A DNA stretch of 64,000 nucleotides, from sequence record OR621298; one strand, written 5' to 3'. The notes beneath the pieces were generated by a model that was not told where the DNA came from, did no database searches, and saw only the letters and a program-made list of their open reading frames with translations. The stretch comes from Escherichia phage vB_EcoD-Elw. The number at the start of each line of letters is the position of its first letter. Position 1 is the stretch's first letter. Below are positions 1 to 64,000 of the stretch, in pieces. The translations under genes were made by a program, and so were the position numbers.

Positions 1-90
1 GTGCAAGTAAGGATCTTGAGGTATTATTACCTAAACGTTTGTCACTTACTACTAATCGAAATACTTTCATTTCGAAATCCTCTATTAAAG

Positions 91-168
91 TGGAAGCGGG
101 TGCAGGAATCGAACCTACCTCTTTCTAGCTTATGAGACTAGCGATCTCTACCAGAGATCTAACCCGCA
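91..168 (-). tRNA. tRNA-Met/fMet-like (anticodon CAT)
   Basis: Reverse-complement gives T-arm GTAGG-TTCGATT-CCTGC, acceptor ACCCGCT plus encoded CCA, anticodon loop CTCATAA; position 1:72 unpaired, as in initiator tRNA. Confidence 0.65.
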
Positions 169-174
169 ATTGTT

Positions 175-252
175 TGGTCTCCGTGGGAGGATTTGAACCC
201 CCGACCCTATCGCCCCAAACGAAACGCTCTGGCCAAACTGAGCTACACGGAG
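175..252 (-). tRNA. tRNA-Pro (anticodon TGG)
   Basis: T-arm GGGGG-TTCAAAT-CCTCC, 7-bp acceptor CTCCGTG/CACGGAG, encoded CCA, anticodon loop TTTGGGG. Confidence 0.65.
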
Positions 253-256
253 AATA

Positions 257-415
257 TTATTTCTTCAACCACAACAAAGATAAGCCCAGCATACTAAAGC
301 CGCTAACTAATCCGATACATTTTTCTTCTATAGTAAAAGTATCTAGATTAAATGCTGTTATAGCTATTGGCATACACCATAATGTCATAAAAACTTGAGC
401 TATCTTGTGTTTCAT
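257..415 (-). CDS. small hydrophobic protein (52 aa), hypothetical
   Basis: ATG at 415 preceded by GAAGGAAAG RBS; translates MKHKIAQVFMTLWCMPIAITAFNLDTFTIEEKCIGLVSGFSMLGLSLLWLKK; below the 60-aa cutoff of the ORF track. Confidence 0.45.
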   Translation of the reverse strand: MKHKIAQVFMTLWCMPIAITAFNLDTFTIEEKCIGLVSGFSMLGLSLLWLKK

Positions 416-447
416 TTTGCTTTCCTTCTCTTCACTTTATAAAATAT

Positions 448-476
448 ATTATACAGATAATATAGCAGAATAGCAA
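448..476 (-). promoter_or_regulatory. sigma70-type early promoter (TTGCTA-17-TATAAT)
   Basis: On minus strand: TTGCTA, 17-nt spacer, TATAAT; same motif recurs throughout the early region. Confidence 0.6.
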
Positions 477-787
477 ATGAATTTTTAATAAATTTACTTA
501 TTGTGTAGGCCACCTGGAGGCTACCAACCCCACGGCTGACAAAGAAGTTTGCGAGACCTCTCTTAAATGCCAGAATAGACCCGCCGATCTATCGGAACCT
601 ACATAATAAGTAAACTTTCGTTTACTTACGCCCCGTTAGAGGGACTTTAGCGACTAGAACCGGCCGGAAACTTCATCGCCTTGTTTATTCAGAAGTCCGT
701 TCTCTAGGGAGCAGAAATCTAAATTTGGTGGAGTTTGGGAGACTACGTGTTACTCCCTCTGTCCGAAGTAGGATAGTGCTTAACCGT

Positions 788-979
788 TTAGCTGAACCCC
801 TTTAAATATTTATACGTTTTATCTAACAACTCTTGTTTAGAGATTATACCATCACGATATTCAGTAATAAAATTATCTATGTTGGAGTCCTTTGATACAA
901 CGTTATCAGATAGCTCTGTGAATTTATTTGCTAAAAGATCTAATTCTTTGTAATTCACAAAACCTCCAGAATATGCCAT
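788..979 (-). CDS. hypothetical protein (63 aa)
   Basis: ORF only; no Shine-Dalgarno sequence, and the start codon lies inside the adjacent tRNA-like element. Confidence 0.3.
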   Translation of the reverse strand: MAYSGGFVNYKELDLLANKFTELSDNVVSKDSNIDNFITEYRDGIISKQELLDKTYKYLKGFS

Positions 980-1097
980 TCTAGACAGGACTCGAACCTG
1001 CTATCACTTGTGCGGACTTACGAGAACCATTCTTTCACTCGAATCGAACGAGCTTCTGCCCTAGCCAAGCTGGTTTCCCCATCAACCACGCTAGAAT
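978..1097 (-). ncRNA. anomalous tRNA-like element (two T-loop motifs, no encoded CCA)
   Basis: Two canonical T-arm motifs on minus strand (GCAGG-TTCGAGT-CCTGT and GCTCG-TTCGATT-CGAGT) 45 nt apart; only acceptor pairing found (ATTCTAG/CTAGAAT) spans about 120 nt. Confidence 0.3.
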
Positions 1098-1219
1098 GTT
1101 TGATTGTTTTCAGTGCAAGAGTCCGAGTCTTGGACACGACCGCTTCGCAAGTACATAGGCAGCTTATCATGAGTCAGCACTTCCGAATTGCTAGCTCCGT
1201 GTTCTGCACTGAGATTTTG

Positions 1220-1567
1220 TTAATTTAATAGTAAAGTACGATCTACTTCACCATTAATTGTTCGGCATTCCTCTGGAATTGCTGGTGTAGTCTTATATTC
1301 CCACCATTCAGAACCATCATATTCACCACGTTCTAACCAAGTTCCATCAGTAAACCATACGTTACCATAAAGCAATTGTCCACCGAAACCAGAATCATAT
1401 TTAAAGTCTAGATTATTTAGAAAATCTTCAATATCTTTTTCTGTATAACCTACGGGTAATACCCAAACTTCTTTGTCTCCATAATAACCGAATTCTATCT
1501 TAATACACTTAACTTCAGAATTAGTATTCTTTAGGGCAAGTAACAATTCTTCTTTAGCATTAATCAT
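1220..1567 (-). CDS. hypothetical protein (115 aa)
   Basis: ORF with ATG at 1567; no recognisable motif. Confidence 0.5.
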   Translation of the reverse strand: MINAKEELLLALKNTNSEVKCIKIEFGYYGDKEVWVLPVGYTEKDIEDFLNNLDFKYDSGFGGQLLYGNVWFTDGTWLERGEYDGSEWWEYKTTPAIPEECRTINGEVDRTLLLN

Positions 1568-1593
1568 AGCATATTTCTCATACTAAATTAATT

Positions 1594-1669
1594 TGGTACA
1601 CCCACTAGGACTTGAACCTAGAACCCTCCGCTTAAGAGGCGGTAGCTCTAACCATTGAGCTATGGGTGT
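1594..1669 (-). tRNA. tRNA-Lys (anticodon CTT)
   Basis: 76 nt; acceptor ACACCCA/TGGGTGT, D-arm GCTC..GAGC, anticodon loop CTCTTAA, T-arm CTAGG-TTCAAGT-CCTAG, encoded CCA. Confidence 0.7.
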
Positions 1670-1675
1670 ATTAAA

Positions 1676-1828
1676 TTACTTTTCCAGTTCATCAGCTATG
1701 GCTTTGATTTTTTCAAAGTTTACATCACTAATAATGATACCTTCCAGTGACAGAGATATTCTAGCATTTTTCATAGCAGATTCTTTTATCTGCTCTATTT
1801 CTTCTGGAGTAAACTCCCTACGTTCCAT
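1676..1828 (-). CDS. small hypothetical protein (50 aa)
   Basis: ATG at 1828 with AAGGTAGG RBS; MERREFTPEEIEQIKESAMKNARISLSLEGIIISDVNFEKIKAIADELEK; sits between tRNA-Lys and tRNA-Asp. Confidence 0.4.
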   Translation of the reverse strand: MERREFTPEEIEQIKESAMKNARISLSLEGIIISDVNFEKIKAIADELEK

Positions 1829-1845
1829 AGCTAACCTACCTTATT

Positions 1846-1922
1846 TGGCGCGACCGATGGGATTTGAACCCACATTCCCTCCCGTGACAGGAGAGTACCA
1901 TTACCAAGCCAGCCCCGGTCGC
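1846..1922 (-). tRNA. tRNA-Asp (anticodon GTC)
   Basis: Acceptor GCGACCG/CGGTCGC, anticodon loop CTGTCAC, T-loop TTCAAAT, encoded CCA. Confidence 0.7.
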
Positions 1923-1931
1923 ATAATTCAT

Positions 1932-2117
1932 TTACTCAGCTTTGAGCTTTTCAATAGCTGCATTAAGTTCTTTAAGAAACTCTTTTCGTACATTAAGACG
2001 ATTGAGACTTACTAGTATATCGTGTTTAAGTTCTTCGATGTATTTCTTTTCAACTTCAATATTGTTGATAGTGCTATCACGATGAACTTCTAGCTGCGCA
2101 ATTACATTCTTGGACAT
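1932..2117 (-). CDS. hypothetical coiled-coil protein (61 aa)
   Basis: ATG at 2117 with GAGGA RBS. Confidence 0.5.
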   Translation of the reverse strand: MSKNVIAQLEVHRDSTINNIEVEKKYIEELKHDILVSLNRLNVRKEFLKELNAAIEKLKAE

Positions 2118-2144
2118 GCTTGTTTCCTCAGTTATTAATGAAAA

Positions 2145-2217
2145 TGGTATCTGTGGCTGAATTCGATGTCAGCAATGATAGCTGGTTGGCTACCGGTTTA
2201 CTTAACTCTACACAGAA
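2145..2217 (-). tRNA. tRNA-like gene with non-canonical loops (anticodon unresolved)
   Basis: Encoded CCA, acceptor TTCTGTG/CACAGAT (6 bp), T-arm GCTGA-CATCGAAT-TCAGC with 8-nt loop; central stem GGTAG/CTATC with 8-nt loop; ends 2 nt from the next tRNA. Confidence 0.35.
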
Positions 2218-2219
2218 TT

Positions 2220-2297
2220 TGGCGGTTCCTGCTGGATTCGAACCAGCAAACCTCAACTTAACAAGATGCCGCTCTAACCAATTAGAGCTAAGGAACC
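2220..2297 (-). tRNA. tRNA-Asn (anticodon GTT), tentative
   Basis: Perfect acceptor GGTTCCT/AGGAACC, T-arm GCTGG-TTCGAAT-CCAGC, CCA, anticodon loop TTGTTAA; anticodon stem weak (3 of 5 pairs). Confidence 0.6.
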
Positions 2298-2792
2298 ATA
2301 TAAGTCAGAACTAGAGTTAATACGTTCTAGATATTTACTAAGATCCCTAGAATTTATACTAAACCACTCATGTTCTTTTAAATCTTTGAAATACTGGTGA
2401 ATTAGTTTTTCACCTTTTCGTTTGTCAAACCAAAACGACCAATGCTCTAATTTATAATCCCTATATGGGGAATAGGTCTGATATTGAGCTAATCTCTCTT
2501 TTGGATTTTGACTCATACCTATTTTATACTGATTTTTCCATGCAGGATTACTAATACAGTATACAAAACCTTCAGAAATAGGAAGTTTATTTTCCTGCTT
2601 AAACTTTATAAAGGAAAGTGCGGCAAGTTTTCTCGAATACATAGTATTCGTATTCTTTTTGGTATTACCATTAGTTCCTGAAAGATTTATATATTCTTCC
2701 ATAAATCTTTGGATTAGTTCTGCGGTTATACAGAAAGGCCCATTAGTAACAACGCCTTTCTTTACCAAACTATCAAAAACTTTTGTATGCAC
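2274..2792 (-). CDS. T5orf172 / GIY-YIG-like domain protein
   Basis: 172-aa ORF with GTG start and AAGGAAAG RBS; segment FVYCISNPAWKNQYKIGMSQNPKERLAQYQ resembles the T5orf172 (MUG113) domain; 3' end overlaps the tRNA at 2220-2297. Confidence 0.6.
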   Translation of the reverse strand: MHTKVFDSLVKKGVVTNGPFCITAELIQRFMEEYINLSGTNGNTKKNTNTMYSRKLAALSFIKFKQENKLPISEGFVYCISNPAWKNQYKIGMSQNPKERLAQYQTYSPYRDYKLEHWSFWFDKRKGEKLIHQYFKDLKEHEWFSINSRDLSKYLERINSSSDLYGSLALIG

Positions 2793-2813
2793 TACTTCTT
2801 TCCTTTAGTAAAT

Positions 2814-2889
2814 TGGACGACCGCATGAGATTTGAACTCACATAAAAAGGATTTGCAATCCTTCGCCTAAGCCCTTCAGCCAACGGTCG
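2814..2889 (-). tRNA. tRNA-Cys (anticodon GCA)
   Basis: Anticodon arm AAGGA-TTGCAAA-TCCTT (perfect), T-arm GTGAG-TTCAAAT-CTCAT, acceptor CGACCGT/GCGGTCG, CCA. Confidence 0.75.
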
Positions 2890-2958
2890 GTTTATCTTGT
2901 TCTGTCATGTTGCTTCTCCAGTTCAATTTATGTAATTATTATACAGAACTTTTGGAAA

Positions 2959-3231
2959 CTAAGCAACTACATTTTTTAAGAATTTGATGCCTTTCTTTTT
3001 CTTCTTATATTTCCACGTTAATGGATTCTGTCGATTATGAACGCTTGAGATCTTTGTCTCGTCAAAGTTCTTCAATATCATGTAATCACAGGATAATTGT
3101 TCTAGTAGAATGTGATCACCGTCAAAAGCGTATACATAAGGCTGTTGACTAACACGATAATGATAGACTTTGTTAATTCTACGTTTCAGCGACTTATCAG
3201 CGCAGTAAATAAAGAAGTTTTCAGGATGCAT
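2959..3231 (-). CDS. hypothetical protein (about 90 aa)
   Basis: In-frame ATG at 3231 preceded by AAGGAG; the longer ORF would start at TTG 3246. Confidence 0.5.
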   Translation of the reverse strand: MHPENFFIYCADKSLKRRINKVYHYRVSQQPYVYAFDGDHILLEQLSCDYMILKNFDETKISSVHNRQNPLTWKYKKKKKGIKFLKNVVA

Positions 3232-3248
3232 CAGCAGCTCCTTCAATT

Positions 3249-3323
3249 TGGTGCACCCTGTTCGTATCGAACGAACCTCTCAAGCTCTTCAGGCAAGCGC
3301 TAATCCATCTCAGCTAAAGGTGC
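3249..3323 (-). tRNA. tRNA-Phe (anticodon GAA)
   Basis: Acceptor GCACCTT/AGGGTGC, D-arm GCTG..TAGC, anticodon loop CTGAAGA, T-arm GTTCG-TTCGATA-CGAAC, CCA; anticodon stem has two U-U mismatches. Confidence 0.6.
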
Positions 3324-3329
3324 AAATTT

Positions 3330-3406
3330 TGGCAAACCTACTAGGACTCGAACCTAGACCGTACGGTTTTGGAGACCGACATGCTGTCCAGTAACACTCT
3401 AGGAAT
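3330..3406 (-). tRNA. tRNA-Trp (anticodon CCA), tentative
   Basis: T-arm CTAGG-TTCGAGT-CCTAG, CCA, anticodon loop CTCCAAA; acceptor stem has two U-U mismatches, so possibly degenerate. Confidence 0.5.
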
Positions 3407-3414
3407 GCAGAAAT

Positions 3415-3491
3415 TGGCGTCCTGTGCGGGGATCGAACCCGCAAATCCTACCTTGAAAGGGTAGTGACTTTACCAGTTTGTCTAACAGGAC
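3415..3491 (-). tRNA. tRNA-Glu (anticodon TTC)
   Basis: Acceptor GTCCTGT/ACAGGAC, anticodon arm CTACC-CTTTCAA-GGTAG (perfect), T-loop TTCGATC, CCA. Confidence 0.75.
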
Positions 3492-3498
3492 TTAAATT

Positions 3499-3589
3499 TG
3501 GTGTTGGATGATGGAGTCGAACCACCCGAGACCCTTCCGAGTCGGCAGATTTACAGTCTGCTTCGCTACCTCTACGATACTAATCCAAC
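3499..3589 (-). tRNA. tRNA-Tyr (anticodon GTA), long variable arm
   Basis: 91 nt; acceptor GTTGGAT/ATCCAAC, anticodon arm GCAGA-CTGTAAA-TCTGC, long variable arm, T-loop TTCGACT, CCA. Confidence 0.75.
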
Positions 3590-3654
3590 ATATTTAGAAG
3601 TATTCAAAAATTCTCATTTAAACACTTTTAAATATGCTTTCAAATTAGGTAACT

Positions 3655-3663
3655 ATTATACCA
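3655..3663 (-). promoter_or_regulatory. extended -10 promoter (TGGTATAAT) for the tRNA-Tyr/Glu/Trp/Phe cluster
   Basis: Minus-strand TGGTATAAT about 65 nt upstream of the tRNA-Tyr 5' end. Confidence 0.4.
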
Positions 3664-3672
3664 AGTTTTAAG

Positions 3673-3711
3673 GCACTGAGCAAGTCAAATTTTAAAGAAC
3701 TTGCTCAGTGC
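3673..3711. other. perfect 13-bp inverted repeat (stem-loop) downstream of the 3720-3995 gene
   Basis: GCACTGAGCAAGT..ACTTGCTCAGTGC with 13-nt loop; no U-run on either side, so likely a processing or stability hairpin rather than a terminator. Confidence 0.5.
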
Positions 3712-3719
3712 TATATTAG

Positions 3720-3995
3720 TTAGTCGAACTTAGGAGTGACAGTTAAGGAGAACGGAAGTTCGAAAACTTCTTCACCCTCATTACTAACGGTAACTACACG
3801 ACCTTTAAGTTCAGACATTAAAATATCAATATCAGCTTTTGCATCTGGAGCCATGCCAGCTTCAATACATTTAGCTTTAACCTCCGGTAGAAGATCTACG
3901 TTATAGAGATAGAGCCACTCAATCTCACCTTCCCAGTCTTCCCAGGATTTGCAGATTGCACTTTCAATACCAGTTGCTACAACACGATTTTGCAT
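3720..3995 (-). CDS. hypothetical protein (91 aa)
   Basis: ATG at 3995 with GAAGGAG RBS and an upstream TTGCCT-18-TATAAT promoter. Confidence 0.55.
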   Translation of the reverse strand: MQNRVVATGIESAICKSWEDWEGEIEWLYLYNVDLLPEVKAKCIEAGMAPDAKADIDILMSELKGRVVTVSNEGEEVFELPFSLTVTPKFD

Positions 3996-4025
3996 TCGTT
4001 AACTCCTTCATCAATTTATACAACT

Positions 4026-4055
4026 ATTATATCAGAAATTTAAAGCAAAAGGCAA
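4026..4055 (-). promoter_or_regulatory. sigma70-type early promoter
   Basis: Minus strand TTGCCT, 18-nt spacer, TATAAT. Confidence 0.55.
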
Positions 4056-4085
4056 GTACATTTTTAAAAATTCTGTTTGGAGGAG

Positions 4086-4292
4086 CTAAACTCCAGATTC
4101 TTCAGCTAAGTCTAGGCTAATAAGAGTTATAGCCATAATTGCTGCACCGTGTTCTTTTTCTCCGGTGTTTTTAGCAGAGTCTATAATAGTCTTAATCTGT
4201 TCGTAATAGCCTTTTACTTCTTGTTCAATACCTGCCTCGGCTATCATGCCTTTAGTCATGATTCGTTGCATAGTAATTTCACGGTTAGCCAT
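4086..4292 (-). CDS. hypothetical protein (68 aa)
   Basis: ATG at 4292 with GGAGA RBS; start overlaps the stop of the upstream small ORF. Confidence 0.5.
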   Translation of the reverse strand: MANREITMQRIMTKGMIAEAGIEQEVKGYYEQIKTIIDSAKNTGEKEHGAAIMAITLISLDLAEESGV

Positions 4293-4452
4293 GATGTTTC
4301 TCCAGCTTCATTTTTAATAGTTTACAAATGAAATCAACGTCTTCATCTGTACCTAGATCTCTATCTTCAAGAGTTGCCTTGAAGTTTTTAGTCAATTCCA
4401 TGAGGATAACTTCTCTAGAACGACGTGTTGGCGGAGGTGGATGTCTATACAT
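4285..4452 (-). CDS. small hypothetical protein (55 aa, proline-rich N-terminus)
   Basis: ATG at 4452 with AAGGAAA RBS; MYRHPPPPTRRSREVILMEL...; stop overlaps the next start. Confidence 0.4.
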   Translation of the reverse strand: MYRHPPPPTRRSREVILMELTKNFKATLEDRDLGTDEDVDFICKLLKMKLEKHHG

Positions 4453-4467
4453 CTTATTTCCTTAGTT

Positions 4468-4544
4468 TGGTAGGGGTGGTGGGATTCGAACCCACAAAAC
4501 CTGAATTTTAAGTCCAGTACCTATGCCAATTCGATTACACCCCC
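4468..4544 (-). tRNA. tRNA with anticodon TAA (Leu-type anticodon on a short-variable-arm body)
   Basis: Acceptor GGGGGTG/CACCCCT, anticodon arm CTGGA-CTTAAAA-TTCAG, T-arm GTGGG-TTCGAAT-CCCAC, CCA; no long variable arm; D-arm unclear. Confidence 0.55.
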
Positions 4545-4551
4545 GTGTAGT

Positions 4552-4740
4552 TTAGTCAATTACTTTTGAGGCTTCAAGGTAGTCGATATAGTGTATGTTT
4601 TCTACCGTAATCATATAATCTGCCACTTTATCCATAGCTTGGGCTTCAGAGGTAGCTCTGGCTAACCTATATCCTTTTTTATATTCATCCGGGTATTCTC
4701 TATCTTGGATAAACACAACATAAACTATATATAGATCCAT
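4552..4740 (-). CDS. hypothetical protein (62 aa)
   Basis: ATG at 4740 with AGAGG RBS. Confidence 0.5.
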   Translation of the reverse strand: MDLYIVYVVFIQDREYPDEYKKGYRLARATSEAQAMDKVADYMITVENIHYIDYLEASKVID

Positions 4741-4759
4741 TTGTGACCTCTATTTAATT

Positions 4760-4837
4760 TGGTGGCTCCCCGAGGATTCGAACCTACGTACCTTCCGGTT
4801 ATGAGCCGGGTGCTCATACCATATGAGCTTGAGAACC
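4760..4837 (-). tRNA. tRNA with anticodon CAT (elongator Met or Ile-lysidine type)
   Basis: Acceptor GGTTCTC/GGGAGCC (two G-U pairs), anticodon loop CTCATAA, T-loop TTCGAAT with weak T-stem, CCA. Confidence 0.55.
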
Positions 4838-4843
4838 AGAATT

Positions 4844-4932
4844 TGGCGGAAGAAGCGGGAATCGAACCCACAAGGCTATATTTCAAACCGACAGATTAGC
4901 AATCTGCTGCAATACCGTTATGCTATTCTTCC
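4844..4932 (-). tRNA. tRNA-Ser (anticodon GCT), long variable arm
   Basis: 89 nt; acceptor GGAAGAA/TTCTTCC, anticodon loop TTGCTAA, long variable arm, T-arm GTGGG-TTCGATT-CCCGC, CCA. Confidence 0.75.
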
Positions 4933-4947
4933 GAATTTATAAGATAT

Positions 4948-4976
4948 ATTATATTAGAAATTTAGCTTCATAGCAA
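4948..4976 (-). promoter_or_regulatory. sigma70-type early promoter (TTGCTA-17-TATAAT)
   Basis: Minus-strand consensus motif directly upstream of the tRNA-Ser/tRNA-CAT pair. Confidence 0.6.
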
Positions 4977-5472
4977 GAAAATTTTTCAAGTTTTCGGTAG
5001 ACATCTCATCCACATCTACGGGAGAAACAAAGCCGTTTAATTTTCTAGCAAATTTTTCACCCGCAGGATCATTATCTCCGACAGCTACCAATTTAAAAGG
5101 TAGTAATTTCAGTTGCTTTAATAACGCTTTTCCTGGAGAAGAACCCAACATTGCTAGGGCTGGATAACCAGCATTATGTAACGCAACTGCCTTAAATACA
5201 GATTCAGCAATCAATACTACTTTTTCATCTCCATTGAGAGTTTCTAGTCCCCATACACACTGGGTAGTAGAATAAGTAAAGTATTTAGCTTCAAAGGGGC
5301 ACTTACCATGACCTTTTGGAGCAGAAGGATTATAAGTTTGATAGCCCCTCAACATCCCAGAGAAGTCATACAACGGGACTGTTAGCCATCCTTCCGGACT
5401 TAACCAGCAATGATATTTATCTGTATCAAATCCTCTAGATAAGAGGTGCTGTGTTAGCTCATCAACATTCAT
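4954..5472 (-). CDS. TOPRIM-domain protein
   Basis: Start placed at the internal ATG 5472 (AAGAGGA RBS) because the longer ORF runs into its own promoter; conserved Glu (VVLIAESVF) and DxD (VAVGDNDPAG) TOPRIM motifs. Confidence 0.6.
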   Translation of the reverse strand: MNVDELTQHLLSRGFDTDKYHCWLSPEGWLTVPLYDFSGMLRGYQTYNPSAPKGHGKCPFEAKYFTYSTTQCVWGLETLNGDEKVVLIAESVFKAVALHNAGYPALAMLGSSPGKALLKQLKLLPFKLVAVGDNDPAGEKFARKLNGFVSPVDVDEMSTENLKNFLAMKLNF

Positions 5473-5502
5473 ATTTGGTTCCTCTTTCAAATTTATAGAT
5501 AT

Positions 5503-5531
5503 ATTATACAGAGAATTTAGCATTCAAGCAA
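5503..5531 (-). promoter_or_regulatory. sigma70-type early promoter (TTGCTT-17-TATAAT)
   Basis: Minus-strand consensus motif; start site about 25 nt upstream of ATG 5472. Confidence 0.6.
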
Positions 5532-5647
5532 TCAAATTTTTTAACTTTTTAGAGGAAAATCATAGGGCACTTAAGGATAGCAGATAAGTGGTGAGGACCA
5601 AAATTTGTGACCCCACTAAAAATTCAGGGGCAATTTTTAAAGACCCC

Positions 5648-5676
5648 TTGACATTTTCGCTGGGGTAGTGTAAAGT
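5648..5676 (+). promoter_or_regulatory. candidate promoter of the plus-strand island (TTGACA-17-TAAAGT)
   Basis: Perfect -35 TTGACA with 17-nt spacer and weaker -10 TAAAGT; short inverted repeats just upstream. Confidence 0.45.
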
Positions 5677-5737
5677 ATATGTTATGGATGAGTGATCAAA
5701 GAGACACACATTTTCTATATACTAGGAGGTGTCAAAA

Positions 5738-6721
5738 ATGACAGAAGAAGTAGCTAAGAGTCCTGAGACCGTCGCTAGCGTTGCAGCAGAACTGCACCGT
5801 CACGAGGAATCAGATAAGAAAAAGTGGGAGAAGGTCAGAGCCTACGAAGAAAAACATCGTGAACACGATGATGAAGAAGATGATGATGAACATTGTCATA
5901 AATATGGAAAACATAAAATGCAAGAACCAGTAAACGTATTTACTAGTGGCTTCCCTGGCCTACTGGGTGGTTACCCAGCAAACGCAGGTGCTTTCGGTGG
6001 TGAAGGTATGGGACTATTCGGAGCTATCCTAATCGGTGCTCTATTAACAGGCGGATTCGGTGGTTTCGGTGGATTCGGTGGACGTGGTGTAGTTGGTGAT
6101 GGTACCGCAGTTGATGCAGTACTTCAGAACCAAGATACCGCTAGTATTCTAGCAGCTATTAACACTACTCGTACAGAAGCTAACCAGGGTACTGGAGCTG
6201 TTTTAAGCGCAGTTAACAATGGGTTTAGCCAGACATCCCAAAACCAGAGCCGTGATACTCAGTCTGTACTAACTACGATCTATGGTACAGGTGCTAATCT
6301 GTCTAATCAGATCTGTCAGGAAACTCGCAACGTTATTCAGGGTCAGTTCGATCTTTCTCGCCAGATTGATCAATCTTTCGCAGCTAATCAGATAGCTCGT
6401 GCACAAGATAAGTTTGATTCTGCACAGATCGCTTTCCAGCAGACTTTACAAACTAATAACCAGTTTGCCGCTGTTCAGGCTCAGATGTGTGCTAACCAGA
6501 ACTCTCTGGAACGTCAGATCGCTGAATGTTGCTGTGAACTTCAGACTGCGATCGCTGGTGTAACTACTGCGCGTATTCAGGATGAGTTAGATGCATGTCG
6601 CCTACGTGAAGCAATCGCTGCGGGTAACGGTGCTAACGGTCAGGTAATTAATCAAATCGCTGTAAGTCTTGGTGCTATCACTCAGACTCTGGCTGGTCTG
6701 CAGGCTAAACTGCCGGCTTAA
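5738..6721 (+). CDS. glycine-zipper protein with His/acidic N-terminus and Gln/Asn-rich C-terminal half (327 aa), function unknown
   Basis: ATG 5738 with AGGAGG 8 nt upstream (track start 5729 is GTG); hydrophobic GxxxG-repeat segment GLFGAILIGALLTGGFGGFGGFGG; CCC motif; GGT/CGT/CTG-biased codon usage unlike neighbours. Confidence 0.7.
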   Translation: MTEEVAKSPETVASVAAELHRHEESDKKKWEKVRAYEEKHREHDDEEDDDEHCHKYGKHKMQEPVNVFTSGFPGLLGGYPANAGAFGGEGMGLFGAILIGALLTGGFGGFGGFGGRGVVGDGTAVDAVLQNQDTASILAAINTTRTEANQGTGAVLSAVNNGFSQTSQNQSRDTQSVLTTIYGTGANLSNQICQETRNVIQGQFDLSRQIDQSFAANQIARAQDKFDSAQIAFQQTLQTNNQFAAVQAQMCANQNSLERQIAECCCELQTAIAGVTTARIQDELDACRLREAIAAGNGANGQVINQIAVSLGAITQTLAGLQAKLPA

Positions 6722-6742
6722 TATTAAGGGGAGGAGCCCATT

Positions 6743-7159
6743 ATGAGTAAATATGGTTTTGTAAATAACGGACTTAATCAAAGTATGGGCTCCCAGCAGC
6801 CCATTCCGGGTCTGGATAACCCCTACTTACAACAATTGCAACAGCGTTTAGCAGAAGCGCAACAGATGCAGCAACAACTCCAGCAAAACCCTGGAAGTGT
6901 GAGTCCTATGCAAATGATGCAGCAAATGAGCGGGCAGTCGCAAATGCCTCAACAAATGCAGCAACAGGTGCCGCAGCAGCAAGCTCAGCAGCAAACCCAA
7001 CAACCGCAGGTTTCTGCGGAAGGACAGGCAGTACTAGCCCTTTTCGAAGACTTCGCAAAGACAGAGGATGGTAAGCAGCTTGTATCACTTATGGGTAAGT
7101 TTAATAGCTTCTGCCAAAGCCAGGTTGCAAAAGCTCAAAATAGTGGTAATAACTCCTAA
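6743..7159 (+). CDS. Gln-rich low-complexity protein (138 aa), function unknown
   Basis: ATG 6743 with AAGGGGAGGAG RBS; long QQ/MQ runs, ordered C-terminal 50 aa. Confidence 0.7.
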   Translation: MSKYGFVNNGLNQSMGSQQPIPGLDNPYLQQLQQRLAEAQQMQQQLQQNPGSVSPMQMMQQMSGQSQMPQQMQQQVPQQQAQQQTQQPQVSAEGQAVLALFEDFAKTEDGKQLVSLMGKFNSFCQSQVAKAQNSGNNS

Positions 7160-7168
7160 GGAGGAATT

Positions 7169-7363
7169 ATGTGTTGCAGAAAATCTGTTTCGTGCTGCCC
7201 AATGCCTGTAGCACGTTGTTGCTCTCCAGCAATGTTTACGCAAATACCGGCGTTCAATCCGTTTGCCTTTAAGCCTACTCTTATCCTGCCCCCTAGAGTA
7301 GATTTTCAGTCAAGATTGGCCTCCCGTATGGGTGGTTGCTGTAATAAGAGTATATGGTTCTGA
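7169..7363 (+). CDS. Cys-rich small protein (64 aa, four CC dipeptides), function unknown
   Basis: ATG 7169 with AAGGAGG RBS; MCCRKSVSCCPMPVARCCSP...GGCCNKSIWF; followed immediately by an intrinsic terminator. Confidence 0.6.
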   Translation: MCCRKSVSCCPMPVARCCSPAMFTQIPAFNPFAFKPTLILPPRVDFQSRLASRMGGCCNKSIWF

Positions 7364-7379
7364 AGAACCAAACAATAAA

Positions 7380-7413
7380 GCCCCTAGTCGAAAGACTTAG
7401 GGGCTTTTCTTTT
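7380..7413 (+). terminator. rho-independent terminator ending the plus-strand island
   Basis: Stem GCCCCTA/TAGGGGC with 11-nt loop, then TTTTCTTTT. Confidence 0.7.
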
Positions 7414-7420
7414 ATCTTAA

Positions 7421-7458
7421 ATACAGAAAAGCCCTGCGCTCTCCAGGAAACGCAGGGC
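7421..7458 (-). terminator. rho-independent terminator after the SPFH gene
   Basis: Stem GCCCTGCG/CGCAGGGC followed on the minus strand by TTTTCTGTAT. Confidence 0.65.
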
Positions 7459-7483
7459 TTATTTCAGATGTTACATGCGGGTA

Positions 7484-8431
7484 TTACTTATTACGCATAT
7501 CCATAATCATTTGGCCATCATAGCCAGTGCCAACCACAGTCTGCGGTACACCACCTTGGTATTTCTGAGCACGAATCATTTCAACTTCCAGTTGCTTCCA
7601 GCGAATCATCTCAGGAGTAATGGTACGTTGCAACGCGGCGTTAGCTTCAGCTTCTTTCTTAGCTGCGTACAGTTTGGCATCTGCGTCACGCTCATTGGCA
7701 ATAGCTTGGTTATTACGAGCTTCGCGATCTGCTTCTGCTTGTTTAACCTTCTGCTGTGCTTCTTGTTCAACACGAGCCAGTTCAGCTTTCGCAGCATTAA
7801 CTTGCTCTTCACGAACTTTGGTATTCTGTACCTGTTCCATGATTACCGGTGGCAAAGTAATATCCTGAAGGAATACCTGCTTAACTGTATAACCATATGG
7901 GCGTGCATACTCTTCAACTTCCTGTTGAATTGCAGTTTGCAATTGAGCCTGAATTTTAGCATCAAACAAATCTTGTGCTTTAGGTACAGACTTACCAAAC
8001 TCACGAATAGTAGACAGTAATTTTTCAGTTACATATTTGTCTAGCGCTTGATCCTGAGTACCTGCGTTAATACGGTTAATCGGTGCCTTAGAACCATCAA
8101 ACTGCAACATAACAGTCAGGTCAACAGTGGATTTAAACTTATCCTGACTAGGAACCTGAAGTTTATCTAATTTTAGAGCAATATCTTTAGTACTAAAAGT
8201 ATCGAAAGAAGCAAAAGGATTTACAATATGAAAGCCGGGTAGTACTGGGCTAGGGTCAACTTTACCCAGGAAAGTCTGGGTTTTAACAGTACCGTCTTGA
8301 ACAACGGTATAAGAGTTAAAGGCTAGAATCAAGCCTGCTAAACCAACTATAGCACCAATACCCCAACGTTTAATAGTACGAATTACTTTCTGCTCAGAAG
8401 TCAGTTCTTTCATATTTTTAGTATTAAACAT
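7484..8431 (-). CDS. SPFH/band-7 (stomatin/prohibitin/HflC-like) membrane protein
   Basis: 315 aa; N-terminal hydrophobic helix (WGIGAIVGLAGLILAF), central SPFH-like region, C-terminal Ala/Glu/Lys/Gln coiled coil; ATG 8431 with AAGGAAA RBS. Confidence 0.8.
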   Translation of the reverse strand: MFNTKNMKELTSEQKVIRTIKRWGIGAIVGLAGLILAFNSYTVVQDGTVKTQTFLGKVDPSPVLPGFHIVNPFASFDTFSTKDIALKLDKLQVPSQDKFKSTVDLTVMLQFDGSKAPINRINAGTQDQALDKYVTEKLLSTIREFGKSVPKAQDLFDAKIQAQLQTAIQQEVEEYARPYGYTVKQVFLQDITLPPVIMEQVQNTKVREEQVNAAKAELARVEQEAQQKVKQAEADREARNNQAIANERDADAKLYAAKKEAEANAALQRTITPEMIRWKQLEVEMIRAQKYQGGVPQTVVGTGYDGQMIMDMRNK

Positions 8432-8465
8432 ATATTTCCTTTGTTTTAGTTACAGTTAATAAAAT

Positions 8466-8540
8466 TGGCCGAGGTGACAGGATTCGAACCTGCATAAAGG
8501 AATTTAGAAGACTCCTGCCTCTCCATTAGACTACACCCCG
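8466..8540 (-). tRNA. tRNA-Arg (anticodon TCT)
   Basis: Acceptor CGGGGTG/CACCTCG, anticodon arm GGAGT-CTTCTAA-ATTCC, T-arm GCAGG-TTCGAAT-CCTGT, CCA. Confidence 0.75.
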
Positions 8541-9042
8541 TTTAAGTATTTTTAAGAACTCTCGTAAAAACTCTTAAAAATACAGACGATACCGGGAGAG
8601 TCATAAGTCTCACTCATTAAGTATTTCAAGACAAAATACAGTAACGTCTATTATTTTCCAGTTTAAGTCAAGGTGACTTAGTGGTTATGTCCTGCGGTAT
8701 ACTGAGGACTCGGTTAGGATTGGGGTCATGACTTCCCGCCTTTTGCTGCTACTCAACAGGAGTTATCGCGAATTACCTGTGCTATTGTGCACCATTAGTG
8801 ACATCTCTCATGTCAGCATTTCCCACTTTGTGGATAGCTTGAAAAACTACTCCGATATGGAGAAAGAACTTCACTATCCTAGAATACCTTCTAAAGTTCT
8901 TCTTTAGCCTGGACATAGTTAAATCGTAATAAAACTATTCAGCAGACTAGTTGGTTAGTCTGGAACCAACTACCGCGTGGTTTAGGCAGTGCGCAACTAA
9001 CCTCGGAAGCTTTTACGTTAAAAGCATCAGTTATCCAGTTCT

Positions 9043-9114
9043 TACCGACCGTAGGATTCGAACCTACATCTTCCACCAGTTACGGCTTGATAATACCAAT
9101 TATACTAGGACGGC
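9043..9114 (-). pseudogene. degenerate tRNA-like element (no CCA, no anticodon stem)
   Basis: Canonical T-arm GTAGG-TTCGAAT-CCTAC and 6-bp acceptor GCCGTCC/GGTCGGT, but no convincing anticodon arm and no encoded CCA. Confidence 0.35.
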
Positions 9115-9337
9115 AGTGTTACTACATAAGTGATTTCCACACCCCACTATTTATAAATTAGGGAAGAGTTTAGGGGAGAGGTTTCAGACGCCTCATTTTA
9201 TACGTTCTAGCCACTAACCGGGATTGCCGCCCCCTGTGTACTAGTTTTACAACTAACCCACCGACTCTATTCAATGCGCTCCGGTTGGGATTCTGCACTC
9301 AGCGTAATCGGCTCGCTGTTCCCTAATTTATGAATAT

Positions 9338-9366
9338 ATTATACAGAATTTATAAGCATTTAGCAA
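9338..9366 (-). promoter_or_regulatory. sigma70-type early promoter (TTGCTA-17-TATAAT)
   Basis: Minus-strand consensus; would transcribe the 8541-9337 leader, tRNA-Arg and the SPFH gene. Confidence 0.6.
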
Positions 9367-9374
9367 ATGAATTT

Positions 9375-9809
9375 TTAGAAAAATTCACTAGCGATCAAAG
9401 CAGTTGTTTTACCGTCATAACGTCCAGGAAATTCTGCCTTAATAGTTTTCATTAATAGAGCTTTGGTAATACCTGGATTTAATTTAACCAGTTCTGCAAA
9501 ATACTCACGAATCTGAACTTCAGTTAACTGCTCCAGAGCATATTCATGCTCTAGACCTGCTAACAAGTCGAGATATTCAGCATCTGGAGTATATTCGATA
9601 TTTGCTTTTGCAGCAGAAGTCATTGTATTCTCAATTGCTTTGAACTGTGATTTAACCCAGTTAGTAAACTCTAGTCTAGATACGCAATCTTTATCAATTC
9701 GTTGTAAGTCGCCTAAAATCGTACTAAGGTGCTTGACTGACACAGTATCACCGTGTTTGCGAGCTTTTTCAATTAATTCTCGCAGCACACGAATCATATT
9801 CGTACCCAT
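9375..9809 (-). CDS. hypothetical protein (144 aa)
   Basis: ATG at 9809 overlapping the stop of the upstream small ORF (TAATG). Confidence 0.55.
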   Translation of the reverse strand: MGTNMIRVLRELIEKARKHGDTVSVKHLSTILGDLQRIDKDCVSRLEFTNWVKSQFKAIENTMTSAAKANIEYTPDAEYLDLLAGLEHEYALEQLTEVQIREYFAELVKLNPGITKALLMKTIKAEFPGRYDGKTTALIASEFF

Positions 9810-9979
9810 TATTTCATCCCCAATGCTTGGTTAAAAGATTGTTCTGTCATAACTGCTGAGACTTTGGCGAAATCAAACTTTTTAGGGTTCGTAGTGATTT
9901 CAGCAACGTTAGAAGTTTTAACAGTTTTCGTAGTACGAATACCACGAGTGTTAACACCAATAATTACAACTGATTTCAT
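9809..9979 (-). CDS. small hypothetical protein (56 aa)
   Basis: ATG at 9979 with GAGGAAG RBS; translationally coupled to the 144-aa gene. Confidence 0.45.
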   Translation of the reverse strand: MKSVVIIGVNTRGIRTTKTVKTSNVAEITTNPKKFDFAKVSAVMTEQSFNQALGMK

Positions 9980-10010
9980 ATTTCGCTTCCTCTCATTAAT
10001 TTATGAAAGT

Positions 10011-10039
10011 ATTATACAGAAATTTAAGTAGTTAAGCAA
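10011..10039 (-). promoter_or_regulatory. sigma70-type early promoter (TTGCTT-17-TATAAT)
   Basis: Minus-strand consensus motif. Confidence 0.6.
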
Positions 10040-10047
10040 GTAAATTT

Positions 10048-10497
10048 TTAAGTTTTAGTGACAACAGGTTTATAAAACGTATGTCCCTTAATCTTAGTTG
10101 TTTTCTTAAACTTCTTTGTCCAGTAAGGTTTATCTTTACCACTATGGAAGTATAGTGCTCCATGTGTAGGATCTTGTGGTAAATCAACGTAGTATATCAC
10201 TCTAGCTAAATTCTTAGCGGTTTGCCAAGCCTCATCAGTTTTATCAACTTTTGGTCTCTTAGATACCCAAGAGAACTGGTTAGACTGATATACTACTTTA
10301 CAGTAGGAATCTGGGAATTTACCGGAGTTTACACGGTTTTTAGTAACATATGCAATCGCCGTCATTCCCTTTATGCCCTCACCACGACTTTCGAAATAGA
10401 TATTTTTAGCAATGCAATCTATTTCTTTTGCATCGTGCGATGCCTGACTACTAAAGCTGAAGGTAAGGGCAGCTACTAAAAGCAAAGCTGCCTTCAT
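10048..10497 (-). CDS. secreted cell-wall hydrolase (SleB/Hydrolase_2-like)
   Basis: Start placed at ATG 10497 (AGGAG RBS); N-terminal signal peptide MKAALLLVAALTFSFSSQA; cell-wall hydrolase-like core. Confidence 0.7.
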   Translation of the reverse strand: MKAALLLVAALTFSFSSQASHDAKEIDCIAKNIYFESRGEGIKGMTAIAYVTKNRVNSGKFPDSYCKVVYQSNQFSWVSKRPKVDKTDEAWQTAKNLARVIYYVDLPQDPTHGALYFHSGKDKPYWTKKFKKTTKIKGHTFYKPVVTKT

Positions 10498-10502
10498 TCT
10501 TT

Positions 10503-10820
10503 TTACTCCTGCCAATCATATTCAACACGATTGGGATTTTCTTTATACCCTAAGTCAAGCAAATCATTACGCATATTTTGCTTAGCTACTGGGTTCGAGG
10601 TTACTAGTACCACTTTCTTTGGTCTCTGTCCAAATTCTAAGAGTAAACGAAGAATTTGATAACCTTCCATACCATCTACAGCCAAGTCATTATCCATATA
10701 AACGAAATGGCCTGTGGTATCAGTTTTATTCAGAAACTCTACAGCGGCTTCTGGGGTTCGAATGATAATGTCCATTCCGTGAAGATTGCGCACATCATCA
10801 ATCAAAATATGAAAAGTCAT
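10503..10820 (-). CDS. stand-alone receiver (CheY-like REC) domain protein
   Basis: 105 aa; REC-like pattern with acidic pair (HILIDDV), central Asp (YMDNDLAVDG), Thr (VVLVTSNP) and Lys; ATG at 10820; stop lies 6 nt upstream of the hydrolase ATG at 10497. Confidence 0.55.
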   Translation of the reverse strand: MTFHILIDDVRNLHGMDIIIRTPEAAVEFLNKTDTTGHFVYMDNDLAVDGMEGYQILRLLLEFGQRPKKVVLVTSNPVAKQNMRNDLLDLGYKENPNRVEYDWQE

Positions 10821-10850
10821 AATAGCCTCGTTTCATCAATTTAAAAATAT

Positions 10851-10879
10851 ATTATACACATAATTTAGTAAATTAGCAA
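10851..10879 (-). promoter_or_regulatory. sigma70-type early promoter (TTGCTA-17-TATAAT)
   Basis: Minus-strand consensus motif. Confidence 0.6.
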
Positions 10880-11262
10880 ATACATTTTTAAATTGTGAAA
10901 CTAGTAAACCGATAAACAGCCTAGAGGCGCCACAGGCCATATCTTATGAGCCATGTACCTTTGATCTAGGGTTTGAATCATCAACGAATACTTTGCATCT
11001 TTTAGCTTTAGAAGTTTAGAAGTTTGAGTTCTTTAAACTTTTCAGCTTTCATACTTAAATGTTGATCTTTGAAGTTGTGTCGGTAATATCAACGACGCTT
11101 TGTTTTTACGTGTCAGATTAAATGTCTGATGTAATAAACATAATCTCCAATAGATTATACTTTATAGTATGGTCAGCGGTCTTATTTAACCTCGTATTTC
11201 AACCGCTGCTGCGAGGTAAGATGCTTGGGCTTTCGTCTACCGATTTACTAGCTTTTAAATTA

Positions 11263-11901
11263 TTACTCTACTTCAATGAAGGTAGAGGCGTTAGACTCGG
11301 ACAGAACAAAGTCAACATTTGTTGCAAAGTCCTGATATTCCTCGTCATGCTGCTTAATCAGCTTCTCCAGTTCCAGCGGATCAATCAAGAATGGAGTATT
11401 CTTGAGTTCCAGCAGGTTGAGCTGCATTTTAACCTCATCTTCGGAAGTTTTCTTATCGCGGGTAGCCATGCTATCCTGCAAACGCTCATATTTAGTATCA
11501 AACTGTGCTTTCTGCGTATTAAACTTAACCGTAGCGGCGTGGAACTGCTTACGCATGTTAGCCAGCAGTTGAGCTTTAAGTTCCATAGAACGCTTAGCTT
11601 CAATTGCTTCCGCAACAGTCATCTTACGAGAACCAATCTCAACTACTGTTTCCGCATTGCTCTTAATCAGAGCAGCTTTGATACGATCACGCTGGGACAT
11701 CATATCCAGGAGAGATTGGAAATCTGCCTTAATACGAGCAGATAGATCGTCTACTTCGATTGCAGCGCCAACTACAACCTTATTTTTATCCTTACCTTCA
11801 CCAACAGCGATCAGAAGCTGTTGTTCAGTAGCTTTACGGATTTTAGCTTCCAGAGATTTGATAGTTGCCAGAGCGCGAGTTTTAGAGATACGAGTAGTCA
11901 T
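11263..11901 (-). CDS. hypothetical protein (212 aa)
   Basis: ATG at 11901 with AAGGAAG RBS; no recognisable motif. Confidence 0.6.
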   Translation of the reverse strand: MTTRISKTRALATIKSLEAKIRKATEQQLLIAVGEGKDKNKVVVGAAIEVDDLSARIKADFQSLLDMMSQRDRIKAALIKSNAETVVEIGSRKMTVAEAIEAKRSMELKAQLLANMRKQFHAATVKFNTQKAQFDTKYERLQDSMATRDKKTSEDEVKMQLNLLELKNTPFLIDPLELEKLIKQHDEEYQDFATNVDFVLSESNASTFIEVE

Positions 11902-11954
11902 TATTTGCTTCCTTATATGAAGTTTGAGATTTGAATTTGTTTAAATTTGGTCTA

Positions 11955-12137
11955 TTACAGACCAATTGCCAGCAGAGTGCGCAGAACAGTATCGTTACTG
12001 TTATCAATTTTAGGATTAGCACGATTTAGCAGATCAAAGATTTTCTGGATACCTGATTGACGTTCAGCCATACGACGGATACCCAGATTACGAGTAGCTT
12101 TCTTACCATTTTTACGAACATTTTTAGATACTGGCAT
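11955..12137 (-). CDS. small basic protein (60 aa)
   Basis: ATG at 12137 with AAGGAAA RBS. Confidence 0.5.
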   Translation of the reverse strand: MPVSKNVRKNGKKATRNLGIRRMAERQSGIQKIFDLLNRANPKIDNSNDTVLRTLLAIGL

Positions 12138-12177
12138 ATTTGTTTTCCTTTTATTGTTTTCTCAAATTTATGAATAT

Positions 12178-12206
12178 ATTATACAGAATTTTGGAGCCGG
12201 AAGCAA
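12178..12206 (-). promoter_or_regulatory. sigma70-type early promoter (TTGCTT-17-TATAAT)
   Basis: Minus-strand consensus motif. Confidence 0.6.
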
Positions 12207-12207
12207 A

Positions 12208-12909
12208 TCAAATTTTCATTTTTTCGATCATAGCTGCAACACAATAGCTCTCAACTAAGGCATCAAATGCTGGGTCGTGCTTAACCGGATAGATCCCATA
12301 ACGAATGGTGTCCATCTTCTCCATTTTAGCTTTTGCCCAGCTAATACCTTCAGCTTCTAGATCTTTGTAACTATAACCAGCTTGCATCCAGAGATTACGA
12401 AGAGATCGAACATTGCCCAAATTCCAGAATTTCCACGGAACTACCTCTTCATTGGTTCCAGCATGGAACGTGTTTGCCGAGTAGATAGTCATATCAAACT
12501 CTGGGCCATTGCCGTAATACAAAGCATTTTCGCCTAGAGCCAACTCCATAATATTTTGAGCCATAGAGAAGGCAGCATAGTTAGAGCCAAGTTTATTAGT
12601 GCAATGATGTTTACCATTTTGGAAGGCAATCAGCTTTGGATTACGCCCGTTCATAGCTTCCATAATGTGGATAGCAGACGGGCTATTTTTAGCTTGATCC
12701 ATCCAGAATGCTAGAGTAGATGCTGTAACTTTGGCACCAGAATTAAGTTGATCTTGTACATCCAAAGTAACAAATACTAGATCAGGGTCTTTATCAATTC
12801 CATGCATAGCCACAAAAGCGAATGAAGGCATCGCGATATGAGTAGTACCACAATCTCCTGGAGTTCCTAGAGATTCAATATCTAGCATACCAAATGGTTT
12901 TACTTTCAT
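12208..12909 (-). CDS. DEDD-family 3'-5' exonuclease (DnaQ/DexA-like)
   Basis: 233 aa; FGMLDIESLGT (Exo I D-x-E) and HDPAFDAL (Exo III H-x4-D) motifs. Confidence 0.7.
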   Translation of the reverse strand: MKVKPFGMLDIESLGTPGDCGTTHIAMPSFAFVAMHGIDKDPDLVFVTLDVQDQLNSGAKVTASTLAFWMDQAKNSPSAIHIMEAMNGRNPKLIAFQNGKHHCTNKLGSNYAAFSMAQNIMELALGENALYYGNGPEFDMTIYSANTFHAGTNEEVVPWKFWNLGNVRSLRNLWMQAGYSYKDLEAEGISWAKAKMEKMDTIRYGIYPVKHDPAFDALVESYCVAAMIEKMKI

Positions 12910-12937
12910 AACTTATCCTTTATTGTGTAGAAAACTA

Positions 12938-13174
12938 TTAAAGAGCTGTCTCTTTAATAGACTCCCACTTCTTGGGGTCTTTAAAACCAGGAAGCATATC
13001 CTCACTGACATCCCAGTTCTCTTCCATAGAAAAGTCAGGCCATTCATTCCAGCTACCTTCCAGCTCTTCATAACAGGTATCCATTATCTCATGACTAGAA
13101 AGTCGTGTATAATCCCTAGCAGACTTATGAGTGCTAGCACGGTTAAAATCATTCTTTGCTACAAAATTACGCAT
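12938..13174 (-). CDS. hypothetical acidic protein (78 aa)
   Basis: ATG at 13174 with GGAGA RBS. Confidence 0.5.
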   Translation of the reverse strand: MRNFVAKNDFNRASTHKSARDYTRLSSHEIMDTCYEELEGSWNEWPDFSMEENWDVSEDMLPGFKDPKKWESIKETAL

Positions 13175-13180
13175 AGTTTC

Positions 13181-13206
13181 TCCAAATAAGAGGGGCTTTC
13201 GCCCCC
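13181..13206 (-). terminator. rho-independent terminator
   Basis: Stem GGGGC/GCCCC with TTTC loop, U-rich tail on the minus strand. Confidence 0.5.
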
Positions 13207-13215
13207 TGATTTAAA

Positions 13216-13431
13216 TCACTTGCCCAGCAGTTTAAGGATATTTTCCATAATAGTTTGGGCAGACTTTTCACTCTTGTTGGTTTCAGCCAACTTTAAAGCG
13301 AGTTCTTCCTGCTGTTTCTGAATATCCGCAGCAATTTTTTGATCAGCCTCAATACGAGCTTGAAGCTCATCAGTGATAGTGGTAAAGGAAGCAACGATTT
13401 CAGTAACGGAGCGTGGTTTCTTAGAGAACAT
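13216..13431 (-). CDS. hypothetical coiled-coil protein (71 aa)
   Basis: ATG at 13431 with AAGGA RBS. Confidence 0.5.
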   Translation of the reverse strand: MFSKKPRSVTEIVASFTTITDELQARIEADQKIAADIQKQQEELALKLAETNKSEKSAQTIMENILKLLGK

Positions 13432-13495
13432 AAAAAATATCCTTGATTAGTTAGAGAATTAGTAGATTGTAGGGGCTTCTGCCCCTATTTATCTA

Positions 13496-14011
13496 TTACT
13501 TCGCTTTACGCTTGCGAGCTGGTTTAGCAGATTTACGAGCAGAATCACCCGTGAACTTAATGCCTACACCGTAACACAGAGCACGAACGTTATCTTTGCT
13601 ATACTCTACACCGAAGATATTTGGCTTAACAGAACCAAACTGTCCACGAGCATCACGCAGTACATCTGCCGTTGGTTTGCGTTTCTGGTTAACTGATTTC
13701 TCGTAATCTTTCATGGCCATGCCATTACGAGGGAACAATTCTGCTCCAGCATTGAAACTCAGTGTTACTGGAACAGATTTGTGACCATAACCTTGTACAT
13801 AGGTCACAAGGCGGGCTACAGAACGAGTAGCGTTCTTAGCCTTCGGCTTTTGACGAATCGGGGCCGGACGATTCAGTGCCTGTGCAGCTTGAGCATCAGT
13901 AGGGTGTTTGCGCAGGTGGCGTTCCAGACGAGCTTTGCGGTTAGCCTCAGTCTGAGGGAAAGTTTTAACTGCCGGAGCTGCTTGAGTTTTTGCGTTTTTC
14001 TGCTTAGCCAT
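13496..14011 (-). CDS. basic protein (171 aa), possibly nucleic-acid binding
   Basis: Lys/Arg-rich at both termini; GC-richer, E. coli-like codon usage suggesting high expression; ATG 14011 with AAGGAAA RBS. Confidence 0.6.
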   Translation of the reverse strand: MAKQKNAKTQAAPAVKTFPQTEANRKARLERHLRKHPTDAQAAQALNRPAPIRQKPKAKNATRSVARLVTYVQGYGHKSVPVTLSFNAGAELFPRNGMAMKDYEKSVNQKRKPTADVLRDARGQFGSVKPNIFGVEYSKDNVRALCYGVGIKFTGDSARKSAKPARKRKAK

Positions 14012-14049
14012 TATTTGTTTTCCTTTTTGTTTATCAATTTATGAAGTAT

Positions 14050-14078
14050 ATTATACGGTAATTTGAAGCGTTTAGCAA
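14050..14078 (-). promoter_or_regulatory. sigma70-type early promoter (TTGCTA-17-TATAAT)
   Basis: Minus-strand consensus motif. Confidence 0.6.
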
Positions 14079-14086
14079 ATGAATTT

Positions 14087-14536
14087 TTAATTTATTAACT
14101 GTAAGCTTCTTTTAATTTCAGACCTTACCTGCATCAAAAGAACTCCTAAAGTATTGTCCCCGATGCCTCGGCAAACACCCCAATATGTATCTCCCCAGGT
14201 ATTTCCTTCGATCAAAGTTGCATTTTTTGTTGCTAACAGTTTGTCTCTCAAATCAGGGATTGCAAACTTTAACCGTAAAAGCTCTAGCATTACATCATCT
14301 TTTACCTTATCCCAGTCAGAGCGTAGAGTTAATTTACGTCCTCTACGTTTGGCAACTCCTGCATTTAGGGAGCGCAGTACATGAGCTACATCATCTTTTT
14401 GGTCAGATTTCATAGCCTGAAAAGCATGTTCTACAGTATCAGCATGCCATATTTCATTTAGATATTCGAAAGTAATTGGTGATAAATAAAAGTTAGATAA
14501 GAAACTATAAGTACCTTTAAATTCAGTAATCTTCAT
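14087..14536 (-). CDS. NADAR (YbiA-like) domain protein
   Basis: 149 aa; N-terminal GTYSFLSNFY and later WGD/YWG motifs typical of the NADAR family; start overlaps the upstream stop (ATGA). Confidence 0.7.
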   Translation of the reverse strand: MKITEFKGTYSFLSNFYLSPITFEYLNEIWHADTVEHAFQAMKSDQKDDVAHVLRSLNAGVAKRRGRKLTLRSDWDKVKDDVMLELLRLKFAIPDLRDKLLATKNATLIEGNTWGDTYWGVCRGIGDNTLGVLLMQVRSEIKRSLQLIN

Positions 14537-14817
14537 TTTTTACGCCCCGCATCTTTAGCCTCCTCGGCTGTATAGATATACTGATAAGCCCCTTTGGAGT
14601 AGGCTGGAGCAGTACACATTTTCTTACGCTCAATCTCTTCTTGAGCTTTTCTTTCGCGTTCAGCTAATTCTTCGTCCAGATAAACTAAACGTTGTTCTGG
14701 AGGAGGTGGAAGACGTGTTTCTGGCTCACCAATATTAGCCTTTCTTATTTGACGAGGTGATTGTGCACGTTTTCTCAATGGTTTAAATCCTAGTGAATTT
14801 GAGTTATAAATCCGCAT
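14533..14817 (-). CDS. hypothetical basic protein (94 aa)
   Basis: ATG at 14817 with GAGGAGG RBS. Confidence 0.55.
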   Translation of the reverse strand: MRIYNSNSLGFKPLRKRAQSPRQIRKANIGEPETRLPPPPEQRLVYLDEELAERERKAQEEIERKKMCTAPAYSKGAYQYIYTAEEAKDAGRKK

Positions 14818-14844
14818 AAAGCCCTCCTCACTTTCAATACGAAT

Positions 14845-14873
14845 ATTATACTAAATTAGAGAGCTTTAAGCAA
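14845..14873 (-). promoter_or_regulatory. sigma70-type early promoter (TTGCTT-17-TATAAT)
   Basis: Minus-strand consensus motif. Confidence 0.6.
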
Positions 14874-14893
14874 GAGAATTTTTAATTTATTTA

Positions 14894-15370
14894 TTACATC
14901 TCAGCCATTTCAGCTTCAGTAATAACTGTGTTACACAGTGCATCTACAGCTTCATTACCACTAATACCAGAATGTCCTTTAACCTTAATAAAGGTAGGAT
15001 TAGTATTATGAAAGTTGATATACTGCTGTGTTAATTTAAATGCTTCCTGCCAAAGTTCTAGATTAAGAGGAACTTCACCATCTGCTTTCTTCCAGCCTTT
15101 CCTTTGCCAAGAAAACATCCAACTTTCCATACCATTTTTGCAATAAGCAGAATCAGTATAGATAACAATTGGTCTATTATCTTTTTTAACTGACCAACGT
15201 AGAGCCTCTACAATAGCCGTGAGTTCCATCTCATTATTTGTAGTTTTAGGACTATATCCAGATTTAGAACCTAAACGATCATCGTTATCATCATAGACAA
15301 TAAATCCCCAAGCACCTGGACCTGGGTTAGACTTACAAGCACCATCTGTGTAAATGTGGAAAACCGACAT
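14894..15370 (-). CDS. ribonuclease H (RNase HI family)
   Basis: 158 aa; HIYTDGAC, ELTAIVEAL, IYTDS and GHSGISGNEAVDAL motifs. Confidence 0.85.
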   Translation of the reverse strand: MSVFHIYTDGACKSNPGPGAWGFIVYDDNDDRLGSKSGYSPKTTNNEMELTAIVEALRWSVKKDNRPIVIYTDSAYCKNGMESWMFSWQRKGWKKADGEVPLNLELWQEAFKLTQQYINFHNTNPTFIKVKGHSGISGNEAVDALCNTVITEAEMAEM

Positions 15371-15639
15371 TATTTGCTCCAGTCAATTTCAAGCCAAAAA
15401 CCTTCACGCTGCTCATACTTAGCTTCTACGACATAGCCTAGTTTAGTGAGTCGTTGCATAACGCTGTTTCTGGCGTTTTCTGAATATTCAGTTAATCCCT
15501 GAATATGGCAGTTAAATTCTTTTTCTTTGATTGCTTTATCAATCTCTACGGCAATAAGTGACTCTAGATTAAGTACTTCCTGTTTAATAACAGCAATAGT
15601 ATTTTGTTTTGCTTCTAAAGCAGATAAAAGAATAGACAT
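15370..15639 (-). CDS. hypothetical protein (89 aa)
   Basis: TAATG-coupled to both neighbours. Confidence 0.55.
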   Translation of the reverse strand: MSILLSALEAKQNTIAVIKQEVLNLESLIAVEIDKAIKEKEFNCHIQGLTEYSENARNSVMQRLTKLGYVVEAKYEQREGFWLEIDWSK

Positions 15640-15893
15640 TAGTTTTCGCCTTCTATAATTACCCTAGTCGCTGGAGGAATTGGCGGCATAGGAGGAATAC
15701 ATGGTTGACCTCTCTGTGCATCATTTAGTACTCTTGGCGGTTCAGGTCTAATTGCCTTTAATTCCTTTTCTAGGAATTGTTCTAACGCCCGTTCTACAAA
15801 ATGATCGAAAGGTAAGTGATAATACTGAGACAGAGCTAAGAACCTACGTTCTTGACTTTGTGTTAAATAAACTTTCTTTTTAAATAGTCCCAT
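15639..15893 (-). CDS. hypothetical protein (about 84 aa)
   Basis: Start placed at ATG 15893 (GGAGA RBS) because the longer ORF overlaps its own promoter. Confidence 0.5.
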   Translation of the reverse strand: MGLFKKKVYLTQSQERRFLALSQYYHLPFDHFVERALEQFLEKELKAIRPEPPRVLNDAQRGQPCIPPMPPIPPATRVIIEGEN

Positions 15894-15917
15894 AGTTGTC
15901 TCCGATTTATAAAATAT

Positions 15918-15946
15918 ATTATATCTAAATTTCACTCAGTAAGCAA
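15918..15946 (-). promoter_or_regulatory. sigma70-type early promoter (TTGCTT-17-TATAAT)
   Basis: Minus-strand consensus motif. Confidence 0.6.
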
Positions 15947-15985
15947 ATGAAATTTAAATATAATAGCCCCGAAGGGCTATTTGAG

Positions 15986-16825
15986 TTAAGAAGACATCTT
16001 AGCTTTAAGAGCTGGGTGAGGATCGTACCCCTCTAAATGGAATGACCAAGCTGCAGTATTATTCTCCAGTAAATCGTAGAGATCTACAAATTCTGGCATT
16101 ACTAGAGTTGGTAAAGAACGAGGTTTACGTTTTACCTGTTCTTCTACCTGTTCCATATGGTCATTATAGATATGAGTATCACCGCCACTAAAGATAAGGT
16201 AGCGAGGTTTTAATCCAGTCAGTTTTGCCAGGATATGTGTTAATAAAGCATAACTAGCAATATTGAAAGGTAAACCGAGGAAACAATCCACAGAGCGTTG
16301 TGTCCATTTAAGATCTAGGTATCCATCGTTACTTACATAGCACTGGAAGCCGTAGTGACAAGGTGGTAATGCCATTTTATCAAGTTCAGCTACGTTCCAC
16401 GCAGAAACTAGATGTCTGCGGCCATGAGGATTATTCTTGAGTCCTTCAATAAGTTCTAGAATCTGATCTCGCCCACCAAAGTTACGCCACTGTTTACCAT
16501 ATACCGGTCCTAGATTACCCTTATCATACCCCATACTTATAGCTTGGTCTTCATAATTTGGAGTCCAGATGGTCCACTGTCCTTCGTCACGACCAAATGT
16601 GAATACACGTAGATCATGGAGATTTGTGGAACCAGACAAGAACCATAAGAGTTCTCCTACTACGGATTTCCAAGCTAGACGTTTAGTGGTTACAGCTGGG
16701 AATCCCTCACGTAGATCGAATTTAGCGTAAGAATCAAAAATTGAAACTGTGCCTGTTCCTGTACGGTCATTACGGGGTTCACCTAGTAAAATTACATCTG
16801 TCAAAATTTTTAAGTATTGTTGCAT
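15986..16825 (-). CDS. thyA: thymidylate synthase
   Basis: 279 aa; catalytic Cys region ALPPCHYGFQCYV and other conserved ThyA blocks; TAATG-coupled to DHFR. Confidence 0.9.
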   Translation of the reverse strand: MQQYLKILTDVILLGEPRNDRTGTGTVSIFDSYAKFDLREGFPAVTTKRLAWKSVVGELLWFLSGSTNLHDLRVFTFGRDEGQWTIWTPNYEDQAISMGYDKGNLGPVYGKQWRNFGGRDQILELIEGLKNNPHGRRHLVSAWNVAELDKMALPPCHYGFQCYVSNDGYLDLKWTQRSVDCFLGLPFNIASYALLTHILAKLTGLKPRYLIFSGGDTHIYNDHMEQVEEQVKRKPRSLPTLVMPEFVDLYDLLENNTAAWSFHLEGYDPHPALKAKMSS

Positions 16826-17358
16826 TAATAAGTAACCAATTCCTGTACAAATCGCAGGCTGTTATCACTGTTTGCGCCAACTGCATAGACTAATCGAGTG
16901 GATTCATAGTTATAATCCAGTATCATACTATCTAGGTGTGTATCTGCCTCTAGCTTCTGTTCGCTAAAGATTGTAGATACAAAAGCGCTTTCAATATGCC
17001 CATGTTGGTACATTTCTAGAAGAAGATTAGCCCCACCTAGAACTACTGTTTGTTGATCTTTTAGAAAAGTAGGTAATGTATCACCTATCATTGATATGGG
17101 AGTGTAAATATCATGTGTAATATCGTCTGGCAGTGGACGATCAGCACGAATAAATAGGTCAGAAGCTCCAATCATACGTTCTCTAACGGCGTATGGAAGA
17201 GCTAAATAAGTACCCGCACCAATGATAATATTATCTGGATTCAACACGTCCAGTTGAGAATAGAAAGCATCTAGTTCTTCTTTGAAGGAACCCCATGGAA
17301 GTTTACCGCGGAGGCCGAACTCCCCATTCGGCCCAACTGCATACATTGCTGTAATCAT
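16825..17358 (-). CDS. dihydrofolate reductase
   Basis: 177 aa; N-terminal MITAMYAVGPNGEFG and GxGTY motif typical of DHFR; ATGA-coupled to nrdB. Confidence 0.8.
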   Translation of the reverse strand: MITAMYAVGPNGEFGLRGKLPWGSFKEELDAFYSQLDVLNPDNIIIGAGTYLALPYAVRERMIGASDLFIRADRPLPDDITHDIYTPISMIGDTLPTFLKDQQTVVLGGANLLLEMYQHGHIESAFVSTIFSEQKLEADTHLDSMILDYNYESTRLVYAVGANSDNSLRFVQELVTY

Positions 17359-18500
17359 AAGAAATCTCCAAATTCATTACCCAGATCTTTCAGAGTATCA
17401 GTAGAGGTCTCAGTTACCTGACCTACACGGTAGGCTGCACCAATCTGGATTTCTTGCGGAGCAGGCTGTAGAGAAGTAGTATCCAACCAGTTCATGATCC
17501 ACGGAATAGGGTTTTTGGTGATTACTGGTAAGTGACTAGGCCATTCTACACCAATGTGCATAAATGCATTACGCCCCACAAAGTACAGATATTCTTCTAG
17601 AAGTTCTGCGTTCAAGCCAATCAGACTACGACCTTTGAAAATGAAATGACCCCATTCAATTTCAGTTTTCAGAGTTTTCAGGAGCTGTGCTGGTGCTTTA
17701 GCCACTGCTTCATCTACCAGATCTTTATCAAACTGCTGGAACATAATCTGGATGATTGCTTTAGACATCTGGGTGTGCAGAGCCTCATCTTTAGCGATTA
17801 ATTGCAGATTTTTAGCAATACCTTGCAGAATATCGTTCTCTGCTAATGCAAAGGTACATGCAAAGGATGCGTAAAACTGCATTGCTTCCAGACCATAGAT
17901 AGCAAAGTAAGCGTCTAATAGTTTAGCCTGAGTTTCACGTTTAACTTCAGGGAACTCCGTTTCTGGATATGTATTGTCGCCACGATGATCGCGTACTGCG
18001 ATGAAATACTGACCTAACTGGTACAGTTCATCGAATAGTTCAACAGAATCAGCGATGCGTGCGAATGCTTCTTGGTTTTTGGTTACAGAATCAATAAATT
18101 CTGCTGGGTCAGTCAGCACATTACGAATAATATTGCTATAAGCACGACTATGCAGGTCTTCAAAATAGCTCCACTGTTTGAGCATACCTTCCAATTCTGG
18201 ACGACTTACAAGTGGCATAATAGCTGCTTCAGGGGCACGACTGATAAAGGAATCAGTTTGAGTCTGCCATGCTAGGTTCAGGAGTGTAATTTCCTGAATT
18301 TCCCGTGGGAGGTTAGGCCATTGTTTCTTATCTGCTTCCAGACTGATTTCAGTTTCAGTCCAAAATTGAGAGCGTTGCAGAAGTGCCAGACGTTCTAGTT
18401 CTGGATGTGCTACACGTACATAATCTGCGATACCGAGAGAATCTCCCAGGAAAAGGTCAGCATTAGTATGCTCCCAATTCAGGTTTAGTAAAGTAGTCAT
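17355..18500 (-). CDS. nrdB: ribonucleotide reductase small subunit (class Ia)
   Basis: 381 aa; di-iron and radical-site region consistent with R2 proteins; gene order nrdA-nrdB. Confidence 0.85.
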   Translation of the reverse strand: MTTLLNLNWEHTNADLFLGDSLGIADYVRVAHPELERLALLQRSQFWTETEISLEADKKQWPNLPREIQEITLLNLAWQTQTDSFISRAPEAAIMPLVSRPELEGMLKQWSYFEDLHSRAYSNIIRNVLTDPAEFIDSVTKNQEAFARIADSVELFDELYQLGQYFIAVRDHRGDNTYPETEFPEVKRETQAKLLDAYFAIYGLEAMQFYASFACTFALAENDILQGIAKNLQLIAKDEALHTQMSKAIIQIMFQQFDKDLVDEAVAKAPAQLLKTLKTEIEWGHFIFKGRSLIGLNAELLEEYLYFVGRNAFMHIGVEWPSHLPVITKNPIPWIMNWLDTTSLQPAPQEIQIGAAYRVGQVTETSTDTLKDLGNEFGDFL

Positions 18501-18531
18501 TGATTTTCCTCTTTCTCACTATTTCAGGAAT

Positions 18532-18560
18532 ATTATAGCAAATCTGGTAGCGATTAGCAA
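18532..18560 (-). promoter_or_regulatory. sigma70-type promoter (TTGCTA-17-TATAAT) for nrdB
   Basis: Minus-strand consensus between nrdA and nrdB. Confidence 0.6.
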
Positions 18561-18570
18561 GTAAAATTTC

Positions 18571-18599
18571 AAAGAAAAAGGAGACCCGAAGATCTCCTT
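18571..18599 (-). terminator. rho-independent terminator after nrdA
   Basis: Stem AAGGAGA/TCTCCTT followed on the minus strand by TTTTCTTT. Confidence 0.6.
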
Positions 18600-18606
18600 A
18601 TTTTTA

Positions 18607-20937
18607 TTAAATAGTACAACCACCGGATGCACAACCGGCTGCTTCTTCTCCAGCACCTCCACCATTTGCGGTATTGAAGTTAGCATAATACCAAGTTTTC
18701 CACCCATACTTAACAGCAGTCATGAAATCACGAACTACTACTGGACCAGGAATGATTTCATTCTCAAACTTGGTGTAGTCATAGTACATATTCGTACTGA
18801 TAGACTGACTGAAGAATTTCTGCATAGTTGCTACCCATTTGATCCACTCGATACGATCTACATCATAAGCCAGTTTATAGCTCATTAACGTTTCCCAATC
18901 GGTTGCACCCGGAGCAATTGCAATTACTTTATTCACTGCACTACCCTTGATAGATACAATCTTACGAGGCGGTTCAATAGAGTTAGTAACACCTAACAGA
19001 ACAGAAGAACTTTCTCCCGGCATCTGAGCAGTCAGAACAGAGTTACGCATACCGTATTTCAGAATATCTGCACGCAGAGACTCCCAATCCATTTCTAGAC
19101 CTACGGATACCAGTTCATCAACAGTTTTCTTGTACGTGTCTATTACCAGAATTCCTTTAGATGGTTTAGTACGATCAAACCACTCACATGCACCCTGTTC
19201 TTTAGCTAGGCGTACAGAGGCTTTATGCAGGAAGTAAGACAGTTTTTCAGCCTCACGGTGAATCCAGTTACGGGCTTCAATACCTTCATAAGCCAGACCT
19301 TCTGCTGCCATTGCACCTGCTGCGTTCATCAGGCCAATACCAACATTACGACGTTTCTTAGCCGTATATTCCATAGTTGGGAACGGATAATCCTGAATTT
19401 CAATAATTGTATCAACGAATTTCAGAAGGATGTAGCAAGTTTTTTCCCACTCAGCCAGAGATTCCATGCGCCCCAGTACAACACCACCTAAGTTACACAG
19501 AGATACTTCACCAATGTCCTCCGGCTTCATTTGATCAAGCTGCTCTTTTGTCTTATACAGCTCTGTAATGTGATGGAATGGGCGTGTAGGCTGAGTAATC
19601 TCAACACAAAGGTTTGTCATACGGATCGGATCAAGGAAATTACCGTGACGATTAGATTCCCCGATATGATGAGCATACATACGTCCTGTTTCCATTCGGA
19701 TACGTAGCCAAGTATCTAGGATTTCTTTTGCAGAGACTTTAGGAGCTGCAGGAACTGTTTTTCCTTCGTGGTCGATCTTTGTAAGAGATGCCACACGTTT
19801 CTCCGCTGCCACGTAGATTTCTTCAAATTTAGCCTCGTCATCACTATAAAACGCTTCATGAACTTCTGGAGCATAGAAGTATGACATTAGCGTAATATCT
19901 TCATTTTTCAGATAACGTTTTAACAAAAGATTGTTGAAACTCAGAGAATAATCCATCTTATCGATTTTATTCTCATCTGTAGCACGTTGTTGCTTAACCT
20001 GCATCAATTGAATGATTTCAGGGTCGAAGTACGGATAAGACACTGTAGCAGAACCACCACGAGTTTGCTGAGTATTGGCCTTTACTGAGCGGTCAATGTG
20101 TCGATAATATGGCAGTTTTCCGGAATGCGGGAATGCCCCATTTCGCACCGGATCAGCAATTGATCGGCTTTCAAGATGATACCCGATTCCCGCTCTGGCT
20201 GCGACCATTTTGAAGACGATGTGCTCGGCGGTGTCGATTGAATCCAACGTGTCAGTGGAATCCACGAGGCAGCAACTAGCAAATCCACGGTCACTAGAGC
20301 GCAGACCAACCAGTGGCGGCGTAGGAACGTTGATTTTGTGGAGTGACATTGCGTTGTAGAGGTCGATTGCATCTAGAATTGTCCAGTTAGGTTGAGATAG
20401 CATCGCCATTGCCATACCCATGTAGGCAAACTGCGGGGTTTCATAAATTTCACCAGTGGCTATATTACGACGGGAATATTTATCAAAGAACTGTTTCAGC
20501 CCACCACTAGTAAAAAGACGGTCACGATCATGGTCGATAACCTGATTCAGAGCTTCAAATTGCTCATCGGTAATCCATGCACTCATGTCTTCCCATGCAC
20601 CTACGCTAACCATGTGGTCATGGAAGAAACGTAGAGAAGGTGGTTCGAAAGAGTCATAAAGGCGCTTACGCATTTGCGCAAGACGTAATTCCTTTGCTGG
20701 CACATCGTATGCTGGGTTATCTTTGATAAGACTTTCAGCAGCTTTAATTAATGCGTCCATCAGAGTGTCGGAATCTACAACCCCTTTAGGTAGAGTTTTT
20801 TGAGCAGCCATAGTAATGGCTGACCAACTTACATCAACTGTTTTGCAACCATACTCCGCCCAACCATTGAGTTTTTCAGGAGCAAAGTCTTCTACAGTAC
20901 CGTCACGTTTAATTACTTTTTCAATGCGATGGCTCAT
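18607..20937 (-). CDS. nrdA: ribonucleotide reductase large subunit (class Ia)
   Basis: Start placed at ATG 20937 (AAGGAAAG RBS); N-terminal ATP-cone-like region; C-terminal CxxC tail (CASGGC); the longer ORF would begin inside the promoter. Confidence 0.9.
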   Translation of the reverse strand: MSHRIEKVIKRDGTVEDFAPEKLNGWAEYGCKTVDVSWSAITMAAQKTLPKGVVDSDTLMDALIKAAESLIKDNPAYDVPAKELRLAQMRKRLYDSFEPPSLRFFHDHMVSVGAWEDMSAWITDEQFEALNQVIDHDRDRLFTSGGLKQFFDKYSRRNIATGEIYETPQFAYMGMAMAMLSQPNWTILDAIDLYNAMSLHKINVPTPPLVGLRSSDRGFASCCLVDSTDTLDSIDTAEHIVFKMVAARAGIGYHLESRSIADPVRNGAFPHSGKLPYYRHIDRSVKANTQQTRGGSATVSYPYFDPEIIQLMQVKQQRATDENKIDKMDYSLSFNNLLLKRYLKNEDITLMSYFYAPEVHEAFYSDDEAKFEEIYVAAEKRVASLTKIDHEGKTVPAAPKVSAKEILDTWLRIRMETGRMYAHHIGESNRHGNFLDPIRMTNLCVEITQPTRPFHHITELYKTKEQLDQMKPEDIGEVSLCNLGGVVLGRMESLAEWEKTCYILLKFVDTIIEIQDYPFPTMEYTAKKRRNVGIGLMNAAGAMAAEGLAYEGIEARNWIHREAEKLSYFLHKASVRLAKEQGACEWFDRTKPSKGILVIDTYKKTVDELVSVGLEMDWESLRADILKYGMRNSVLTAQMPGESSSVLLGVTNSIEPPRKIVSIKGSAVNKVIAIAPGATDWETLMSYKLAYDVDRIEWIKWVATMQKFFSQSISTNMYYDYTKFENEIIPGPVVVRDFMTAVKYGWKTWYYANFNTANGGGAGEEAAGCASGGCTI

Positions 20938-20975
20938 TTGGCTTTCCTTTTTATATTTATCAGGATTTAAGGAAT

Positions 20976-21004
20976 ATTCTACTTTATTATTGGTCATTAG
21001 GCAA
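20976..21004 (-). promoter_or_regulatory. sigma70-type promoter (TTGCCT-17-TAGAAT) for nrdA
   Basis: Minus-strand motif just upstream of the nrdA RBS. Confidence 0.5.
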
Positions 21005-21017
21005 ATAAAATTTTCTG

Positions 21018-21052
21018 ATAGAAAAGGCCCGGGTATTTTCATACCCAGGCCC
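21018..21052 (-). terminator. rho-independent terminator
   Basis: 11-bp stem GGCCTGGGTAT/ATACCCGGGCC with GAAA loop, followed on the minus strand by CTTTTCT. Confidence 0.65.
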
Positions 21053-21079
21053 TGTATATTACCAGTCTAGCTTTTTAGC

Positions 21080-21301
21080 TTATTCAATTACTTTAGCTCT
21101 AGCCACTTCTTTTAATAGAATATCTATGGAGGTGCTCAGCTCGTTATAATTGAATGGTTTATTTGGATTTGAGGTTACAATTTTCCACGCTAGGGTTGTC
21201 TTAGGACTTTCTTCCCCTTCCTTACGTGTAATCATATTGGCAGCACTCAGTGAAGTACGATGTATTTTAGTTTTACGGCTCAGATGAACGACGTTTCCCA
21301 T
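21080..21301 (-). CDS. hypothetical protein (about 73 aa)
   Basis: Start placed at ATG 21301, 3 nt after the phoH stop. Confidence 0.45.
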   Translation of the reverse strand: MGNVVHLSRKTKIHRTSLSAANMITRKEGEESPKTTLAWKIVTSNPNKPFNYNELSTSIDILLKEVARAKVIE

Positions 21302-21302
21302 A

Positions 21303-22055
21303 TTACACCTTCCCCATGTCTTTAAAGATGTCATAGAATGCTTTAGACTCAACAGAACGAACGTTATCAATCAATTCAATCATTGAGAATGGGGCATTTT
21401 CGTATTTCTCATAGACTTCCATAAGGAGTGCTAGACCTGAGTCACCTTTAATGTCTTTCTGAGCTATATCTCCGCAGATAATTAAACGGCAGTCTTGCCC
21501 TACACGAGTTAGAAGACAAATCATTGCCTCAACGGAAATATTCTGAGCTTCATCGACAATTACATAGGAGTTGTTGAAAGTTCTGCCACGAGCATGTTCG
21601 ACAGCCAAAAATTTAATTTTCTGACGTTCGACATATCCCTTATAGGCGTGATCGCCGATGGCCCATTTCATACCATCAGCTATTGGCTCTAACCAAGGCT
21701 CTAGCTTTTCCGCTAGATCACCAGGAAGCATACCAAGAGACTTACCTAGAGGTTCATTAGGACGTACGAGAATCACTTGCTCAATATCTGAGTGAATGTC
21801 TACGAGTTCCTGAGCTGCAAGAACGGACGGAATAAAGGTTTTACCAGTACCTGGCTCACCGATACCCACAGTTACTGTGTTGTTCTTGATCATATTGATA
21901 TATGATTTTTGCTCGCGGTTTTTACCTACTAGGGATTTAGCAACTGGGTTAGCGTAATCATTAGAAAAATCAGCCTGAATTACGTTATTCTCATATTTGT
22001 TGCCACGCTTTCTTGAACCATTGCGGTTCTCTCTTTTTTGACGTGCTTTTCCCAT
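21303..22055 (-). CDS. phoH: PhoH-like ATPase
   Basis: Start at ATG 22055 (AGGAG RBS); Walker A GEPGTGKT and Walker B region ILVRPNEP...VIVDEAQN typical of PhoH. Confidence 0.85.
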   Translation of the reverse strand: MGKARQKRENRNGSRKRGNKYENNVIQADFSNDYANPVAKSLVGKNREQKSYINMIKNNTVTVGIGEPGTGKTFIPSVLAAQELVDIHSDIEQVILVRPNEPLGKSLGMLPGDLAEKLEPWLEPIADGMKWAIGDHAYKGYVERQKIKFLAVEHARGRTFNNSYVIVDEAQNISVEAMICLLTRVGQDCRLIICGDIAQKDIKGDSGLALLMEVYEKYENAPFSMIELIDNVRSVESKAFYDIFKDMGKV

Positions 22056-22349
22056 AAATAACACTCCTATAGTGTACTTCGCTAACAGAGGATCAACAAA
22101 AAGATCTTGTTTATCAACTTACAAATATATTATACCAATATATACAGTAAAAAGCAACTACAATTTTAAATAAGCCTATGATATTGCATTTAAATAAAAA
22201 ATTTGCTTGCTTTTAACGTGAGATGTGTGATACTAGATAATCATTTTATATCGCGTGCACGAGTGCGTGATTATACAATTTTTAATAGAAATTGGCAAAT
22301 AAAATTTTTTGACTCAGATCATGTTGCAGAACTTTATAGTAAAATATTG

Positions 22350-22378
22350 TTGACATCCGCCCTCGAATGAGTTATAAT
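22350..22378 (+). promoter_or_regulatory. consensus sigma70 promoter (TTGACA-17-TATAAT) for nrdD
   Basis: Perfect -35 and -10 hexamers with 17-nt spacer in the divergent intergenic region. Confidence 0.7.
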
Positions 22379-22407
22379 AGTAGTCTTAGTTAGAGAAGGA
22401 GAGTGTA

Positions 22408-24282
22408 ATGAATCGTAATGAAGAACTAAAATATAAAGAAATGCAGGCGTTAATTAGAAACTGCAAAGAGATTATCGAAGGGTCAGCGGATGAAGAGCTG
22501 CTGTTTAATAATGCCAATAAACCCTCAGAACGTTTCCCTACACAGAGGGATATGCTTGCAGGTGAATTGAGTAAGTATCTGATTCTAGAAGAAATGCCAA
22601 TTCAGATTCGAAATGCTCATATGATTGGGGATATTCATTTCCATGATGCTGATTATGCTGCATTAGGCATGACTAATTGTTGTCTGGTAGCTCTGGAAGA
22701 TATGTTGAAGAATGGTATGAAGGTTGGTAATGCTGAAATTAGCACTCCAAACTCTATCACTACTGCAGCGGCTATTACTGCTCAGATTATCACTCAAGTT
22801 AGCTCCCATCAGTATGGGGGCACTTCCGTGGATCGCCTTGATGAAGTATTAGCTCCTTATGTTCGTAAATCCTATGACAAAAATCATGCGTTTGCAAAAC
22901 GTTGGACTAAGGATGAAGCCAAAGCATCAGTAATGGCTACGGAGATGACTGAAAAAGAAGTCTATGACGCTTGTCAGGGTTTAGAATATGAAATCAATAC
23001 CATGTTCAACTCTAATGGTCAGAGTCCATTTATTACCTTTGGTTTTGGTCTAGGAACTTCTTGGGAAGCACGTCTAGTACAGAAAGCAATATTGAAAGTA
23101 CGCATGGATGGTTTAGGTATCAATAAACGTACAGCTATCTTCCCGAAACTGGTATTTGTACTTCGTGATGGCGTAAATATGAAACCAGGGGATGTTAGTT
23201 ATGACATCAAGAAGTTAGCTATGAAATGTACTGCTGAACGTATGTATCCAGATTATATCAGCTATGACAAGGTTGTAGAAGTTACTGGAGACTATAAAGT
23301 TTCTATGGGCTGCCGTTCATTCCTAGCTGCTACAGAAGATGGTGAAACTGCTGGTCGTAATAACTTAGGTGTTGTTTCTGTAAACTTGCCTAGAATTGCT
23401 ATCGAAGCTGAAGGAAATATTGATCTATTCTTTGATTTGCTTGAGCTACGTGTGGATACAGCGTTAAAAGCATTGGAGTGGAGAGTTGATCGCTTAAAAT
23501 ACATCCAAGCTAAAGCTGCACCCATCCTCTATATGTCAGGAGCCTTTGGGTTACGCTTGGAGCCTGATGAATATGTATTCGATCATTTCTATAACCGTGC
23601 TTCTGTATCTCTAGGATATATTGGTTGCCATGAAATGCTACAGTTCATGTTTGGCAAAGATGTAGATACAATGTCCGAGACCTGCATCAAGTTTGTTCAG
23701 CGTGTGCTGCAGTACATGCGAGATAGAGTCGATCAGAAGAAGGAGGAGACTAAGTTAGGTTATAGCCTGTATGCTACACCGTCGGAATCCCTATGCGATC
23801 GTTTTTGTCGTCTAGACCGTGAATATTTCCCGGAGCATGAAGATATTCTGTCCAAAGGATACTACACTAACTCTCACCACCTTGATGTGGAACGTAAAGT
23901 TGCTCCCAACGTGAAATTTGATTATGAATCTAACTTTACTCCGATTGCTTCTGGTGGGTGTATTTCCTATGTAGAACTACCGGATATGAAACGATTCCCA
24001 GATGCACTAGAATGGGTTATTAATTATGCTGCTAGTAAAGTTCATTACTTCGGTATTAATACTCCGGTGGATTCTTGTGGTAAATGTGGATTCTTAGGTG
24101 AAACAGTAGCATCCGAAGATGGGTTTAAGTGCCCTATCTGTGGTAATCATGACCCCGAAACTCTTGAAGTAACTCGTCGAGTTTGTGGGTATCTTGGAAA
24201 TCCAGGTGCTCGTCCATTTAACCCAGGCAAACAGCATGAGGTTATGGGCAGAGTGAAACATCAGGATATTCGAGCTAAATAA
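22408..24282 (+). CDS. nrdD: anaerobic ribonucleoside-triphosphate reductase (class III)
   Basis: 624 aa; C-terminal glycyl-radical motif RVCGYLG and Zn-ribbon CGKCG...CPICG; GAAGGAGAG RBS. Confidence 0.9.
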   Translation: MNRNEELKYKEMQALIRNCKEIIEGSADEELLFNNANKPSERFPTQRDMLAGELSKYLILEEMPIQIRNAHMIGDIHFHDADYAALGMTNCCLVALEDMLKNGMKVGNAEISTPNSITTAAAITAQIITQVSSHQYGGTSVDRLDEVLAPYVRKSYDKNHAFAKRWTKDEAKASVMATEMTEKEVYDACQGLEYEINTMFNSNGQSPFITFGFGLGTSWEARLVQKAILKVRMDGLGINKRTAIFPKLVFVLRDGVNMKPGDVSYDIKKLAMKCTAERMYPDYISYDKVVEVTGDYKVSMGCRSFLAATEDGETAGRNNLGVVSVNLPRIAIEAEGNIDLFFDLLELRVDTALKALEWRVDRLKYIQAKAAPILYMSGAFGLRLEPDEYVFDHFYNRASVSLGYIGCHEMLQFMFGKDVDTMSETCIKFVQRVLQYMRDRVDQKKEETKLGYSLYATPSESLCDRFCRLDREYFPEHEDILSKGYYTNSHHLDVERKVAPNVKFDYESNFTPIASGGCISYVELPDMKRFPDALEWVINYAASKVHYFGINTPVDSCGKCGFLGETVASEDGFKCPICGNHDPETLEVTRRVCGYLGNPGARPFNPGKQHEVMGRVKHQDIRAK

Positions 24283-24289
24283 GCTAATC

Positions 24290-24322
24290 AGCCGGGTTGC
24301 TAGTCGACCTGGCTTTTATTTT
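24290..24322 (+). terminator. rho-independent terminator after nrdD
   Basis: Stem AGCCGGG/CCTGGCT followed by TTTTATTTT. Confidence 0.6.
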
Positions 24323-24324
24323 AT

Positions 24325-24353
24325 TTGCTTTCAGCCAAAAATTTATATATAAT
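24325..24353 (+). promoter_or_regulatory. sigma70-type promoter (TTGCTT-17-TATAAT)
   Basis: Consensus motif followed by a GAGAGGAG RBS. Confidence 0.65.
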
Positions 24354-24381
24354 AGATTTATAAATTTGAGAGGAGAAAGAT

Positions 24382-24762
24382 ATGGAATTAAAGCACTATA
24401 TAGTTGAATCTACATGTGGTAGTTTCCATCTGGGTGTAGATGATGTTGCTGAGGCTGTCTTTGCTGCCACAGGTGATTACTCGCATATAGAGGGTGTTGG
24501 ATACCCTACCATTATTGGCGATTGGGTGGGAACAAATCTAGATGTATCACCTTATAACCCATATTGCTTGTTTGATGAAGACAGAGATGAAGTAAAATGT
24601 AATCTTGAATTTGTGTATAATAGAGTGTTAAAAGTATACCAACGTAGCCCCAATGGGTACGAAGATATTACTTGGAGTATTAAACAGTATCTTAAAGATG
24701 TGTACTCTAGTTTTTCTGACGAAGACCTAGAAACAGTTGCAGTGGAGTTTAATAATGACTAA
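24382..24762 (+). CDS. hypothetical protein (126 aa)
   Basis: ATG 24382 with strong RBS. Confidence 0.6.
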   Translation: MELKHYIVESTCGSFHLGVDDVAEAVFAATGDYSHIEGVGYPTIIGDWVGTNLDVSPYNPYCLFDEDRDEVKCNLEFVYNRVLKVYQRSPNGYEDITWSIKQYLKDVYSSFSDEDLETVAVEFNND

Positions 24763-24961
24763 GAATGTGAAACACCTTAAATATCGCTTAATTTACAACG
24801 GACGTATGGAAACAGAAGATCTGGCCCAGTTAGCTATTAATTCTAATGAGGTTACGGTGCGTGCGCTGGCAATTGAAAAGTTGCGTGCTTCTTATGAAAA
24901 TCGTGTTATGGAACTAGAGGAGAAACTTTATGGCATTCTCGAAGCCGATGCTACCAGATAA
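24755..24961 (+). CDS. hypothetical protein (about 68 aa)
   Basis: Start placed at ATG 24755 (GGAG RBS); track start 24737 is TTG. Confidence 0.45.
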   Translation: MTKNVKHLKYRLIYNGRMETEDLAQLAINSNEVTVRALAIEKLRASYENRVMELEEKLYGILEADATR

Positions 24962-25151
24962 GGGTTTAAACTCCGCTTTGGAAAACGCATTAATGCAGCA
25001 CTGGGAAACTGGCTATAAGGATGGTGTTGAATCCTGCGCTACTATGCTAGAAGTTATTGCTAATACCTTAATGGAGAAAGGCAATAAAGAATTAGCTGAG
25101 CTATTAGACAGTATTGGGCAAAACTTCAGAGAACAGGTGAAAAATGCGTAG
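24930..25151 (+). CDS. hypothetical protein (73 aa)
   Basis: ATG 24930 with GAGGAGAAA RBS. Confidence 0.5.
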   Translation: MAFSKPMLPDKGLNSALENALMQHWETGYKDGVESCATMLEVIANTLMEKGNKELAELLDSIGQNFREQVKNA

Positions 25152-25968
25152 ATTAATTATTATTAGCGGTGCAGGTTTGAGTGTTGAAAGTGGTGTACGA
25201 GCTTTTCGTACTGATACTGCTAGTGGTAAAGCACTGTGGGATGATTATGATCTAGAAGAAGTATGTAATATTCATGCCTTTCGTGGTAATTTTTATCATA
25301 AAACCCATATGTTTTACAACAAGCGTCGTGAAGAGCTAAAAACTGTTGAACCTAACCTTGCGCATCTTCGTATTGGTGAGTGGTATAAACAATACCCAGG
25401 TCAAGTAGTAAACTTGACTACCAATGTTGATGACCTTATTGAACGTGCTGGCGTTCCACATAGTGACATTCTGCACATTCACGGATATTTAAAAGAGGTT
25501 GTTGTAGCTGACAGCTACAATAGTAGTAATAAACGAATTATTGATGTTGGGTATAACTCTATTGACCCAGATGATTATAAATGGGTTAAACCTAATGTAA
25601 TCTTCTTTGGTGAGCATGCTCCAGCATATACAGAAATGTACAATGTTTTTGATGGTATTACCAGTCAAGATATGATCATTGTGGTTGGTTGCTCTAACCA
25701 AGTAATTAACTTCTACTGGGAATTATTTCCTGTTCTTAATTTGACTGCTGCCAAATTAATGGTAGTTAACTACTATGATAGTGCCCTAGCGACAGAGCCG
25801 GGCTACCAAGGTATGACTCGTAGTGAGATGTACCAGCTGGAAGAACGCGGTATCCCTTACTGGAGTAAAGGGGCTGTAGATGCCTTCAGTGACCCTGATT
25901 TTATTGCTCGTGTAGAAGCTCATCTAGAGGGTAGACCTTATATGCCGGGGAAACAAATATGTCCATAA
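25144..25968 (+). CDS. Sir2-family (sirtuin-like) NAD-dependent protein without the Zn-ribbon
   Basis: 274 aa; GAGLSVESGVRAFR, TTNVDDLIERAG, IHGYL and PNVIFFGE match sirtuin Rossmann motifs; no CxxC...CxxC zinc module. Confidence 0.7.
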   Translation: MRRLIIISGAGLSVESGVRAFRTDTASGKALWDDYDLEEVCNIHAFRGNFYHKTHMFYNKRREELKTVEPNLAHLRIGEWYKQYPGQVVNLTTNVDDLIERAGVPHSDILHIHGYLKEVVVADSYNSSNKRIIDVGYNSIDPDDYKWVKPNVIFFGEHAPAYTEMYNVFDGITSQDMIIVVGCSNQVINFYWELFPVLNLTAAKLMVVNYYDSALATEPGYQGMTRSEMYQLEERGIPYWSKGAVDAFSDPDFIARVEAHLEGRPYMPGKQICP

Positions 25969-26141
25969 TTAAATCTGTGTATACACACCCTGATGATATA
26001 TTTGTATGGGCGGACGGTAGTTGGTGTTATCGCTGTGAGTTGTGGGAAATGGACTATAAATCCGATGACTATGGTGTTATATATGTGGATACGGTTGAGT
26101 ATGATACGTTCTTAGAAAGGAACAAAAATGGAAATAAGTAA
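25959..26141 (+). CDS. hypothetical protein (60 aa)
   Basis: ORF overlapping neighbours by a few codons; weak RBS. Confidence 0.4.
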   Translation: MSIIKSVYTHPDDIFVWADGSWCYRCELWEMDYKSDDYGVIYVDTVEYDTFLERNKNGNK

Positions 26142-26634
26142 TACTCCAATTATTTTTCTAGACATTGATGGGGTGCTCAATTCGAGCATCTCCCACCATC
26201 ATGCACCTGATGATGAAAAGATTTTCTTTGGAAGTGACTGGGTTTTCAAACCACTTCTCAAGGCTTTTCAGGACTTTATTCGTCCTTCTCCGATAATGAT
26301 TGTTGGAGTATCCTCATGGTTCTCTGTCAGGAATGAGATGGAGAACGTTCAGATTATGACCGGATTAGGTCTTATCGATCGTTTTCTTGGTACAACGGAT
26401 TTTACCGGGGGTGGATTATCTAGGGGTAATTCTGTTCTTCGCTTCGTTGAAAAGCATAAGCTCAAACATTGGTGTGTGCTGGATGATGCCGGTGCTATGA
26501 TGTATCAGTATCCAACGGTTATAGTCAATGGTAGAACAGGAATAAATCTTCAGGATTTAAAAGCTGTTAGCTATATGCTAGAATTTAGCCCAGATCTTGA
26601 AATGTGTAAATCCTTACAACAATTTAAGGTGTAA
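26128..26634 (+). CDS. HAD-superfamily phosphatase-like protein
   Basis: 168 aa; N-terminal motif I IIFLDIDGVLN (DxDGV); GAAAGGAAC RBS. Confidence 0.6.
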   Translation: MEISNTPIIFLDIDGVLNSSISHHHAPDDEKIFFGSDWVFKPLLKAFQDFIRPSPIMIVGVSSWFSVRNEMENVQIMTGLGLIDRFLGTTDFTGGGLSRGNSVLRFVEKHKLKHWCVLDDAGAMMYQYPTVIVNGRTGINLQDLKAVSYMLEFSPDLEMCKSLQQFKV

Positions 26635-26636
26635 AT

Positions 26637-27065
26637 ATGTTCAATAATGTATTCTCTAAAGAAGCTAACCCAATTTTGGTTAACTTTTGGCGTACTCTCC
26701 CGGCTAGCCTGTATAATGAGGCTATTAACTCCTTGAAAATATGGTGTGAGAATAACGAAATCTCCTTTGCTTTTAAAGATGATATTGATGAGGCCCCCTG
26801 TATTGGTCTAGTTGTGCAGGTAGAGGAGGGTCTTGAAGAGATTGTGGGCTGGAAAGAGTTAGACGAAATGGGCTTAGTTTTTGCGTTAAATTATAAGCTG
26901 TTTATGCCTGCTAAGCATCGCCTAGTTGTTAACTATAAAACTAGTGAATCTCCTGGTTTTCAGGTTAATGAACGTTATGGTTGGTCTTACTCACCGGAAG
27001 AAGTAAATGATGGTATCCAAAAACTTCGTCGTTTTGGTTATCAAATTCCGGGTTTAACCGCCTAA
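26637..27065 (+). CDS. hypothetical protein, paralogue A of a tandem pair
   Basis: Shares blocks with the next gene (EAPCIGLVVQ vs DDPCIGVFLS; MGLVFALNYKLF vs MGLIVALNFSIF; YQIPGL vs YVPGL). Confidence 0.6.
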   Translation: MFNNVFSKEANPILVNFWRTLPASLYNEAINSLKIWCENNEISFAFKDDIDEAPCIGLVVQVEEGLEEIVGWKELDEMGLVFALNYKLFMPAKHRLVVNYKTSESPGFQVNERYGWSYSPEEVNDGIQKLRRFGYQIPGLTA

Positions 27066-27074
27066 GGGGGCATA

Positions 27075-27467
27075 ATGGAACAAGTATATTGGCGTCAGAT
27101 TGATCCTAGTTTGGTGAAGCGTGCGGAGAAGCTGCTACAACGTTGGTTGGTGGTAAGACAAGTCTCCTTCACTTTTCCGGAGCAGCAAACGGATGATCCA
27201 TGCATTGGCGTTTTCCTGTCTGGATATGCCGGGGAATGGGAATTGGATTGGAATGAATTGTCTGCTATGGGCTTGATTGTTGCCCTAAACTTCTCTATAT
27301 TCCATCCACGTGGTTTGGCCATATGTCGTGTGCCTGATGACGGTTGTTCGCCCCATCTTTTACAGGTGGAAGATGATATTTGGGAGTACACTCCAGATAT
27401 TCTCGCAGAAGCTAAAGAACAATTAAATCGTGTTGGGATTTATGTTCCGGGCTTAAATGATGGATGA
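27075..27467 (+). CDS. hypothetical protein, paralogue B of a tandem pair
   Basis: Paralogue of 26637-27065; AAGGGGG RBS. Confidence 0.6.
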   Translation: MEQVYWRQIDPSLVKRAEKLLQRWLVVRQVSFTFPEQQTDDPCIGVFLSGYAGEWELDWNELSAMGLIVALNFSIFHPRGLAICRVPDDGCSPHLLQVEDDIWEYTPDILAEAKEQLNRVGIYVPGLNDG

Positions 27468-27491
27468 TTTTTATTAGCTAAACTCTGATTA

Positions 27492-27515
27492 CCGAGTCAT
27501 TTTGGCTCGGTTTTA
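27492..27515 (+). terminator. rho-independent terminator
   Basis: Stem CCGAG/CTCGG with 9-nt loop followed by TTTT. Confidence 0.55.
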
Positions 27516-27558
27516 TCCGTACTTAAGACCAATGATAGCACCATCCGGAAAATTTTAC

Positions 27559-27587
27559 TTGCATGATGCCCAAAATCTTGATATAAT
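27559..27587 (+). promoter_or_regulatory. sigma70-type promoter (TTGCAT-17-TATAAT)
   Basis: Consensus spacing; start site about 490 nt upstream of the next CDS. Confidence 0.55.
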
Positions 27588-28084
27588 ATTTATATTGAAT
27601 TGAGAGACATTAGTAAAAATTGATTTTGCTAATTTTTCTTGTTTACAATCCGCGATACGGAACAGTTAGGCTGCCCCATTAAGGGTTGTTTTAACTATTA
27701 CTAGTGTTTATATTGCATTAGTTAATCTTCAATTAAGTGATCTGTGTACCCTGAATTCGGAAAGGTAAATCCAAACCGTGCATATTTAGCTCGTTATATA
27801 GGCAGAGTTTTATATGGGGGTGCGAACGAAAAGAGCAGCGAATGGCGGCACGTACAGTAGTCACCTACCAATAGGATAGTGAGGACAAATAGAATCGGCT
27901 TAGCGGCCAATGACCTAGGTTCTATTCTGTATATGAGCGAAGAGAGCACAGCACTGAGATATGATAACTTATTCATATTGCTTGATGATAATTAATGTTT
28001 ACGTAAATAGTAGTAATAGTTGTTCTATTCTTTCTGAATAGTCCTAAAGAAAAGATTTCGATTAACCAACACAGGAGTATTGTT

Positions 28085-30874
28085 GTGTTTTCTATTCTCC
28101 AAGGTCACGCCGGATTTTCTCGTGATTTAGCAACAGGTATTTGGCGAGAAATCAAAGCGGAAGATTATACCTTTGCCAAGCGATTCTCGAAAAAGCATCC
28201 AGAAGGTAAACCAGCTTCTATGCCCTTCAAATTTGATGTAATAGAAGAGCATGACCCGCAAAGCCTTGCCGAAATGTTACCACTTATGAGACGTTTAACG
28301 TCTGACCCTCATATCGTTGCGGTACGAGGTCGATGTCTTGCACCTAAAAATAACGTGCGACGTAAGAAAGGTAACTTTAATGTATCTAATCCTAGTAATA
28401 TTATTGCTATGGACGTGGATGGTATCCTAGATACCGGTGGGTATGACAAGTTTAACCTTGTTGGTATGGCCCGCCACATTATTAAGATGTTGAATAGTAT
28501 TAGTGAGGACATGTTCCCTCTTGATGCAGGCTTTATAGCTCATGCATCGTCTTCGGCTGGGCTTAAACCAGGTATCCGAATGCACTTAATGCTAGAATCT
28601 AACGTCAAGGTAACTCAGGGTCAGTTAAAGTTCTTATTTACATCTATCAACGATAGTAGTAAGCAAAAATTTGGTTTTGATATTGCCGACTTAGCTTATT
28701 ATTCATCTGTCCAGCTCCACTATTTTGCCGACCCCTTATTTAGTGATGGTATTGTTGATCCGTTTAAAGCGGAGAGTAAGCCACGTCTGGTGTATGTTAA
28801 AGGTTCGAAAGTAAATTTGCCCAATAATCTGGTTGACTATGAAACAACTAGAGGGGAGTTTAAGGAAGAGTTTTATTCTTTACTTGATCAAATTAAAGGC
28901 AAAAAGATCGCGTCTGATAAAGTAGAAGAAACCATCAGCGAATTGGAAGAAGCTGAGGATGGGGTGTACCTGCGTATTATCCCCAAACTATACCATAGAG
29001 CATTAGAGGATGGTGTTGATTTTGCATGGCTAGAACGTGAGATTAAACCCGCTTTATCTGAATATATTGCAACTAAAGATAACAGTCGTAATATTCAAGA
29101 TTACTTTAATAACGGTCGTAAGCAGGCTCTCAAAGCGTTTGTTAATAATTCTAAACGTGAGATTCCATTAAATCTGAAAGGTGTTCCGCTCAAGAAGTTA
29201 GAAGTGGATTCTCCACCAGAAGTTCCGTACCTGAAGATTAACATTGTGCCTCCAAAAGGCCATATAACATTTGTTAAGGCAAGTCTTGGTACTGGTAAAA
29301 CTACGGCAGTAACTAAATGGCTGGACGCAGGTGTTCTTCCTGGCAACTTTTTAGCAGTTACAAATACTAGAGCACTGGTATCTTCAAACGCTAAGAAATT
29401 TAGCGCAGGACAATATGATAAGTCTGTAGATATGCTCAACTTTAAACGTGGAGCTATTGATCGTATGTCCACAACTATTCACTCTTTGCATAAGTTCAAA
29501 AGTTTTATTGGTCAAATAGATACCATTTTTATTGATGAATGTGATGCTGTAATGAATGATCTATTATTCGCACCTGTTGTTAAGCAACGTCGCGAATGTA
29601 TTCAAGTTCTACGTGACATCCTCATGACAGCTAAAACTGTAATTCTATCAGATGGTGATATTAGTGCCGAAACTATTGAAGCATATGGTTCTCTAATTGA
29701 TTTTGATAAACCAGTAGCATTTTATAATCATCACCGTAAGATGCTGTCAAAAGCTCATGCTTATGAGTTCCCGGATGAGTCCAGTATTTGGGTTGCACTT
29801 CAGACTTCTCTAGAGATGGGTGAGAAATCTATCCTAGTATCTGATTGTGGGCCGGATGAACTGAATGAGAAGGGCATGGCGTTGCGTCGTAATACGGGTG
29901 CATTAGTTAAGGAAATCCACTCAAACTCTACGTCTGATGTAGATATTAGACGTATTCTGGATTACACAACTAATGAGCTAATTGACCAACAAATTGATTG
30001 CTTATTATGTAGTCCATCTGTAACGAGTGGTGTTGACTTTAACTATTTTGATAACGTATTCGTTATCACTAGAACTAGCAACCAAGCGCCAAACATGCGT
30101 TTCCAAGCAATCAGGCGCGACCGTGGTGCTCAGAATATCTATTATTTTATTGATAAATCCACTAGTGGGTTCTCCGCAGGTTCTGAACAATATAATATTG
30201 ATGAAGGTTGGCTGGAGTTAGCACAGCAATTATACGCACGTCGCAGAGAACTAGAATCTAGGAACTATACTAGTACTTTACGTTATTACTTGCTTGATCA
30301 GGGTGCAACTATTGATATTTTCAGCGAAAGCTGGGGAACTATTGAAGGTGCTGGTAAAGAATACACAGAAGAGCGAATCAAAGCTATCCTACATTCAACT
30401 CCGGATTACTGTGCACCACGTCATGCGGATGCGTATGAGGCTAAACTACTTCTTGTTCGCTATTATCATCTTGAGTCTATTAAAGATGTAACAGTTGAGC
30501 ATGTTGAACAATATATCAAAGATAAACCGAATGATCGAGCTGCATTCTTCCATAAGATGCACGAGATGTTCTGGGAAGATATTAAGAAGTGTTCAAATGT
30601 GACCATTAAACCATTCATAGAGGCTCTGAAAGGTAAGAAGAAAGACTTCTTCCTTAAAACAGGTCAGAGTGCTAACCCAAAATATGCTAGAATGTATCTT
30701 GGTATGATGGGTATTGGTAAGGATATGAACACTGAAAATATTGTAGACTGGTACAGAACCTATTGTAAAATCGAGTGTATGCCAATCCCATATAAGTTTA
30801 TGACTGATGAGGAGAAACATATGCATGATGAAGCAATGGCAGAGCTAGGTGCTAGAAATGACAGTGAAGAATAA
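28085..30874 (+). CDS. large P-loop NTPase, putative replication initiation / primase-helicase-like protein (929 aa)
   Basis: GTG start with AGGAG RBS; Walker A KASLGTGKTT and Walker B IFIDECDAV in the central region; N-terminal 300 aa with acidic motifs (IIAMDVDG, FDIADL) loosely resembling primase/polymerase-type domains. Confidence 0.65.
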   Translation: MFSILQGHAGFSRDLATGIWREIKAEDYTFAKRFSKKHPEGKPASMPFKFDVIEEHDPQSLAEMLPLMRRLTSDPHIVAVRGRCLAPKNNVRRKKGNFNVSNPSNIIAMDVDGILDTGGYDKFNLVGMARHIIKMLNSISEDMFPLDAGFIAHASSSAGLKPGIRMHLMLESNVKVTQGQLKFLFTSINDSSKQKFGFDIADLAYYSSVQLHYFADPLFSDGIVDPFKAESKPRLVYVKGSKVNLPNNLVDYETTRGEFKEEFYSLLDQIKGKKIASDKVEETISELEEAEDGVYLRIIPKLYHRALEDGVDFAWLEREIKPALSEYIATKDNSRNIQDYFNNGRKQALKAFVNNSKREIPLNLKGVPLKKLEVDSPPEVPYLKINIVPPKGHITFVKASLGTGKTTAVTKWLDAGVLPGNFLAVTNTRALVSSNAKKFSAGQYDKSVDMLNFKRGAIDRMSTTIHSLHKFKSFIGQIDTIFIDECDAVMNDLLFAPVVKQRRECIQVLRDILMTAKTVILSDGDISAETIEAYGSLIDFDKPVAFYNHHRKMLSKAHAYEFPDESSIWVALQTSLEMGEKSILVSDCGPDELNEKGMALRRNTGALVKEIHSNSTSDVDIRRILDYTTNELIDQQIDCLLCSPSVTSGVDFNYFDNVFVITRTSNQAPNMRFQAIRRDRGAQNIYYFIDKSTSGFSAGSEQYNIDEGWLELAQQLYARRRELESRNYTSTLRYYLLDQGATIDIFSESWGTIEGAGKEYTEERIKAILHSTPDYCAPRHADAYEAKLLLVRYYHLESIKDVTVEHVEQYIKDKPNDRAAFFHKMHEMFWEDIKKCSNVTIKPFIEALKGKKKDFFLKTGQSANPKYARMYLGMMGIGKDMNTENIVDWYRTYCKIECMPIPYKFMTDEEKHMHDEAMAELGARNDSEE

Positions 30875-31091
30875 AAAATGGGAAACAAGGAAGTTCCCAG
30901 TAAAAGAACGTAAAGTTCCTGTTTATGATACTTCGGAAAAGCTATGTAGGGTGGTACCACGTAGATTAGCTGGTATCCCTAACATATCCGAGTGGTTACT
31001 TAAACAACGGAAAACAAACGTGTCTCTTCGCATCGGCTTTGAATTAGATAAAGTCTATGCTGAACTTGCTTCTTTGCTCAAGGAATCGTAA
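30858..31091 (+). CDS. hypothetical protein (about 77 aa)
   Basis: Start placed at ATG 30858 (AGGTG RBS); overlaps the end of the 929-aa gene. Confidence 0.45.
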   Translation: MTVKNKKWETRKFPVKERKVPVYDTSEKLCRVVPRRLAGIPNISEWLLKQRKTNVSLRIGFELDKVYAELASLLKES

Positions 31092-31099
31092 AAATTTAT

Positions 31100-31128
31100 T
31101 TGCTTTCAGGAAAAATTTTCTGTATAAT
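31100..31128 (+). promoter_or_regulatory. sigma70-type promoter (TTGCTT-17-TATAAT, extended TG)
   Basis: Consensus motif followed by a GAGAGAGGAG RBS. Confidence 0.65.
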
Positions 31129-31159
31129 AGATTCATAAATTTGAGAGAGGAGTTTAAAT

Positions 31160-31864
31160 ATGGCCGGTTCTCGCAGAAAGAAACATATCCATGAAATCCC
31201 GGATGAAGTCTTTAAAAAAGTTATAGAGCATCTGGAGAACGGTGGTACTAAGAAAGCAGCTTGTGAGATGCTCGGCGTATCATCCAATCCAACTATGGAA
31301 AGGATGATTGAAGAGTGGCAAGACCGCCAGATTCAAGTTGCCGAAATGAAGAAAAAGAAACGTGGCACACTCATTGAAGGTATTGAGTTGGCCAACGTTA
31401 TTGAACAGTATTTATCTGGTGATTCTTTTGAAGAGATTGCCGATCGTAATTATCGCTCTGTAGCAATGGTTAAATCTGTTCTGGAACGCTATGGTGCTCT
31501 GCTTCGTTTGAACGATATTGTAGACCCGTTGAATCCTCCTATTATTCCTGATGATGCTGTAGCAGAAGAATTTGAAGTTGGTGAGCTTGTTTGGGTTCCT
31601 GGATACCAGTGTATCGGTGAAATCAAAAAAGCAATGGATAATCCTGTTGGTTGCTACCGTGTATGGCTTCTATCGGAAGGCAAACAACAGAACGTTCATT
31701 ATATGAATTATGAGCTGGCTTCTGTTAAACACCTGGAAAAGTTAGGAGTTGATGTAAAATCTCTGGGGTATAAATGGACTCGGGAAGAAGTCATTACGTT
31801 GATTAACGAAGCTGTTAAGGCCGCCTTGAAACTTGATAAAGAAAAAGGAAAACGCCGTGAGTAG
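31160..31864 (+). CDS. putative helix-turn-helix DNA-binding protein (234 aa)
   Basis: N-terminal HTH-like segment GGTKKAACEMLGVSSNPTMERMIEEW; basic C-terminus. Confidence 0.6.
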   Translation: MAGSRRKKHIHEIPDEVFKKVIEHLENGGTKKAACEMLGVSSNPTMERMIEEWQDRQIQVAEMKKKKRGTLIEGIELANVIEQYLSGDSFEEIADRNYRSVAMVKSVLERYGALLRLNDIVDPLNPPIIPDDAVAEEFEVGELVWVPGYQCIGEIKKAMDNPVGCYRVWLLSEGKQQNVHYMNYELASVKHLEKLGVDVKSLGYKWTREEVITLINEAVKAALKLDKEKGKRRE

Positions 31865-32108
31865 ACTAACTGATTTACTTAAAGATGGGGAAGTAAAAAC
31901 ACTATATCGTAGAAGCTGGGGTAACGATAATAACGGCTTAGTATTACTAACTTTAGATGCTGACTCGGATGTAGCTACTCAGCATACCTGGGTAGCCGGT
32001 AACTATCCATATAGCGAGGTTGTTTCATTAACAGTATGCGAAGCTATTGCAGACGATTGGGAGGTTGCCAGCATCGAGGATATGCTCGCTGTTGGCCTGG
32101 TGGAGTAA
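31857..32108 (+). CDS. hypothetical protein (about 83 aa)
   Basis: GTG start at 31857 preceded by AAGGAAA; track start 31833 is TTG. Confidence 0.45.
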   Translation: MSRLTDLLKDGEVKTLYRRSWGNDNNGLVLLTLDADSDVATQHTWVAGNYPYSEVVSLTVCEAIADDWEVASIEDMLAVGLVE

Positions 32109-32125
32109 CTACTTAAAAATTTCAG

Positions 32126-32154
32126 TTGCTTAATCCTATAATTCTTGATATAAT
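32126..32154 (+). promoter_or_regulatory. sigma70-type promoter (TTGCTT-17-TATAAT)
   Basis: Consensus motif. Confidence 0.65.
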
Positions 32155-32211
32155 ATTCTCATAGTTTGAAAGAACTATTCTGTTTAATTCTTAATTAAGG
32201 AAATATAAAAT

Positions 32212-32622
32212 ATGACTACTCCAACTCAGTGGACTGATGAACTGTTCGAAAAAATGTCTTCCGAATACGTTGCTCGTATGGAGCAATTCCCAGAGGATGA
32301 ACGTCCTGGTGTTAGCATGGAAATTGTTAGCGAAATTGCCCAGGAAAATGGTGTAACTCCGAACGGTTTTCGTATGAAGCTAACTAAAGCAGGTTTGTAC
32401 ATCAAGAAAGCTGCTGGCTCTGCTTCTAAATCTAGTGCATCTACTGGAGAAAAAGCTTCTGGTGGTTCTCGCACTTCTAAAGCTAAAGCTCATGCCGACC
32501 TTCGTTCCGCATTCTCTGATGCTGGCCTAGCACCAGATTTTCTGGATGATGCAATTATTGACAAACTGACCGGTAAAGCGGCTGCTCATCTGGCAGAAGC
32601 AATCCGAGCTATCACTAAGTAA
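32212..32622 (+). CDS. hypothetical protein (136 aa)
   Basis: ATG 32212 with AAGGAAAT RBS. Confidence 0.6.
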   Translation: MTTPTQWTDELFEKMSSEYVARMEQFPEDERPGVSMEIVSEIAQENGVTPNGFRMKLTKAGLYIKKAAGSASKSSASTGEKASGGSRTSKAKAHADLRSAFSDAGLAPDFLDDAIIDKLTGKAAAHLAEAIRAITK

Positions 32623-32659
32623 TTTTTAGATAAATCCACCAACAAAAGGAACTATAGCT

Positions 32660-32956
32660 ATGACTAAAGCTGAAATTATTGCACAGTGCGAAAAATTTGG
32701 TGAGTTTTATCTTCATTACGAGAAACTTCGTCAGAAAGGAACCACGTACCTTCAGGGTACGATGGAATTTGATCCAGCCCAAGATAAATATCTGGCTGAG
32801 CGTATTAAACGTGAACGTATTCGTAAAGCGAAAGATGATGAAATTCTTGTCTTCTCTCGTACTAATGATAGTTTCCGTTTTATTCCTGTCGAGAAAGTCC
32901 GTCGTGTGACTAGCCTCCAATCAGAGTTAGATCGTGCTTCTCCAGTAGGCCGATAA
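32660..32956 (+). CDS. hypothetical protein (98 aa)
   Basis: ATG 32660 with AAAGGAAC RBS; followed by a terminator. Confidence 0.6.
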   Translation: MTKAEIIAQCEKFGEFYLHYEKLRQKGTTYLQGTMEFDPAQDKYLAERIKRERIRKAKDDEILVFSRTNDSFRFIPVEKVRRVTSLQSELDRASPVGR

Positions 32957-32966
32957 GAAACCAATT

Positions 32967-32988
32967 AGCCCCTATATGGGGCTTTTTG
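32967..32988 (+). terminator. rho-independent terminator
   Basis: Stem AGCCCC/GGGGCT with TATAT loop followed by TTTTT. Confidence 0.65.
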
Positions 32989-33006
32989 TGTATTTGGGAT
33001 ATGTAA

Positions 33007-33315
33007 ATGAGCGAACAGGTAAATCAAAACTATGAAGGACACGTTGATGACCAGTCCATCATACTTTGGGAGAAGGAGGGGGAACAAGTAAGATTAACAG
33101 TATCTGAATTTCGTGGGAATCTATACATGGGTATTCGTTACTGGCTTCTTGATATTAATGATGAATGGTTTCCAACGAAATCTGGCTTCTCTTTTCCTTA
33201 CACCCTAGAAACAACATCACAGCTTTTCTATGCGTTTACACAGATTCTTAGCGAATCTGAGGTTTTACATGAAGTACAGAAACGAGCTGAAGAACTCAAA
33301 GCCAAGAATGCCTAG
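33007..33315 (+). CDS. hypothetical protein (102 aa), possible ssDNA-binding fold
   Basis: ATG 33007; weak resemblance to PC4/p15-like proteins (EFRGNLYMGIRYWLLD...WFPTKSGFSFP); assignment tentative. Confidence 0.55.
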   Translation: MSEQVNQNYEGHVDDQSIILWEKEGEQVRLTVSEFRGNLYMGIRYWLLDINDEWFPTKSGFSFPYTLETTSQLFYAFTQILSESEVLHEVQKRAEELKAKNA

Positions 33316-33342
33316 TTCTTGGCTTTTTCTTTATAAATGTAT

Positions 33343-33371
33343 TTGCTTTCAACTCAGTTTTGTTATATAAT
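33343..33371 (+). promoter_or_regulatory. sigma70-type promoter (TTGCTT-17-TATAAT)
   Basis: Consensus motif; a hairpin plus U-run at 33301-33334 precedes it. Confidence 0.65.
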
Positions 33372-33400
33372 ATTTATATAAATTGATAAGAGGATCAATT

Positions 33401-33589
33401 ATGAAAGTAACACTTCCAAAAATTCAAGCAAAGTTAAATCTAGTATCGAATGCTAGAAATAACTATCTAGATAACTTTGGTGGAATCAACGATAAAGCGT
33501 ACAAAGATGCGTGGTTGAAAGAAGCACAAGAGTTAGCCGATCTCATTGCTCAGTATAATAAAGAACTACAGGTAGAAATGAATGACTAA
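33401..33589 (+). CDS. hypothetical protein (62 aa)
   Basis: ATG 33401 with AGAGGA RBS. Confidence 0.5.
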   Translation: MKVTLPKIQAKLNLVSNARNNYLDNFGGINDKAYKDAWLKEAQELADLIAQYNKELQVEMND

Positions 33590-34553
33590 TGTAAAAGACT
33601 TTATTAAACGTTGCCAAGAAGCATATTATCAAGGTATGTCTTTAATCTCTGATGAGGAGTATGATTGCCTGGTAAAACGCTTCCCACTAGAAGAAGAGAT
33701 CGGGCCTAAGGGCGATATTCCACATCTGTATCGTATGTATTCTTTACAGAAAGTTTATTATAATCGTGGAGATAAACCCCCATTTAACCCATTAGGTCAG
33801 GTAGAAACTGACAAGTTAGATGGTTGTGCGATTTCTCTACTATATATTAATGGCGAATTTGTTCAAGCACTAACTCGTGGTAATGGTATTCTAGGGAATG
33901 ATGTCACAAGCAACGTAAGATTGCTGAACATTCCTAAAAAGATTTCCCAAAAAGTACCTACTCAAATCACTGGTGAAGTTCTAATTACAAAAGAAGTAGA
34001 AAATAAACGTAACTTTGCCTCTGGTGCTATTAACCTAAAAGATAGTGATGCTTTCGTACAACGTATCGGGGAAGGTGGTTTAATCTTCGTTGCATACGGT
34101 ATCCAGTGTTCTGCTGAATCTGTAGGTATTACAGAATCATATTTAAAAGATATGCTTTGGCTAGAGAATGAAGACTTCTTAACAGTTGTTAATGTGCGTT
34201 CCTTCTTTAGATGGATTCCGACGGACGGTAAAGTTGTTCGTATTAATGACAACAACAAATTCTTCCGAGAAGGCTGGACTAATAAATTCCCTCGCGGGGC
34301 GTTCGCTATTAAAGAGGATGAAGAAGGAGAGATTACAACTCTTACTAAAGTTGAATGGCAGGTAGGGGCTTCTGGTAAAGTAACTCCAGTTGGTTATTTC
34401 GAACCGGTAATTATTGATGATGCTACAATTGTTAAAGCGACTCTTAATAACGTTGATTATATTAACTCTCTCGATCTAGAGATCGGTTGCCAGATTCGAG
34501 TGATTCGTGCTGGTGGTGTAATCCCGTGCATAGTAGAGCGAGTATACTATTAA
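33582..34553 (+). CDS. NAD-dependent DNA ligase, N-terminal (adenylation) subunit
   Basis: 323 aa; KxDG adenylation motif in KLDGCAISLLYINGEFVQALTRGNG and an OB-fold-like C-terminal part; separate ORF from the Zn-finger/HhH/BRCT part. Confidence 0.8.
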   Translation: MTNVKDFIKRCQEAYYQGMSLISDEEYDCLVKRFPLEEEIGPKGDIPHLYRMYSLQKVYYNRGDKPPFNPLGQVETDKLDGCAISLLYINGEFVQALTRGNGILGNDVTSNVRLLNIPKKISQKVPTQITGEVLITKEVENKRNFASGAINLKDSDAFVQRIGEGGLIFVAYGIQCSAESVGITESYLKDMLWLENEDFLTVVNVRSFFRWIPTDGKVVRINDNNKFFREGWTNKFPRGAFAIKEDEEGEITTLTKVEWQVGASGKVTPVGYFEPVIIDDATIVKATLNNVDYINSLDLEIGCQIRVIRAGGVIPCIVERVYY

Positions 34554-34754
34554 TACATAACCCTTTGCTACCCATCTACCATATAGGAATTATAAAGTGG
34601 TTATTGACATTTTCGCCGCTTAGGTATATACTATTATCATTCAGTTGAGGGATAGAAAGTTATGGCGAGGGTAAGCAAAGTTAGTTAAAATTGTAGTTGC
34701 TAAATGCTTAAATACTTGCTATAATATTTATATAAATTGATAAGGAAGAAATTT

Positions 34755-35535
34755 GATGAAAATCGAAATTCCAACACAATGTCCCTCTTGTGGTTCTAAG
34801 CTAGATCTTGTCAACGGACAATTATTCTGTCGTAATAAGTCCAACTGTCCAGCGCAATCAAGCAAGTTAATTGAGAACTTCTGTTCAAAAATGAAGTTAA
34901 AGGGCTTTGGCCCAAAAACTATTGAGAAGCTGGAGCTGACGAAGATTTCAGAACTATTTTACCTAACCGAAGAAGATTTGGTTAGAGCCGTGGGTAGCAA
35001 GGTTGCCGCTAAGTTAATTAGCGAATTAAATACTAAAGTTCGCGGAGACATTGACTTTGGTTCAGTTCTCGGTTCTTTAGGAATCCCTCTAATTGGAGAG
35101 GTTGCAGCAAAGAAATTATCCCAAAATTGCACTAGCTTTCACGATGTGAAGGCTGACGGCAAGGCTGGAGAAAATTACAAAGCCTGGCTAAATTCCCCAC
35201 AAGGCAAGGATGTTATTAAACTACCGTGGAAATTTTCAACTGGTATTAAGGGCACTAAAGCTGACGTCATCATTACAGATGAATTAGTTGCCCAGCCAAA
35301 TGGAATCGCGGTATGTATTACCGGATCTTTGCAAGATTTTGCAAATCGAACGGATGCAACAAACTATTTAGAAGGTCTAGGATATACGGTTAAGAAATCC
35401 GTTACCAAAGACGTCAAATACCTAATCTGTGAGGATGAATCAAAACGTTCTTCCTCATCTTATAAGAAAGCCGAAACGAATGGGATAGAAATCCTGTCGA
35501 TTAAAGAACTATTGGAGAAAAATAATAATGTCTAA
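34755..35535 (+). CDS. NAD-dependent DNA ligase, C-terminal (Zn-finger/HhH/BRCT) subunit
   Basis: Start at ATG 34755 (AAGGAAG RBS); Cys4 finger CPSCGS...CRNKSNCPAQ, HhH-like region, BRCT-like C-terminus. Confidence 0.8.
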
Positions 35536-36295
35536 ACTGAACTGGAACGTAGAAGGTGTAACCGAGTCTCTGAAAGCAAAAGCCACTGCTCTGGGTGTTT
35601 CTGTAATCTCTCAAGAACAGGTAGCTGCTATCGCTGCTGAACTGGCTGCTGAAACTGGCAAAGATGTTACTGCTCGCTCTGTTGGCTCTAAACTGCGTAA
35701 AGAAGGTTTTGAAGTACAGAAAGCTAACGAAGTACAGAAATCCCCGTGGACTCCTGAGCAGGAAGCTGAACTGGTTGATTTCCTGAACGCTCATGCTGGT
35801 CAGTATACCTATGCTGAAATCGCTGCTGCTGTAGCTGGTGGTCAGTTCGGTGCTAAGCAGGTACAGGGTAAGATCCTGAGTCTGGAAATGACCGCTTCTG
35901 TTAAACCAACTGAAAAAGCTGCTGCTGTTCGTTCCTTTACTCCGGATGAAGAAACTGATTTTGTTAATCAGGTTGTTGCTGGTGCTACTATTGAAGCTAT
36001 CGCTGCTCACTTCGGCCGCAATATCAAGCAGATCCGTGGTAAAGCTCTGAGCCTGCTTCGTGAAGGTCGTATTGCTGCTATGCCGGTACAGGAAACTTCA
36101 AGTGCTAAAACTCGTGAAGATCTGTTAGAAGGTCTGGATCTGGTTAACATGACTGTTGCTGAGATCGCTGAGAAAACCGGTAAGTCTGAGCGTGGTGTTA
36201 AATCTATGCTGTCTCGTCGTGGTCTGGTTGCTAAGGACTATGATGGTGCCGCTAAGCGTGCTAAACTGGATGCAAAAGCTGCGGCTGCTGAATAA
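35528..36295 (+). CDS. Ala-rich protein with three HTH-like repeats (255 aa), probably abundant DNA-binding protein
   Basis: Three related segments (VSVISQEQVAAIAAELAAETGKDVTARSVGSKLRKEG; ATIEAIAAHFGRNIKQIRGKALSLLREG; MTVAEIAEKTGKSERGVKSMLSRRG); strongly E. coli-like codon usage; followed by a strong terminator. Confidence 0.65.
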   Translation: MSKLNWNVEGVTESLKAKATALGVSVISQEQVAAIAAELAAETGKDVTARSVGSKLRKEGFEVQKANEVQKSPWTPEQEAELVDFLNAHAGQYTYAEIAAAVAGGQFGAKQVQGKILSLEMTASVKPTEKAAAVRSFTPDEETDFVNQVVAGATIEAIAAHFGRNIKQIRGKALSLLREGRIAAMPVQETSSAKTREDLLEGLDLVNMTVAEIAEKTGKSERGVKSMLSRRGLVAKDYDGAAKRAKLDAKAAAAE

Positions 36296-36312
36296 TCTGG
36301 TAAATTAAACCT

Positions 36313-36346
36313 AAGGGGAGGGGGCTATGCTCCTTCCCCTTTTTGC
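36313..36346 (+). terminator. rho-independent terminator (GC-rich 10-bp stem plus U-run)
   Basis: GGGGAGGGGG..CTCCTTCCCC stem with the ATG at 36327 in its loop, followed by TTTTT. Confidence 0.6.
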
Positions 36347-36377
36347 ATTTAGAAGGCACGAAAGCGTGCAAAGGAGA

Positions 36378-37850
36378 ATGACCTTGTTTAACGTGCAAGC
36401 TGTAGTGTTGAAGATGCTTCTAGCTTCCGAACAGAAGCAAATAGCATTGGAAACATTCTCAAAACTGCATAAAGATCATTTTAATGACGCTTTCTCCTCA
36501 ATTTACCAAGCCGTCCAGAATTATTATAAAAAATATAACACAATGCCGTCCATTGACGCACTTATGCTTGAAGCTAATAGGAACGCCCGCCTTTCTCAAG
36601 CTCTAGTCGTCTTAGCTAACACTCAAATTCCAGAAGTGAGCATGGAACAGGCACTTGAAGTCCTAGAAGCCGAATATACACAGGATTTATTCCTGAAGCT
36701 TCTAGAAACAGACGTGCTTCAAGATTTAACAATGCTGGATCAGGGAGAAATTCTCAACCGAGTTGCCTCCCTTCACTTAAAATTAGAAGAGAAAGTAACG
36801 AATACTGGAAAAGTATTCAACGCAGATAACATGCGTATTTTCCAGAGAGAAGAAGATACCAAACTGAACTTAATCGCTCTTGGTATTTGTAATGAGTTCG
36901 ACGCTCAAATTGGTTTAGCTCGCACAGAAACGTTACTGCTTGGTGGTTGGCGTGGTACTGGTAAATCCATTATCTGTTCAAACATACAGGTTCAGCAATA
37001 TTTGAATGGAGATATTGCTCCATACTTCTCAATTGAGATGAAAGAACACGAAGTATTTAGACGTAATCTAGCCATGTTAGCTGGTGTATCAGCACTAGCA
37101 ATGCGTAATAATACTCTAGAAGGTGCAGCTCTGTTGAGATTAGCCAGAACTAGAGCCAGAATGTTTAATGGTGGTGAAGAGCTTTTTGATAACTTCGTTA
37201 AACAGTACACGATGGCTAAGATGAGTGATTTCTACGATATGGAGAGTAAGCTAATAGAGGGATATGAACTACATACTCCTATGATTATCGTTTATGACCC
37301 TGAACTGTCCATTACAACAGTTGACGTAGAATTAAATAAATTAGTTGCTAGATATGGTGATAAAGTTACAGTAGCTTTACTGGACTATATTAACCAAACC
37401 CGACTTCCAGATTCTAAAACCATTGATATGTATGACTGGAAAGAACAGATGGTTGTTAGCTCGTCTTTCAAATCTATCTGCCAGAAACATAACGTGGCTG
37501 GTGTAGCTCCTTACCAGATCGATCAAGATGGTAGAACACGTATGTCAAAGGGGATTCTTGATTCCGCAGACATGGCTGCTAATCTTAATGCTGCAAAAGC
37601 TGATAATGGTCAAGGTGCTATTATGTTTGACTTCGTTAAGACTCGTTCTTCTGATAGCGTGAAGTTTATGCCTAAGATGAACTGGGAAACTCTGCGAATG
37701 GATAATACAACTAACCTAGCAATGGAAGATATATCTCAAATGGAAGCTGAGTTCGTTATCCCTATTGAGAAGGATAAGCCGGCTCAACCTAAACGTGCTA
37801 AGAAAGACAAAACTGAAAATTTAACAGGTGAACAGGCCAGCGATATATGA
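36378..37850 (+). CDS. DnaB-like replicative helicase (start uncertain)
   Basis: Walker A GGWRGTGKS and Walker B-like IIVYDPE; longest ORF starts at ATG 36327 inside the terminator hairpin; ATG 36378 follows AAGGAG with a very short spacer. Confidence 0.65.
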   Translation: MTLFNVQAVVLKMLLASEQKQIALETFSKLHKDHFNDAFSSIYQAVQNYYKKYNTMPSIDALMLEANRNARLSQALVVLANTQIPEVSMEQALEVLEAEYTQDLFLKLLETDVLQDLTMLDQGEILNRVASLHLKLEEKVTNTGKVFNADNMRIFQREEDTKLNLIALGICNEFDAQIGLARTETLLLGGWRGTGKSIICSNIQVQQYLNGDIAPYFSIEMKEHEVFRRNLAMLAGVSALAMRNNTLEGAALLRLARTRARMFNGGEELFDNFVKQYTMAKMSDFYDMESKLIEGYELHTPMIIVYDPELSITTVDVELNKLVARYGDKVTVALLDYINQTRLPDSKTIDMYDWKEQMVVSSSFKSICQKHNVAGVAPYQIDQDGRTRMSKGILDSADMAANLNAAKADNGQGAIMFDFVKTRSSDSVKFMPKMNWETLRMDNTTNLAMEDISQMEAEFVIPIEKDKPAQPKRAKKDKTENLTGEQASDI

Positions 37851-38737
37851 GTAGAATAACAGAACTACTTGATCTGAAAGGCATTGAATATAAAGACACA
37901 GGTGGGGACATCCTCATCTGTTGTCTCAATCCAGATCATGACGATAAACACCCAAGTTTGCGTATTGATCCTGAAACAGGTATTATGCACTGCTTGAGTT
38001 GTGGCTTCGGTAAAGGTATACCGAGCATTTACCATTATTTTAATGAGACTCAGTACCGACAGTCTCCAAGACTATCACAGGTACGTAAAAAGATTTCAGA
38101 GATTAGGAATGGATCAACGAATCTTGCAATTCCTGAATCTGCTTACCTTTTCGAAGGTGATTTCCGAGGTATAAGTTCTAAGACCTTGAAGAAATATTTT
38201 GCTTTCCAACACCAAGCAGACTGGGAAGGCAGAATTGTATTCCCAATCACAGATGCTGTTGGACGCAATATCCTATTTTTGGGTCGTTCTATAAACAGTT
38301 CTGCCCCTCCTAAATACTTAGTAAAACCAAAACAAGTTTCACCGCCAATTTTTCCTGTACGATATAATACTCCAGTTCTTATTCTAGTTGAAGGCATCTT
38401 TGATATGCTGAACCTAGAGGATAATGGTATAGACTATGCTTCTTGCTGCTTTGGTACACATCAGTTTACTTCGGATAACATTGCAGATAAGTTCAGTCCT
38501 TATATTATTGCTGGGGTAAAAGTTGTTGTTATCTTACTAGATAATGATGCTTCTGGTAATAAAGCTGCACAAGCATTGGCTAAGCTAATTCGTACAAAAA
38601 CGCGTTTAACACCTGTAGTTGCTAACTTCCTCCTGCCTGAAGGCAAAGATCCAGGTGATTTAAACAAAGATGAAATTGATATGTTAGCAAAACGTATTGA
38701 AATTTTAGTTGCTGAATCGCTTAAAGATTTGGTATAA
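37847..38737 (+). CDS. DnaG-like DNA primase (Zn-finger plus TOPRIM)
   Basis: 296 aa; Zn finger CCLNPDHDDKHPSLRIDPETGIMHCLSCG; TOPRIM motifs ILVEGIFDM and LLDNDASGNKA; ATGA-coupled to the helicase. Confidence 0.85.
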   Translation: MSRITELLDLKGIEYKDTGGDILICCLNPDHDDKHPSLRIDPETGIMHCLSCGFGKGIPSIYHYFNETQYRQSPRLSQVRKKISEIRNGSTNLAIPESAYLFEGDFRGISSKTLKKYFAFQHQADWEGRIVFPITDAVGRNILFLGRSINSSAPPKYLVKPKQVSPPIFPVRYNTPVLILVEGIFDMLNLEDNGIDYASCCFGTHQFTSDNIADKFSPYIIAGVKVVVILLDNDASGNKAAQALAKLIRTKTRLTPVVANFLLPEGKDPGDLNKDEIDMLAKRIEILVAESLKDLV

Positions 38738-38738
38738 T
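38709..38738 (+). promoter_or_regulatory. promoter with extended -10 (TGGTATAAT)
   Basis: TTGCTG, 18-nt spacer, TATAAT, inside the primase 3' end. Confidence 0.5.
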
Positions 38739-38742
38739 ATAT

Positions 38743-38786
38743 TGGTAAGTTAGAGAAGAAACACTGAAGTTATACTTACTTACCAA
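38743..38786 (+). promoter_or_regulatory. 9-bp inverted repeat (stem-loop) in the DNA polymerase 5' leader
   Basis: TTGGTAAGT..ACTTACCAA with 26-nt loop; 3' arm abuts the AAGAGG RBS of the TTG-initiated polymerase gene. Confidence 0.45.
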
Positions 38787-38799
38787 GAGGAGATTAAAT

Positions 38800-41367
38800 T
38801 TGAAAATCGCAGTAGTTGATAAAGCTCTAAACAACACTCGTTATGATAAACATTTCCAGCTATACGGCGAGGAAGTTGATGTATTCCATATGTGTAACGA
38901 GAAGTTATCTGGTCGTTTGCTTAAAAAGCACATTACTATTGGAACACCAGAAAACCCATTTGATCCGAATGATTATGATTTTGTTATACTAGTAGGTGCT
39001 GAACCTTTCCTGTACTTCGCAGGTAAGAAAGGCATTGGTGACTATACTGGTAAACGTGTAGAGTATAATGGATATGCTAACTGGATTGCGAGTATCAGCC
39101 CAGCCCAGTTACACTTTAAGCCTGAAATGAAACCAGTCTTTGATGCAACAGTAGAGAATATCCACGATATTATCAATGGTCGTGAGAAGATTGCAAAAGC
39201 TGGTGATTACCGTCCTATTACTAACCCTGACGAGGCGGAAGAATATATCAAGATGGTGTATAATATGGTTATCGGACCTGTAGCATTCGACTCCGAAACC
39301 TCAGCACTATACTGTCGAGATGGTTATCTGCTTGGCGTTTCTATGTCTCACCAAGAGTATCAGGGTGTATATATCGATTCTGATTGTCTCACAGAGGTTG
39401 CAGTATATTATCTCCAGAAAATTCTGGATAGTGAAAACCACACTATTGTTTTTCACAACTTGAAGTTTGATATGCACTTTTATAAGTACCATCTGGGACT
39501 TACTTTTGATAAAGCACATAAAGAACGCAGGCTCCATGATACTATGTTGCAGCATTATGTTCTAGATGAGCGTCGTGGTACTCATGGCTTGAAATCTCTA
39601 GCAATGAAGTATACCGATATGGGCGACTATGACTTTGAACTAGATAAGTTCAAGGATGATTACTGCAAAGCACATAAAATCAAGAAAGAAGATTTCACAT
39701 ATGATTTAATTCCGTTTGATATTATGTGGCCTTACGCTGCAAAAGATACAGATGCTACCATACGTTTGCACAACTTCTTCTTACCAAAAATTGAGAAGAA
39801 TGAAAAACTTTGCAGTCTGTATTATGATGTTCTAATGCCTGGTTGTGTATTTCTCCAGCGTGTTGAGGATCGTGGTGTACCTATTTCTATTGATCGTTTA
39901 AAAGAAGCTCAGTACCAGTTAACTCATAATCTGAATAAAGCTCGTGAGAAGCTGTATACTTATCCAGAAGTCGTTCAGCTAGAGAAAGATCAGAACGAAG
40001 CGTTTAACCCAAACTCTGTTAAGCAGCTACGTGTTCTTCTGTTTGATTATGTTGGCTTAACCCCAACAGGTAAATTGACGGATACTGGAGCAGACTCTAC
40101 AGATGCAGAAGCTCTGAACGAATTGTCTACGCAGCATCCAATTGCTAAGACTCTACTAGAGATTCGTAAGCTGACTAAGCTGATCTCTACTTACGTTGAG
40201 AAGATTCTTCTGAGCATTGATGCTGATGGTTGCATTCGTACTGGCTTCCACGAACACATGACTACTTCTGGTCGTCTGAGTTCTTCTGGTAAACTGAACC
40301 TGCAACAGTTACCTCGTGATGAATCTATTATCAAGGGTTGTGTGGTTGCACCACCTGGATACCGTGTAATCGCATGGGACTTAACAACTGCGGAAGTTTA
40401 TTATGCTGCTGTTCTATCTGGTGATAGAAATATGCAACAGGTATTTATCAACATGAGAAATGAACCTGATAAATACCCTGACTTCCACTCTAACATCGCA
40501 CACATGGTATTTAAGCTCCAATGCGAACCTCGTGATGTTAAAAAGTTATTCCCAGCTCTGCGTCAAGCAGCTAAAGCAATCACCTTTGGTATTCTGTATG
40601 GTTCTGGCCCAGCTAAAGTAGCTCATTCTGTTAACGAAGCTCTTCTGGAACAGGCTGCTAAGACAGGCGAACCGTTTGTAGAGTGTACTGTTGCAGATGC
40701 TAAAGAGTACATTGAAACTTACTTCGGTCAGTTCCCGCAGCTTAAGCGTTGGATTGATAAGTGCCACGATCAGATCAAGAATCATGGATTTATCTATAGT
40801 CACTTTGGTCGTAAACGTCGTCTGCATAATATCCACTCCGAAGACCGTGGTGTTCAGGGTGAAGAAATCCGTTCTGGATTTAACGCAATCATTCAGTCTG
40901 CTTCTTCTGATAGCCTCCTTTTAGGTGCGGTAGATGCAGATAATGAGATCATTTCTCTTGGCCTAGAACAAGAGATGAAGATTGTTATGCTGGTTCATGA
41001 CTCCGTAGTTGCTATTGTTCGTGAGGATTTGATCGACCAATACAATGAAATCCTGATTCGTAATATTCAGAAAGACCGTGGTATCAGTATCCCTGGCTGT
41101 CCGATTGGTATTGATTCTGATTCTGAGGCTGGAGGTTCTCGTGACTACTCCTGTGGTAAGATGAAGAAACAGCATCCATCAATCGCTTGTATTGATGATG
41201 ATGAATATACTCGTTATGTCAAGGGTGTATTACTTGATGCAGAGTTCGAGTATAAGAAACTAGCTGCAATGGATAAAGAGCATCCAGATCATAGCAAGTA
41301 CAAGGATGATAAGTTTATTGCTGTATGTAAAGATCTGGATAACGTGAAAAGGATTCTCGGTGCTTAA
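38800..41367 (+). CDS. family-A DNA polymerase with 3'-5' exonuclease domain
   Basis: 855 aa, TTG start with AAGAGG RBS; exo motif VAFDSETSAL; polymerase motifs FNPNSVKQL, FHEHMTTSGRLSS, KAITFGILYG, VHDS. Confidence 0.9.
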   Translation: MKIAVVDKALNNTRYDKHFQLYGEEVDVFHMCNEKLSGRLLKKHITIGTPENPFDPNDYDFVILVGAEPFLYFAGKKGIGDYTGKRVEYNGYANWIASISPAQLHFKPEMKPVFDATVENIHDIINGREKIAKAGDYRPITNPDEAEEYIKMVYNMVIGPVAFDSETSALYCRDGYLLGVSMSHQEYQGVYIDSDCLTEVAVYYLQKILDSENHTIVFHNLKFDMHFYKYHLGLTFDKAHKERRLHDTMLQHYVLDERRGTHGLKSLAMKYTDMGDYDFELDKFKDDYCKAHKIKKEDFTYDLIPFDIMWPYAAKDTDATIRLHNFFLPKIEKNEKLCSLYYDVLMPGCVFLQRVEDRGVPISIDRLKEAQYQLTHNLNKAREKLYTYPEVVQLEKDQNEAFNPNSVKQLRVLLFDYVGLTPTGKLTDTGADSTDAEALNELSTQHPIAKTLLEIRKLTKLISTYVEKILLSIDADGCIRTGFHEHMTTSGRLSSSGKLNLQQLPRDESIIKGCVVAPPGYRVIAWDLTTAEVYYAAVLSGDRNMQQVFINMRNEPDKYPDFHSNIAHMVFKLQCEPRDVKKLFPALRQAAKAITFGILYGSGPAKVAHSVNEALLEQAAKTGEPFVECTVADAKEYIETYFGQFPQLKRWIDKCHDQIKNHGFIYSHFGRKRRLHNIHSEDRGVQGEEIRSGFNAIIQSASSDSLLLGAVDADNEIISLGLEQEMKIVMLVHDSVVAIVREDLIDQYNEILIRNIQKDRGISIPGCPIGIDSDSEAGGSRDYSCGKMKKQHPSIACIDDDEYTRYVKGVLLDAEFEYKKLAAMDKEHPDHSKYKDDKFIAVCKDLDNVKRILGA

Positions 41368-41857
41368 TTTCAAATTGCCCGTCTATGCGTTACGGGCATT
41401 TGTATCAATTGAGCAAGAAGGTGATTATTCCGTAATTACAACAAGATATAATAAATATGTGCTAGATAACAGGAAGTTGCCTGGCACGTTTTCTCAACGT
41501 AGGCTTATTCTATTTGAGAAACGGAAAGAATTACCATACAAGCTCTATCCTATTAGGGGTAGAATATCAATGTTGTCTCAATTAGTGGGGTCAAAGCGTA
41601 ACCAATTTATAGATTCTGATGGAAATCTTATTAATTGGAAGAAAACTACGTTCTATGATGTTGTCACCTCTAAAGTTTTGCATTCAGCTAGAATTTATAA
41701 TGGAAAATACCAATGCTATGTGGCTAAAGTTCCATATCCATTTGTATTATCCTATGTTCCAGCTTATATAAGCTATATTCTGGTAAATAATAGCCCTGTT
41801 ATTTATCAAGTCCATCAAGAGGAGCCTGAAATTCCTAGACTTAGAATAAAATTATGA
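41360..41857 (+). CDS. hypothetical Tyr-rich protein (165 aa), N-terminus uncertain
   Basis: GTG start overlapping the polymerase stop; a hairpin GCCCGT..ACGGGC lies within the first codons. Confidence 0.4.
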   Translation: MLNFKLPVYALRAFVSIEQEGDYSVITTRYNKYVLDNRKLPGTFSQRRLILFEKRKELPYKLYPIRGRISMLSQLVGSKRNQFIDSDGNLINWKKTTFYDVVTSKVLHSARIYNGKYQCYVAKVPYPFVLSYVPAYISYILVNNSPVIYQVHQEEPEIPRLRIKL

Positions 41858-43206
41858 AAGTTGTTATATCTAATAAAGCCTATTTCAAGCCCGATGATGA
41901 ACTTTGGGATTATTGTAGTAAGCAAACCACTTATCACATAGAGACAATGACTAGTAAATACCCTATTATGTACAAGAATAGTGGTGTTGTTGCCAAAGAG
42001 ATTAAGTGGATTCCTATTACGCGTCTGGACTTACTAGATGCTAAAGGAGTAAAATACGAATTAGTAGATAAACGCACATTAGCTCCGGTAGCTATACCAG
42101 AACCTAAGTTCAAGCTGCGTGAAGAAGATCAGCTTCCAATATATGAAGAATGTGACGATACCTGTATTATTAATGGTAAACCTGGATTTGGTAAAACTAT
42201 CCTAGCCCTTGCACTTGCGTATAAATTTGGCCAGAAAACTTTGGTAATCTGTACAAATACATCTATTCGTGAGATGTGGGCAGCAGAAGTTCGTAAATGG
42301 TTTGGGTTTGAACCAGGCATAATAGGTTCTGGGAAATATAACATTGATCCACCAATTGTGGTCAGTAATATTCAAACAGTGAATAAACATGCGAATAATC
42401 TTTCTAAAGTATTCGGTACTGTTATAGTTGATGAAGTTCACCATTGTGTAGCTACAACTTTCACTAACTTCCTAGAAATATCCTGTGCTCGCTATAAAAT
42501 TGGACTATCCGGCACATTAAAACGGAAAGACGGTCTACAAGTTATGTTCAAAGATTTCTTTGGATATAAGATATTTAGTCCGCCGGTTAATAATACTGTT
42601 GCACCTACAATCCATAGGTACTCCGTACCTGTTGAGTTATCAGGAAACCAAAACGTACCATGGGCATTACGTGCTAACGATGTGTATAATCATCCTGAAT
42701 ATCGAGAAACTATTATAAACCTAGCACATTTATATGTGAATATGGGGCATAAAGTACTCATTGTAAGTGATAGAACAGAGTTAATCCAAACAGTACTAGA
42801 AGCTCTTGCACAGCGTGGTGTTACAACATATGAAATTATAGGGGCAACCCACTTGGATGACCGATTAAAAATTCAAGAAGATATAGCAAAAGGTGGTCCT
42901 TGTGTACTTGCAGCAGCTCAAAGTATCTTCTCTGAAGGTATTTCCCTTAATGAGCTATCTTGTTTAATAATGGGAAGCCTCATTAATAATGAATCTCTCA
43001 TTGAACAGCTTGCAGGCCGTGTTCAACGTATTGTCGATGGTAAACTCGACCCTATTGTTGTAGATCTAATTATGAAAGGTGGTACTGGGCTAAGACAGGC
43101 TTCTGGGCGTATGGCAGTATATCGTAATAACGGGTGGAAAACTATTACCATGACTCCTGAGAAAGCAGTTCAATTAGCTAAAATTGCATTTGGCAATAGC
43201 TCATAA
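41854..43206 (+). CDS. SF2 DNA helicase (T5 D10-like)
   Basis: 450 aa; Walker A NGKPGFGKT, DEVH box VIVDEVHH, C-terminal helicase motifs. Confidence 0.8.
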   Translation: MKVVISNKAYFKPDDELWDYCSKQTTYHIETMTSKYPIMYKNSGVVAKEIKWIPITRLDLLDAKGVKYELVDKRTLAPVAIPEPKFKLREEDQLPIYEECDDTCIINGKPGFGKTILALALAYKFGQKTLVICTNTSIREMWAAEVRKWFGFEPGIIGSGKYNIDPPIVVSNIQTVNKHANNLSKVFGTVIVDEVHHCVATTFTNFLEISCARYKIGLSGTLKRKDGLQVMFKDFFGYKIFSPPVNNTVAPTIHRYSVPVELSGNQNVPWALRANDVYNHPEYRETIINLAHLYVNMGHKVLIVSDRTELIQTVLEALAQRGVTTYEIIGATHLDDRLKIQEDIAKGGPCVLAAAQSIFSEGISLNELSCLIMGSLINNESLIEQLAGRVQRIVDGKLDPIVVDLIMKGGTGLRQASGRMAVYRNNGWKTITMTPEKAVQLAKIAFGNSS

Positions 43207-43289
43207 ATGATGTATAATATATACATAAATTTGAGAGAGAAAGTTTCGGATTGATAAGAAAGTCCGAAGCAGAAAAATAAAAATTTTAG

Positions 43290-43319
43290 TTGCTAAATTC
43301 TCTCGAAATCTAGTATAAT
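43290..43319 (+). promoter_or_regulatory. sigma70-type promoter (TTGCTA-18-TATAAT), second of a tandem pair
   Basis: Preceded by another TGTATAAT element at about 43211-43218. Confidence 0.55.
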
Positions 43320-43426
43320 ATATACATAAATTCGAGGAGAAAACAAAAATTAAATTCTTCGATTATGAAAAGCTATACTTACTAGCTAGAGGAAATTCCG
43401 ACCTAATTATTAAGCTATTCAAAAGA

Positions 43427-43711
43427 ATGCTTACAGAGCCTGATGCTCATCAATTATTGGTCGGTTCCTCATTCATTTTGAATGAATCAACAATAGTTGA
43501 TAATCCAAATAAATTGTCTAATAGACAACTGGCAGAATATCTAGGAATTTTAAGTCTACGAAATTATGCCGAATACAAGTTTACAAACGATCCTAGTTTG
43601 GACATACAATATGTTCCAGTATGGATACCACGTTTAGTAATCGACACTAACCCACTAATCGCAATTAACAAATCGAAATTAATCTTTAAAGAGGAAATAA
43701 AATATGGCTAA
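43427..43711 (+). CDS. hypothetical protein (94 aa)
   Basis: ORF with weak RBS; ends overlapping the start of the next gene. Confidence 0.35.
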   Translation: MLTEPDAHQLLVGSSFILNESTIVDNPNKLSNRQLAEYLGILSLRNYAEYKFTNDPSLDIQYVPVWIPRLVIDTNPLIAINKSKLIFKEEIKYG

Positions 43712-44474
43712 GTCTTGGGGCGAAACTACTGGCGGTTCTAACGATAAAATCGAATTCCTGAAGTTCAACAACGGTATCACTCGTGTTCGTATCGTTTCTG
43801 GTGTTCTTCCACGTTATGTCTATTGGCTGACTAATAAAGAGGGTAGCGTAGCTCCTTTCGAATGTCTTCGTTTCAACCGTGACAAAGAGAGCTTTGTTCG
43901 TGGTAAAGCCGATCCGGTTCATGAGATGGGCTTCTTTGAGAAAGAGCTGGATAAAGACGGTAATCGTGTTCCGCTGAAACCGAAGAAAAACTATATCGCT
44001 TTTGTTATTGACCGTTCTGATAACAAGCTGAAAGTAATGGAAGTCAAGGCTACTATTCTGAAAGGCATCCAGTCTATCATGAAGCAGTTGAACCTGGCAA
44101 CTCCGTTTGATATTGATATTTCTATCGAGAAAAAAGGTAAAGGTTTCGATACTGAGTATGATGTACAGCAGATTGCTGCTATGCAGTTCCAGATTAAGCT
44201 GCAAGATCCTAACAGTGCGGAATCTAAGCAATATGCTGCGGATGTAGATCTGATCGGTGAAGCTATGTGTGATGAAGATGGTGACATCATTAAGTTCGAA
44301 AAAGTTCCTTCTCTGGAACAAACCTATCCGGTTCCTACCTATGAAGAGCAGAAAGAAGCAATTCAAGCCTTCATGGAAGGTCGTGAGAATAAAGATGATG
44401 CCAAATCTGGTAACAGCAATGCTGGTTCCCAGAAAGGTATTGACCAAGAAGCTGCAAGCGATCTGGACGACTAA
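43704..44474 (+). CDS. abundant acidic-tailed protein, putative single-stranded DNA-binding protein
   Basis: 256 aa; strong RBS AAAGAGGAAATAAAAT; E. coli-like codon usage; acidic C-terminal tail ...QEAASDLDD; followed by a terminator. Confidence 0.6.
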   Translation: MAKSWGETTGGSNDKIEFLKFNNGITRVRIVSGVLPRYVYWLTNKEGSVAPFECLRFNRDKESFVRGKADPVHEMGFFEKELDKDGNRVPLKPKKNYIAFVIDRSDNKLKVMEVKATILKGIQSIMKQLNLATPFDIDISIEKKGKGFDTEYDVQQIAAMQFQIKLQDPNSAESKQYAADVDLIGEAMCDEDGDIIKFEKVPSLEQTYPVPTYEEQKEAIQAFMEGRENKDDAKSGNSNAGSQKGIDQEAASDLDD

Positions 44475-44480
44475 TAAATA

Positions 44481-44506
44481 GAGGGGCTTCGGCCCCTTTC
44501 TTTTTA
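44481..44506 (+). terminator. rho-independent terminator
   Basis: Stem GGGGC/GCCCC with TTCG loop followed by TTTCTTTTT. Confidence 0.7.
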
Positions 44507-44510
44507 ACCA

Positions 44511-45488
44511 ATGAGAATATTATTTAGTGCTGATCATCATATCAAACTAGGACAAGATAAAGTTCCAAAGGAATGGCAGAAGCGTCGCTTCCTGATGCTA
44601 GGAGAACGGTTAAATGATATATTCCATAATCATAACTGTGATCTTCATATTGCTGGTGGTGATATACTTGATGTTGCCGACCCGTCGTCAGAAGAAATAG
44701 AACTGCTTGAACAGTTCATGTCAAGACTTGACCATCCAGGCAAAATCTTTACTGGAAATCATGAAATGTTAACTAAAACCATTTCATGTCTATATCATTA
44801 TGCGGGGGTTATTAATAAAGTAACGAGTGGTAAGTGGGAAGTAATTACCAAACCATATCGTTCCCCTGAATTTGATATTGTTCCATATGATGAGATCCAT
44901 AAATCCAAATGGAAACCATCTGAATCAAAACTATGTTTCACACATGTTCGTGGTGAAATCCCTCCACATGTAAAACCAGAAATTGATCTAACTAAGTACA
45001 ACTGTTATGATACTGTAATTGCTGGCGATTTACATTCTTATACTAATAGCCAGACTATCGGATCTACTAGACTTCTCTACCCAGGATCCCCATTAACTAC
45101 ATCGTTCCATAGAGAACGCACAAAAGGTACAAATGGTTGCTTTATCATTGATACCGACACATTAAAAGTAGAATGGATTGAACTAGGTGATTTACCACAA
45201 CTGATTCGTAAAACAATCGGAGCTGGTGAAGAGATGGAACCTAGTGATTATGATCGTGTAGTCTATGAAGTTACTGGTGACGTTGTTCAATTAAAGTCTA
45301 TCAAAGACTCTGATTTATTAGATAAGAAGATTAATCATCGAGTCACTAAAGACGCTAAGTTAAATCTTGTTGATCTTGATATGTTAGGTGAACTTGAACT
45401 TTACTTCCGTGAAGTCGAGAAGCTATCTCAAGGCGACATTGATAGAATCTTGGCTAGAGCTGCGAAATATGTCAAAGATTACAATTAA
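44511..45488 (+). CDS. SbcD/Mre11-like nuclease (T5 D12-like)
   Basis: 325 aa; metallophosphatase motifs ILFSADHH, GDILD, GNHEM, AGDLHS. Confidence 0.8.
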   Translation: MRILFSADHHIKLGQDKVPKEWQKRRFLMLGERLNDIFHNHNCDLHIAGGDILDVADPSSEEIELLEQFMSRLDHPGKIFTGNHEMLTKTISCLYHYAGVINKVTSGKWEVITKPYRSPEFDIVPYDEIHKSKWKPSESKLCFTHVRGEIPPHVKPEIDLTKYNCYDTVIAGDLHSYTNSQTIGSTRLLYPGSPLTTSFHRERTKGTNGCFIIDTDTLKVEWIELGDLPQLIRKTIGAGEEMEPSDYDRVVYEVTGDVVQLKSIKDSDLLDKKINHRVTKDAKLNLVDLDMLGELELYFREVEKLSQGDIDRILARAAKYVKDYN

Positions 45489-47307
45489 GACACTAAAATT
45501 TAGTAACGTTATGTCTTATGGTAAGGACATCGTAATTCATTTCGATAAGAATCCAGTTACTCAACTAATTGGTGGCAATGGACTAGGGAAATCCACCATC
45601 GCTACGGTTATTGAAGAACTATTTTATAATAAGAACTCACGCGGCATTAAGAAGGATGCTCTGTTCTCTTGGTCTTCTCCGAAGAAAGAGTATGATATGC
45701 ACGCTTACTTCTCGAAAGATGAAGATGAGTACGAACTGCATAAAGTAGTTAAGTCAACTGCTAAAGTAACCCTTATTAAGAATGGAGAAGATATTAGTGG
45801 ACACACGGCAACCCAAACATACAAGATGATTGAAGAAATTATGGGTGGTGACTTCCAAACATTCACCAAACTGATTTATCAATCGGTGGGTTCCAATCTA
45901 GATTTTCTAAAAGCAACGGATGCAACACGTAAGGCTTTTCTGGTTAACTTGTTCAATCAAGAACAGTATAAAGAAATGTCAGAAACTATTAAGGCTGACC
46001 GTAAAGAAATAGCAAATACCTTAAATAATTTGCAGGGCCAGATGGCTGTAATTACGAAAATCCTTAATGGGAAAAATAATCTAGGTACTTTGCAGGAACC
46101 TGTAGAAGTACCGGAGTTTGATGAAGAGCCATTAGCACAAGAACTTACTGAATCGAAAATTAAGGCGGCATTAGCCAAGTCTCAAGAGGCTAATATTACT
46201 AAATTGCGTAATTTGGACAAAGCTGTACAAGTTGCTGAACAATCTTTCGAGCCTTTCAAAAATTTACCCGCGCCCACTGACCAAAATGAAGAGATCTCAA
46301 GTGTTACGCGTGACCTAACGATTGTGACCTCACGTGCGGGCGAAGTTAAGAAACGTTATCAGAAGTTCAAGCAAGAGGCTTCAAATACTGAATGTCCTAC
46401 CTGTGGTACTCATCTGGATACAACTGCTGCGCAAAAAGCAATGGATATGGCTAGAATAGAATATGACCCTCTGTTCAAAGAGAAGCAATCTCTTGAAGCT
46501 AAGCTAGAACAGTTGAAGAAAGAACAACTTGAGTACGTTGCATATACTAGAGCAAAGGATGCTTTGGATAAGGCAGTAGCAGCTAGAGACGAATTCAAAA
46601 ATTCAATGAGTGATACTTCTTTTGAAGAACTCAATGTGCAAAACCTACAGGTGCAAATCCGACAATTAGAACAGGAAATAGCTGATGGCCGTTCTAAGGT
46701 TGCAATTGCCAAAGAGCATAATGCAAATGTTGAATTAGCCAATGCAAAATATAAAGCGAAACTAGAACAGATTGAGAAAGCTGAGGCAGAAATGTCTGAG
46801 ATTACTTCTAAACTGGATGAGGTATCAGAAGCTGTTGCTGATCTCGATATTCTGATCGCTGCATTAAAGAATCTAGTAGGATATAAACTAGAGCATAGTG
46901 TGAAAGTATTTGAAGAGCTTATCAATAAATATCTTTCCATTATGACTGGCGGTAAGTTCGCACTTGGATTTGAACTTGATGAAACAAAATTACAAGTAGT
47001 AATTTTCAATGATGGAAACCGTACCAGTATGGAGAACTGCTCTACTGGTCAGCAAAGTCGAATCAACCTAGCAACCCTGTTAGCTATTCGAATGCTACTA
47101 ACATCTATTAGTAAAGTTAATATTAATCTTCTATTCCTTGATGAAGTAATTAGCTTTATTGATACTAAAGGACTTGACACTCTTGTTGAACTATTAAATG
47201 AGGAAGAAAGTCTAAACTCTATCATTGTTTCTCATGGGCATACGCATCCTTTAGCTCATAAGATTACTGTCAAAAAAGATGCAGAAGGATTTTCCTACTT
47301 AGAATAA
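45469..47307 (+). CDS. SbcC/Rad50-like ATPase (T5 D13-like)
   Basis: Start placed at ATG 45469; Walker A GGNGLGKST, long coiled coil with zinc hook CPTCG, signature and Walker B LLFLDEVISFID. Confidence 0.8.
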   Translation: MSKITIKTLKFSNVMSYGKDIVIHFDKNPVTQLIGGNGLGKSTIATVIEELFYNKNSRGIKKDALFSWSSPKKEYDMHAYFSKDEDEYELHKVVKSTAKVTLIKNGEDISGHTATQTYKMIEEIMGGDFQTFTKLIYQSVGSNLDFLKATDATRKAFLVNLFNQEQYKEMSETIKADRKEIANTLNNLQGQMAVITKILNGKNNLGTLQEPVEVPEFDEEPLAQELTESKIKAALAKSQEANITKLRNLDKAVQVAEQSFEPFKNLPAPTDQNEEISSVTRDLTIVTSRAGEVKKRYQKFKQEASNTECPTCGTHLDTTAAQKAMDMARIEYDPLFKEKQSLEAKLEQLKKEQLEYVAYTRAKDALDKAVAARDEFKNSMSDTSFEELNVQNLQVQIRQLEQEIADGRSKVAIAKEHNANVELANAKYKAKLEQIEKAEAEMSEITSKLDEVSEAVADLDILIAALKNLVGYKLEHSVKVFEELINKYLSIMTGGKFALGFELDETKLQVVIFNDGNRTSMENCSTGQQSRINLATLLAIRMLLTSISKVNINLLFLDEVISFIDTKGLDTLVELLNEEESLNSIIVSHGHTHPLAHKITVKKDAEGFSYLE

Positions 47308-47310
47308 AAC

Positions 47311-47793
47311 ATGGCTGTAGATAGTAGAGAGAAGGGTAAACGTGGAGAATATCAAGTAAGAGATATTTTACGCGAACGTACAGGTCTTGAGTGGGAACGT
47401 GTTCCAGGCTCTGGTGCTTTTGGCCAGAGCCATGGACTGAAGGGCGACATCTACCTTCCACCACAAAGCGGACACATTAGTAAATACTGCTTCGAGGTTA
47501 AGTGGTATAAAGATGATAATATATCAAGTAATTTATTTAATGTTGGTGAATCCACTCTAGAGAAGTGGTGGCAGCAGTGCTCACGTGAAGGTGAGCAGAT
47601 GAACTCCAAGCCTGCATTAATATTCAAAAAAGACAGAGGACAGTGGTTAATAGCTTTGGATAGCTCAGACCCGATGGTTGACAACTTAATGAGTCGTACC
47701 CATATGGTGTTAAATAAGAAAGACATGGAAATCGTAATTGGTTTATTTGAGCCGTGGCTACATCATGCATCTGTTGAGGACTTAATTAAATAA
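47311..47793 (+). CDS. PD-(D/E)xK nuclease, Holliday-junction-resolvase-like (T5 D14-like)
   Basis: 160 aa; GEYQV, GDIYL and FEVKW resemble the E...D...ExK catalytic arrangement. Confidence 0.6.
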   Translation: MAVDSREKGKRGEYQVRDILRERTGLEWERVPGSGAFGQSHGLKGDIYLPPQSGHISKYCFEVKWYKDDNISSNLFNVGESTLEKWWQQCSREGEQMNSKPALIFKKDRGQWLIALDSSDPMVDNLMSRTHMVLNKKDMEIVIGLFEPWLHHASVEDLIK

Positions 47794-48668
47794 TGAGTAA
47801 ATCCTGGGGAAAATTTATTGAAGAAGAGGAAGCTGAAATGGCTTCCCGTCGTAACCTAATGATTGTCGATGGAACTAACTTAGGCTTTCGCTTCAAACAT
47901 AATAATAGTAAAAAACCATTTGCCTCAAGTTATGTTTCCACTATTCAATCTCTTGCAAAATCTTATTCTGCTAGAACTACAATAGTTTTAGGAGATAAGG
48001 GGAAGTCTGTATTCCGCTTAGAACATCTCCCCGAGTATAAAGGGAACCGAGATGAGAAATACTCGCAGCGTACGGAAGAGGAGAAAGCGCTAGATGAGCA
48101 GTTCTTCGAGTATTTGAGAGATGCTTTCGAATTATGTGAAACTACATTCCCAACTTTCACCATTCGTGGTGTAGAAGCAGATGATATGGCGGCTTATATT
48201 GTTAAACTCATTGGGCATCTATATGATCATGTTTGGTTAATCTCTACAGACGGTGACTGGGATACTTTACTAACAGATAAAGTTTCTCGCTTCTCTTTCA
48301 CAACACGTCGTGAATATCATCTTCGTGATATGTATGAGCATCATAATGTTGACGATGTAGAGCAGTTCATCTCTCTAAAGGCAATTATGGGTGATTTAGG
48401 GGATAATATCCGAGGTGTTGAAGGTATTGGGGCAAAACGCGGATATAATATTATTCGTGAATTTGGTAACGTTCTGGATATTATTGATCAGCTTCCACTG
48501 CCTGGAAAACAGAAATATATACAGAATTTAAATGCTTCGGAAGAATTGCTTTATCGAAACCTAATTCTGGTTGATTTACCTACCTACTGTGTGGATGCTA
48601 TTGCTGCTGTAGGTCAAGACGTATTAGATAAGTTTACAAAAGATATTTTGGAGATTGCAGAACAATGA
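47793..48668 (+). CDS. 5'-3' flap endonuclease (T5 D15-like)
   Basis: 291 aa; N-terminal NLMIVDGTNLGFRF and acidic clusters typical of the FEN/5'-nuclease family. Confidence 0.9.
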   Translation: MSKSWGKFIEEEEAEMASRRNLMIVDGTNLGFRFKHNNSKKPFASSYVSTIQSLAKSYSARTTIVLGDKGKSVFRLEHLPEYKGNRDEKYSQRTEEEKALDEQFFEYLRDAFELCETTFPTFTIRGVEADDMAAYIVKLIGHLYDHVWLISTDGDWDTLLTDKVSRFSFTTRREYHLRDMYEHHNVDDVEQFISLKAIMGDLGDNIRGVEGIGAKRGYNIIREFGNVLDIIDQLPLPGKQKYIQNLNASEELLYRNLILVDLPTYCVDAIAAVGQDVLDKFTKDILEIAEQ

Positions 48669-49111
48669 TTAAAATTAAATTAACTCATCCAGATTGTATG
48701 CCTAAGATCGGTTCCGAAGATGCCGCAGGTATGGATCTGCGAGCATTCTTTGGTACTAACCCTGCTGCAGATTTACGTGCTATTGCACCAGGCAAATCCT
48801 TAATGATTGACACCGGTGTCGCGGTGGAAATTCCGCGAGGCTGGTTCGGTTTGGTAGTTCCACGTAGTTCTTTAGGTAAACGCCATCTGATGATTGCAAA
48901 TACCGCAGGGGTGATCGACTCAGACTATCGTGGGACTATTAAGATGAACCTGTTCAACTACGGTTCTGAAATTCAAACTCTGGAGAATTTTGAAAGACTT
49001 TGTCAGCTAGTAGTAGTACCACACTACTCAACTCATAATTTTGAAATCGTTGACGAATTAGGGGAGACTGATCGTGGGGAAGGCGGATTTGGAAGTTCGG
49101 GAAGCAAATAA
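48665..49111 (+). CDS. dut: dUTPase
   Basis: 148 aa; AAGMDLRA, IANTAGVIDSDYRG and C-terminal GGFGSSG motifs. Confidence 0.9.
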   Translation: MIKIKLTHPDCMPKIGSEDAAGMDLRAFFGTNPAADLRAIAPGKSLMIDTGVAVEIPRGWFGLVVPRSSLGKRHLMIANTAGVIDSDYRGTIKMNLFNYGSEIQTLENFERLCQLVVVPHYSTHNFEIVDELGETDRGEGGFGSSGSK

Positions 49112-49337
49112 TTTTACTGATCCTAATATGATCGGTGTTGATACTAGTATGTCAACTTATCAGATTAAAACTGCTGAACCAGAAACGTTGGTGCTAAAAA
49201 CAGATAAAGAAGGTAATGTTACTTTCTGGGACCCTGAAGGTTTTGTAGAGCTTTGTACTAATACGGATAATGAGCAGTTAAAATTACTACTAACTATTTA
49301 TAATCTTGGTGTTATAGAAGGTTGTAGAAGCAAGTAA
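49074..49337 (+). CDS. hypothetical protein (87 aa)
   Basis: GTG start with AGGGGAGA RBS overlapping the dUTPase 3' end; last plus-strand ORF before the bidirectional terminator. Confidence 0.4.
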   Translation: MGKADLEVREANNFTDPNMIGVDTSMSTYQIKTAEPETLVLKTDKEGNVTFWDPEGFVELCTNTDNEQLKLLLTIYNLGVIEGCRSK

Positions 49338-49338
49338 T

Positions 49339-49377
49339 AGAAAAACCCCGGTGGACAAAATCCACCGGGGTTTCTTT
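49339..49377. terminator. bidirectional rho-independent terminator between the convergent replication and tail operons
   Basis: Stem CCCCGGTGGA/TCCACCGGGG with A-run on one side and U-run on the other. Confidence 0.75.
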
Positions 49378-49393
49378 GTACTATGTATATGTA

Positions 49394-52162
49394 CTATGAG
49401 TTATCTGGCTTAATAAGCTCGCTAACAAGTTTCTTCAGTTCGGTTAATTCTTGCTCAAGTTTGTTAACTTTATCAGCTTGATAACGAAATGCGCAAGCTA
49501 GATCTGCCATAATGACGTTGTTATCAAGCGCTAATGTGTCATCCGCTTTGTCAACAACAATTTGACGATCTACATACTCTTCACCCTCATCGTTAACACC
49601 TATAACATCTGCAAAGATGTCCCCGCCAGGAATTAATTTTACATATTCCGGATCTATTTTTAGCAGGTCTTGGGCTATTAAGCCGAACCGCTGAATGTCG
49701 CTGCCGTTGTATTTAAACATTGTTGGCAGCCACTGCATAACTCGGTCATAGCTTTCTTTTCCGTCCGTATAGATGATATCATGTTTTAAGTCTCTGTCAG
49801 AGGAAGCAGCCTTTTGAAAAACGTAGTTACCAGTGGAGGACCATGTTGTTATATCATTTGACGCTGGTTGAAACTGGAAGTTGCAGAAAAACTCACCATC
49901 GCCACGAAGCCTTAACGAGCAAAAAGGCCAATTATTATTACCTTGTGCAATAAGACCCCATGTTGCGCGAAGTGGATATCCACCAGTGGATTGTGTACCC
50001 CATGAAAGGCCAGGTGCCCATCCACCATCATTGTTAGGAATAATCTCGCCCCAAACAAGAGCATTACCCCAATAGTTAGGATCATCCCATCCCATTTGTT
50101 TGGTTTTGCCAGTGTATTGAGCAGAATGCGTTCTGCCGTCAGGGTAAAACTTGTGCATATAGGACTGTATCCCTGCTTGATACAACTCTATTCCAAAAGA
50201 TTCAACGTGTGTGTCGCCTCTTCTGATTAAACCAGCGATAGCGTAATCGTCATACCAGTTGTAACGACTTACACCAGTCCATGTGTTTATTGGTGGATTC
50301 ATGATTGAAAATAGTTGTGACGCATTGCGTTCATTCCCATCTGCATAAATACCAGCCCCAGGAGCTAAGGAAATACTTTTCGCTCCTGAAAAAGTACCAT
50401 TTTCATTAAACTGATAATACTGTGATGCCCCATTATGAAATACGCCTATTGTATGCTTTCCTACGCCTACTTGAGTCTCAAAATAAGACTGAGAAGAACC
50501 AATATCTTCGCCTTGTGTATTCTTTAATTTTGAATGATATATACCTGCATTTGCAGTAGTTGCATTTTCCGTTTCGTTTTCAACATTAAGACTTAGGAAC
50601 TTTGGTGCATGTTTCTCACCAAGCCCTATATTATTTCTGATACCATTCGCATCCTTAGCACCTGTACCACCAAATTGAATACCTAGTGGTATCCATTGAT
50701 TGGTTGTAGCATCATAAACGCCCCAATGATCCCCCTCATCTGGAATGGTTAGATACTTGTTTTTATTTGGAGAATATAAAACTGTTTCCCCAGAATTCTG
50801 AAACAGCCTATCAACTCCTAAATTATATCTAGCACCTTCAGGAGTATCTGCTCCTGTACCACCAGCCGCAGTTGATAATGGAAGAGTTTCCCATGATATT
50901 CCGTCACCTTTTGTATCTCTCTGAAGTACAATAAGACCATCATCTCTAATAACAAATCTATATAATCTATTATGTGAGTATAGAAAAGTATGAACCCCAT
51001 CTTGTACAAGTGAGTCTATAAGGAGTGTCTGACGAGAAGCATTGATATTTGACAGATCTGAGAGATTATTTTCTTTTAGTAACGATTTACTAATGATACC
51101 TTCAGCTTTTCCAGCAGCCACTTCTGCGCGTCCGGCATCTGTAAATGCACTTTGTGCGCTACCAGCAGCATTGCCAGCTTGTTGTCCTGCTTCGATAGCG
51201 CTATTACTTGCTTGTGCAGCTGAAGCAGCAGCAGCATCTTTTAGCACTGTAGTTTCTGTTACTGCGCTATCTTTAATACTCTGTGTATCTATTTTTAATT
51301 GCTCAACATCAGATTTTAAAGCCGTTGTTTCACTTATAGTGCTGTCTTTAATTAGTTGAGTATCTGTTTTTAATTGCTCAACATCTGATTTTAAGCCTTG
51401 AATAGTAGTTACTGATTGGCTAGCTGAGGCTGCGGAATGGGCTGCATTAGTCTCACTAGTTTTTGCATTAGTCTCACTAGTTTTAGCATTTGTTTCACTA
51501 GTTTTAGCATTTGTTTCCGAGGTTTTTGCAGCAGATGCTGATGCGCCGGCTTGTGCAGAGAATATCTCCGCCTCATCTCTATAACCTTTAGAATCCGAAG
51601 CAGAAGCAGCAGCATTAGTTTCACTAGATTTTGCCTTATCTTCACTAGCTTTTGCTGCAATAGCAGAAGCAGCAGCATTAGTTTCACTAGATTTTGCCTT
51701 ATCTTCACTAGCTTTTGCATTAGTCTCACTAGTTTTTGCATTAGTCTCACTAGTTTTAGCATTTGTTTCACTAGCCTTTGCCTTATCTTCACTAGTTTTT
51801 GCGTTAGTTTCTGATACTTTAGCTGCTGCGGCTGATTCTGCAGATCTATCAGCTGATGCAGCAGATTGAGTAGCAGATGTAGCGGACTGAGCGGCAGAGG
51901 CTTCAGAAGCTCCAGCAGAAATAGCAGCTTCCTGTTCAGAGTTCTTAGCGTTAAGCTCCGAGGTTTTAGCCGCTATCTCAGAATCTTTTGCAGCAGCAGC
52001 AGACTTAGCTGCTGCCTCAATAGAAGATACTAATTCACTTGCAGTAATAGAGCTAATAGAATTACCTAGAGTTACTGTATATCTAGGAAACTTACTAGCA
52101 GTAGCTTTAGTATCATCAATATTTAATATTTGTTGTACAATAATTTTAGTAGTTACTGCCAT
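49394..52162 (-). CDS. L-shaped tail fibre protein with C-terminal intramolecular chaperone domain
   Basis: 922 aa; Ala/Ser-rich coiled region with KTSETNA heptad repeats; C-terminal peptidase-S74-like region (DRDLKHDIIYTDGKESYDRVMQWLP...GLIAQDLLKIDPEYV). Confidence 0.8.
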   Translation of the reverse strand: MAVTTKIIVQQILNIDDTKATASKFPRYTVTLGNSISSITASELVSSIEAAAKSAAAAKDSEIAAKTSELNAKNSEQEAAISAGASEASAAQSATSATQSAASADRSAESAAAAKVSETNAKTSEDKAKASETNAKTSETNAKTSETNAKASEDKAKSSETNAAASAIAAKASEDKAKSSETNAAASASDSKGYRDEAEIFSAQAGASASAAKTSETNAKTSETNAKTSETNAKTSETNAAHSAASASQSVTTIQGLKSDVEQLKTDTQLIKDSTISETTALKSDVEQLKIDTQSIKDSAVTETTVLKDAAAASAAQASNSAIEAGQQAGNAAGSAQSAFTDAGRAEVAAGKAEGIISKSLLKENNLSDLSNINASRQTLLIDSLVQDGVHTFLYSHNRLYRFVIRDDGLIVLQRDTKGDGISWETLPLSTAAGGTGADTPEGARYNLGVDRLFQNSGETVLYSPNKNKYLTIPDEGDHWGVYDATTNQWIPLGIQFGGTGAKDANGIRNNIGLGEKHAPKFLSLNVENETENATTANAGIYHSKLKNTQGEDIGSSQSYFETQVGVGKHTIGVFHNGASQYYQFNENGTFSGAKSISLAPGAGIYADGNERNASQLFSIMNPPINTWTGVSRYNWYDDYAIAGLIRRGDTHVESFGIELYQAGIQSYMHKFYPDGRTHSAQYTGKTKQMGWDDPNYWGNALVWGEIIPNNDGGWAPGLSWGTQSTGGYPLRATWGLIAQGNNNWPFCSLRLRGDGEFFCNFQFQPASNDITTWSSTGNYVFQKAASSDRDLKHDIIYTDGKESYDRVMQWLPTMFKYNGSDIQRFGLIAQDLLKIDPEYVKLIPGGDIFADVIGVNDEGEEYVDRQIVVDKADDTLALDNNVIMADLACAFRYQADKVNKLEQELTELKKLVSELIKPDNS
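51445..51810 (-). repeat. tandem 21-bp repeats inside the tail-fibre gene
   Basis: Repeated units such as GCATTAGTCTCACTAGTTTTT / GCATTTGTTTCACTAGTTTTA encoding (KTSETNA)n; boundaries approximate. Confidence 0.7.
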
Positions 52163-52584
52163 TATTTAGTTACCCCATCACTGATAAATACTTTACCCTC
52201 CATTATACGAAAGGAGCTAATTGCAGATCCTATAACATCTCTAGTCATAATTATATCATAGTATCCTGCGAATCGCTGACGAGGGTTATATTTATCTCTA
52301 TCTTTAGATGCTTTAGCCCCTATATTTTCCACAGATTCTACTGGCAAACTTATAGCTACAGCCCCTTGAGCAGCATCAATAATTTTAGTAGTAAAAGATG
52401 CCAATATCTCCGCATTCTCATCTAGACTATTTTTTACAGTACCTCTTAGAGAATATCCAGTTAAGTTAACTGGGGTATCTGTAGACGGGTAAGTACTATC
52501 ATCAACGTCTAAAAACTGCATCATTAAACCATATGGTACATTTTCGTCTATTACTAAGTCTATAACTCTATTTTCAGTACTCAT
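52162..52584 (-). CDS. tail collar protein (T5 p132-like)
   Basis: 140 aa; size and position between the pb4-like and tail-fibre genes. Confidence 0.6.
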
Positions 52585-52587
52585 TAT

Positions 52588-54660
52588 TTACCTTATATGA
52601 ATATACCCGTTTTGCAGGTCTATCTTCATTCTGTAATAGGCTTCCGGATTATCAGATAATGCAGCGTTTCTATCATAAATAACGTTAACACCGATCTGAG
52701 ATAAGAAGGCATTATTTGCTACAATCTTACTGGCAGTTACCGTACCGTTAACTATCATATCACCATGCAGTACCATTGCTGGATTAATCCAACCGGAACC
52801 ATTCCATTGACGAGTAAACGCAGATTGCGGAGCATTACTATTAAACTCAGTCAATACGTCATATCTAACTGGTGGGCTACCAAAGTTATTCTGGAAGAAG
52901 GTATTAGCTTGCCCATCATCCCAACCACCAAGACCTGGAATACCTAAGGAATACATGCCAGGACCTCTTTGCCCATCTGCACCGATAGTACCTTCAGTAC
53001 CACTCCATTGAACTACATCAGACCAGCTAGTACCCGCAAGTAGCTTATTAGTTACTGGATCAAGCGTGCCTGTAGTCACATAGATATTTTGAGTCATATC
53101 TGTGCGATTAGGTGGGGTTTTAGACCAACCAGGAGGTGGATAATCTTGTTCTAGTGGTTTTGCTGGAAGTGCAGTTGCTAGCTTATAAACAAATACTGTT
53201 TGCTTGCCCTGTATACCTGTTTGGATATCTACATCGCCATTTGGTGTTCCAATTACTACACCACTAGAAATACGCAGAGTAGTACCATCATAACGAATCC
53301 ATTGTGTAGCGTTACCAATGTCTAATTTAGCTTTGGCAGAGGTATTATCCATACCCATCCAAATACCAGAGTTATTATCACCCCAAGATTTACCTTGAGT
53401 GTAAATTGCTGGGTTATCCTTACCAGATAAGTTGGTCATTATAAAATTCGCAGCGTTAATATCTCTAGTAATTACTTTACCATCAACGTTAACAACACGG
53501 TTTATAGGATCAAAAGAAATAGGTGCTTTTCCCTCTTCATCTAGCAGACCAATGTTAATAGCCCCAGTAGCTGCGTCGATTAAGAATGTCTGTCTCCATA
53601 TTTCTCCATCTTTCATGCTGCCCTTAATAAAGGCATAGTTAACATCAATACCCGTCTCATTGACAAAGCTGTTGTCTAGAGGGGTATCTTCATTTAATAT
53701 AAATGTTACAGGAGCTGATTCTGTTATATCTTGTTTATTTGGTCCCCAGGCAATTGACGAAACCTTAAAGGTATGTTCAACTTTCCACGGGAATGATATA
53801 ATCGTTGCAGCTCTAGCAGCACCAACGTTTATCTTTTGAGCTTTAGTCCAGCCAGTCTTAGCGTATTCTTCAGAATTTATATAAGTAACCAAGAACTCAC
53901 GAACATTAGCACCAGCTCCGCGTTCCCAATCCCACTCAATTCTAACATCATAGCGTTCTTTACCATCAGCAATTCGTGCAGCTTTAAAAACAATATTGAT
54001 AGGTGCAGTAGGAGGAACAAAATTATAAGCTACTGTTAAAATATTAGGGAATTCATAGTACCCAGAGGAATCAACTGTAACACCATCAGGCATAGTTACT
54101 TGACCGGATATTCTGATCTTATAATCTCCGATAGGAACTCCACCAAATTTAATAGTAGAACCTAAAGCCCCCATGTAATACTTAGTCCAAGGACTGTCTT
54201 CAGTAGCTGTACTTTTTAACTCAATAGTACAATAGCTCGCTTCACCAGTTGTTTCTACGACAACTATCGGTGCACCTACCCCAACATCCACAGGTTCTGA
54301 TTCAGATCTTGCTGCAACAATTGTTGGCTTCTCTTTTGTCTTAAAGTTGGTTTCATTAGATAGATTGATACCAATTTTAGCCTCTAGTAATTCAGAATCT
54401 ATAATAGAATCATAAAAAGCCCCTTGAATCTCGTAAGAGGTTGAAGGGGTTAGATTATTAATCATTACGAAAAAAGTATCTATACCGGTATAATCACGTC
54501 TATCTATACTTTCTCCCCTCTTTAACCAAAAAGATCTACCAATAACATCATAGTCAGTATATATAGAGTGCTGGACATACGCCATTGTATATCCAGTCAT
54601 TATACTATTTAAGACCATTTTGGCTGGTGCATTATTCGAAATCATTAAATGGATGCCCAC
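52588..54660 (-). CDS. baseplate / tail-tip protein (T5 pb4-like)
   Basis: 690 aa; position downstream of the pb3-like gene. Confidence 0.65.
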   Translation of the reverse strand: MGIHLMISNNAPAKMVLNSIMTGYTMAYVQHSIYTDYDVIGRSFWLKRGESIDRRDYTGIDTFFVMINNLTPSTSYEIQGAFYDSIIDSELLEAKIGINLSNETNFKTKEKPTIVAARSESEPVDVGVGAPIVVVETTGEASYCTIELKSTATEDSPWTKYYMGALGSTIKFGGVPIGDYKIRISGQVTMPDGVTVDSSGYYEFPNILTVAYNFVPPTAPINIVFKAARIADGKERYDVRIEWDWERGAGANVREFLVTYINSEEYAKTGWTKAQKINVGAARAATIISFPWKVEHTFKVSSIAWGPNKQDITESAPVTFILNEDTPLDNSFVNETGIDVNYAFIKGSMKDGEIWRQTFLIDAATGAINIGLLDEEGKAPISFDPINRVVNVDGKVITRDINAANFIMTNLSGKDNPAIYTQGKSWGDNNSGIWMGMDNTSAKAKLDIGNATQWIRYDGTTLRISSGVVIGTPNGDVDIQTGIQGKQTVFVYKLATALPAKPLEQDYPPPGWSKTPPNRTDMTQNIYVTTGTLDPVTNKLLAGTSWSDVVQWSGTEGTIGADGQRGPGMYSLGIPGLGGWDDGQANTFFQNNFGSPPVRYDVLTEFNSNAPQSAFTRQWNGSGWINPAMVLHGDMIVNGTVTASKIVANNAFLSQIGVNVIYDRNAALSDNPEAYYRMKIDLQNGYIHIR

Positions 54661-57494
54661 TCCACAGACTGTTCTCCATCATCTCCTTCTGCTCTAATAC
54701 GAAAATATAGTTTTCTATTGATTCCTAGAGCATCACTATTATGAAGAGCAAAATCTGCCTTATTATACATTAATAAATAGTCATAAGTATACTGATTTTC
54801 AATACGTACACTTCTTAGCATTCTATTCTGGGAATCATAGATTTCCAGAGTATAGAATATACTTTCTATTATATCTTCTTCGGGTATCCTATCCCAAGCT
54901 AGTTTTACATCTGGGCCTACAAATTCAGTTACATCCCCAGAAGCCGTATTAGTTACCCTAAAATTAGATACTACGCTTAGGTTTTTAGCAGAGTTAAGTT
55001 CTATAGATAATGTTACTGGAGAGCTTCTTCTACCGTTTATATCCACAGCCCTTATTTCAAATATTGCTAAACCTGCGGGCTCTCCAATTATCTCTTGTAT
55101 CATGCGTTCATTGGGATTTGTTTCTAGTTGCTGCACAATATAAGGTTCAGCATGACCGGAATGCACGATAGAGTAATAAACTACGTTATTAGTTAAGCTT
55201 GGAAGCCAAGATAACTCACCATTTTTTCCTATAGAACCAACTAAACCACCTGGTGTCGGGGTATATTTAAAATCTCTAGGAGGAAGAACGTTGTTACTAA
55301 TATCTGGTATATCATTACCACTATTATCTACTTGATCAGAGTTGATAAATACATCTTCCCCATATTCCTGTAGAGTAACATTTATCTTTCCTTCTCTAGA
55401 GTTTTCTACTTCATCTACTAAAAAGTACTTCTTATCCCATCCGTAACGGTCGTATGTAAATGCAATAGCATCGTTAGGCTCAATACCAATGAATTGATAT
55501 GGTAAAGAAAATGAGAGGGTTCTAGAATACCTAGATTTCTTAAGTTCTCTGTCTGCAAAACTTCTAGCAGTATAGTAGTTAGTTATATTTGCAAAAGATA
55601 ATTGTAATTTTTTGTCTAAATTTTTATCTTGTTCTTTATATTTAGAGTTGTAAAAGGTAATAGAGTTAGTTTTCCAGCTAAGAGCTGGGTCTACGATGGA
55701 TGCTTGAACTGAGTTGAATTTATTTCTACCAGTAGTATCTGATAGCTCTAAATCACCATAAGTATCCAGAAAATTAATCTCTAATGGAGTATTAGAATAT
55801 TTTTCTACAGTAATCCTATATTGACCAGATAAGTTGTTAATAGCCCCACCGTAGGACTCTAGCAAACCTTGCACGTTTTTAAATACTGATTCAGACGTAT
55901 CTAGAATAGTATTCATTTGTACTATTTGTCTATTTTCTGCTAATGGATCAGTCCACCCAACATATCTCCAGTATGGCTGCCAGGATACTTGGTAAGATTC
56001 ATCTATAATATCTAAAATAGCTGCTTCCTGTATTAATTGCTGAAGGGGGAACTGATCAATGGTAATATTAGCGCCATATCTATCAGAGGTTAAGTAATCA
56101 AGTGTTTGCCAAATACCATTTAAACTAGTACTATTAGCAGTTACTCTACCATCAGAATGATAGACTTTTACTTTTTTACCTTGAATTTCAGCACTAACTT
56201 CAGGAATCTCAGTCCTATTTTCATTAATAGTGAAACGCACCACTGCGTATGCAGTATCTAGTAGTTTATACCTAGCATCCCAGTACTCCGGTCCATTGCC
56301 ATTCATATTCTGAAGGTAGAACCCACGTTCTTTAGCTATATCTACTAGTACTTCAGAAGCCGTTTGGTCAGGTTTTCCATGATACGTCCAAATCCTTATA
56401 TCACCATTACCATCATTATACTTATATTCCTGACCATGCACAGAAGGACTACTAGAAGATATTCCTGATGCTATTCTTTGCATGGTGTCTCCGGCTACTT
56501 TTTTAACACCGAAACAGGTTCTAGCAGAGCTATCATTAGAGTCCATACAAATCATAGGGTTATCCCCAAAGGAAAAGTCAAGAAAACCGTCTATCTCTCC
56601 TTCAGCAAAAGCATATACTACGTAAACTATATTAGGATTGTGTAATTCCGTATCCGCAAAAATAGGTATTCCAGGTATTTTCTGTACACCATAAACTACT
56701 GGTAGATACTTAGCAGCAAGGTTAAAGTCTATATCTACTTCTTTAGTAACAGTCTCGTAATACTTTTTAAGACTATAACTTCTAGATAGTCCAAATAGCT
56801 TTTTCTTAGACTTTAGCTTGTATCTTTCTTCCTGTACCTGATACTTTGCTAGAATAGAGATACTTTTATTGGCATGAAAGAAACCGTAGTCTTCTTGGTA
56901 CTCAAGTCTTTTAGCCCCGTTAGATGGAAGTAATTGTCCTGCTACAACTTCAAGCCCTCTATGAGAAGCATCATCAGTAAATCTACCATTAACCCTATCA
57001 AAATCATAGAATTGGTTAGAACAATTCCAAGTAATTGTGGAGGTTCCAACTCCCGAAGTGCTAATATTATCCTTAATACCCCCACCAGTAATTCTACCTC
57101 TAAAGTATAATAAAGGCCCATTTGTGTCTGGGTCTACAGGTAAAATAGAACCATCTTCTGTAATAATTGCTTGGTGAATTGATACTAATCTATCTAAAAA
57201 AGACACACCATTCTGCACTAATTTCAGTACTTCATCATGCGCTGTACCTGTAATAGTAAAAGATAGGCTGCCAATAGATAAATCTCTATTTTGTTTATGT
57301 GTGCTAATAGACTTAACTTTACCGGCCTGGTACAAAATACCATTATATAGTACATCTCTAAAATAGTCAGTTAAGTAAATAAAAGCAGTACTAGTACCAG
57401 TAGAGCCGGGTAATTCTAGAGAAATTAGACTAGCAGTTTTTATTCTGCTATTATTTTTTAAGTAGTTTCTAGCACTATCTAATATTTTTTTCAT
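54645..57494 (-). CDS. baseplate hub protein (T5 pb3-like)
   Basis: 949 aa; position between the distal tail protein and pb4-like genes. Confidence 0.7.
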   Translation of the reverse strand: MKKILDSARNYLKNNSRIKTASLISLELPGSTGTSTAFIYLTDYFRDVLYNGILYQAGKVKSISTHKQNRDLSIGSLSFTITGTAHDEVLKLVQNGVSFLDRLVSIHQAIITEDGSILPVDPDTNGPLLYFRGRITGGGIKDNISTSGVGTSTITWNCSNQFYDFDRVNGRFTDDASHRGLEVVAGQLLPSNGAKRLEYQEDYGFFHANKSISILAKYQVQEERYKLKSKKKLFGLSRSYSLKKYYETVTKEVDIDFNLAAKYLPVVYGVQKIPGIPIFADTELHNPNIVYVVYAFAEGEIDGFLDFSFGDNPMICMDSNDSSARTCFGVKKVAGDTMQRIASGISSSSPSVHGQEYKYNDGNGDIRIWTYHGKPDQTASEVLVDIAKERGFYLQNMNGNGPEYWDARYKLLDTAYAVVRFTINENRTEIPEVSAEIQGKKVKVYHSDGRVTANSTSLNGIWQTLDYLTSDRYGANITIDQFPLQQLIQEAAILDIIDESYQVSWQPYWRYVGWTDPLAENRQIVQMNTILDTSESVFKNVQGLLESYGGAINNLSGQYRITVEKYSNTPLEINFLDTYGDLELSDTTGRNKFNSVQASIVDPALSWKTNSITFYNSKYKEQDKNLDKKLQLSFANITNYYTARSFADRELKKSRYSRTLSFSLPYQFIGIEPNDAIAFTYDRYGWDKKYFLVDEVENSREGKINVTLQEYGEDVFINSDQVDNSGNDIPDISNNVLPPRDFKYTPTPGGLVGSIGKNGELSWLPSLTNNVVYYSIVHSGHAEPYIVQQLETNPNERMIQEIIGEPAGLAIFEIRAVDINGRRSSPVTLSIELNSAKNLSVVSNFRVTNTASGDVTEFVGPDVKLAWDRIPEEDIIESIFYTLEIYDSQNRMLRSVRIENQYTYDYLLMYNKADFALHNSDALGINRKLYFRIRAEGDDGEQSVEWASI

Positions 57495-58105
57495 AGACTT
57501 TCCCGTAAATTTAATGAGATGTTGGAGTATGTTCCGTTATTATTTAGTGTAGATCCAAAAGCATCACCATTCATGAGTTTTGTTCTAAATAGTATTCCAT
57601 TAAATACTGGCTTCTCCGCTCCAGTAGTAGTTATAAATAAATCAGGGTATAAGTTTATAGACCATGTATTACCTGATTTGTTAAATGATGTTATTTTATA
57701 TACTTTTGGGTGGTTAGACAGCTTAAATAGATCCCCCGGTTTTGGAGTACCTGTAAGAAGTCCTTTTGTATCCATAGTTATATTAGAACCCTTCTGTCCA
57801 GCAGGTATATTTACTAGACTAGTATTACCTCTAACTCTAAAAGCTTCGTATTGGGGTAATATAACATCTATATAACCACCAGTCCTTTTGTATTCTAGAA
57901 TAAAAGCATCTAGAACACTATATTCATCTGGAAATAATTCTGGATAAGAAATATTTATACCCCAGTATTGAGCAGATACCTTAACTTCGTTAACTTTACC
58001 ATTTGGTAACTCATCACGAATTACTGGGTCATTATCAATCAGGTTAACACTTTCGAATCCTAAGCCTGAAAGTTCTGGATTCGTGTATGGGTCTGGTAAT
58101 CTCAT
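57491..58105 (-). CDS. distal tail protein (T5 pb9-like)
   Basis: 204 aa; immediately downstream of the tape measure gene; AGAGGAGA RBS. Confidence 0.7.
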   Translation of the reverse strand: MRLPDPYTNPELSGLGFESVNLIDNDPVIRDELPNGKVNEVKVSAQYWGINISYPELFPDEYSVLDAFILEYKRTGGYIDVILPQYEAFRVRGNTSLVNIPAGQKGSNITMDTKGLLTGTPKPGDLFKLSNHPKVYKITSFNKSGNTWSINLYPDLFITTTGAEKPVFNGILFRTKLMNGDAFGSTLNNNGTYSNISLNLRESL

Positions 58106-58132
58106 AGTTAATTTCTCCTCTTTAATAACAAT

Positions 58133-58161
58133 ATTATAATAGTATTAGAAAATTTTATCAA
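58133..58161 (-). promoter_or_regulatory. sigma70-like promoter (TTGATA-17-TATAAT) inside the tail operon
   Basis: Minus-strand motif between the tape measure and distal tail protein genes. Confidence 0.45.
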
Positions 58162-58177
58162 GAAATTTTTATTTTTC

Positions 58178-58207
58178 CATAAAGAAAAGGAGGACTCAAA
58201 GTCCTCC
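58178..58207 (-). terminator. rho-independent terminator or attenuator after the tape measure gene
   Basis: Stem GGAGGACT/AGTCCTCC followed on the minus strand by TTTTCTTTAT. Confidence 0.55.
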
Positions 58208-58214
58208 TCCAGTT

Positions 58215-61200
58215 TTAAGAATTTCCTAATGTTTTCAGACTAGCACCGTTCTCATTCAGAGCTAATTCTACTGCGTCTCTTAGAGCACCACTATTACTAG
58301 AAGCAAACTCTCTAAAACTTGCAGCATCCATAGCACTAATATTCAAGATGATAGGTCTTCCTGAAGTTGAGTTAGATGAGGTTTTTAGCTCATCATTAGG
58401 CGTAGCTTTCATAGGAACCATAGGGGTAACTACTTCTGTACCATGCTCACCCATTTGATAGCTAACCCCAGGGTACATATTACCACCCTCAGCACGAGGA
58501 ACGAAAGAGTTAGCACCGCCTATGCCTTTATCACCACGGATATAAGATAATTCACCAGCATTAGCAGACATAGACACATCTATATTCTTCTGACGCTCTC
58601 CTAAGGTTAGGTAACTAGTTGTATCCGCTCCAGAATCAGCAATACTTGACATACCAGATGCAGAAGATGCTTGTGCTAATGCCAATGCACCCGCTAAACC
58701 TGCCGCAACCATTAGTGGAATAGAGAACGGATATGGAACAGCGGTGGCTGCCTGCATTACAGCTACTGCAGTTTGGATGATAATCTGCTTCTTAGCTGCG
58801 TCTTGTTGAATCTTCAGCTTTTCAGCTTCCAACTTCTTCAACTTAGCTTTAGATGCTTCTGATTTACCATCACGTTTCTGCTCTGCTGCAATAGCCTGAT
58901 CAATTGCACTAACCTGCTGGTTGGTACTATACTGTATCATAGAAGATACGGTTTGCATACCAGAAGCAATCAGGGAAGTAGTATCTAAAGACCCCTGGGA
59001 GAACTGGATCATGGCATTAGTTAGATTACCCATACTTTGAGCCACAGCGGTTGCTTCAGAGTTTAGCTCAGATAATTTAGAGATTGCCTGGTCATAAGAA
59101 GCCATTCTATTTTGCATATCAGCAAAATCTTTATCTTCTCCAGATAGTCCAGTTGTAGGAGTATATACAGCACCTACAGAAGATCCAACAGAAGCTTGCA
59201 TCTCCGCATTTCTCTGTGCCCTTAAACCTGCTAGTTGTGCCCTAGTTTCAGCTATCTTTTTATTATACTCCGCTTGTGCCGCAGCATTACCTAATGTTTT
59301 CTGCTTTAAGTCTTCATATAATTTTAGCTGTTCCTGTAAGCGCTCCGCATTTCCCATTAATGGTTTAGTAGTAAATTGTCTTTGCTGTTCTTCCTCTCTA
59401 CCAGCAGCCATTGAAGCAATCTGATCTTGGCGGAATTTCCAGATTTCACGTTCAATTTGGGCTTGAGCACGTCTAGACTGTTCCGCCTCCTTCTGTTTAT
59501 CAGCTTGTTTTGTATACCATTCGTACTTCTCTTTTTCAATGGTCAATTCAAGATTTAACTGTGCTAGACGATACTGAGTATCTGTCATAGTACGGTTATT
59601 TAAGAGAGCTATCTCACGATCTACACCCAGGATTTTATCTGTATAATCCTTAACCTTCTTCTGGGCCTCCATACCCTGATTGGTAAGTTTAAGTTTCTCC
59701 AGCTGAATTTTTTCAATTTCTTTCTCAACAGCTTTATTTCCCTGGTTTGTTTGAAGAACACGGCGTAAAGCAGCTTCTTGCTCTTCTAACTGTTGGAGTT
59801 CTAAACGCCTACCGGCTTCCTGTGCTTTTTCTTTATCCTTAGTTTGGTTATATACATCAGCTATCTTCTGTTGAACTGCTAACTGATTTTTAGTTTCATT
59901 ACCAGTTAGTTTAACATACTCAGATAGAGCCTGAGATGCAGTTTTCATTTCAGACAGGGTGTTATAACCCAGATTAAGGTTTTTAACATATTCATCAGCA
60001 CTCTTACCAGTACCTAGAGATAGAGATTCTATGTTTTTTATAGCATCTGCTAAAGTAGCACTAGTTTTAGCAGCAGTATCTGTATTCTGAGCAACGTTCT
60101 GTATGTCATTAGCTAAGTCACTAGCCGTTTTCTTAGTCTGATTGTACGCTTTCTGCTGCTCAGTTAGTCCTTTTAATACAGTAGAGTTAAAATCGTATAC
60201 AGCATCAGGATCAGTAGTATCTCTCTGTAGATTAATTTGCTTCTGAAACTCTGGACTAGCCTTTGCAGCAGCGGCCCCAGCAGCTTGATACGCTGATTTC
60301 CAAGCATTGAGATTCTCTGTAGAATCCTCTACTTCCTTACCAAGTCTAGTTACTTGTAGACCCATAGCTGCAGTTTCTGCTACAAATTGCTTATTGGCCT
60401 CCGAAGCACCTGCTGCTGCAAGACCAACAGGAATACCTTCACCAACTTGACGTATAGCTAATTTTGTATAGAAATCTGCTTGTTCCATTCGTTTATCGAA
60501 CTCAGATTTTAGCTTATTACGCTTATCAAGAGATTCCTTATACATATCTAGAGCTTTATTATACCCTTCTTCAGAAGCGGCTAAACTTAAAGCAACAGCA
60601 CCAACGTTGGTAGGATCTATCTGTCTATTAGTTTTTTCTTGAGCTCTAGCTGCTTCAGCAGATACAGAAGCCTGAGAAGTATAAAATACTGTGTTGATAG
60701 CATCAATTACGGGCCCTAAGTATTTAGCAGCAGCCTGCTGAATCTTTCTCAGTGCGGCATCAGCATTAGCGGCAAATTGCTCCCACGGAGTAGCACGTAA
60801 AACTTCATCTAAGTAGCCAAAACGTTTAGTAGACTCTGCTATAACAGCATTAGCATACGCCTGCTGTTTCTGGAAAGTAGTAAGGCTGTTAATATTATAT
60901 GTTATACCTGTGTTTGCAGCATTTAACTGCTTAACGTAATCAGCATAAGCATCATTAAGACGAATAGTAACACCAAGTTCATCCAGAAGTTCGATTTCTT
61001 GTTTAGATACACCCTTAATTACACGGTTAAGTGCATCAGTCATATCAACGCCAAGAACAGCAGCAGCACGACGAGCTACTAAACCAAATTTATTAAGTTG
61101 TTCGGCGTCAAATCCATAAGCGGACGCTGAGGATGCTTGCCTCATAGCTTCTTCAAAAGAGATTGCATAGCCAGCTGCCTCTTGTAGTGATCTAGCAAGG

Positions 61201-61895
61201 GACTGAACAGGAGTACCTGTCTGAGTACCTACTATAACACCAAATTTTTCTAGACGATTTAGCTGATCACCTAGTTTAAGTTGTTCAAATGCTGATTGCA
61301 AAACGAAGATGTTGGAAGCAAGAGCTGCGTACATAATAGGTAGACTACCACCGATCTTAGCCATTGCCGCAAAATCACGAGTTGCACCACGTGCTGAACC
61401 AGAAGTATTACCAATAGCTCTAGAAGCTCTACCAGCGGCACCAGCAGTATCATTAAAACCCCTAGCTGTGCCACCTAATGCTCTATTAGTATCATATAAT
61501 CTATCCTGGACTTTTTCTGTTGCAGCTGCAACATCATTACCCATTGTTTTAACAGATCTAGAAACTCCATCGAATCCAATTTCTAGTTTATCTGTTACTT
61601 CAATAAGCTGGATAGCCAGGTAGTCTAGCTTATCACCAATACCATCAATGGATTTAGTGATACCAGCCATACCCCTACTAGCTTGCATTTTAGTAAGACT
61701 TTTCGCTGCTCTATCTGCTGCCCTCTCAATGGAATAAAGAGTTCTGGGCATTTTACCTAACTGCTCATTTGTCAGTTCGGAAGCAGCAGCAGCATTTTCC
61801 AACGCATCAGATACGTTTTCAATAGACTTTGCAGTACGAGTTGCCCCCTTCTGTTTAACGTCTATTAGTAATTCTCGTATTAGCTTATCAGTCAT
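58215..61895 (-). CDS. tail tape measure protein (T5 pb2-like)
   Basis: 1226 aa, mostly Ala/Gln/Glu/Lys-rich helical sequence; largest gene of the tail block. Confidence 0.85.
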   Translation of the reverse strand: MTDKLIRELLIDVKQKGATRTAKSIENVSDALENAAAASELTNEQLGKMPRTLYSIERAADRAAKSLTKMQASRGMAGITKSIDGIGDKLDYLAIQLIEVTDKLEIGFDGVSRSVKTMGNDVAAATEKVQDRLYDTNRALGGTARGFNDTAGAAGRASRAIGNTSGSARGATRDFAAMAKIGGSLPIMYAALASNIFVLQSAFEQLKLGDQLNRLEKFGVIVGTQTGTPVQSLARSLQEAAGYAISFEEAMRQASSASAYGFDAEQLNKFGLVARRAAAVLGVDMTDALNRVIKGVSKQEIELLDELGVTIRLNDAYADYVKQLNAANTGITYNINSLTTFQKQQAYANAVIAESTKRFGYLDEVLRATPWEQFAANADAALRKIQQAAAKYLGPVIDAINTVFYTSQASVSAEAARAQEKTNRQIDPTNVGAVALSLAASEEGYNKALDMYKESLDKRNKLKSEFDKRMEQADFYTKLAIRQVGEGIPVGLAAAGASEANKQFVAETAAMGLQVTRLGKEVEDSTENLNAWKSAYQAAGAAAAKASPEFQKQINLQRDTTDPDAVYDFNSTVLKGLTEQQKAYNQTKKTASDLANDIQNVAQNTDTAAKTSATLADAIKNIESLSLGTGKSADEYVKNLNLGYNTLSEMKTASQALSEYVKLTGNETKNQLAVQQKIADVYNQTKDKEKAQEAGRRLELQQLEEQEAALRRVLQTNQGNKAVEKEIEKIQLEKLKLTNQGMEAQKKVKDYTDKILGVDREIALLNNRTMTDTQYRLAQLNLELTIEKEKYEWYTKQADKQKEAEQSRRAQAQIEREIWKFRQDQIASMAAGREEEQQRQFTTKPLMGNAERLQEQLKLYEDLKQKTLGNAAAQAEYNKKIAETRAQLAGLRAQRNAEMQASVGSSVGAVYTPTTGLSGEDKDFADMQNRMASYDQAISKLSELNSEATAVAQSMGNLTNAMIQFSQGSLDTTSLIASGMQTVSSMIQYSTNQQVSAIDQAIAAEQKRDGKSEASKAKLKKLEAEKLKIQQDAAKKQIIIQTAVAVMQAATAVPYPFSIPLMVAAGLAGALALAQASSASGMSSIADSGADTTSYLTLGERQKNIDVSMSANAGELSYIRGDKGIGGANSFVPRAEGGNMYPGVSYQMGEHGTEVVTPMVPMKATPNDELKTSSNSTSGRPIILNISAMDAASFREFASSNSGALRDAVELALNENGASLKTLGNS

Positions 61896-61978
61896 GTTTT
61901 ATTTTTCCCAATAAAAAAGGCTCTGGGCAAATCACCCAGAGCCAAGCCTCATCGTGGAACGCCCATTGGAGGAAACTT

Positions 61979-62347
61979 TTACCGTGCACGAGATCTAGCA
62001 TGTGGCTTAACGTTAGGAATCCTTCCGTTTTGCGGTTTATGCTTCTCAGCACGTTTACGTGCAGCATCTACAGCTTTAGCATCAAATATATTGATAATGT
62101 GTAGAACAAATTCTTTCTCTATAGGATCAGTAATCCCATAAATATCAAATAAAACACCTAGAGCAGCCTTATCTTTACCTATAAAGATAGGAAAGTCACC
62201 TGGTATGAAGCAGTCAATTAGACTGTTATAAATATTCATACTAGTAGCTACAATAGGTGGAAAGTCTTCAAGTTCAACAGGCATGGCCTTAGGATCAGGC
62301 TCTATACCCATTGATTCACAAAGTATTAAATATTGTTGTTTAGTCAT
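61979..62347 (-). CDS. tail assembly chaperone, distal ORF (possible frameshift extension)
   Basis: 122 aa; its frame is open upstream to 62434, overlapping the last 8 codons of the preceding ORF in the +1 frame. Confidence 0.55.
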   Translation of the reverse strand: MTKQQYLILCESMGIEPDPKAMPVELEDFPPIVATSMNIYNSLIDCFIPGDFPIFIGKDKAALGVLFDIYGITDPIEKEFVLHIINIFDAKAVDAARKRAEKHKPQNGRIPNVKPHARSRAR

Positions 62348-62408
62348 TTTAGATGCTGAGCTTTTAATACACTTATCTGCAAAATCAGCAATAGCATCTA
62401 GGAGTTCT

Positions 62409-62828
62409 TTACGCTTTTGGGCTACGAAAAGTGTCTAAGTGGAACACTGTCTGGTTGATCCAAGAATCAAACGCAGCAGAGTTCTGCATGAGCATTACAG
62501 CATTATCGCGGCTAAAAGGAACTTCAGTAGCAGGATCAGCATCTGTTTCAATCAGCATCAGTTTTTCAACGTCACCTACAGTCAAACCGGTCCAACCTTT
62601 AATAGCTGCGTCAACGAAGGCTTCAATGAACTTATCATCATCCTGTACCTGAATCAAAGTACCATTAACCCATTCATCGCGTTTAGCAGAAGAAATAACA
62701 CGTTTAGAGGTAGCACGAGACATATAGTTAAGTTCTAATTTAAAGTTCGGCATACCTGGGTAGGAAAGAGTAATAGTACGAGTATCAAGAGTAATATCTT
62801 TTAAATTAATCATTTTTAATTTCTCCAA
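62409..62828 (-). CDS. tail assembly chaperone, proximal ORF
   Basis: 139 aa; between the collar/tail-tube genes and the tape measure gene. Confidence 0.6.
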   Translation of the reverse strand: MEKLKMINLKDITLDTRTITLSYPGMPNFKLELNYMSRATSKRVISSAKRDEWVNGTLIQVQDDDKFIEAFVDAAIKGWTGLTVGDVEKLMLIETDADPATEVPFSRDNAVMLMQNSAAFDSWINQTVFHLDTFRSPKA

Positions 62829-63708
62829 AGAAATCTATTCTCACTGGGTCTGAAGAAGCAGTAGGTATAATATCCCACTCAACTCTATACACATCTGAGA
62901 AATCTAGGCGTTTTGTAATACGTGCTGAAGGAAAATCTATAGAAATATTATTATTTCTTATATTTAAAGGTACATCTGTCTCCGGTTCGATATTGTAAAC
63001 CATATCTCCTGCAAAACGTTTTAAGTAATATAGAGAAATGGTTGCCGAAGCATTCATTTCATTTACATAAGCTCTTTTATTATTATAAATTTTATTTATA
63101 TCAAAAACACTCTTATCCTCTCTCCAGGAGCACTGCTGTTGGAAAGATAAAGAGGCAGAAATAAGACCGGGTAAGATGCTGCCATTAGTAGAAGCTATTA
63201 CTGGGCTGTAAGACATTACTTCACCCTGTATAATAGAAGCTGCTTCTCTATAGGTAGATACTTCTGAGAATTTCCCAGACTCAATACCAACATTAAGAAT
63301 TGGTATGTTCTTATCTAAAGAAAAATCTACCGTAGATACATAACAGTTTTCAAAATATGCACAGTTATTATCTTTATTTACTATATAGATATTGAACATA
63401 ATAGGTTCAATATTACTACTATATAGTGGGAGTAAGAAAGTATTACCTTTTCTATCAAAACCTAACCATTCAAAGAAGTTAGCCTCTGTAAGAGTATTAC
63501 TGAAATTTATTGCTAGAGAGATAGAAGAGGGGGTTTGAGCATTTATAATAGAGTCTGCATAGTTAGTTCTACGATGAACAGTCCTACGAAGAGTCTTGAA
63601 TTCCTCGTATGAAGTCTGTATATCATAGTTTGATAGGGCATCAAAATGAAATGCCCTACCATCATACTCAACTATAACTTTTGACTCTCGCATTAGAGAG
63701 TAGTACAT
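62806..63708 (-). CDS. tail structural protein (T5 p140-like collar protein)
   Basis: 300 aa; between the Ig-domain tail tube gene and the chaperone genes. Confidence 0.55.
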   Translation of the reverse strand: MYYSLMRESKVIVEYDGRAFHFDALSNYDIQTSYEEFKTLRRTVHRRTNYADSIINAQTPSSISLAINFSNTLTEANFFEWLGFDRKGNTFLLPLYSSNIEPIMFNIYIVNKDNNCAYFENCYVSTVDFSLDKNIPILNVGIESGKFSEVSTYREAASIIQGEVMSYSPVIASTNGSILPGLISASLSFQQQCSWREDKSVFDINKIYNNKRAYVNEMNASATISLYYLKRFAGDMVYNIEPETDVPLNIRNNNISIDFPSARITKRLDFSDVYRVEWDIIPTASSDPVRIDFFGEIKND

Positions 63709-63712
63709 TTAT

Positions 63713-64000
63713 TTAACCACCAGCACTAACTGTGATAGTTTTAGTACCTTCTACACCAGAACCATCTTTAGCTACAGCCTTCACAGTAACTGCACCAGTT
63801 TTAGAGGCATCAGCTGTTAATAACCCAGATTCTGCATCAATTGTAGCTGCGTTACCACTAGAAATAGACCAAGTTACAGCCTTATTAGTAGCTTCTGAAG
63901 GTGTTACCTCAACAGACATCTGTAAAGTATTACTATTTGTTACAGAAACAGCCTCACCTGCCGACTTAACTGTAATGGATTTAACGGGAACTGGAGGAGT
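63713..64000 (-). CDS. tail tube protein, C-terminal part with bacterial Ig-like (Big_2) domain (partial)
   Basis: Open to the window edge; C-terminal TVKSAGEAVSVTNSNTLQMSVEVTPSEATNKAVTWSISSGNAATIDAESGLLTADASKTGAVTVKAVAKDGSGVEGTKTITV is Big_2-like. Confidence 0.6.
   Translation of the reverse strand, partial: TPPVPVKSITVKSAGEAVSVTNSNTLQMSVEVTPSEATNKAVTWSISSGNAATIDAESGLLTADASKTGAVTVKAVAKDGSGVEGTKTITVSAGG

Follow-up and report, generated by a model that had tools for sequence, protein, structure and literature searches.

The 149-aa NADAR-family protein encoded by adfN in the window (i.e., the whole stretch of 64,000 nucleotides of phage DNA that we analyzed) is AdfN(Bas32), an already characterized NADAR that acts against the DarT1 toxin; the finding is thus not a new one. 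Across all 149 residues (149/149, 100%) the protein is identical to bas33_0070 (QXV80081.1) of the BASEL phage Bas33 (HildyBeyeler), and it shares 147 of the 149 residues (99%) with bas32_0066 (QXV80247.1) of the BASEL phage Bas32 (IrisVonRoten), the two differences being T9A and K104E. The locus is common to the window, Bas32, and Bas33, with the NADAR gene lying between a homolog of T5.090 and a gene for a DUF7022 protein. A six-frame scan of the complete Bas32 genome with the NADAR HMM returned bas32_0066 as the single match (E = 1.5e-66), the next best hit having E = 1.2. Given this near-identity at a shared locus and the presence of a single NADAR gene in Bas32, the window gene can be equated with the protein that was studied experimentally.

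Johannesman et al. (Nat Commun 2025, PMC11825919) describe NADAR proteins in Bas32 and Bas33, which they call 'Markadamsvirinae closely related to T5', and introduce the name AdfN(Bas32). According to the same paper, AdfN(Bas32) neutralizes the toxicity of DarT1 when ectopically expressed in E. coli without any phage, and on DarTG1 hosts it restores the plaquing of T5, RB69, and Bas25 to full titer, with no effect on DarTG2 hosts (PMC11825919). The initial annotation had proposed this gene as a candidate for counter-defense against DarT-type ADP-ribosylation of guanine, and that proposal is supported by the neutralization of DarT1 by the same protein, as reported in that paper. As a point of record, PMC11825919 calls the Bas32 and Bas33 NADARs identical, whereas their GenBank records differ at two residues (A9/T9, E104/K104).

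The window gene and the adfN genes of Bas32 and Bas33 accordingly specify the same protein, at the same position and in the same phage genus, with nucleotide differences at 8-10 mostly synonymous sites; the backbone of the window phage is that of another T5-like isolate, whose nearest relative over the 3-kb neighborhood is HdH2. From the Bas33 allele the window gene differs at 10 nucleotides, 10/10 of which are synonymous, a pattern consistent with purifying selection.

Family membership, active site, and fold

The adfN ORF runs from an ATG to a TAA stop codon (Table 1), and the NADAR hallmarks that the initial annotation had claimed for its product are borne out, both motifs being present (residues 7-17, KGTYSFLSNFY; residues 112-121, NTWGDTYWGV) alongside a match to the Pfam NADAR domain PF08719 (DUF1768). 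The latter spans nearly the whole domain, with residues 9-142 of the protein aligned to positions 9-163 of the 163-position profile, and its score of 79 bits (E = 6.3e-22), set against a gathering cutoff of 35.1 bits, places it far beyond chance. PHROGs assigns the protein to phrog_1017, a family of unknown function. The ORF is a real NADAR-family gene, and it is the only NADAR gene that a six-frame HMM scan finds in the 64-kb window.

Table 1. Coordinates of the adfN locus and of other window features discussed in the text
Feature	Position	Strand	Description
adfN	14087..14536	-	NADAR-family ADP-ribosylglycohydrolase, ortholog of AdfN(Bas32); ORF, Pfam, identity, profile alignment, AF2, Foldseek
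94-aa gene	14533..14817	-	T5.090 homolog, phrog_4593, function unknown; first cistron of the two-gene unit; last ~60 nt vary with NADAR
Divergent end of 94-aa gene	14540-14603	-	Last ~20 codons differ between NADAR-plus and NADAR-minus phages
Accessory cassette, ~0.5 kb	14087..14603		3' end of 94-aa gene plus NADAR; from alignment with SIA3lw and Bas32
Upstream promoter	14845..14873	-	T5-type sigma-70, TTGCTT-N17-TATAAT, preceded by an A/T-rich stretch; 5' of 94-aa gene
Downstream promoter	14050..14078	-	TTGCTA-N17-TATAAT, right after the NADAR stop; drives DUF7022 gene; scan 10/12
Exonuclease gene	12208-12909	-	233-aa protein, Rv2179c-like 3'-5' exoribonuclease domain, phrog_255 exonuclease
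SPFH/Band 7 gene	7484-8431	-	315-aa SPFH/Band 7 family protein near the tRNA region
Sir2-family gene	25144-25968	+	Sir2-family NAD-dependent protein, Pfam SIR2 E = 6.9e-25
HAD_SAK_2 gene	26128-26634		HAD_SAK_2 protein, downstream of the Sir2-family gene
Two DUF7415 genes	26637-27467		DUF7415 proteins, following the HAD_SAK_2 gene

The active site was mapped by aligning AdfN to solved NADAR structures through a profile built from 32 homologs (48-60% identity), which was used in place of a single-sequence phmmer alignment to 8BAU that left the E/K motif three residues off register. This profile matches E. coli YbiA (PDB 2B3W, E = 3.2e-36) and the ADP-ribose-bound NADAR of Phytophthora nicotianae (PnNADAR, 8BAU, E = 5.8e-19), the deposited chain numbering of the latter being that of its paper plus 2. 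The contacts of PnNADAR with ADP-ribose and the activity-abolishing mutations in the E. coli C7 NADAR are both available for comparison (Schuller 2023), and the residue roles in the family motif S/T-x-E-H/Q-x-x-Q-x-x-K, viz., a catalytic Glu and a phosphate-binding Lys, are those given in the same work; the pair corresponds to E43/K50 in PnNADAR, E88/K95 in E. coli C7, and E36/K43 in T4. Every listed ADP-ribose contact of PnNADAR has a counterpart in AdfN in the profile alignment: E43 corresponds to E36, K50 to K43, K75 to K63, R79 to R67, W89 to W75, R93 to K79 (an Arg to Lys replacement), E125 to E110, D130 to D116, and W133 to W119. Five of these positions (E36, K43, E110, D116, and W119) are invariant across the clade of 32 homologs. 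Alignment to characterized NADARs had been named in the initial annotation as the check on the catalytic residues, and in it E36 and K43 fall opposite E43 and K50 of 8BAU. The roles of the individual AdfN residues are predicted by homology to PnNADAR and the E. coli C7 NADAR.

An AlphaFold2 model of AdfN (pLDDT 97.6, pTM 0.91) leads to the same family. Foldseek aligns it to 2B3W with a TM-score of 0.82 at 37% identity and to 8BAU with a TM-score of 0.77 at 28% identity, and beyond these YbiA and PnNADAR structures the search of the model returned no PDB fold below E = 1. The modeled protein adopts the NADAR (YbiA-like) fold.

Genomic context and the accessory cassette

The window phage is T5-like (Tequintavirus): the 3-kb neighborhood of adfN matches 445 phage records, all of them T5-like, with Tequintavirus HdH2 as the best (96.5%). 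On the minus strand the gene order reads ribonucleotide reductase beta, DHFR, thymidylate synthase, two small ORFs, RNase H, the 94-aa ORF, NADAR, the DUF7022 protein (the T5.089 homolog), small ORFs, and the Rv2179c-like exonuclease. The NADAR start codon and the stop codon of the 94-aa gene upstream of it overlap (ATGA), and on this layout adfN is the second cistron of a two-gene unit embedded in a nucleotide-metabolism and replication region. The promoter upstream of the 94-aa gene likely drives this unit. It was missed by the consensus promoter scan, its -35 hexamer matching at 3/6 positions, and was read from the sequence; the T5 record has an annotated promoter at the corresponding point, flanked by T5.090 and rnh. 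The downstream promoter is the equivalent of the T5 'promoter P-H 207' (P-H207), which is annotated between T5.089 and T5.090.

The initial annotation placed the gene in an early operon, a description that is reasonable in view of the ATGA overlap, the RNase H, thymidylate synthase, DHFR, and ribonucleotide reductase neighbors, and the flanking T5-type promoters, and adfN would be expressed early. It further stated that no DarT partner is encoded nearby, and this holds at every scale that was covered: no transferase domain is found in the genes neighboring NADAR, a PADLOC scan of the 59 proteins across the 64-kb window gave no match to DarT or DarG, and the annotation of the relative HdH2 lists no ADP-ribosyltransferase. 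adfN is an orphan antitoxin-like gene.

A few other genes in the window deserve mention in their own right. Relatives of the 233-aa exonuclease are labeled 'metallopeptidase' in many phage records, which looks like a propagated misannotation, T5.087 itself being labeled an exonuclease. An SPFH/Band 7 family gene lies near the tRNA region, and the Sir2-family gene, which is also annotated in HdH2 and Bas32, is followed by the genes for a HAD_SAK_2 protein and then two DUF7415 proteins (Table 1).

The NADAR gene is absent from T5, in which the order is T5.089, P-H207, T5.090, promoter, and rnh, and likewise from the Salmonella phage SIA3lw, which keeps the downstream promoter. Alignment across carriers and non-carriers delimits an accessory cassette made up of the NADAR gene and the final ~60 nt of the 94-aa gene, which have diverged, with homology to the NADAR-less genomes resuming at the NADAR stop. 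The left recombination boundary thus falls within a coding sequence, at the divergent last ~20 codons of the 94-aa gene, and the downstream promoter marks the right-hand edge of the cassette. In composition the cassette is not distinctive as foreign (GC 36.2% against 39.2% for the window). The gene is carried by 95 of the 445 records that share the neighborhood, at 95-99% nucleotide identity. Among the 60 carrier records listed out of these 95, almost all label the product 'hypothetical protein', 'swarming motility protein (YbiA)', 'GTP cyclohydrolase II', or 'DUF1768', and the label 'antitoxin-like enzyme' occurs within the same 60 only in the Salmonella phage WP85. Two short records (2-3.5 kb), OR848833.1 and OR847649.1, named 'Listeria phage LM 4-14-1' and 'LM 4-11-1', also carry the T5-like NADAR at 98% nucleotide identity, and are probably mislabeled or contaminant contigs and not Listeria phages.

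Once the 95 near-identical copies are set aside, the phage protein most similar to AdfN is that of the Salmonella phage vB_SenS_UTK0009 (Epseptimavirus, OQ359889.1), at 59.7% amino acid identity, an allele confined to this one phage in the collection searched. Its gene order is RNase H, NADAR, promoter, and T5.090 homolog, which puts it one gene away from the insertion site in the window, where NADAR follows the T5.090 homolog. This implies two independent acquisitions of NADAR genes at adjacent sites within an RNase H-T5.090-T5.089 hotspot of Markadamsvirinae. The metagenomic relatives nearest in sequence (about 55-61% identity) lie as orphan genes on phage-like contigs, and none has a transferase next to it. 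The nearest non-T5 relative among them (61% identity; a 57.8-kb phage-like contig from Logan SRR12876859) overlaps a gene for a YAcAr (SLOG-type) domain and lies downstream of 7-deazaguanine synthesis genes (QueC, PTPS, GTP cyclohydrolase I, and radical SAM).

Proposed action against DarTG1 and other readings

We consider it very probable that the orphan NADAR AdfN counters DarTG1 by removing ADP-ribose from guanine. In a host with the DarTG1 toxin-antitoxin defense, infection would release DarT1, which would place ADP-ribose on the N2 of guanine in the phage DNA and thereby block replication. AdfN, transcribed with the T5.090-like gene from the sigma-70 promoter, would then bind the ADP-ribose, with K43, K63, and R67 contacting the phosphates, E36 and E110 the distal ribose, and W75, K79, D116, and W119 the ligand more generally, and would hydrolyze the ribose-guanine bond to restore unmodified DNA on which replication can proceed. 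Acting on the modification and not on the toxin, it would need no other phage factor, and the ADP-ribosylation of thymidine by DarT2 would not be reversed. By this account adfN would be expected to make this particular phage resistant to DarTG1. Johannesman et al. report that T5 is strongly restricted by DarTG1 (PMC11825919), and we count this restriction, together with the absence of the gene from T5, in favor of the AdfN explanation. The published support for AdfN function, which includes specificity for guanine over thymine, comes from ectopic expression in the same paper (PMC11825919). In the literature text available, neither the deletion of adfN from Bas32, Bas33, or another T5-like phage nor a statement that Bas32 and Bas33 are DarTG1-resistant was found; a search for subsequent studies of AdfN in T5-like phages returned only a T4-focused HIDEN-SEQ preprint.

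A wider reading extends this explanation rather than excluding it. AdfN might be a broad-spectrum nucleic-acid de-ADP-ribosylase that also, or mainly, counters other ADP-ribosylating defenses or toxins, for instance those producing cytidine-ADPr or RNA guanosine-ADPr, a possibility that we regard as tentative and on balance unlikely. Wider targets were raised by Johannesman et al. (PMC11825919), and orphan relatives occur widely among phages that infect many hosts. The residue at the subfamily-defining position, E110, is a Glu as in YbiA and the generic NADARs, and not the Asp of the DarG1 type or the His of the T4 type. Removal of cytidine-ADPr and activity on RNA are properties of YbiA-type and generic NADARs that DarG1 and the T4 NADAR lack, although what E110 offers here is an argument by analogy only. 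We know of no defense system of E. coli or Salmonella that makes C-ADPr, which counts against such a spectrum. The more specific proposition that an orphan NADAR with Glu110 would be a generalist on cytidine- and RNA-ADP-ribose, disarming defenses beyond DarTG1, strikes us as distinctly doubtful. The two NADAR alleles at adjacent sites of the hotspot suggest recurrent selection for such generalist activity.

Two other readings were considered. That AdfN is a YbiA-like housekeeping N-glycosidase acting on reactive intermediates of the riboflavin pathway is very improbable, even though YbiA is its closest solved relative in both structure and sequence (37% identity; profile E = 3.2e-36). A weak match to the NCBIfam model TIGR02464 (riboflavin biosynthesis intermediates N-glycosidase) exists, and this reading underlies the 'GTP cyclohydrolase II' and 'ribA/ribD-fused' annotations; yet the score of 66.8 bits is below the equivalog cutoff of 73.7, no riboflavin genes occur among the window proteins scanned or in the HdH2 annotation, and the patchy presence of the gene in T5-like phages is more what one would expect of an arms-race gene than of a metabolic gene. 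The same protein neutralizes DarT1 in vivo (PMC11825919), and this published rescue largely refutes the riboflavin role. The phage's own Sir2-family protein was also considered as a partner, with AdfN reversing ADP-ribosylation by it as an internal regulator. Both genes lie in one genome, about 11 kb apart, and Bas32 too has both; but they are adjacent in none of the window, HdH2, and Bas32, and gain or loss of the NADAR cassette involves only about 0.5 kb of sequence, so that nothing links the two. We are aware of no transferase activity for the window Sir2-family protein, a further point against the pairing, which we judge extremely improbable and reject.

The annotation is settled by this identification for a gene to which most of the carrier records listed (of 95) give the label 'swarming motility protein', 'GTP cyclohydrolase II', or 'hypothetical': it encodes the experimentally characterized anti-DarTG1 factor AdfN(Bas32). 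For phage therapy and host-range prediction, the presence or absence of adfN would predict the growth of T5-like phages on E. coli or Salmonella carrying DarTG1. The new biology is limited to small details beyond the published work, viz., the structure and boundaries of the cassette, the second, divergent allele at an adjacent site, the YbiA-class active-site Glu, and the mislabeled records.

Relationship to known NADAR systems

Among phage NADARs the obvious counterpart is AdfN(T4) (T4 gp30.3), likewise an orphan, which takes ADP-ribose off guanine and works against DarTG1. Both proteins retain the catalytic Glu and Lys, which by coincidence carry the same numbers, E36/K43. The two nevertheless belong to different clades: BLAST and PSI-BLAST searches from AdfN(T4) miss the Bas32 protein, as stated in PMC11825919, and T4-type NADARs have, according to the literature, a His in place of the conserved Glu at the E125-equivalent position, at which the profile alignment places Glu110 in AdfN. 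They also differ in their requirements, in that full activity of AdfN(T4) is confined to T-even infections and AdfN(T4) cannot neutralize DarT1 in uninfected cells, whereas AdfN(Bas32) does so there, again according to the same paper (PMC11825919).

DarG1 (E. coli C7 and G. lovleyi, 8BAT) belongs to the same superfamily and shares the chemistry and the physiological substrate, the guanine-N2-ADP-ribose made by DarT1. It is a protein of about 230 aa whose fold is extended at the N-terminus, its second acidic position is occupied by Asp (D171), and its gene adjoins that of DarT1, whereas AdfN is a 149-aa core domain with Glu110, has no adjacent toxin, and is encoded in a window with no DarT among its 59 proteins; it thus falls outside the DarG1 type. 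The DarG1-type structure 8BAT was not recovered by sequence or Foldseek searches with AdfN, as would fit the missing N-terminal extension in the latter.

The closest solved structure is instead that of E. coli YbiA, which has the same compact core fold and a Glu at the subfamily-defining position. A Glu at the equivalent of PnNADAR E125 defines the YbiA subfamily (Schuller 2023), and AdfN has E110 there, invariant in its clade; in the published tree of PMC11825919, AdfN(Bas32) falls outside the YbiA group and near archaeal NADARs. YbiA is encoded on the chromosome, in an operon under LexA control, and a metabolic role has been reported for it, whereas AdfN is phage-borne. YbiA hydrolyzes G-ADPr in vitro, yet E. 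coli YbiA fails to protect cells against DarT1. With a nearest solved relative that is the housekeeping-type YbiA and not DarG1, and with YbiA failing in this rescue, the activity of AdfN against DarT1 would not have been predicted from its sequence alone.

Follow-up and report, generated by a model that had tools for sequence, protein, structure and literature searches.

What might a phage gain from carrying a sirtuin-like gene almost next to a small phosphatase gene in its early region? NAD+ is a central battleground between bacteria and phages, as illustrated by NARP1, NARP2, NARP3, aRES, Thoeris and SIR2-HerA. Phage therapy and biocontrol make wide use of T5-like and rV5-like phages, and a predicted NAD+-consuming sirtuin is present in hundreds of sequenced genomes. 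We analysed a window of 64,000 nucleotides of Escherichia phage vB_EcoD-Elw (sequence record OR621298). The sirtuin and HAD neighbourhood is already known, together with a prediction of RNA repair, from a survey by Iyer, Burroughs, Anantharaman and Aravind (2022, Viruses 14:1977, section 3.7.3; PMC9503650), where a role for the phage sirtuin in Tpt1/KptA-like RNA repair and an RNA-end role for the HAD protein were predicted computationally. Apart from this survey and genome descriptions, we found no literature on any phage sirtuin. Our analysis adds a class III assignment, a clade-wide change in zinc site and TTNVD motif, a link between the HAD gene and NARP1, a natural co-deletion, the lack of a match to defence models, and an rV5-like RNA ligase-cREC-kinase operon adjoining NARP1.

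Layout and setting of the operon

The window belongs to a T5-like phage and the genes in question form a known early operon of T5-like phages, annotated in T5 with the same gene identities since 2005; the stretch is carried by 530 phage records. Eight genes overlap or abut and make up one transcription unit (about 24325-27516, Table 1). Its promoter is directly preceded by the NrdD terminator hairpin (24290-24314), and the T5 annotation places an 'early promoter T5P31' at the homologous site. A rho-independent terminator is likewise annotated in T5 at the place homologous to the final hairpin, for which a consensus terminator scan gave no call. NrdD lies on one side of the operon and the replication genes on the other, with NrdAB, Thy, Frd and PhoH nearby, in a nucleotide-metabolism cluster. 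The window phage also encodes an NAD+-dependent DNA ligase, 13 tRNA genes lie in the window, and a dNMP phosphatase of its own is encoded elsewhere in T5. The tRNAs of T5 are known to act against defence systems that cleave tRNA. All reading frames named in the initial annotation are present in the ORF list of the window, with the coordinates given there; the 60-aa ORF between the two enzyme genes and the three small upstream ORFs (24382-25151) had been overlooked.

Table 1. Features of the early operon, in window coordinates.
Feature	Position	Strand	Remarks
Early promoter	24325-24353	+	-35 TTGCTT 24325-24330, 17-nt spacer, -10 TATAAT 24348-24353; read from sequence
RBS GAGGAG	24370-24375	+	downstream of early promoter
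ORF094-like orphan protein, 126 aa	24382-24762	+	phrog_11748
Small ORF, 74 aa	24737-24961	+	phrog_5236
Small ORF, 73 aa	24930-25151	+	phrog_5827; stop overlaps Sir2 start
Phage sirtuin, 274 aa	25144-25968	+	PF02146, E 6.9e-25
Small ORF, 60 aa	25959-26141	+	phrog_5116; between Sir2 and HAD, overlaps both
HAD-superfamily phosphatase HAD_SAK_2, 168 aa	26128-26634	+	PF18143, E 4e-20
DUF7415 paralogue A, 142 aa	26637-27065	+	PF24187, E 1.1e-35, 2 stretches
DUF7415 paralogue B, 130 aa	27075-27467	+	two DUF7415 repeats; phage-only fold
Terminator-like hairpin ACCGAG..CTCGGT then TTTTAT	27491-27516	+	read by eye; operon end

The last two genes, initially described as a tandem duplicated pair, are indeed paralogues (31% identity over 124 residues, E 1e-20) with two DUF7415 repeats each (PF24187, 122 and 108 bits against 27). 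The case for placing them in the same functional unit as Sir2 and HAD is weak. Divergent T5-likes retain HAD and Sir2 without the pair, and other loci retain the pair without HAD. Single-domain DUF7415 proteins adjoin NrdD/NrdG/MazG in T4-like Klebsiella phages. The ORF094-like protein accompanies Sir2 and HAD in divergent T5-likes; one homologue sits between HAD and SIR2 (L075, 2e-11) and another upstream of Sir2 (L108). It had no match in Pfam, PDB or PADLOC, and only 9 clusters among 1.8 billion representatives contain such proteins, with a single long match lacking an informative domain. Homologues of the 74-aa ORF were found upstream of Sir2 in four loci and those of the 60-aa ORF directly 3' of Sir2 in seven.

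The sirtuin, the HAD protein and their neighbours

The Sir2-like identity first assigned to the product was borne out by a profile search, in which Pfam SIR2 (PF02146) spans the protein end to end (profile positions 1-178 of 180, 88.5 bits against a cut-off of 24), and the motifs GAGLSVESGVRAFR (aa 9-22), TTNVDDLIERAG (aa 92-103), IHGYL (112-116) and PNVIFFGE (150-157) are present. Conservation was scored in 72-121 phage homologues, and the NAD+ and catalytic set is invariant (G9-A10-G11-x-S13, F21-R22, N94-x-D96, H113, G182-x-S184, N209), as are C41, Y58, R61, F154, F155 and E157. The sole departure from the canonical NAD+ and catalytic residues is Thr93 in place of Gln (TQNxD to TTNVD). The invariant Y58-x-x-R61 aligns with Y-N-A-R of CobB, the acidic-acyl-binding pair of class III. 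CobB was also the best PDB match by sequence (1s5p, E 1.4e-17) and, for the AlphaFold model (AF2, pLDDT 89.8), the top match in Foldseek (E 6e-17, TM 0.71/0.85), followed by archaeal Sir2-Af1 and SIRT5. The protein is a class III (CobB/SIRT5-like) sirtuin whose NAD+ pocket, H113 and anion-binding Y58/R61 are intact. The NCBIfam CobB equivalogs (NF040867, NF001753 and others) are not reached (best 100 bits against 243, and 90 against 320).

Residues 114-159 contain neither Cys nor His, whereas E. coli CobB has four cysteines there; in 121 clade members this small-domain segment holds 0-2 Cys. Throughout the T5/rV5 clade the zinc cysteines are lost and the motif reads TTNVD, while jumbo-phage relatives retain both canonical features, two of them (L135, L136) with two Cys pairs. 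A small three-stranded sheet is still built in the AlphaFold model (114-122, 131-134, 147-152; pLDDT >90), which points to a module that is retained with its zinc ligands gone. The earlier statement that there is no zinc-ribbon thus holds for the ligands and probably not for the sheet. Only two MAG matches to the clade motifs appeared in 185,579 species genomes, and the protein represents a zinc-less side branch of class III sirtuins that is restricted to phages. It consists of a single domain without sensor or partner domains and matched none of the PADLOC defence SIR2 models (E up to 0.01). The likeness to host defence Sir2 effectors suggested in the initial annotation was consequently not recovered, the closest proteins being the deacylases CobB and SIRT5, and no finding pointed to NAD+ depletion or host takeover.

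The small HAD-type hydrolase, recognised at first by its DxDGV motif, matches HAD_SAK_2 (PF18143, 73 bits against a cut-off of 27.5), a Pfam family defined on 'Swiss-army-knife' RNA-repair proteins. All four catalytic motifs, FLDIDGVLN (D12, D14), S62/S63, R99 and D119-D120, do not vary among 14 sequences with identities down to 37%, and the phosphatase active site is complete. Solved relatives were not found by sequence below E 0.1. RefSeq and PHROG label this gene 'Sir2 (NAD-dependent deacetylase)'; since its product belongs to PF18143 and gives E 0.2 in BLASTP against Sir2, the label is a mis-annotation, spread by phrog_18062.

In the window a single ORF parts Sir2 from HAD, and over 30 IMG/VR loci, as well as divergent T5-likes, have the same pair. 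Its linkage survives three gene orders, with Sir2-x-HAD in Tequintavirus, HAD-x-SIR2 in L002, L075 and L209, and overlapping stops and starts, and the adjacency persists where NrdD has been lost (L075, L209). In one natural isolate (L020) a single 1.3-kb deletion takes out Sir2 along with the beginning of the HAD gene. For about 12 Sir2 loci no partner could be recognised.

The closest HAD relatives outside the T5-likes head NARP1 (Adps-Namat) operons. Homologues of 37-43% identity lie directly upstream of Adps-Namat in three Vequintavirinae-like phages, and a neighbour-joining tree without bootstrap support places the T5-like HADs as sister to those heading NARP1 operons. Serratia phage ChuuTotoro carries HAD-Adps-Namat and has Sir2 nowhere in its genome, so that the HAD substrate need not derive from a phage sirtuin. 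Among distant HADs (at most 34% identity) none of 66 metagenome loci had an NAD-related link, and a weak Namat/Adps-like match was found within 8 kb in 3 of 52 IMG/VR loci; the NARP1 link is therefore specific to the close subclade. Other distant homologues, in T4-like Aeromonas phages, adjoin thymidylate synthase. Members of the sirtuin clade, too, are repeatedly found 6 kb or less from NARP1. The same sirtuin clade forms part of a tight operon in at least 10 rV5/Mydo-like loci (Metallophos..RNA_lig_T4_1-cREC-AAA_33 kinase-x-SIR2-DNA ligase), and in rV5-like phages the RNA ligase-cREC-kinase operon with the sirtuin adjoins NARP1. In three loci (L132, L134, L205) Sir2 adjoins Adps/Namat or a Namat-like gene, with RNA ligase absent, and Sir2-NrdD adjacency is repeated in L133, L134 and L205. 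The HAD relatives in NARP1 operons and the proximity of the sirtuin clade to NARP1 support the connection to NAD+/ADP-ribose metabolism that had been suggested at the outset.

Searches for partners in the window and in the complete Tequintavirus genome Bas32 by single-sequence phmmer (E up to 0.01), which remote homologues could escape, found no Adps/Namat (NARP1), Rnl1-type RNA ligase, polynucleotide kinase, cREC, AAA_33 kinase or NADAR. NadR/PnuC (NARP3) was not found among ten large window ORFs, nor does the Bas32 annotation name either gene; the prototype of NARP3, Bas30, is presumably T5-like. Published NARP1 accessory genes turn ADPR derivatives into ADPR, and NARP1-AP, with the Macro phosphatase Adpp, a homologue of tRNA-splicing Poa1p that acts on ADPR-1''P, defeats aRES (Osterman et al., bioRxiv 2026.01.28.702374). 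RyDEP, another NARP1 accessory enzyme, acts on cADPR.

Possible functions of the pair

We tentatively propose that the operon carries a two-enzyme NAD+/ADP-ribose module and, with the same reserve, that the sirtuin removes RNA 2'-phosphates in an NAD+-dependent manner and the HAD protein clears the ADP-ribose-phosphate by-product. The sirtuin would use NAD+ to ADP-ribosylate an anionic group on a macromolecule, the likeliest target being the 2'-phosphate on cleaved and rejoined tRNA or other RNA, as with Tpt1/KptA. This would yield nicotinamide together with ADP-ribose 1'',2''-cyclic phosphate, whose opening gives ADP-ribose 1''-phosphate, and the HAD enzyme would convert ADP-ribose phosphate into plain ADP-ribose; trimming of 2'/3'-phosphate RNA ends would be a less likely role for it. 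Such a module might protect the phage against tRNA-cutting nucleases of the host and would be accessory and not essential, and the DUF7415 pair and small ORFs would be co-transcribed passengers or modulators. The RNA-repair reading is favoured by the rV5-like operon, which mirrors the yeast tRNA-splicing set of ligase, kinase, cyclic phosphodiesterase and Tpt1 (argument of PMC9503650). The RNA-repair family of the HAD protein, its NARP1-heading relatives and the 13 tRNA genes of the window also count in favour of the proposal. In T5-likes no RNA ligase, polynucleotide kinase or cREC was detected (phmmer, window and Bas32), so that their pathway would have to use host enzymes. Against a coupled module speak the tight packing of unrelated genes in phage early regions, the Sir2 loci that have no evident partner and the Sir2-less genome of ChuuTotoro. 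A more specific version, which we regard as unlikely, has the T5-type HAD subclade as a phosphatase of ADPR-1''P and/or 2'-phospho-ADPR and a non-Macro analogue of Adpp. It would form a HAD-based second NARP1-AP against RES-type NAD+ phosphorolysis in Vequintavirinae-like phages; in T5-likes it would be paired with a zinc-less sirtuin whose acceptor has changed from acyl-lysine to a phosphate, for instance the RNA 2'-phosphate. A sirtuin with a phosphate acceptor would be the first with Tpt1-like chemistry.

The main rival to RNA 2'-phosphate removal is an ordinary NAD+-dependent lysine deacylase, likeliest a desuccinylase, demalonylase or deacetylase like CobB and SIRT5, which resets host or phage protein acylation early, with the HAD protein separate or acting as a second 'eraser', for example a protein phosphatase. 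We consider this conceivable though rather doubtful. All residues for ordinary lysine deacylation are conserved, which makes a deacylase the simplest reading and counts against RNA as substrate. CobB and SIRT5 are the best matches in sequence and fold; the catalytic histidine, the FGE substrate loop and the acyl-carboxylate-binding Y58-x-x-R61 are invariant across the clade, and C41 occupies the acyl-pocket position equivalent to A76 of CobB with a small residue, as in class III. The small HAD protein leaves little room for a cap domain, and cap-less members of the superfamily often act on macromolecules. However, the score stays far under all NCBIfam CobB cut-offs, the conserved Gln of TQNxD is replaced, and the structural zinc site, which to our knowledge all characterised deacylase sirtuins keep, is lost. 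The product O-acyl-ADP-ribose moreover calls for an esterase, not a phosphatase, which leaves the conserved and co-deleted HAD partner unexplained, and an operon with RNA ligase, kinase and cREC would be unexpected for such an enzyme.

Small-molecule counter-defence that does not involve RNA seems less probable. Here HAD would dephosphorylate ADPR-1''-phosphate or 2'-phospho-ADPR from host systems that break NAD(P)+ (e.g. aRES), and the sirtuin would act on NAD+ or an NAD+-derived signal, or tune the NAD+ pool. HAD homologues do head NARP1 operons, once in a Sir2-less genome, in the place that Adpp holds in NARP1-AP; Sir2 lies beside Adps/Namat or a Namat-like gene without RNA ligase in three loci, and the pair is dispensable in isolate L020, as anti-defence genes often are. 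Yet no Adps/Namat to use the ADPR made was detected in T5-likes (phmmer, window and Bas32), nor NadR/PnuC in the ORFs and annotation covered, a plain NADase would hurt a phage with its own NAD+-dependent DNA ligase, and the sirtuin is unlike the defence NADase SIR2 domains of PADLOC. We know of no sirtuin that degrades cADPR-type signals. It is also improbable, slightly more so, that Sir2, HAD and the DUF7415 pair are simply co-located early nucleotide-metabolism genes, with HAD a nucleotidase on dNMP, NMP or NMN. The position near NrdD and the other nucleotide genes would agree with this, as would distant HADs beside thymidylate synthase, DUF7415 beside NrdD/NrdG/MazG and the repeated Sir2-NrdD adjacency, but the HAD-Sir2 adjacency outlasts gene-order change and NrdD loss with frames overlapping, the tree links the HAD subclade specifically with NARP1, and T5 already has its dNMP phosphatase. 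Transferase plus phosphatase is the logic of alpha-ribazole synthesis. An analogue of CobT/CobB and CobC, in which the sirtuin attaches the phosphoribosyl group of NMN or NaMN to a base and HAD removes the 5'-phosphate to give an unusual nucleoside, would recall the phosphoribosyl-transfer-type activity through which CobB was originally discovered, according to work cited in PMC9503650. With no cobalamin or base-modification genes nearby and the ADP-binding half of the NAD+ site conserved in full, such an analogue is very improbable.

Should the sirtuin remove RNA 2'-phosphates, the reaction would be new to sirtuins and would give phages a new way to withstand tRNA-cleaving immunity. An ADP-ribose-phosphate phosphatase would enlarge the accessory enzyme set feeding NARP1, and the sirtuin, if simply a deacylase, would be among the rare examples of phage enzymes that rewrite the acylation of host proteins. 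The widespread 'Sir2' mis-annotation of the HAD gene is corrected and the substrates are narrowed to a short list of candidates.

Comparison with known systems

The operon fits the type 3 neighbourhood of Iyer et al., in which a sirtuin of the viral clade lies beside a HAD_SAK-type phosphatase in a proteobacterial phage. That neighbourhood, typified by Escherichia phage SP15, comprises the same gene pair in the same T5-like phage group, and in phages of the V5/Mydo type the same sirtuin clade is seen alongside RNA ligase, cREC and kinase. The survey mentions neither the HAD-NARP1 link nor the missing zinc cysteines nor the DUF7415 pair. With CobB and SIRT5 the phage sirtuin shares the fold, GAGxS, F-R, N-x-D, the catalytic His, the FGE loop and Y-x-x-R, at about 24% identity over the structural alignment. 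It differs from both in having no zinc ligands, TTNVD instead of TQNID, an invariant Cys41 and 20-30 extra residues after the strand 204-208. ThsA, DSR1/2 and SIR2-HerA have in common with it the Rossmann core of the Sir2 superfamily and NAD+ use, which for the phage sirtuin is predicted; it differs from them in being phage-encoded, without a PADLOC match and without sensor or partner domains. In NARP1-AP (Adps, Adpp and Namat) a phosphatase lies inside the NARP1 operon, a place held by HAD homologues in Vequintavirinae-like phages. Adpp is a Macro domain, whereas the window homologue is a HAD protein in a phage without detectable Adps/Namat; the available part of the NARP1-AP text (bioRxiv 2026.01.28.702374) does not contain the words 'HAD', 'haloacid' or 'sirtuin'. 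Tpt1/KptA and Poa1p of yeast tRNA splicing are not homologous to the phage proteins, since Tpt1 has an ADP-ribosyltransferase fold and Poa1p a Macro domain and the phage pair is a Rossmann-fold sirtuin and a HAD protein. They nevertheless provide the working analogy, in which NAD+-dependent 2'-phosphate removal yields ADP-ribose (cyclic) phosphate that a phosphatase then converts to ADP-ribose.

Organization and annotation of the Sir2/HAD locus

The stretch 24300-27800 matched 530 phage records, the top one being Salmonella phage Kenya-K18 (96% identity), and among the matches listed nearly all of the best were T5-like phages of Salmonella, Escherichia and Klebsiella. On the 3′ side of the terminator of NrdD, an anaerobic ribonucleotide reductase, the sequence TTGCTT, 17 nt and TATAAT are followed by a ribosome-binding site (GAGGAG). 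The ORF list confirmed the gene coordinates of the initial annotation, and its three assignments held in profile and pairwise searches: the 274-aa product matched Pfam SIR2 across the whole domain, the small putative hydrolase (168 aa) matched HAD_SAK_2, and the two tandem genes encode paralogues (31% identical, E 1e-20) with two DUF7415 repeats each. In phage T5 these genes have been annotated since 2005, as 'cobB, putative transferase, Sir2', 'Aeh1ORF302c-like' (HAD), and 'ORF098' and 'Aeh1ORF298c-like' (DUF7415 pair), within a gene set that the T5 annotation flanks with early promoter T5P31 and a terminator; the accession of the T5 Sir2 protein is AAX12033. The locus is therefore not a new object.

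The HAD gene frequently carries the label 'Sir2 (NAD-dependent deacetylase)', both in RefSeq and in PHROG 18062. This label is wrong, as similarity between the HAD protein and the sirtuin was not significant (BLASTP E 0.2). Because the error has been repeated, many T5-like genomes appear to encode 'Sir2 (x2)'. This mis-annotation is newly seen here. HAD motifs I-IV (D12-x-D14, S62/S63, R99, D119-D120) were unchanged in relatives down to 37% identity.

The predicted model of the DUF7415 pair was confident (pLDDT 91.8); it matched none of the solved structures, and a BFVD search returned phage DUF7415 proteins only. Single-repeat DUF7415 proteins occur in T4-like phages, in some of which (Klebsiella phages) they lie beside NrdD, NrdG or MazG. 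Three T5-likes (loci L128-L130) have the DUF7415 pair without the HAD gene and three others (L002, L075, L209) keep HAD and Sir2 without the pair, so its link to the enzymes is loose.

Some further features of the window are included in the table. Downstream of the sirtuin, at a distance of 6 kb, is the split NAD+-dependent DNA ligase; two NAD+-consuming enzymes are thus encoded by the phage. An NrdG activase was not evident among the ORFs neighbouring NrdD; the annotation of the Tequintavirus comparison genome Bas32 lists in this respect no more than a small GrcA-like 'formate acetyltransferase', encoded elsewhere.

Coordinates of features in the window and at homologous loci in other phages
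Feature	Record	Coordinates	Remark
13 tRNA genes	window	91-8540	minus strand; small ORFs interspersed
tRNA-Lys(CUU)	window	1594-1669	
330-aa ORF	window	5729-6721	in GC-rich stretch; no Pfam match
GC-rich stretch	window	6001-8000	0.458 vs ~0.39
Band_7/SPFH gene	window	7484-8431	minus; adjoins 330-aa ORF; overlaps opposite-strand 181-aa ORF
GC skew sign change	window	22064-22408	~22.1-22.4 kb; divergent PhoH/NrdD promoters
NrdD	window	22408-24282	
NrdD terminator	window	24290-24314	
ORF094	window	24382-24762	126-aa orphan; small ORF of tightly packed unit
Small ORF	window	24737-24961	same unit
Small ORF	window	24930-25151	same unit
Sirtuin	window	25144-25968	
60-aa ORF	window	25959-26141	same unit
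HAD	window	26128-26634	labelled 'Sir2'
DUF7415 paralogues	window	26637-27065, 27075-27467	
Hairpin and T-run	window	27491-27516	after last gene of unit
Split DNA ligase, adenylation and OB domains	window	33582-34553	
Split DNA ligase, HhH and BRCT domains	window	34753-35535	
Second GC skew sign change	window	~49000-50000	near 49-50 kb; coding strand reverts
HAD	L001	5986-6492	labelled 'Sir2'
HAD-Adps-Namat operon	L003	6001-9217	Serratia phage ChuuTotoro ON287369.1, 35888-39104
Deletion locus	L020	7468-8003	IMGVR_UViG_2706796320; window 25004 joined to 26317
Region missing from L020	window	25005-26316	1.3 kb
Namat/Nampt-like, sirtuin, NrdD	L134	8039-13122	
Namat/Nampt-like, sirtuin, NrdD	L205	6080-11129	
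Distant sirtuin	L135	10001-10708	jumbo-phage contig, 279 kb
Distant sirtuin	L136	9977-10705	jumbo-phage contig, 608 kb

A phage sirtuin clade without the zinc site

The best solved sequence relatives of the sirtuin were E. coli CobB (E 1.4e-17), an archaeal Sir2 and SIRT5, and its AlphaFold model (confident, pLDDT 89.8, with 72 homologues as alignment input) gave CobB (E 6e-17, TM 0.71/0.85), Sir2-Af1 and SIRT5 as top PDB matches. In an alignment of the 120 best-scoring homologues listed, all at least 49% identical, the GAG motif, S13, S16-G17, F21-R22, W32, Y58, R61-R62, P70-N71, H74, N94, D96, H113-G114, F154-F155, E157, G182, S184 and N209 were invariant. This invariance indicates selection on the NAD+ pocket, on the catalytic histidine and on the Tyr/Arg pair of class III, and the protein is predicted to be an active enzyme and no decayed copy. 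Throughout the clade the four zinc cysteines are lost (0-2 Cys per sequence), the Gln of the TQNxD motif is replaced by Thr, and the position equivalent to A76 in the acyl pocket of CobB is Cys. The combination of a class III signature with lineage-specific loss of the zinc site is newly seen here. Distant relatives within the phage sirtuin group (~35% identity), on two jumbo-phage contigs, retain two cysteine pairs and a canonical TQN(C/I)D, which argues that the losses arose inside the phage lineage; these proteins appear intermediate between the class III sirtuins of cells and the zinc-less form found in T5/rV5.

A clade-motif scan of one genome per species (185,579 species) recovered two MAG contigs only, and the clade is therefore essentially phage-restricted. 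The sirtuin scored far below the NCBIfam CobB cut-offs and matched none of the defence-system SIR2 models. The initial annotation's analogy with defence Sir2 is thus wrong, and its suggestion of a role in NAD+/ADP-ribose metabolism is reasonable.

Gene neighbourhoods of the sirtuin and the HAD phosphatase

T5-likes have kept Sir2 and HAD together through changes of gene order: the order is Sir2-60aa-HAD at more than 30 loci of Tequintavirus and relatives and HAD-small ORF-SIR2 in three divergent T5-likes (L002, L075, L209), two of which have no NrdD at the locus. The small ORF of L075 is a homologue of ORF094. In L020, a natural isolate and Shivani-like T5 relative, a single deletion has taken out Sir2 together with the 60-aa ORF and the initial 63 codons of HAD; NrdD and the DUF7415 pair are intact despite it. 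Sir2 and HAD are therefore a linked pair that the phage can do without, and their co-deletion in a natural isolate is newly seen here.

Outside the T5-likes, at least ten rV5/Mydo-like loci carry a sirtuin of the same clade in the operon Metallophos..RNA_lig_T4_1-cREC-AAA_33-x-SIR2-DNA ligase, with Adps-Namat divergently transcribed a few kb off and a NADAR gene ~6 kb beyond. Adps (Prs-like) and Namat (Nampt-like) form the NAD+-rebuilding pathway NARP1, first demonstrated in the rV5-like phage Bas63. At L132, L134 and L205 no RNA ligase accompanies the sirtuin, whose neighbour is Adps/Namat or a Namat-like gene. The sirtuin adjoins NrdD at L133, L134 and L205, so the Sir2-NrdD adjacency recurs outside T5-likes; in these unrelated phage lineages the sirtuin was observed between a Namat/Nampt-like gene and NrdD. 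At about a dozen loci no recognisable sirtuin partner was found.

The closest HAD relatives outside the T5-likes (37-43% identity) belong to three Vequintavirinae-like phages of 147-152 kb (L003, L073, L074), where HAD is the first gene of a HAD-[small ORF]-Adps-Namat operon. A neighbour-joining tree without bootstrap places them as the sister group of the T5-like HADs, and this apparent relationship to NARP1-operon HADs is newly seen here. The complete genome of one of them, phage ChuuTotoro, has no Sir2 although the operon is present, and no Macro-domain gene is visible at any of the three operons. Such operons may correspond to the published NARP1-AP pathway, with a HAD in place of its Macro phosphatase Adpp. 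Among more distant HADs the NARP1 link is nearly absent.

Possible functions of the Sir2-HAD pair

The Sir2-HAD feature has been known before, and an interpretation of it has been published. In their survey of viral NAD+/ADP-ribose systems, Iyer et al. 2022 (PMC9503650) described a distinct viral sirtuin clade with three types of neighbourhood, of which the third, 'sirtuin + Swiss-army-knife-like HAD', is typified by Escherichia phage SP15; they assigned the HAD a predicted role on RNA ends and proposed that the viral sirtuin acts like KptA/Tpt1 on RNA 2′-phosphates. Our search of the literature on phage sirtuins found no experiment on any member. A preprint by Osterman et al. 2026 (bioRxiv 2026.01.28.702374) reported a RES-domain defence that converts NAD+ to ADPR-1″-phosphate, which NARP1 cannot use, and identified Adpp of some NARP1 operons as a Macro-domain phosphatase homologous to the tRNA-splicing enzyme Poa1p; its text does not mention HAD or sirtuins. 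According to another preprint, a NARP1-operon glycosidase converts cADPR signals to ADPR. With such systems in mind, a purely small-molecule counter-defence role of the pair could be considered, which we regard as improbable.

Tentatively, the T5 sirtuin would produce an ADP-ribose phosphate and the neighbouring HAD would be the phosphatase clearing it, a coherent reading that we hold to be possible, if short of probable. It is weakened by the T5-likes, in which phmmer searches of the window and of the complete Bas32 genome found no RNA ligase or kinase partner, and by ChuuTotoro, which uses the HAD without a sirtuin. Every residue for ordinary deacylation is, moreover, fully conserved, which weakens the reading too and keeps a plain deacylase as a rival, though a rather unlikely one. 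The adjacency of both Sir2 and DUF7415 to NrdD might be either functional or merely that of a nucleotide-metabolism block, and mere co-location of the sirtuin and HAD in such a block seems distinctly improbable to us.

The proposed production and clearance of an ADP-ribose phosphate has a parallel in yeast. The rV5-type operon follows the logic of the yeast tRNA-ligase system, with ligase, kinase and cyclic phosphodiesterase, and the sirtuin stands where Tpt1 would. The by-product of yeast Tpt1 is finished by the phosphatase Poa1p, whose phage homologue serves as a NARP1 accessory gene; in other NARP1 operons the T5-type HAD fills that same accessory position. The logic of the rV5 operon and the position shared by HAD and Adpp converge, which makes such a pairing of sirtuin and phosphatase a coherent reading for T5.

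Follow-up and report, generated by a model that had tools for sequence, protein, structure and literature searches.

Introduction

In the plasmid ColE1, the RNA II transcript must adopt a conserved fold to act at the origin, and no plasmid initiator is needed. Structured leaders before initiator genes are common in plasmids. R1 repA (CopT), IncI-alpha repZ, pT181 repC and the P4 alpha operon (CI RNA) each place a long folded leader before the initiator gene, with type-specific variants between conserved flanks, like incompatibility or immunity determinants, and they use a countertranscript or processed small RNA, attenuation or occlusion of the Shine-Dalgarno (SD) sequence. Large RNAs of other kinds, namely GOLLD, ROOL, OLE, HEARO/omega RNA and raiA, are at least 400 nt long and multi-branched with covariation. 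To our knowledge, the replication origin of T5, a classical model phage, has never been defined at the sequence level.

Here we analyse the gap upstream of the helicase gene D2/obp in a 64,000-nt stretch of Escherichia phage vB_EcoD-Elw (OR621298; hereafter the window), a T5-like phage with 99.6% identity to Salmonella phage MET_P1_100_107 and 96% to T5. Sequence comparison indicates that this gap very probably encodes a large (~490 nt), multi-domain folded RNA on the plus strand. Like ColE1 RNA II and T4 oriF/oriG, as these are generally described, the leader combines a strong promoter, a predicted ~0.5-kb non-coding transcript and a replication module; unlike them, its transcript would continue into the helicase gene, and T5, in contrast to ColE1, has the initiator-type protein D2. 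Sequence or Rfam similarity is also lacking. The leader shares with the plasmid and P4 leaders both its position before an initiator gene and its type-specific variants, but differs in that searches revealed neither an antisense promoter nor a terminator, nor any consistent occlusion of the SD; T5 is strictly lytic, which leaves control of copy number or immunity without an obvious role. Its size, branching, covariation and phage-encoded nature recall GOLLD, ROOL, OLE, HEARO and raiA. Unlike these free-standing RNAs, it appears fused to an mRNA, at least in T5-likes, has no covariance-model match and does not lie beside a tRNA cluster, the cluster in the window being ~18 kb away. Finally, D2 shares the UL9 helicase core, and a folded single-stranded nucleic acid, as in the hairpin form OriS* of herpesvirus oriS, is a possible ligand. 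In contrast to oriS, the leader has no conserved UL9-box-like inverted repeats around an AT spacer, and in contrast to OriS* its structure looks RNA-like and G-U rich.

Results

The upstream boundary of the locus is an intrinsic terminator on the plus strand (27491-27516; inverted repeat ACCGAGTCA/TGGCTCGGT followed by a T-run), which is also annotated as rho-independent in the T5 and BF23 records and ends the operon of T5.105-107 homologues. Because it closes that operon, the leader would constitute a separate transcription unit. Downstream lies the early sigma-70 promoter T5P32 (27559-27587, plus strand), with a -35 TTGCAT, a 17-nt spacer, an extended -10 TGaTATAAT (TG at 27579-27580) and a predicted start at ~27594. 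Three T5 records annotate it (AY587007, as 'putative early promoter T5P32', AY543070 and AY692264), and a promoter is kept at the same position in all relatives compared. The preliminary description, made from the letters of the window, had called it a consensus promoter; the promoter stands, and 'consensus' is slightly generous, as the -35 matches at 3 of 6 positions, which is why a simple promoter scanner did not list it.

The structured leader (27594-28084, plus strand) spans the predicted start to the last base before the D2 start codon. Its 3' end carries the SD sequence AGGAG (28073-28077), followed by the GTG start of D2 (28085-28087; together 28073-28087, plus strand). A 3' hairpin, CUAUUC-UUUCU-GAAUAG (28025-28041, plus strand), is predicted in MFE folds and has equivalents, judged by eye, in a Klebsiella phage (CUAUC/GAUAG), DU_PP_V (CUUUCC/GGAAAG) and a Providencia phage (UUCUUU/AAAGAA). 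It is not a terminator, since no U-tract follows, and a scan found none in the leader or the 3' leader region. From this anatomy the leader would be transcribed from T5P32 and, as the RNA reaches the D2 coding sequence without a terminator, would form the 5' part of the D2 mRNA in T5-likes. Of the options first offered, a leader running into the D2 ribosome-binding site (RBS) therefore suits the anatomy, and 'small RNA' does not suit an element of ~490 nt.

As initially described, the gap holds no convincing plus-strand ORF (the longest in 27588-28084 are 38 aa) and has GC-richer patches (GC 0.45-0.49 at 27750-27949 versus 0.22-0.36 on either side). An antisense 60-aa ATG ORF does exist (27794-27976, minus strand), and a few records, such as PMBT27 and D302, annotate small hypothetical proteins in the gap, any of which might represent a hidden small protein gene. 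We consider this extremely improbable and judge the antisense ORF spurious: it is shortened in EPS7 to 38 aa with a TTG start and has no counterpart in type B (the alternative form of the leader described below), Klebsiella or Pectobacterium relatives. No ORF of at least 30 aa is shared among the type A, type B, Klebsiella, Pectobacterium, Proteus and Providencia versions, none keeps its place, frame or sequence from type A to type B or out to farther relatives, and substitutions obey base-pairing rather than codon logic. Because the 60-aa ORF is not conserved, no conserved protein gene fills the gap. The ORF had been noted to lack an obvious promoter or RBS, and a crude consensus scan of 27594-28300, which may miss weak promoters, found no minus-strand promoter-like site. 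The same scan thus yielded neither an RNA I-type antisense promoter as in ColE1 nor a countertranscript promoter as in antisense-RNA-controlled rep leaders of the R1, IncI, pT181 and pIP501 types.

The predicted fold, all on the plus strand, begins with hairpin P1 (27602-27640), composed of an outer stem GAGAGA/UUUCUU (27602-27607 and 27635-27640) and an inner stem AUUAGUAAAA/UUUUGCUAAU (27609-27618 and 27624-27633). In P1, 95% of cells are paired, and in 6 of 16 pairs both partners have changed among T5-like, Klebsiella and Pectobacterium phages. Domain II (27645-27689) is a hairpin interrupted by internal loops; its near-invariant motif, GAUACGGAACAGUUAGGCUGCCCCAU (27654-27679), occurs once in the window and is kept in DU_PP_V, My1 and a Klebsiella phage; pairing is 95%, the pairs are mostly invariant and the block has a pairwise identity of 0.99 among 29 T5-like genomes. 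An optional 97-nt structured module sits between P1 and domain II in 51 phages. A closing stem of ~35 bp, visible as an inverted repeat, pairs 27693-27732 with 27982-28021 (27693-27711 with 28003-28021, and 27715-27732 with 27982-27998). At the equivalent place, the two strands are the best duplex partners in all but two of 12 sequences, the leaders of one Klebsiella (L035) and one Proteus (L038) phage; duplex dG is -25 to -34 kcal/mol versus shuffled means of -17 to -21.5 kcal/mol. Comparison of types A and B reveals a compensatory exchange of A-U for G-C in the stem, which also has many G-U pairs. An alternative pairing of GGAACAGUU with a closing-stem arm was discarded, as by eye it is not kept in the window or in Pectobacterium phages.

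Between the strands of the closing stem lies the branched distal domain (27733-27981), here of type A, which is the GC-richer part of the leader and shows within-type covariation. Its stem AAUAGAAUC/GGUUCUAUU (27888-27926) encloses a mini-hairpin GGCU-UAGC-GGCC (27897-27908); here 7 of 8 pairs have changed on both sides and 96-97% of cells are paired. Of the distal sequences, only the CUUAGCGG mini-hairpin is the same in every lineage, and CTTAGCGG is invariant in 10 lineage representatives. Extra copies of GCTTAGCGGC at 35005 and 36248 are within chance expectation. Overall, fold prediction gives a G-rich, C-poor and highly structured RNA with at least 12 helices.

Covariation across relatives, proposed earlier as a check, is strong in the gap. 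RNAalifold on nine lineages returned 65 pairs, 31 of them with compensatory changes, and 91.8% of predicted pair cells are paired, versus 37-44% when partners are slid. Pairs with double changes number 31, versus 9-15 in slid and 16.5±2.4 in shuffled controls, and the covariation score of 0.467 (maximum 0.145 slid, 0.243 shuffled) was reached by none of 500 shuffles. In the 5' domain 95.3% of pair cells are paired, versus 38-51% in controls. The type A distal domain has 6 compensatory pairs and 7 consistent one-sided changes, and type B has 7 and 10, respectively. Compensatory substitutions thus exceed the expectation from phylogeny and composition, with the 5' domain and each distal type independently supportive, as for structured non-coding RNAs in general.

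Covariation alone cannot tell RNA from a DNA strand, because the RNA is identical in sequence to the displaced non-template strand. The element could then act only in DNA, as a double- or single-stranded replication origin, a protein-binding region or a recombination junction, with hairpins working as in HSV OriS*/UL9 or plasmid single-strand origins and the RNA having no function. Its place beside a UL9/Rep-type helicase at the genome centre would suit such a role, as would the near-invariant flanks, which behave like recombination junctions for a variable cassette; the TAGCG core of the invariant loop may also recall the CS-6 motif of ssoA origins. We nevertheless hold a DNA-only role to be improbable. 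G-U accounts for ~18% of pair cells (103/571) versus 11 A-C cells, an RNA-typical pattern, although the number of G-U cells is biased by structure prediction on the plus strand; in DNA, G-T pairs are destabilising. The consensus fold is stronger on the plus strand (-29.5 kcal/mol, 65 pairs) than on the minus strand (-18.6 kcal/mol, 45 pairs), a conserved strong promoter points straight into the element in every lineage, and iterons are absent.

More broadly, the preliminary description had proposed repeat analysis as a check for features of a replication origin. None of the iteron type was found: there are no conserved iterons, the sole three-copy 10-mer, GTTCTATTCT, is lost in type B, and inspection revealed no DnaA-box-like array and no clear unwinding element of an iteron/DnaA-type origin. 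AT-rich stretches are present in the leader region, but the whole genome is 61% AT.

The leader region is the locally most conserved stretch. Its first 100 nt are 99% identical among T5-like phages, above neighbouring coding DNA, and identity is 0.87-0.93 in the 3' leader and RBS region. The distal domain occurs in two unalignable types, A and B, which are equal in length and give no blastn match to each other. All Demerecviridae genomes examined, Vibrio and Aeromonas phages included, have a non-coding gap of 0.5-1.4 kb, led by a promoter, in front of obp. A covariance model of the 5' domain (model R1) recovers Klebsiella and Pectobacterium phages (E 1e-10 to 1e-13), misses the Proteus and Providencia versions (E ~4, though at the right place) and has no match in the Vibrio or Aeromonas regions. 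Conservation of the folded RNA in T5-like (Markadamsvirinae), Klebsiella and Pectobacterium Demerecviridae is thus well supported by the alignments; given the versions that model R1 misses, we do not claim family-wide homology, and the Vibrio and Aeromonas regions in particular are not proven homologues. The MFE z-scores vary among the distant gaps (+1.3 to -4.2), and for the Vibrio phi 3 gap all relatives are near-identical.

Against Rfam 15, only tRNAs pass the gathering threshold in the window, and the best match in 27400-28200 has E 5.9 (16.6 bits versus a gathering score of 43). Ten relatives and an insertion-bearing variant gave no match, permissive E-values included; the families missed cover GOLLD, ROOL, HEARO, 6S, Y-RNA-like RNAs, riboswitches, group I/II introns and ribozymes. 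On these comparisons the leader is a conserved structured RNA absent from the RNA family catalogue. A riboswitch is likewise not indicated, as types A and B share only CUUAGCGG distally, the leader has no terminator and SD accessibility is inconsistent. The leader had no match in plasmids. A metagenome pattern scan with permissive GAACAGTNNGGCTGCNNCA found, among the loci screened, the second motif in one locus only (L184); a scan of genome contigs with a D2 alignment gave no relatives, and a second scan, of viral contigs, gave no new lineage. We found no description of the leader in the literature; the Rad anti-retron gene of T5-like phages, which lies in the tRNA region and codes for a protein, has no relation to the leader locus.

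The gene that follows, D2/obp (28085-30874, plus strand), is the GTG-initiated 929-aa ORF of the preliminary description and encodes a UL9/Rep-type SF2 helicase. It matches Pfam Herpes_ori_bp (PF02399) at residues 389-533, the NCBIfam CyRepA1 plasmid replication family at residues 392-708 (E 6e-35, below the curated cut-off) and the PHROG 'replication origin binding', and its PDB matches are OBP chains only. For the N-terminal 390 aa there is no Pfam match at E up to 10, and no similarity to the DNA-binding domain of UL9 was detected in the N-terminal half; a homologue search with the N-terminal part returned two fragments only, and single-sequence AlphaFold of residues 1-390 gave a pLDDT of 39.5, too low for use. 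The biochemistry of D2 has been described, and its binding to an origin has never been demonstrated (PMC3632103). An HNH endonuclease gene 3' of D2 in T5 was considered as part of the module and rejected, being absent from the window.

Leader and gene appear to be inherited together. Between the window and a type B phage (L028), the flanks are 93-100% identical, the distal domain 40-49%, the first 1300 nt of D2 ~80% and the remainder ~95%. Across 29 genomes, distal-domain distances correlate with those of the D2 N-terminal half (r=0.88), and not with upstream genes (r=-0.02) or the helicase half (r=0.21). Because the distal domain and the non-helicase half of D2 are inherited as one recombination block, comparative genomics moderately supports a functional link between leader and D2. 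Distal divergence is not proportional to that of D2, as type A lacks motifs that type B retains in common with far more distant phages.

Such a link might be purely regulatory, the folded 5' untranslated region setting the amount of D2 through autogenous binding by D2 or binding by another phage or host protein, through protection from RNase E or Rho, or through a switch around the RBS, with no direct part in replication. The RNA enters the D2 RBS without a terminator in T5-likes, and the conserved 3' leader and RBS region would fit this role. RNAalifold also pairs UUCUUG (27636-27641) with the SD segment CAGGAG (94% paired across lineages), and the same pyrimidine tract alternatively pairs with the 5' GAGAGA of P1, which could create a three-part switch; an RNA this G-rich, C-poor and structured would moreover disfavour Rho loading. 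However, computed SD accessibility ranges from 0.03 to 0.73 with predicted partners that differ between lineages, so that a conserved SD-sequestering switch was rejected, and the SD/anti-SD helix is almost without compensatory change. At 490 nt and at least 12 helices the leader is far above the size of known translational operators, no conserved antisense promoter was found, and a conserved ligand pocket in the distal domain is unlikely because types A and B share almost no sequence there. Outside the T5-likes, Proteus-type phages place a second consensus promoter after the RNA, directly before D2, and two distant relatives have terminator-like hairpins before obp (several in Vibrio D302, and one in Aeromonas TS3, visible in the sequence); in the Proteus, Vibrio and Aeromonas lineages the RNA is therefore not merely an untranslated region. 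Overall, a purely regulatory leader seems possible but doubtful.

These separate promoters and hairpins would instead favour an independent, trans-acting large RNA (for instance a scaffold, a ribozyme or a decoy used in host takeover or against defence systems) that in T5-likes would share a promoter with D2 and be freed by processing. Its large, ornate multi-branch architecture with strong covariation and its strong early promoter agree with this, the conservation of the 5' 100 nt above coding neighbours suggests sequence-specific recognition, and the optional 97-nt module is what modular non-coding RNAs would show. Yet an unrelated function leaves unexplained both the strict family-wide linkage to obp and the co-inheritance with the D2 N-terminal half, the T5-likes have no discrete 3' end signal, and Rfam similarity is missing, including to GOLLD, ROOL, HEARO, 6S and Y-RNA-like families. 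We regard a free trans-acting role as rather unlikely.

Discussion

We tentatively propose that the leader supplies the RNA component of a replication-initiation module that depends on D2. Transcribed early in infection, the region would yield a folded RNA which, together with the template DNA, may mark or prime a start site for the neighbouring Rep/UL9-type helicase. The locus would then work as an origin switched on by transcription, its RNA forming a structured pre-primer or R-loop as in ColE1 (RNA II) or T4 (oriF/oriG). Recognition would fall to the near-invariant 5' domain and the CUUAGCGG hairpin, and the variable distal domain would fit the N-terminal domain of its cognate D2. The origin or pre-primer step is one that we infer, and three roles appear roughly equally likely: an RNA that acts with D2 at an origin or as a pre-primer, a leader for D2 expression and a trans-acting RNA.

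An origin is suggested, circumstantially, by the promoter, by the UL9/Rep-type neighbour, by the genome-centre position (48.5-48.9% of the genome in T5) and by the way the distal domain is inherited along with the N-terminal half of D2. T5 origins have been mapped 'near the centre' (bioRxiv 10.1101/866236); against this, data from retron recombineering suggest that T5 replication is predominantly unidirectional and starts at one end of the genome (PMC10055335). The absence of conserved iterons, a DnaA-box-like array and a clear unwinding element also counts against an origin module. So does the fold itself, as an R-loop origin does not require heavy selection on RNA structure. Co-inheritance, in turn, could reflect mere adjacency in one recombination block.

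A bolder extension, which we give only a small chance of being right, is that the T5 family as a whole uses an RNA-based origin module. A strongly transcribed, ornate RNA of ~0.5 kb (up to ~1.3 kb in Vibrio and Aeromonas phages) would be recognised by the D2 N-terminal domain and would set a central origin via a structured pre-primer or R-loop, and interchangeable RNA-plus-initiator 'specificity cassettes' (A and B) would pass from phage to phage through recombination at the near-invariant 5' domain.

Well-supported bacterial and phage RNAs this large and complex are rare, and past cases have been ribozymes, guides or large assemblies. In more than 500 sequenced T5-like genomes the region is unannotated or given spurious small ORFs. 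The two alleles of the distal domain on a conserved architecture form a natural swap system, and a leader RNA tied physically and evolutionarily to D2 is a testable candidate for how initiation, or the supply of the initiator, may be organised in T5-like phages.

Genomic setting of the D2 leader

The window derives from a T5-like phage of the genus Tequintavirus; over the 1.6 kb around the leader, identity is 99.6% with Salmonella phage MET_P1_100_107 and ~96% with phage T5. On the minus strand, a cluster of T5-type tRNA genes (91-9114; 13 genes by ARAGORN, 15 by Rfam) is consistent with this assignment. Two Rfam calls (4763-4837 and 9043-9114) are additional to those of ARAGORN, and a third (3505-3586) overlaps the ARAGORN tRNA-Tyr. 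Upstream of the leader, an operon (25144-27467) encodes a Sir2-family protein (25144-25968), a HAD domain known from 'Swiss Army Knife' RNA-repair proteins (26128-26634) and a pair of DUF7415 paralogues (26637-27065 and 27075-27467), the second being the T5.107 homologue that directly neighbours the leader. This operon could serve in RNA repair or anti-defence, and is separated from the leader by a terminator.

In T5 records, a rho-independent terminator and a promoter are marked at the corresponding positions, with one record naming early promoter T5P32, and the stretch from promoter to D2 is left without annotation. The preliminary description had called 27559-27587 a consensus promoter. TTGCAT, a 17-nt spacer and TGaTATAAT are present and the T5 annotation agrees, but the -35 element matches at only three of six positions, which is why a simple promoter scanner missed it. 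The GTG-initiated 929-aa gene reported downstream (28085-30874) is T5 D2 (obp), which carries the annotation 'replication origin binding protein' and encodes a bipolar SF2 helicase that has been characterised biochemically and has a core resembling herpesvirus UL9 (PMC3632103). The core matches Pfam Herpes_ori_bp, the PDB matches are herpesvirus OBP chains only, and the NCBIfam CyRepA1 plasmid replication protein family is matched at E 6e-35, under its curated cut-off. No family was detected for the N-terminal 390 residues, and their single-sequence AlphaFold model (pLDDT 39.5) was not usable. Directly after D2 (window 30785-31285), identity to T5 (loci L015/L001, 6859-7377) falls to 27-55%. 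An HNH_3 homing-type endonuclease gene overlaps the D2 stop in T5; the window lacks it and carries in its place two ORFs, of 80 and 234 aa, the longer one weakly matching an HTH.

A predicted plus-strand RNA precedes D2

Alignment of seven T5-like phages shows almost no variation in the first ~100 nt behind the promoter or the last ~75 nt ahead of D2, while the central ~300 nt occurs in two versions of equal length. Type A is found in the window, T5 and EPS7, and type B in Lindwurm, DaisyDussoix and many more. The two give no blastn match to one another and centrally have essentially only GGCTTAGCGGCC in common. Among 29 distinct T5-like genomes, mean pairwise identity is 0.94-1.00 for the 5′ leader (27610-27709; ~0.99 over 27610-27684), 0.58-0.80 for the central leader (27710-28009), 0.82-0.95 for the D2 coding sequence and 0.52-0.82 for the upstream genes. 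The GC-richer segment remarked on earlier lies at 27750-27949 (0.45-0.49), with AT-rich sequence on both sides. As previously reported, the gap holds no convincing plus-strand ORF, the longest reaching at most 38 aa. The 60-aa antisense ORF exists in the window but is truncated in EPS7 and absent elsewhere. With no ORF conserved across relatives, a protein gene filling the gap is hardly credible.

Comparative analysis indicates that the gap instead encodes a folded plus-strand RNA. We aligned nine leaders, drawn from type A, type B, Klebsiella phage L035 and Pectobacterium phages DU_PP_V (L037) and My1 (L044), whose D2 proteins, over the N-terminal 400 residues, share 67-93% identity with that of the window. 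From the plain MAFFT alignment, RNAalifold predicted 65 pairs in 13 helices, and covariation, proposed earlier as a check on the region, was found, with double-sided changes in 31 pairs (9-15 when the 3′ partner was slid by 1-3 columns, 16.5±2.4 after shuffling). Standard pairs fill 91.8% of pair cells, against 37-44% slid and 79.5% shuffled, and the covariation score of 0.467 (at most 0.145 slid, 0.243 shuffled) was reached in 0 of 500 shuffles. With a hand-specified structure, the 5′ domain is 95.3% paired (38-51% slid), and both sides have changed in 6 of the 16 pairs of its 5′ hairpin, P1. The post-motif segment, one arm of the closing stem, has its best duplex partner at the equivalent place in 10 of 12 sequences; T5-like and Pectobacterium phages have it 53-65 nt before the D2 start, and Providencia phages farther upstream. 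The duplex energy is -25 to -34 kcal/mol, whereas shuffled arms average -17 to -21.5. Within type A (12 distinct sequences), six predicted pairs show full compensatory changes and seven consistent one-sided changes; the corresponding numbers within type B are 7 and 10. Each distal version is thus independently supported.

By these sequence criteria the fold appears to be that of the plus strand. The plus-strand consensus has 65 pairs at -29.5 kcal/mol, versus 45 pairs at -18.6 on the minus strand, and a strong promoter stands directly 5′ of the leader in every lineage. G-U cells number 103 against 11 A-C cells, a count biased by the structure having been predicted on the plus strand. This G-U richness disfavours a purely DNA-level element, which we regard as quite improbable.

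Anatomy of the leader

In the predicted plus-strand fold, P1 (27602-27640) is followed by a second hairpin, domain II (27645-27689), which carries GAUACGGAACAGUUAGGCUGCCCCAU at 27654-27679, the single occurrence of this motif in the window. A closing stem of ~35 bp (27693-27732 with 27982-28021) then encloses the branched distal domain (27733-27981), in which one stem (27888-27896/27918-27926) is capped by the mini-hairpin GGCU-UAGC-GGCC (27897-27908). A 3′ hairpin (28025-28041) has no U-tract behind it and precedes the D2 start signals, SD AGGAG (28073-28077) and GTG (28085). No terminator-like site was found on the plus strand of the leader, so the RNA should form the 5′ part of the D2 mRNA in T5-like phages.

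This contiguity with the D2 ribosome-binding site would suit a cis-acting expression leader, as would a pyrimidine tract predicted to pair either with the 5′ GAGAGA or with the SD. Predicted SD accessibility varies between lineages, however, and as an operator the RNA would be unusually large; we consider this reading possible but doubtful.

Complementarity over 6 nt, one pair being G-U, links the leader's two most conserved motifs, GGCUGC of domain II (27670-27675) and GCGGCC of the CUUAGCGG module (27903-27908). In My1 and L034, variant bases preserve the pairing by wobble, and no double compensatory change is available. The motifs might make a tertiary contact at long range or both be bound by one protein. 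A promoter-like site, TTGATT-18-TACAAT (9/12; 27620-27649), lies inside the near-invariant 5′ leader, and a start from it would fall just 5′ of the GAUAC motif. It is probably not a promoter, since by eye its -10 is not kept in Pectobacterium phages.

Between P1 and domain II, some leaders carry an optional 97-nt insertion (site 27633/27634 in the window). Duplicated TTTTTCTT flanks it, it is predicted to form its own hairpin, and P1 is left intact. It occurs in 51 T5-like phage records, at one copy per genome, and has no Rfam match. The four loci examined comprise type A (L007 of Kenya-K44, ~726-830; L019) and type B (L025, L041) leaders, which implies that the insertion moves by recombination or insertion. 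Together with the ornate fold and the near-invariant 5′ domain, this optional module would be in keeping with a large trans-acting ncRNA. Such a role leaves the linkage to obp unexplained, and we judge it unlikely.

The distal domain travels with the N-terminal half of D2

When the window is compared with the type B phage L028, identity is 93-100% over the upstream 1.6 kb, 40-49% in the distal domain, ~80% in the non-helicase N-terminal half of D2 (its first ~1300 nt) and ~95% from there onward, past the end of D2. In the type A2 phage L021 the pattern is reversed, with a similar cassette between divergent flanks. Across 29 genomes, distal-domain distances correlate at r=0.88 both with those of the 3′ leader and with those of the D2 N-terminal half; r is -0.02 for the upstream genes, 0.01 for the 5′ leader and 0.21 for the helicase half. 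These correlations and the identity profile argue that distal domain, 3′ leader and D2 N-terminal half form one recombination module, with the near-invariant 5′ domain as its left junction. The module is compatible with a specific match between RNA or DNA and the D2 N-terminal domain; mere adjacency could also explain the co-inheritance. The distal domain has not diverged in proportion to D2, and GAGAAGUG and AGUUGCCACCCC, lost in type A, are common to type B and the much more distant Klebsiella and Pectobacterium phages.

Distribution and candidate roles

Rfam 15, searched at E up to 10, gave no match for the window region, ten relatives or the insertion variant. No plasmid sequence similar to the leader was detected, and the papers searched gave no description of the T5 D2 leader. 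A covariance model of the 5′ domain, R1, recovered the Klebsiella and Pectobacterium versions (E 1e-10 to 1e-13), and did not recover the Proteus and Providencia versions or the Vibrio and Aeromonas regions. By eye, the Proteus and Providencia leaders keep the 5′ hairpin, closing stem and CUUAGCGG module.

A promoter-led non-coding gap of 0.5-1.4 kb precedes obp in every Demerecviridae genome examined, a positional likeness. It measures 590 nt in My1, ~710 nt in Vibrio phage Luma, ~1100 nt in Vibrio phi 3, ~730 nt in Vibrio D302, ~640 nt in Vibrio PG07 and at least 1400 nt in Aeromonas TS3. MFE z-scores of the distant gaps are mixed, with phi 3 lacking diverged relatives for comparison. The very long non-coding stretches of TS3 (L049 1-1408) and phi 3 (L046 426-1528, 50% GC) are unannotated or gene-free, and that of TS3 has two CUUAGCGG-type hairpin loops, at 297 and 541; both stretches may encode RNAs related to the T5 leader but far larger. 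In PG07 (L048), a ~56-nt direct repeat (GACTATCACTTTGTAGCCTCAATCCTCGGATTGTGTGAGTCAGTTAACTTCTGTCG) occurs twice in the non-coding sequence upstream of obp (~1038-1093 and ~1148-1203) and may represent either duplication of an RNA module or two binding sites for an initiator.

In three lineages the RNA or its putative counterpart is set apart from obp. Proteus-type phages (L038/L039 1934-1964) have a second, perfect-hexamer promoter, TTGACA-18-TATAAT, between RNA and D2, so that D2 can be transcribed there without the leader. D302 has two terminator-like hairpins ahead of obp, and the TS3 sequence has a long, terminator-like hairpin followed by T6 (L049 ~1283-1330).

The preliminary description had offered a regulatory leader, a small RNA or an origin-type region. 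The predicted folded plus-strand RNA bears out part of this, and the origin or pre-primer, expression-leader and trans-acting readings are about equally credible. We commit, tentatively, to an origin or pre-primer RNA. A Rep/UL9-type gene adjoins the leader, the positional linkage to obp is family-wide, the distal domain shares a recombination module with the N-terminal half of D2, and some lineages give D2 a promoter of its own or have terminator-like hairpins. In T5 the locus sits 48.5-48.9% along the genome, and electron-microscopy studies placed T5 origins 'near the centre' (bioRxiv 10.1101/866236). Against an origin, iterons are not conserved, recombineering data suggest that replication runs unidirectionally from one end of the genome (PMC10055335), and origin binding by D2 has never been shown (PMC3632103). 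Whichever role applies, the comparative evidence identifies the leader as a large, covariation-supported structured RNA, previously uncatalogued and tied to the D2 replication helicase.
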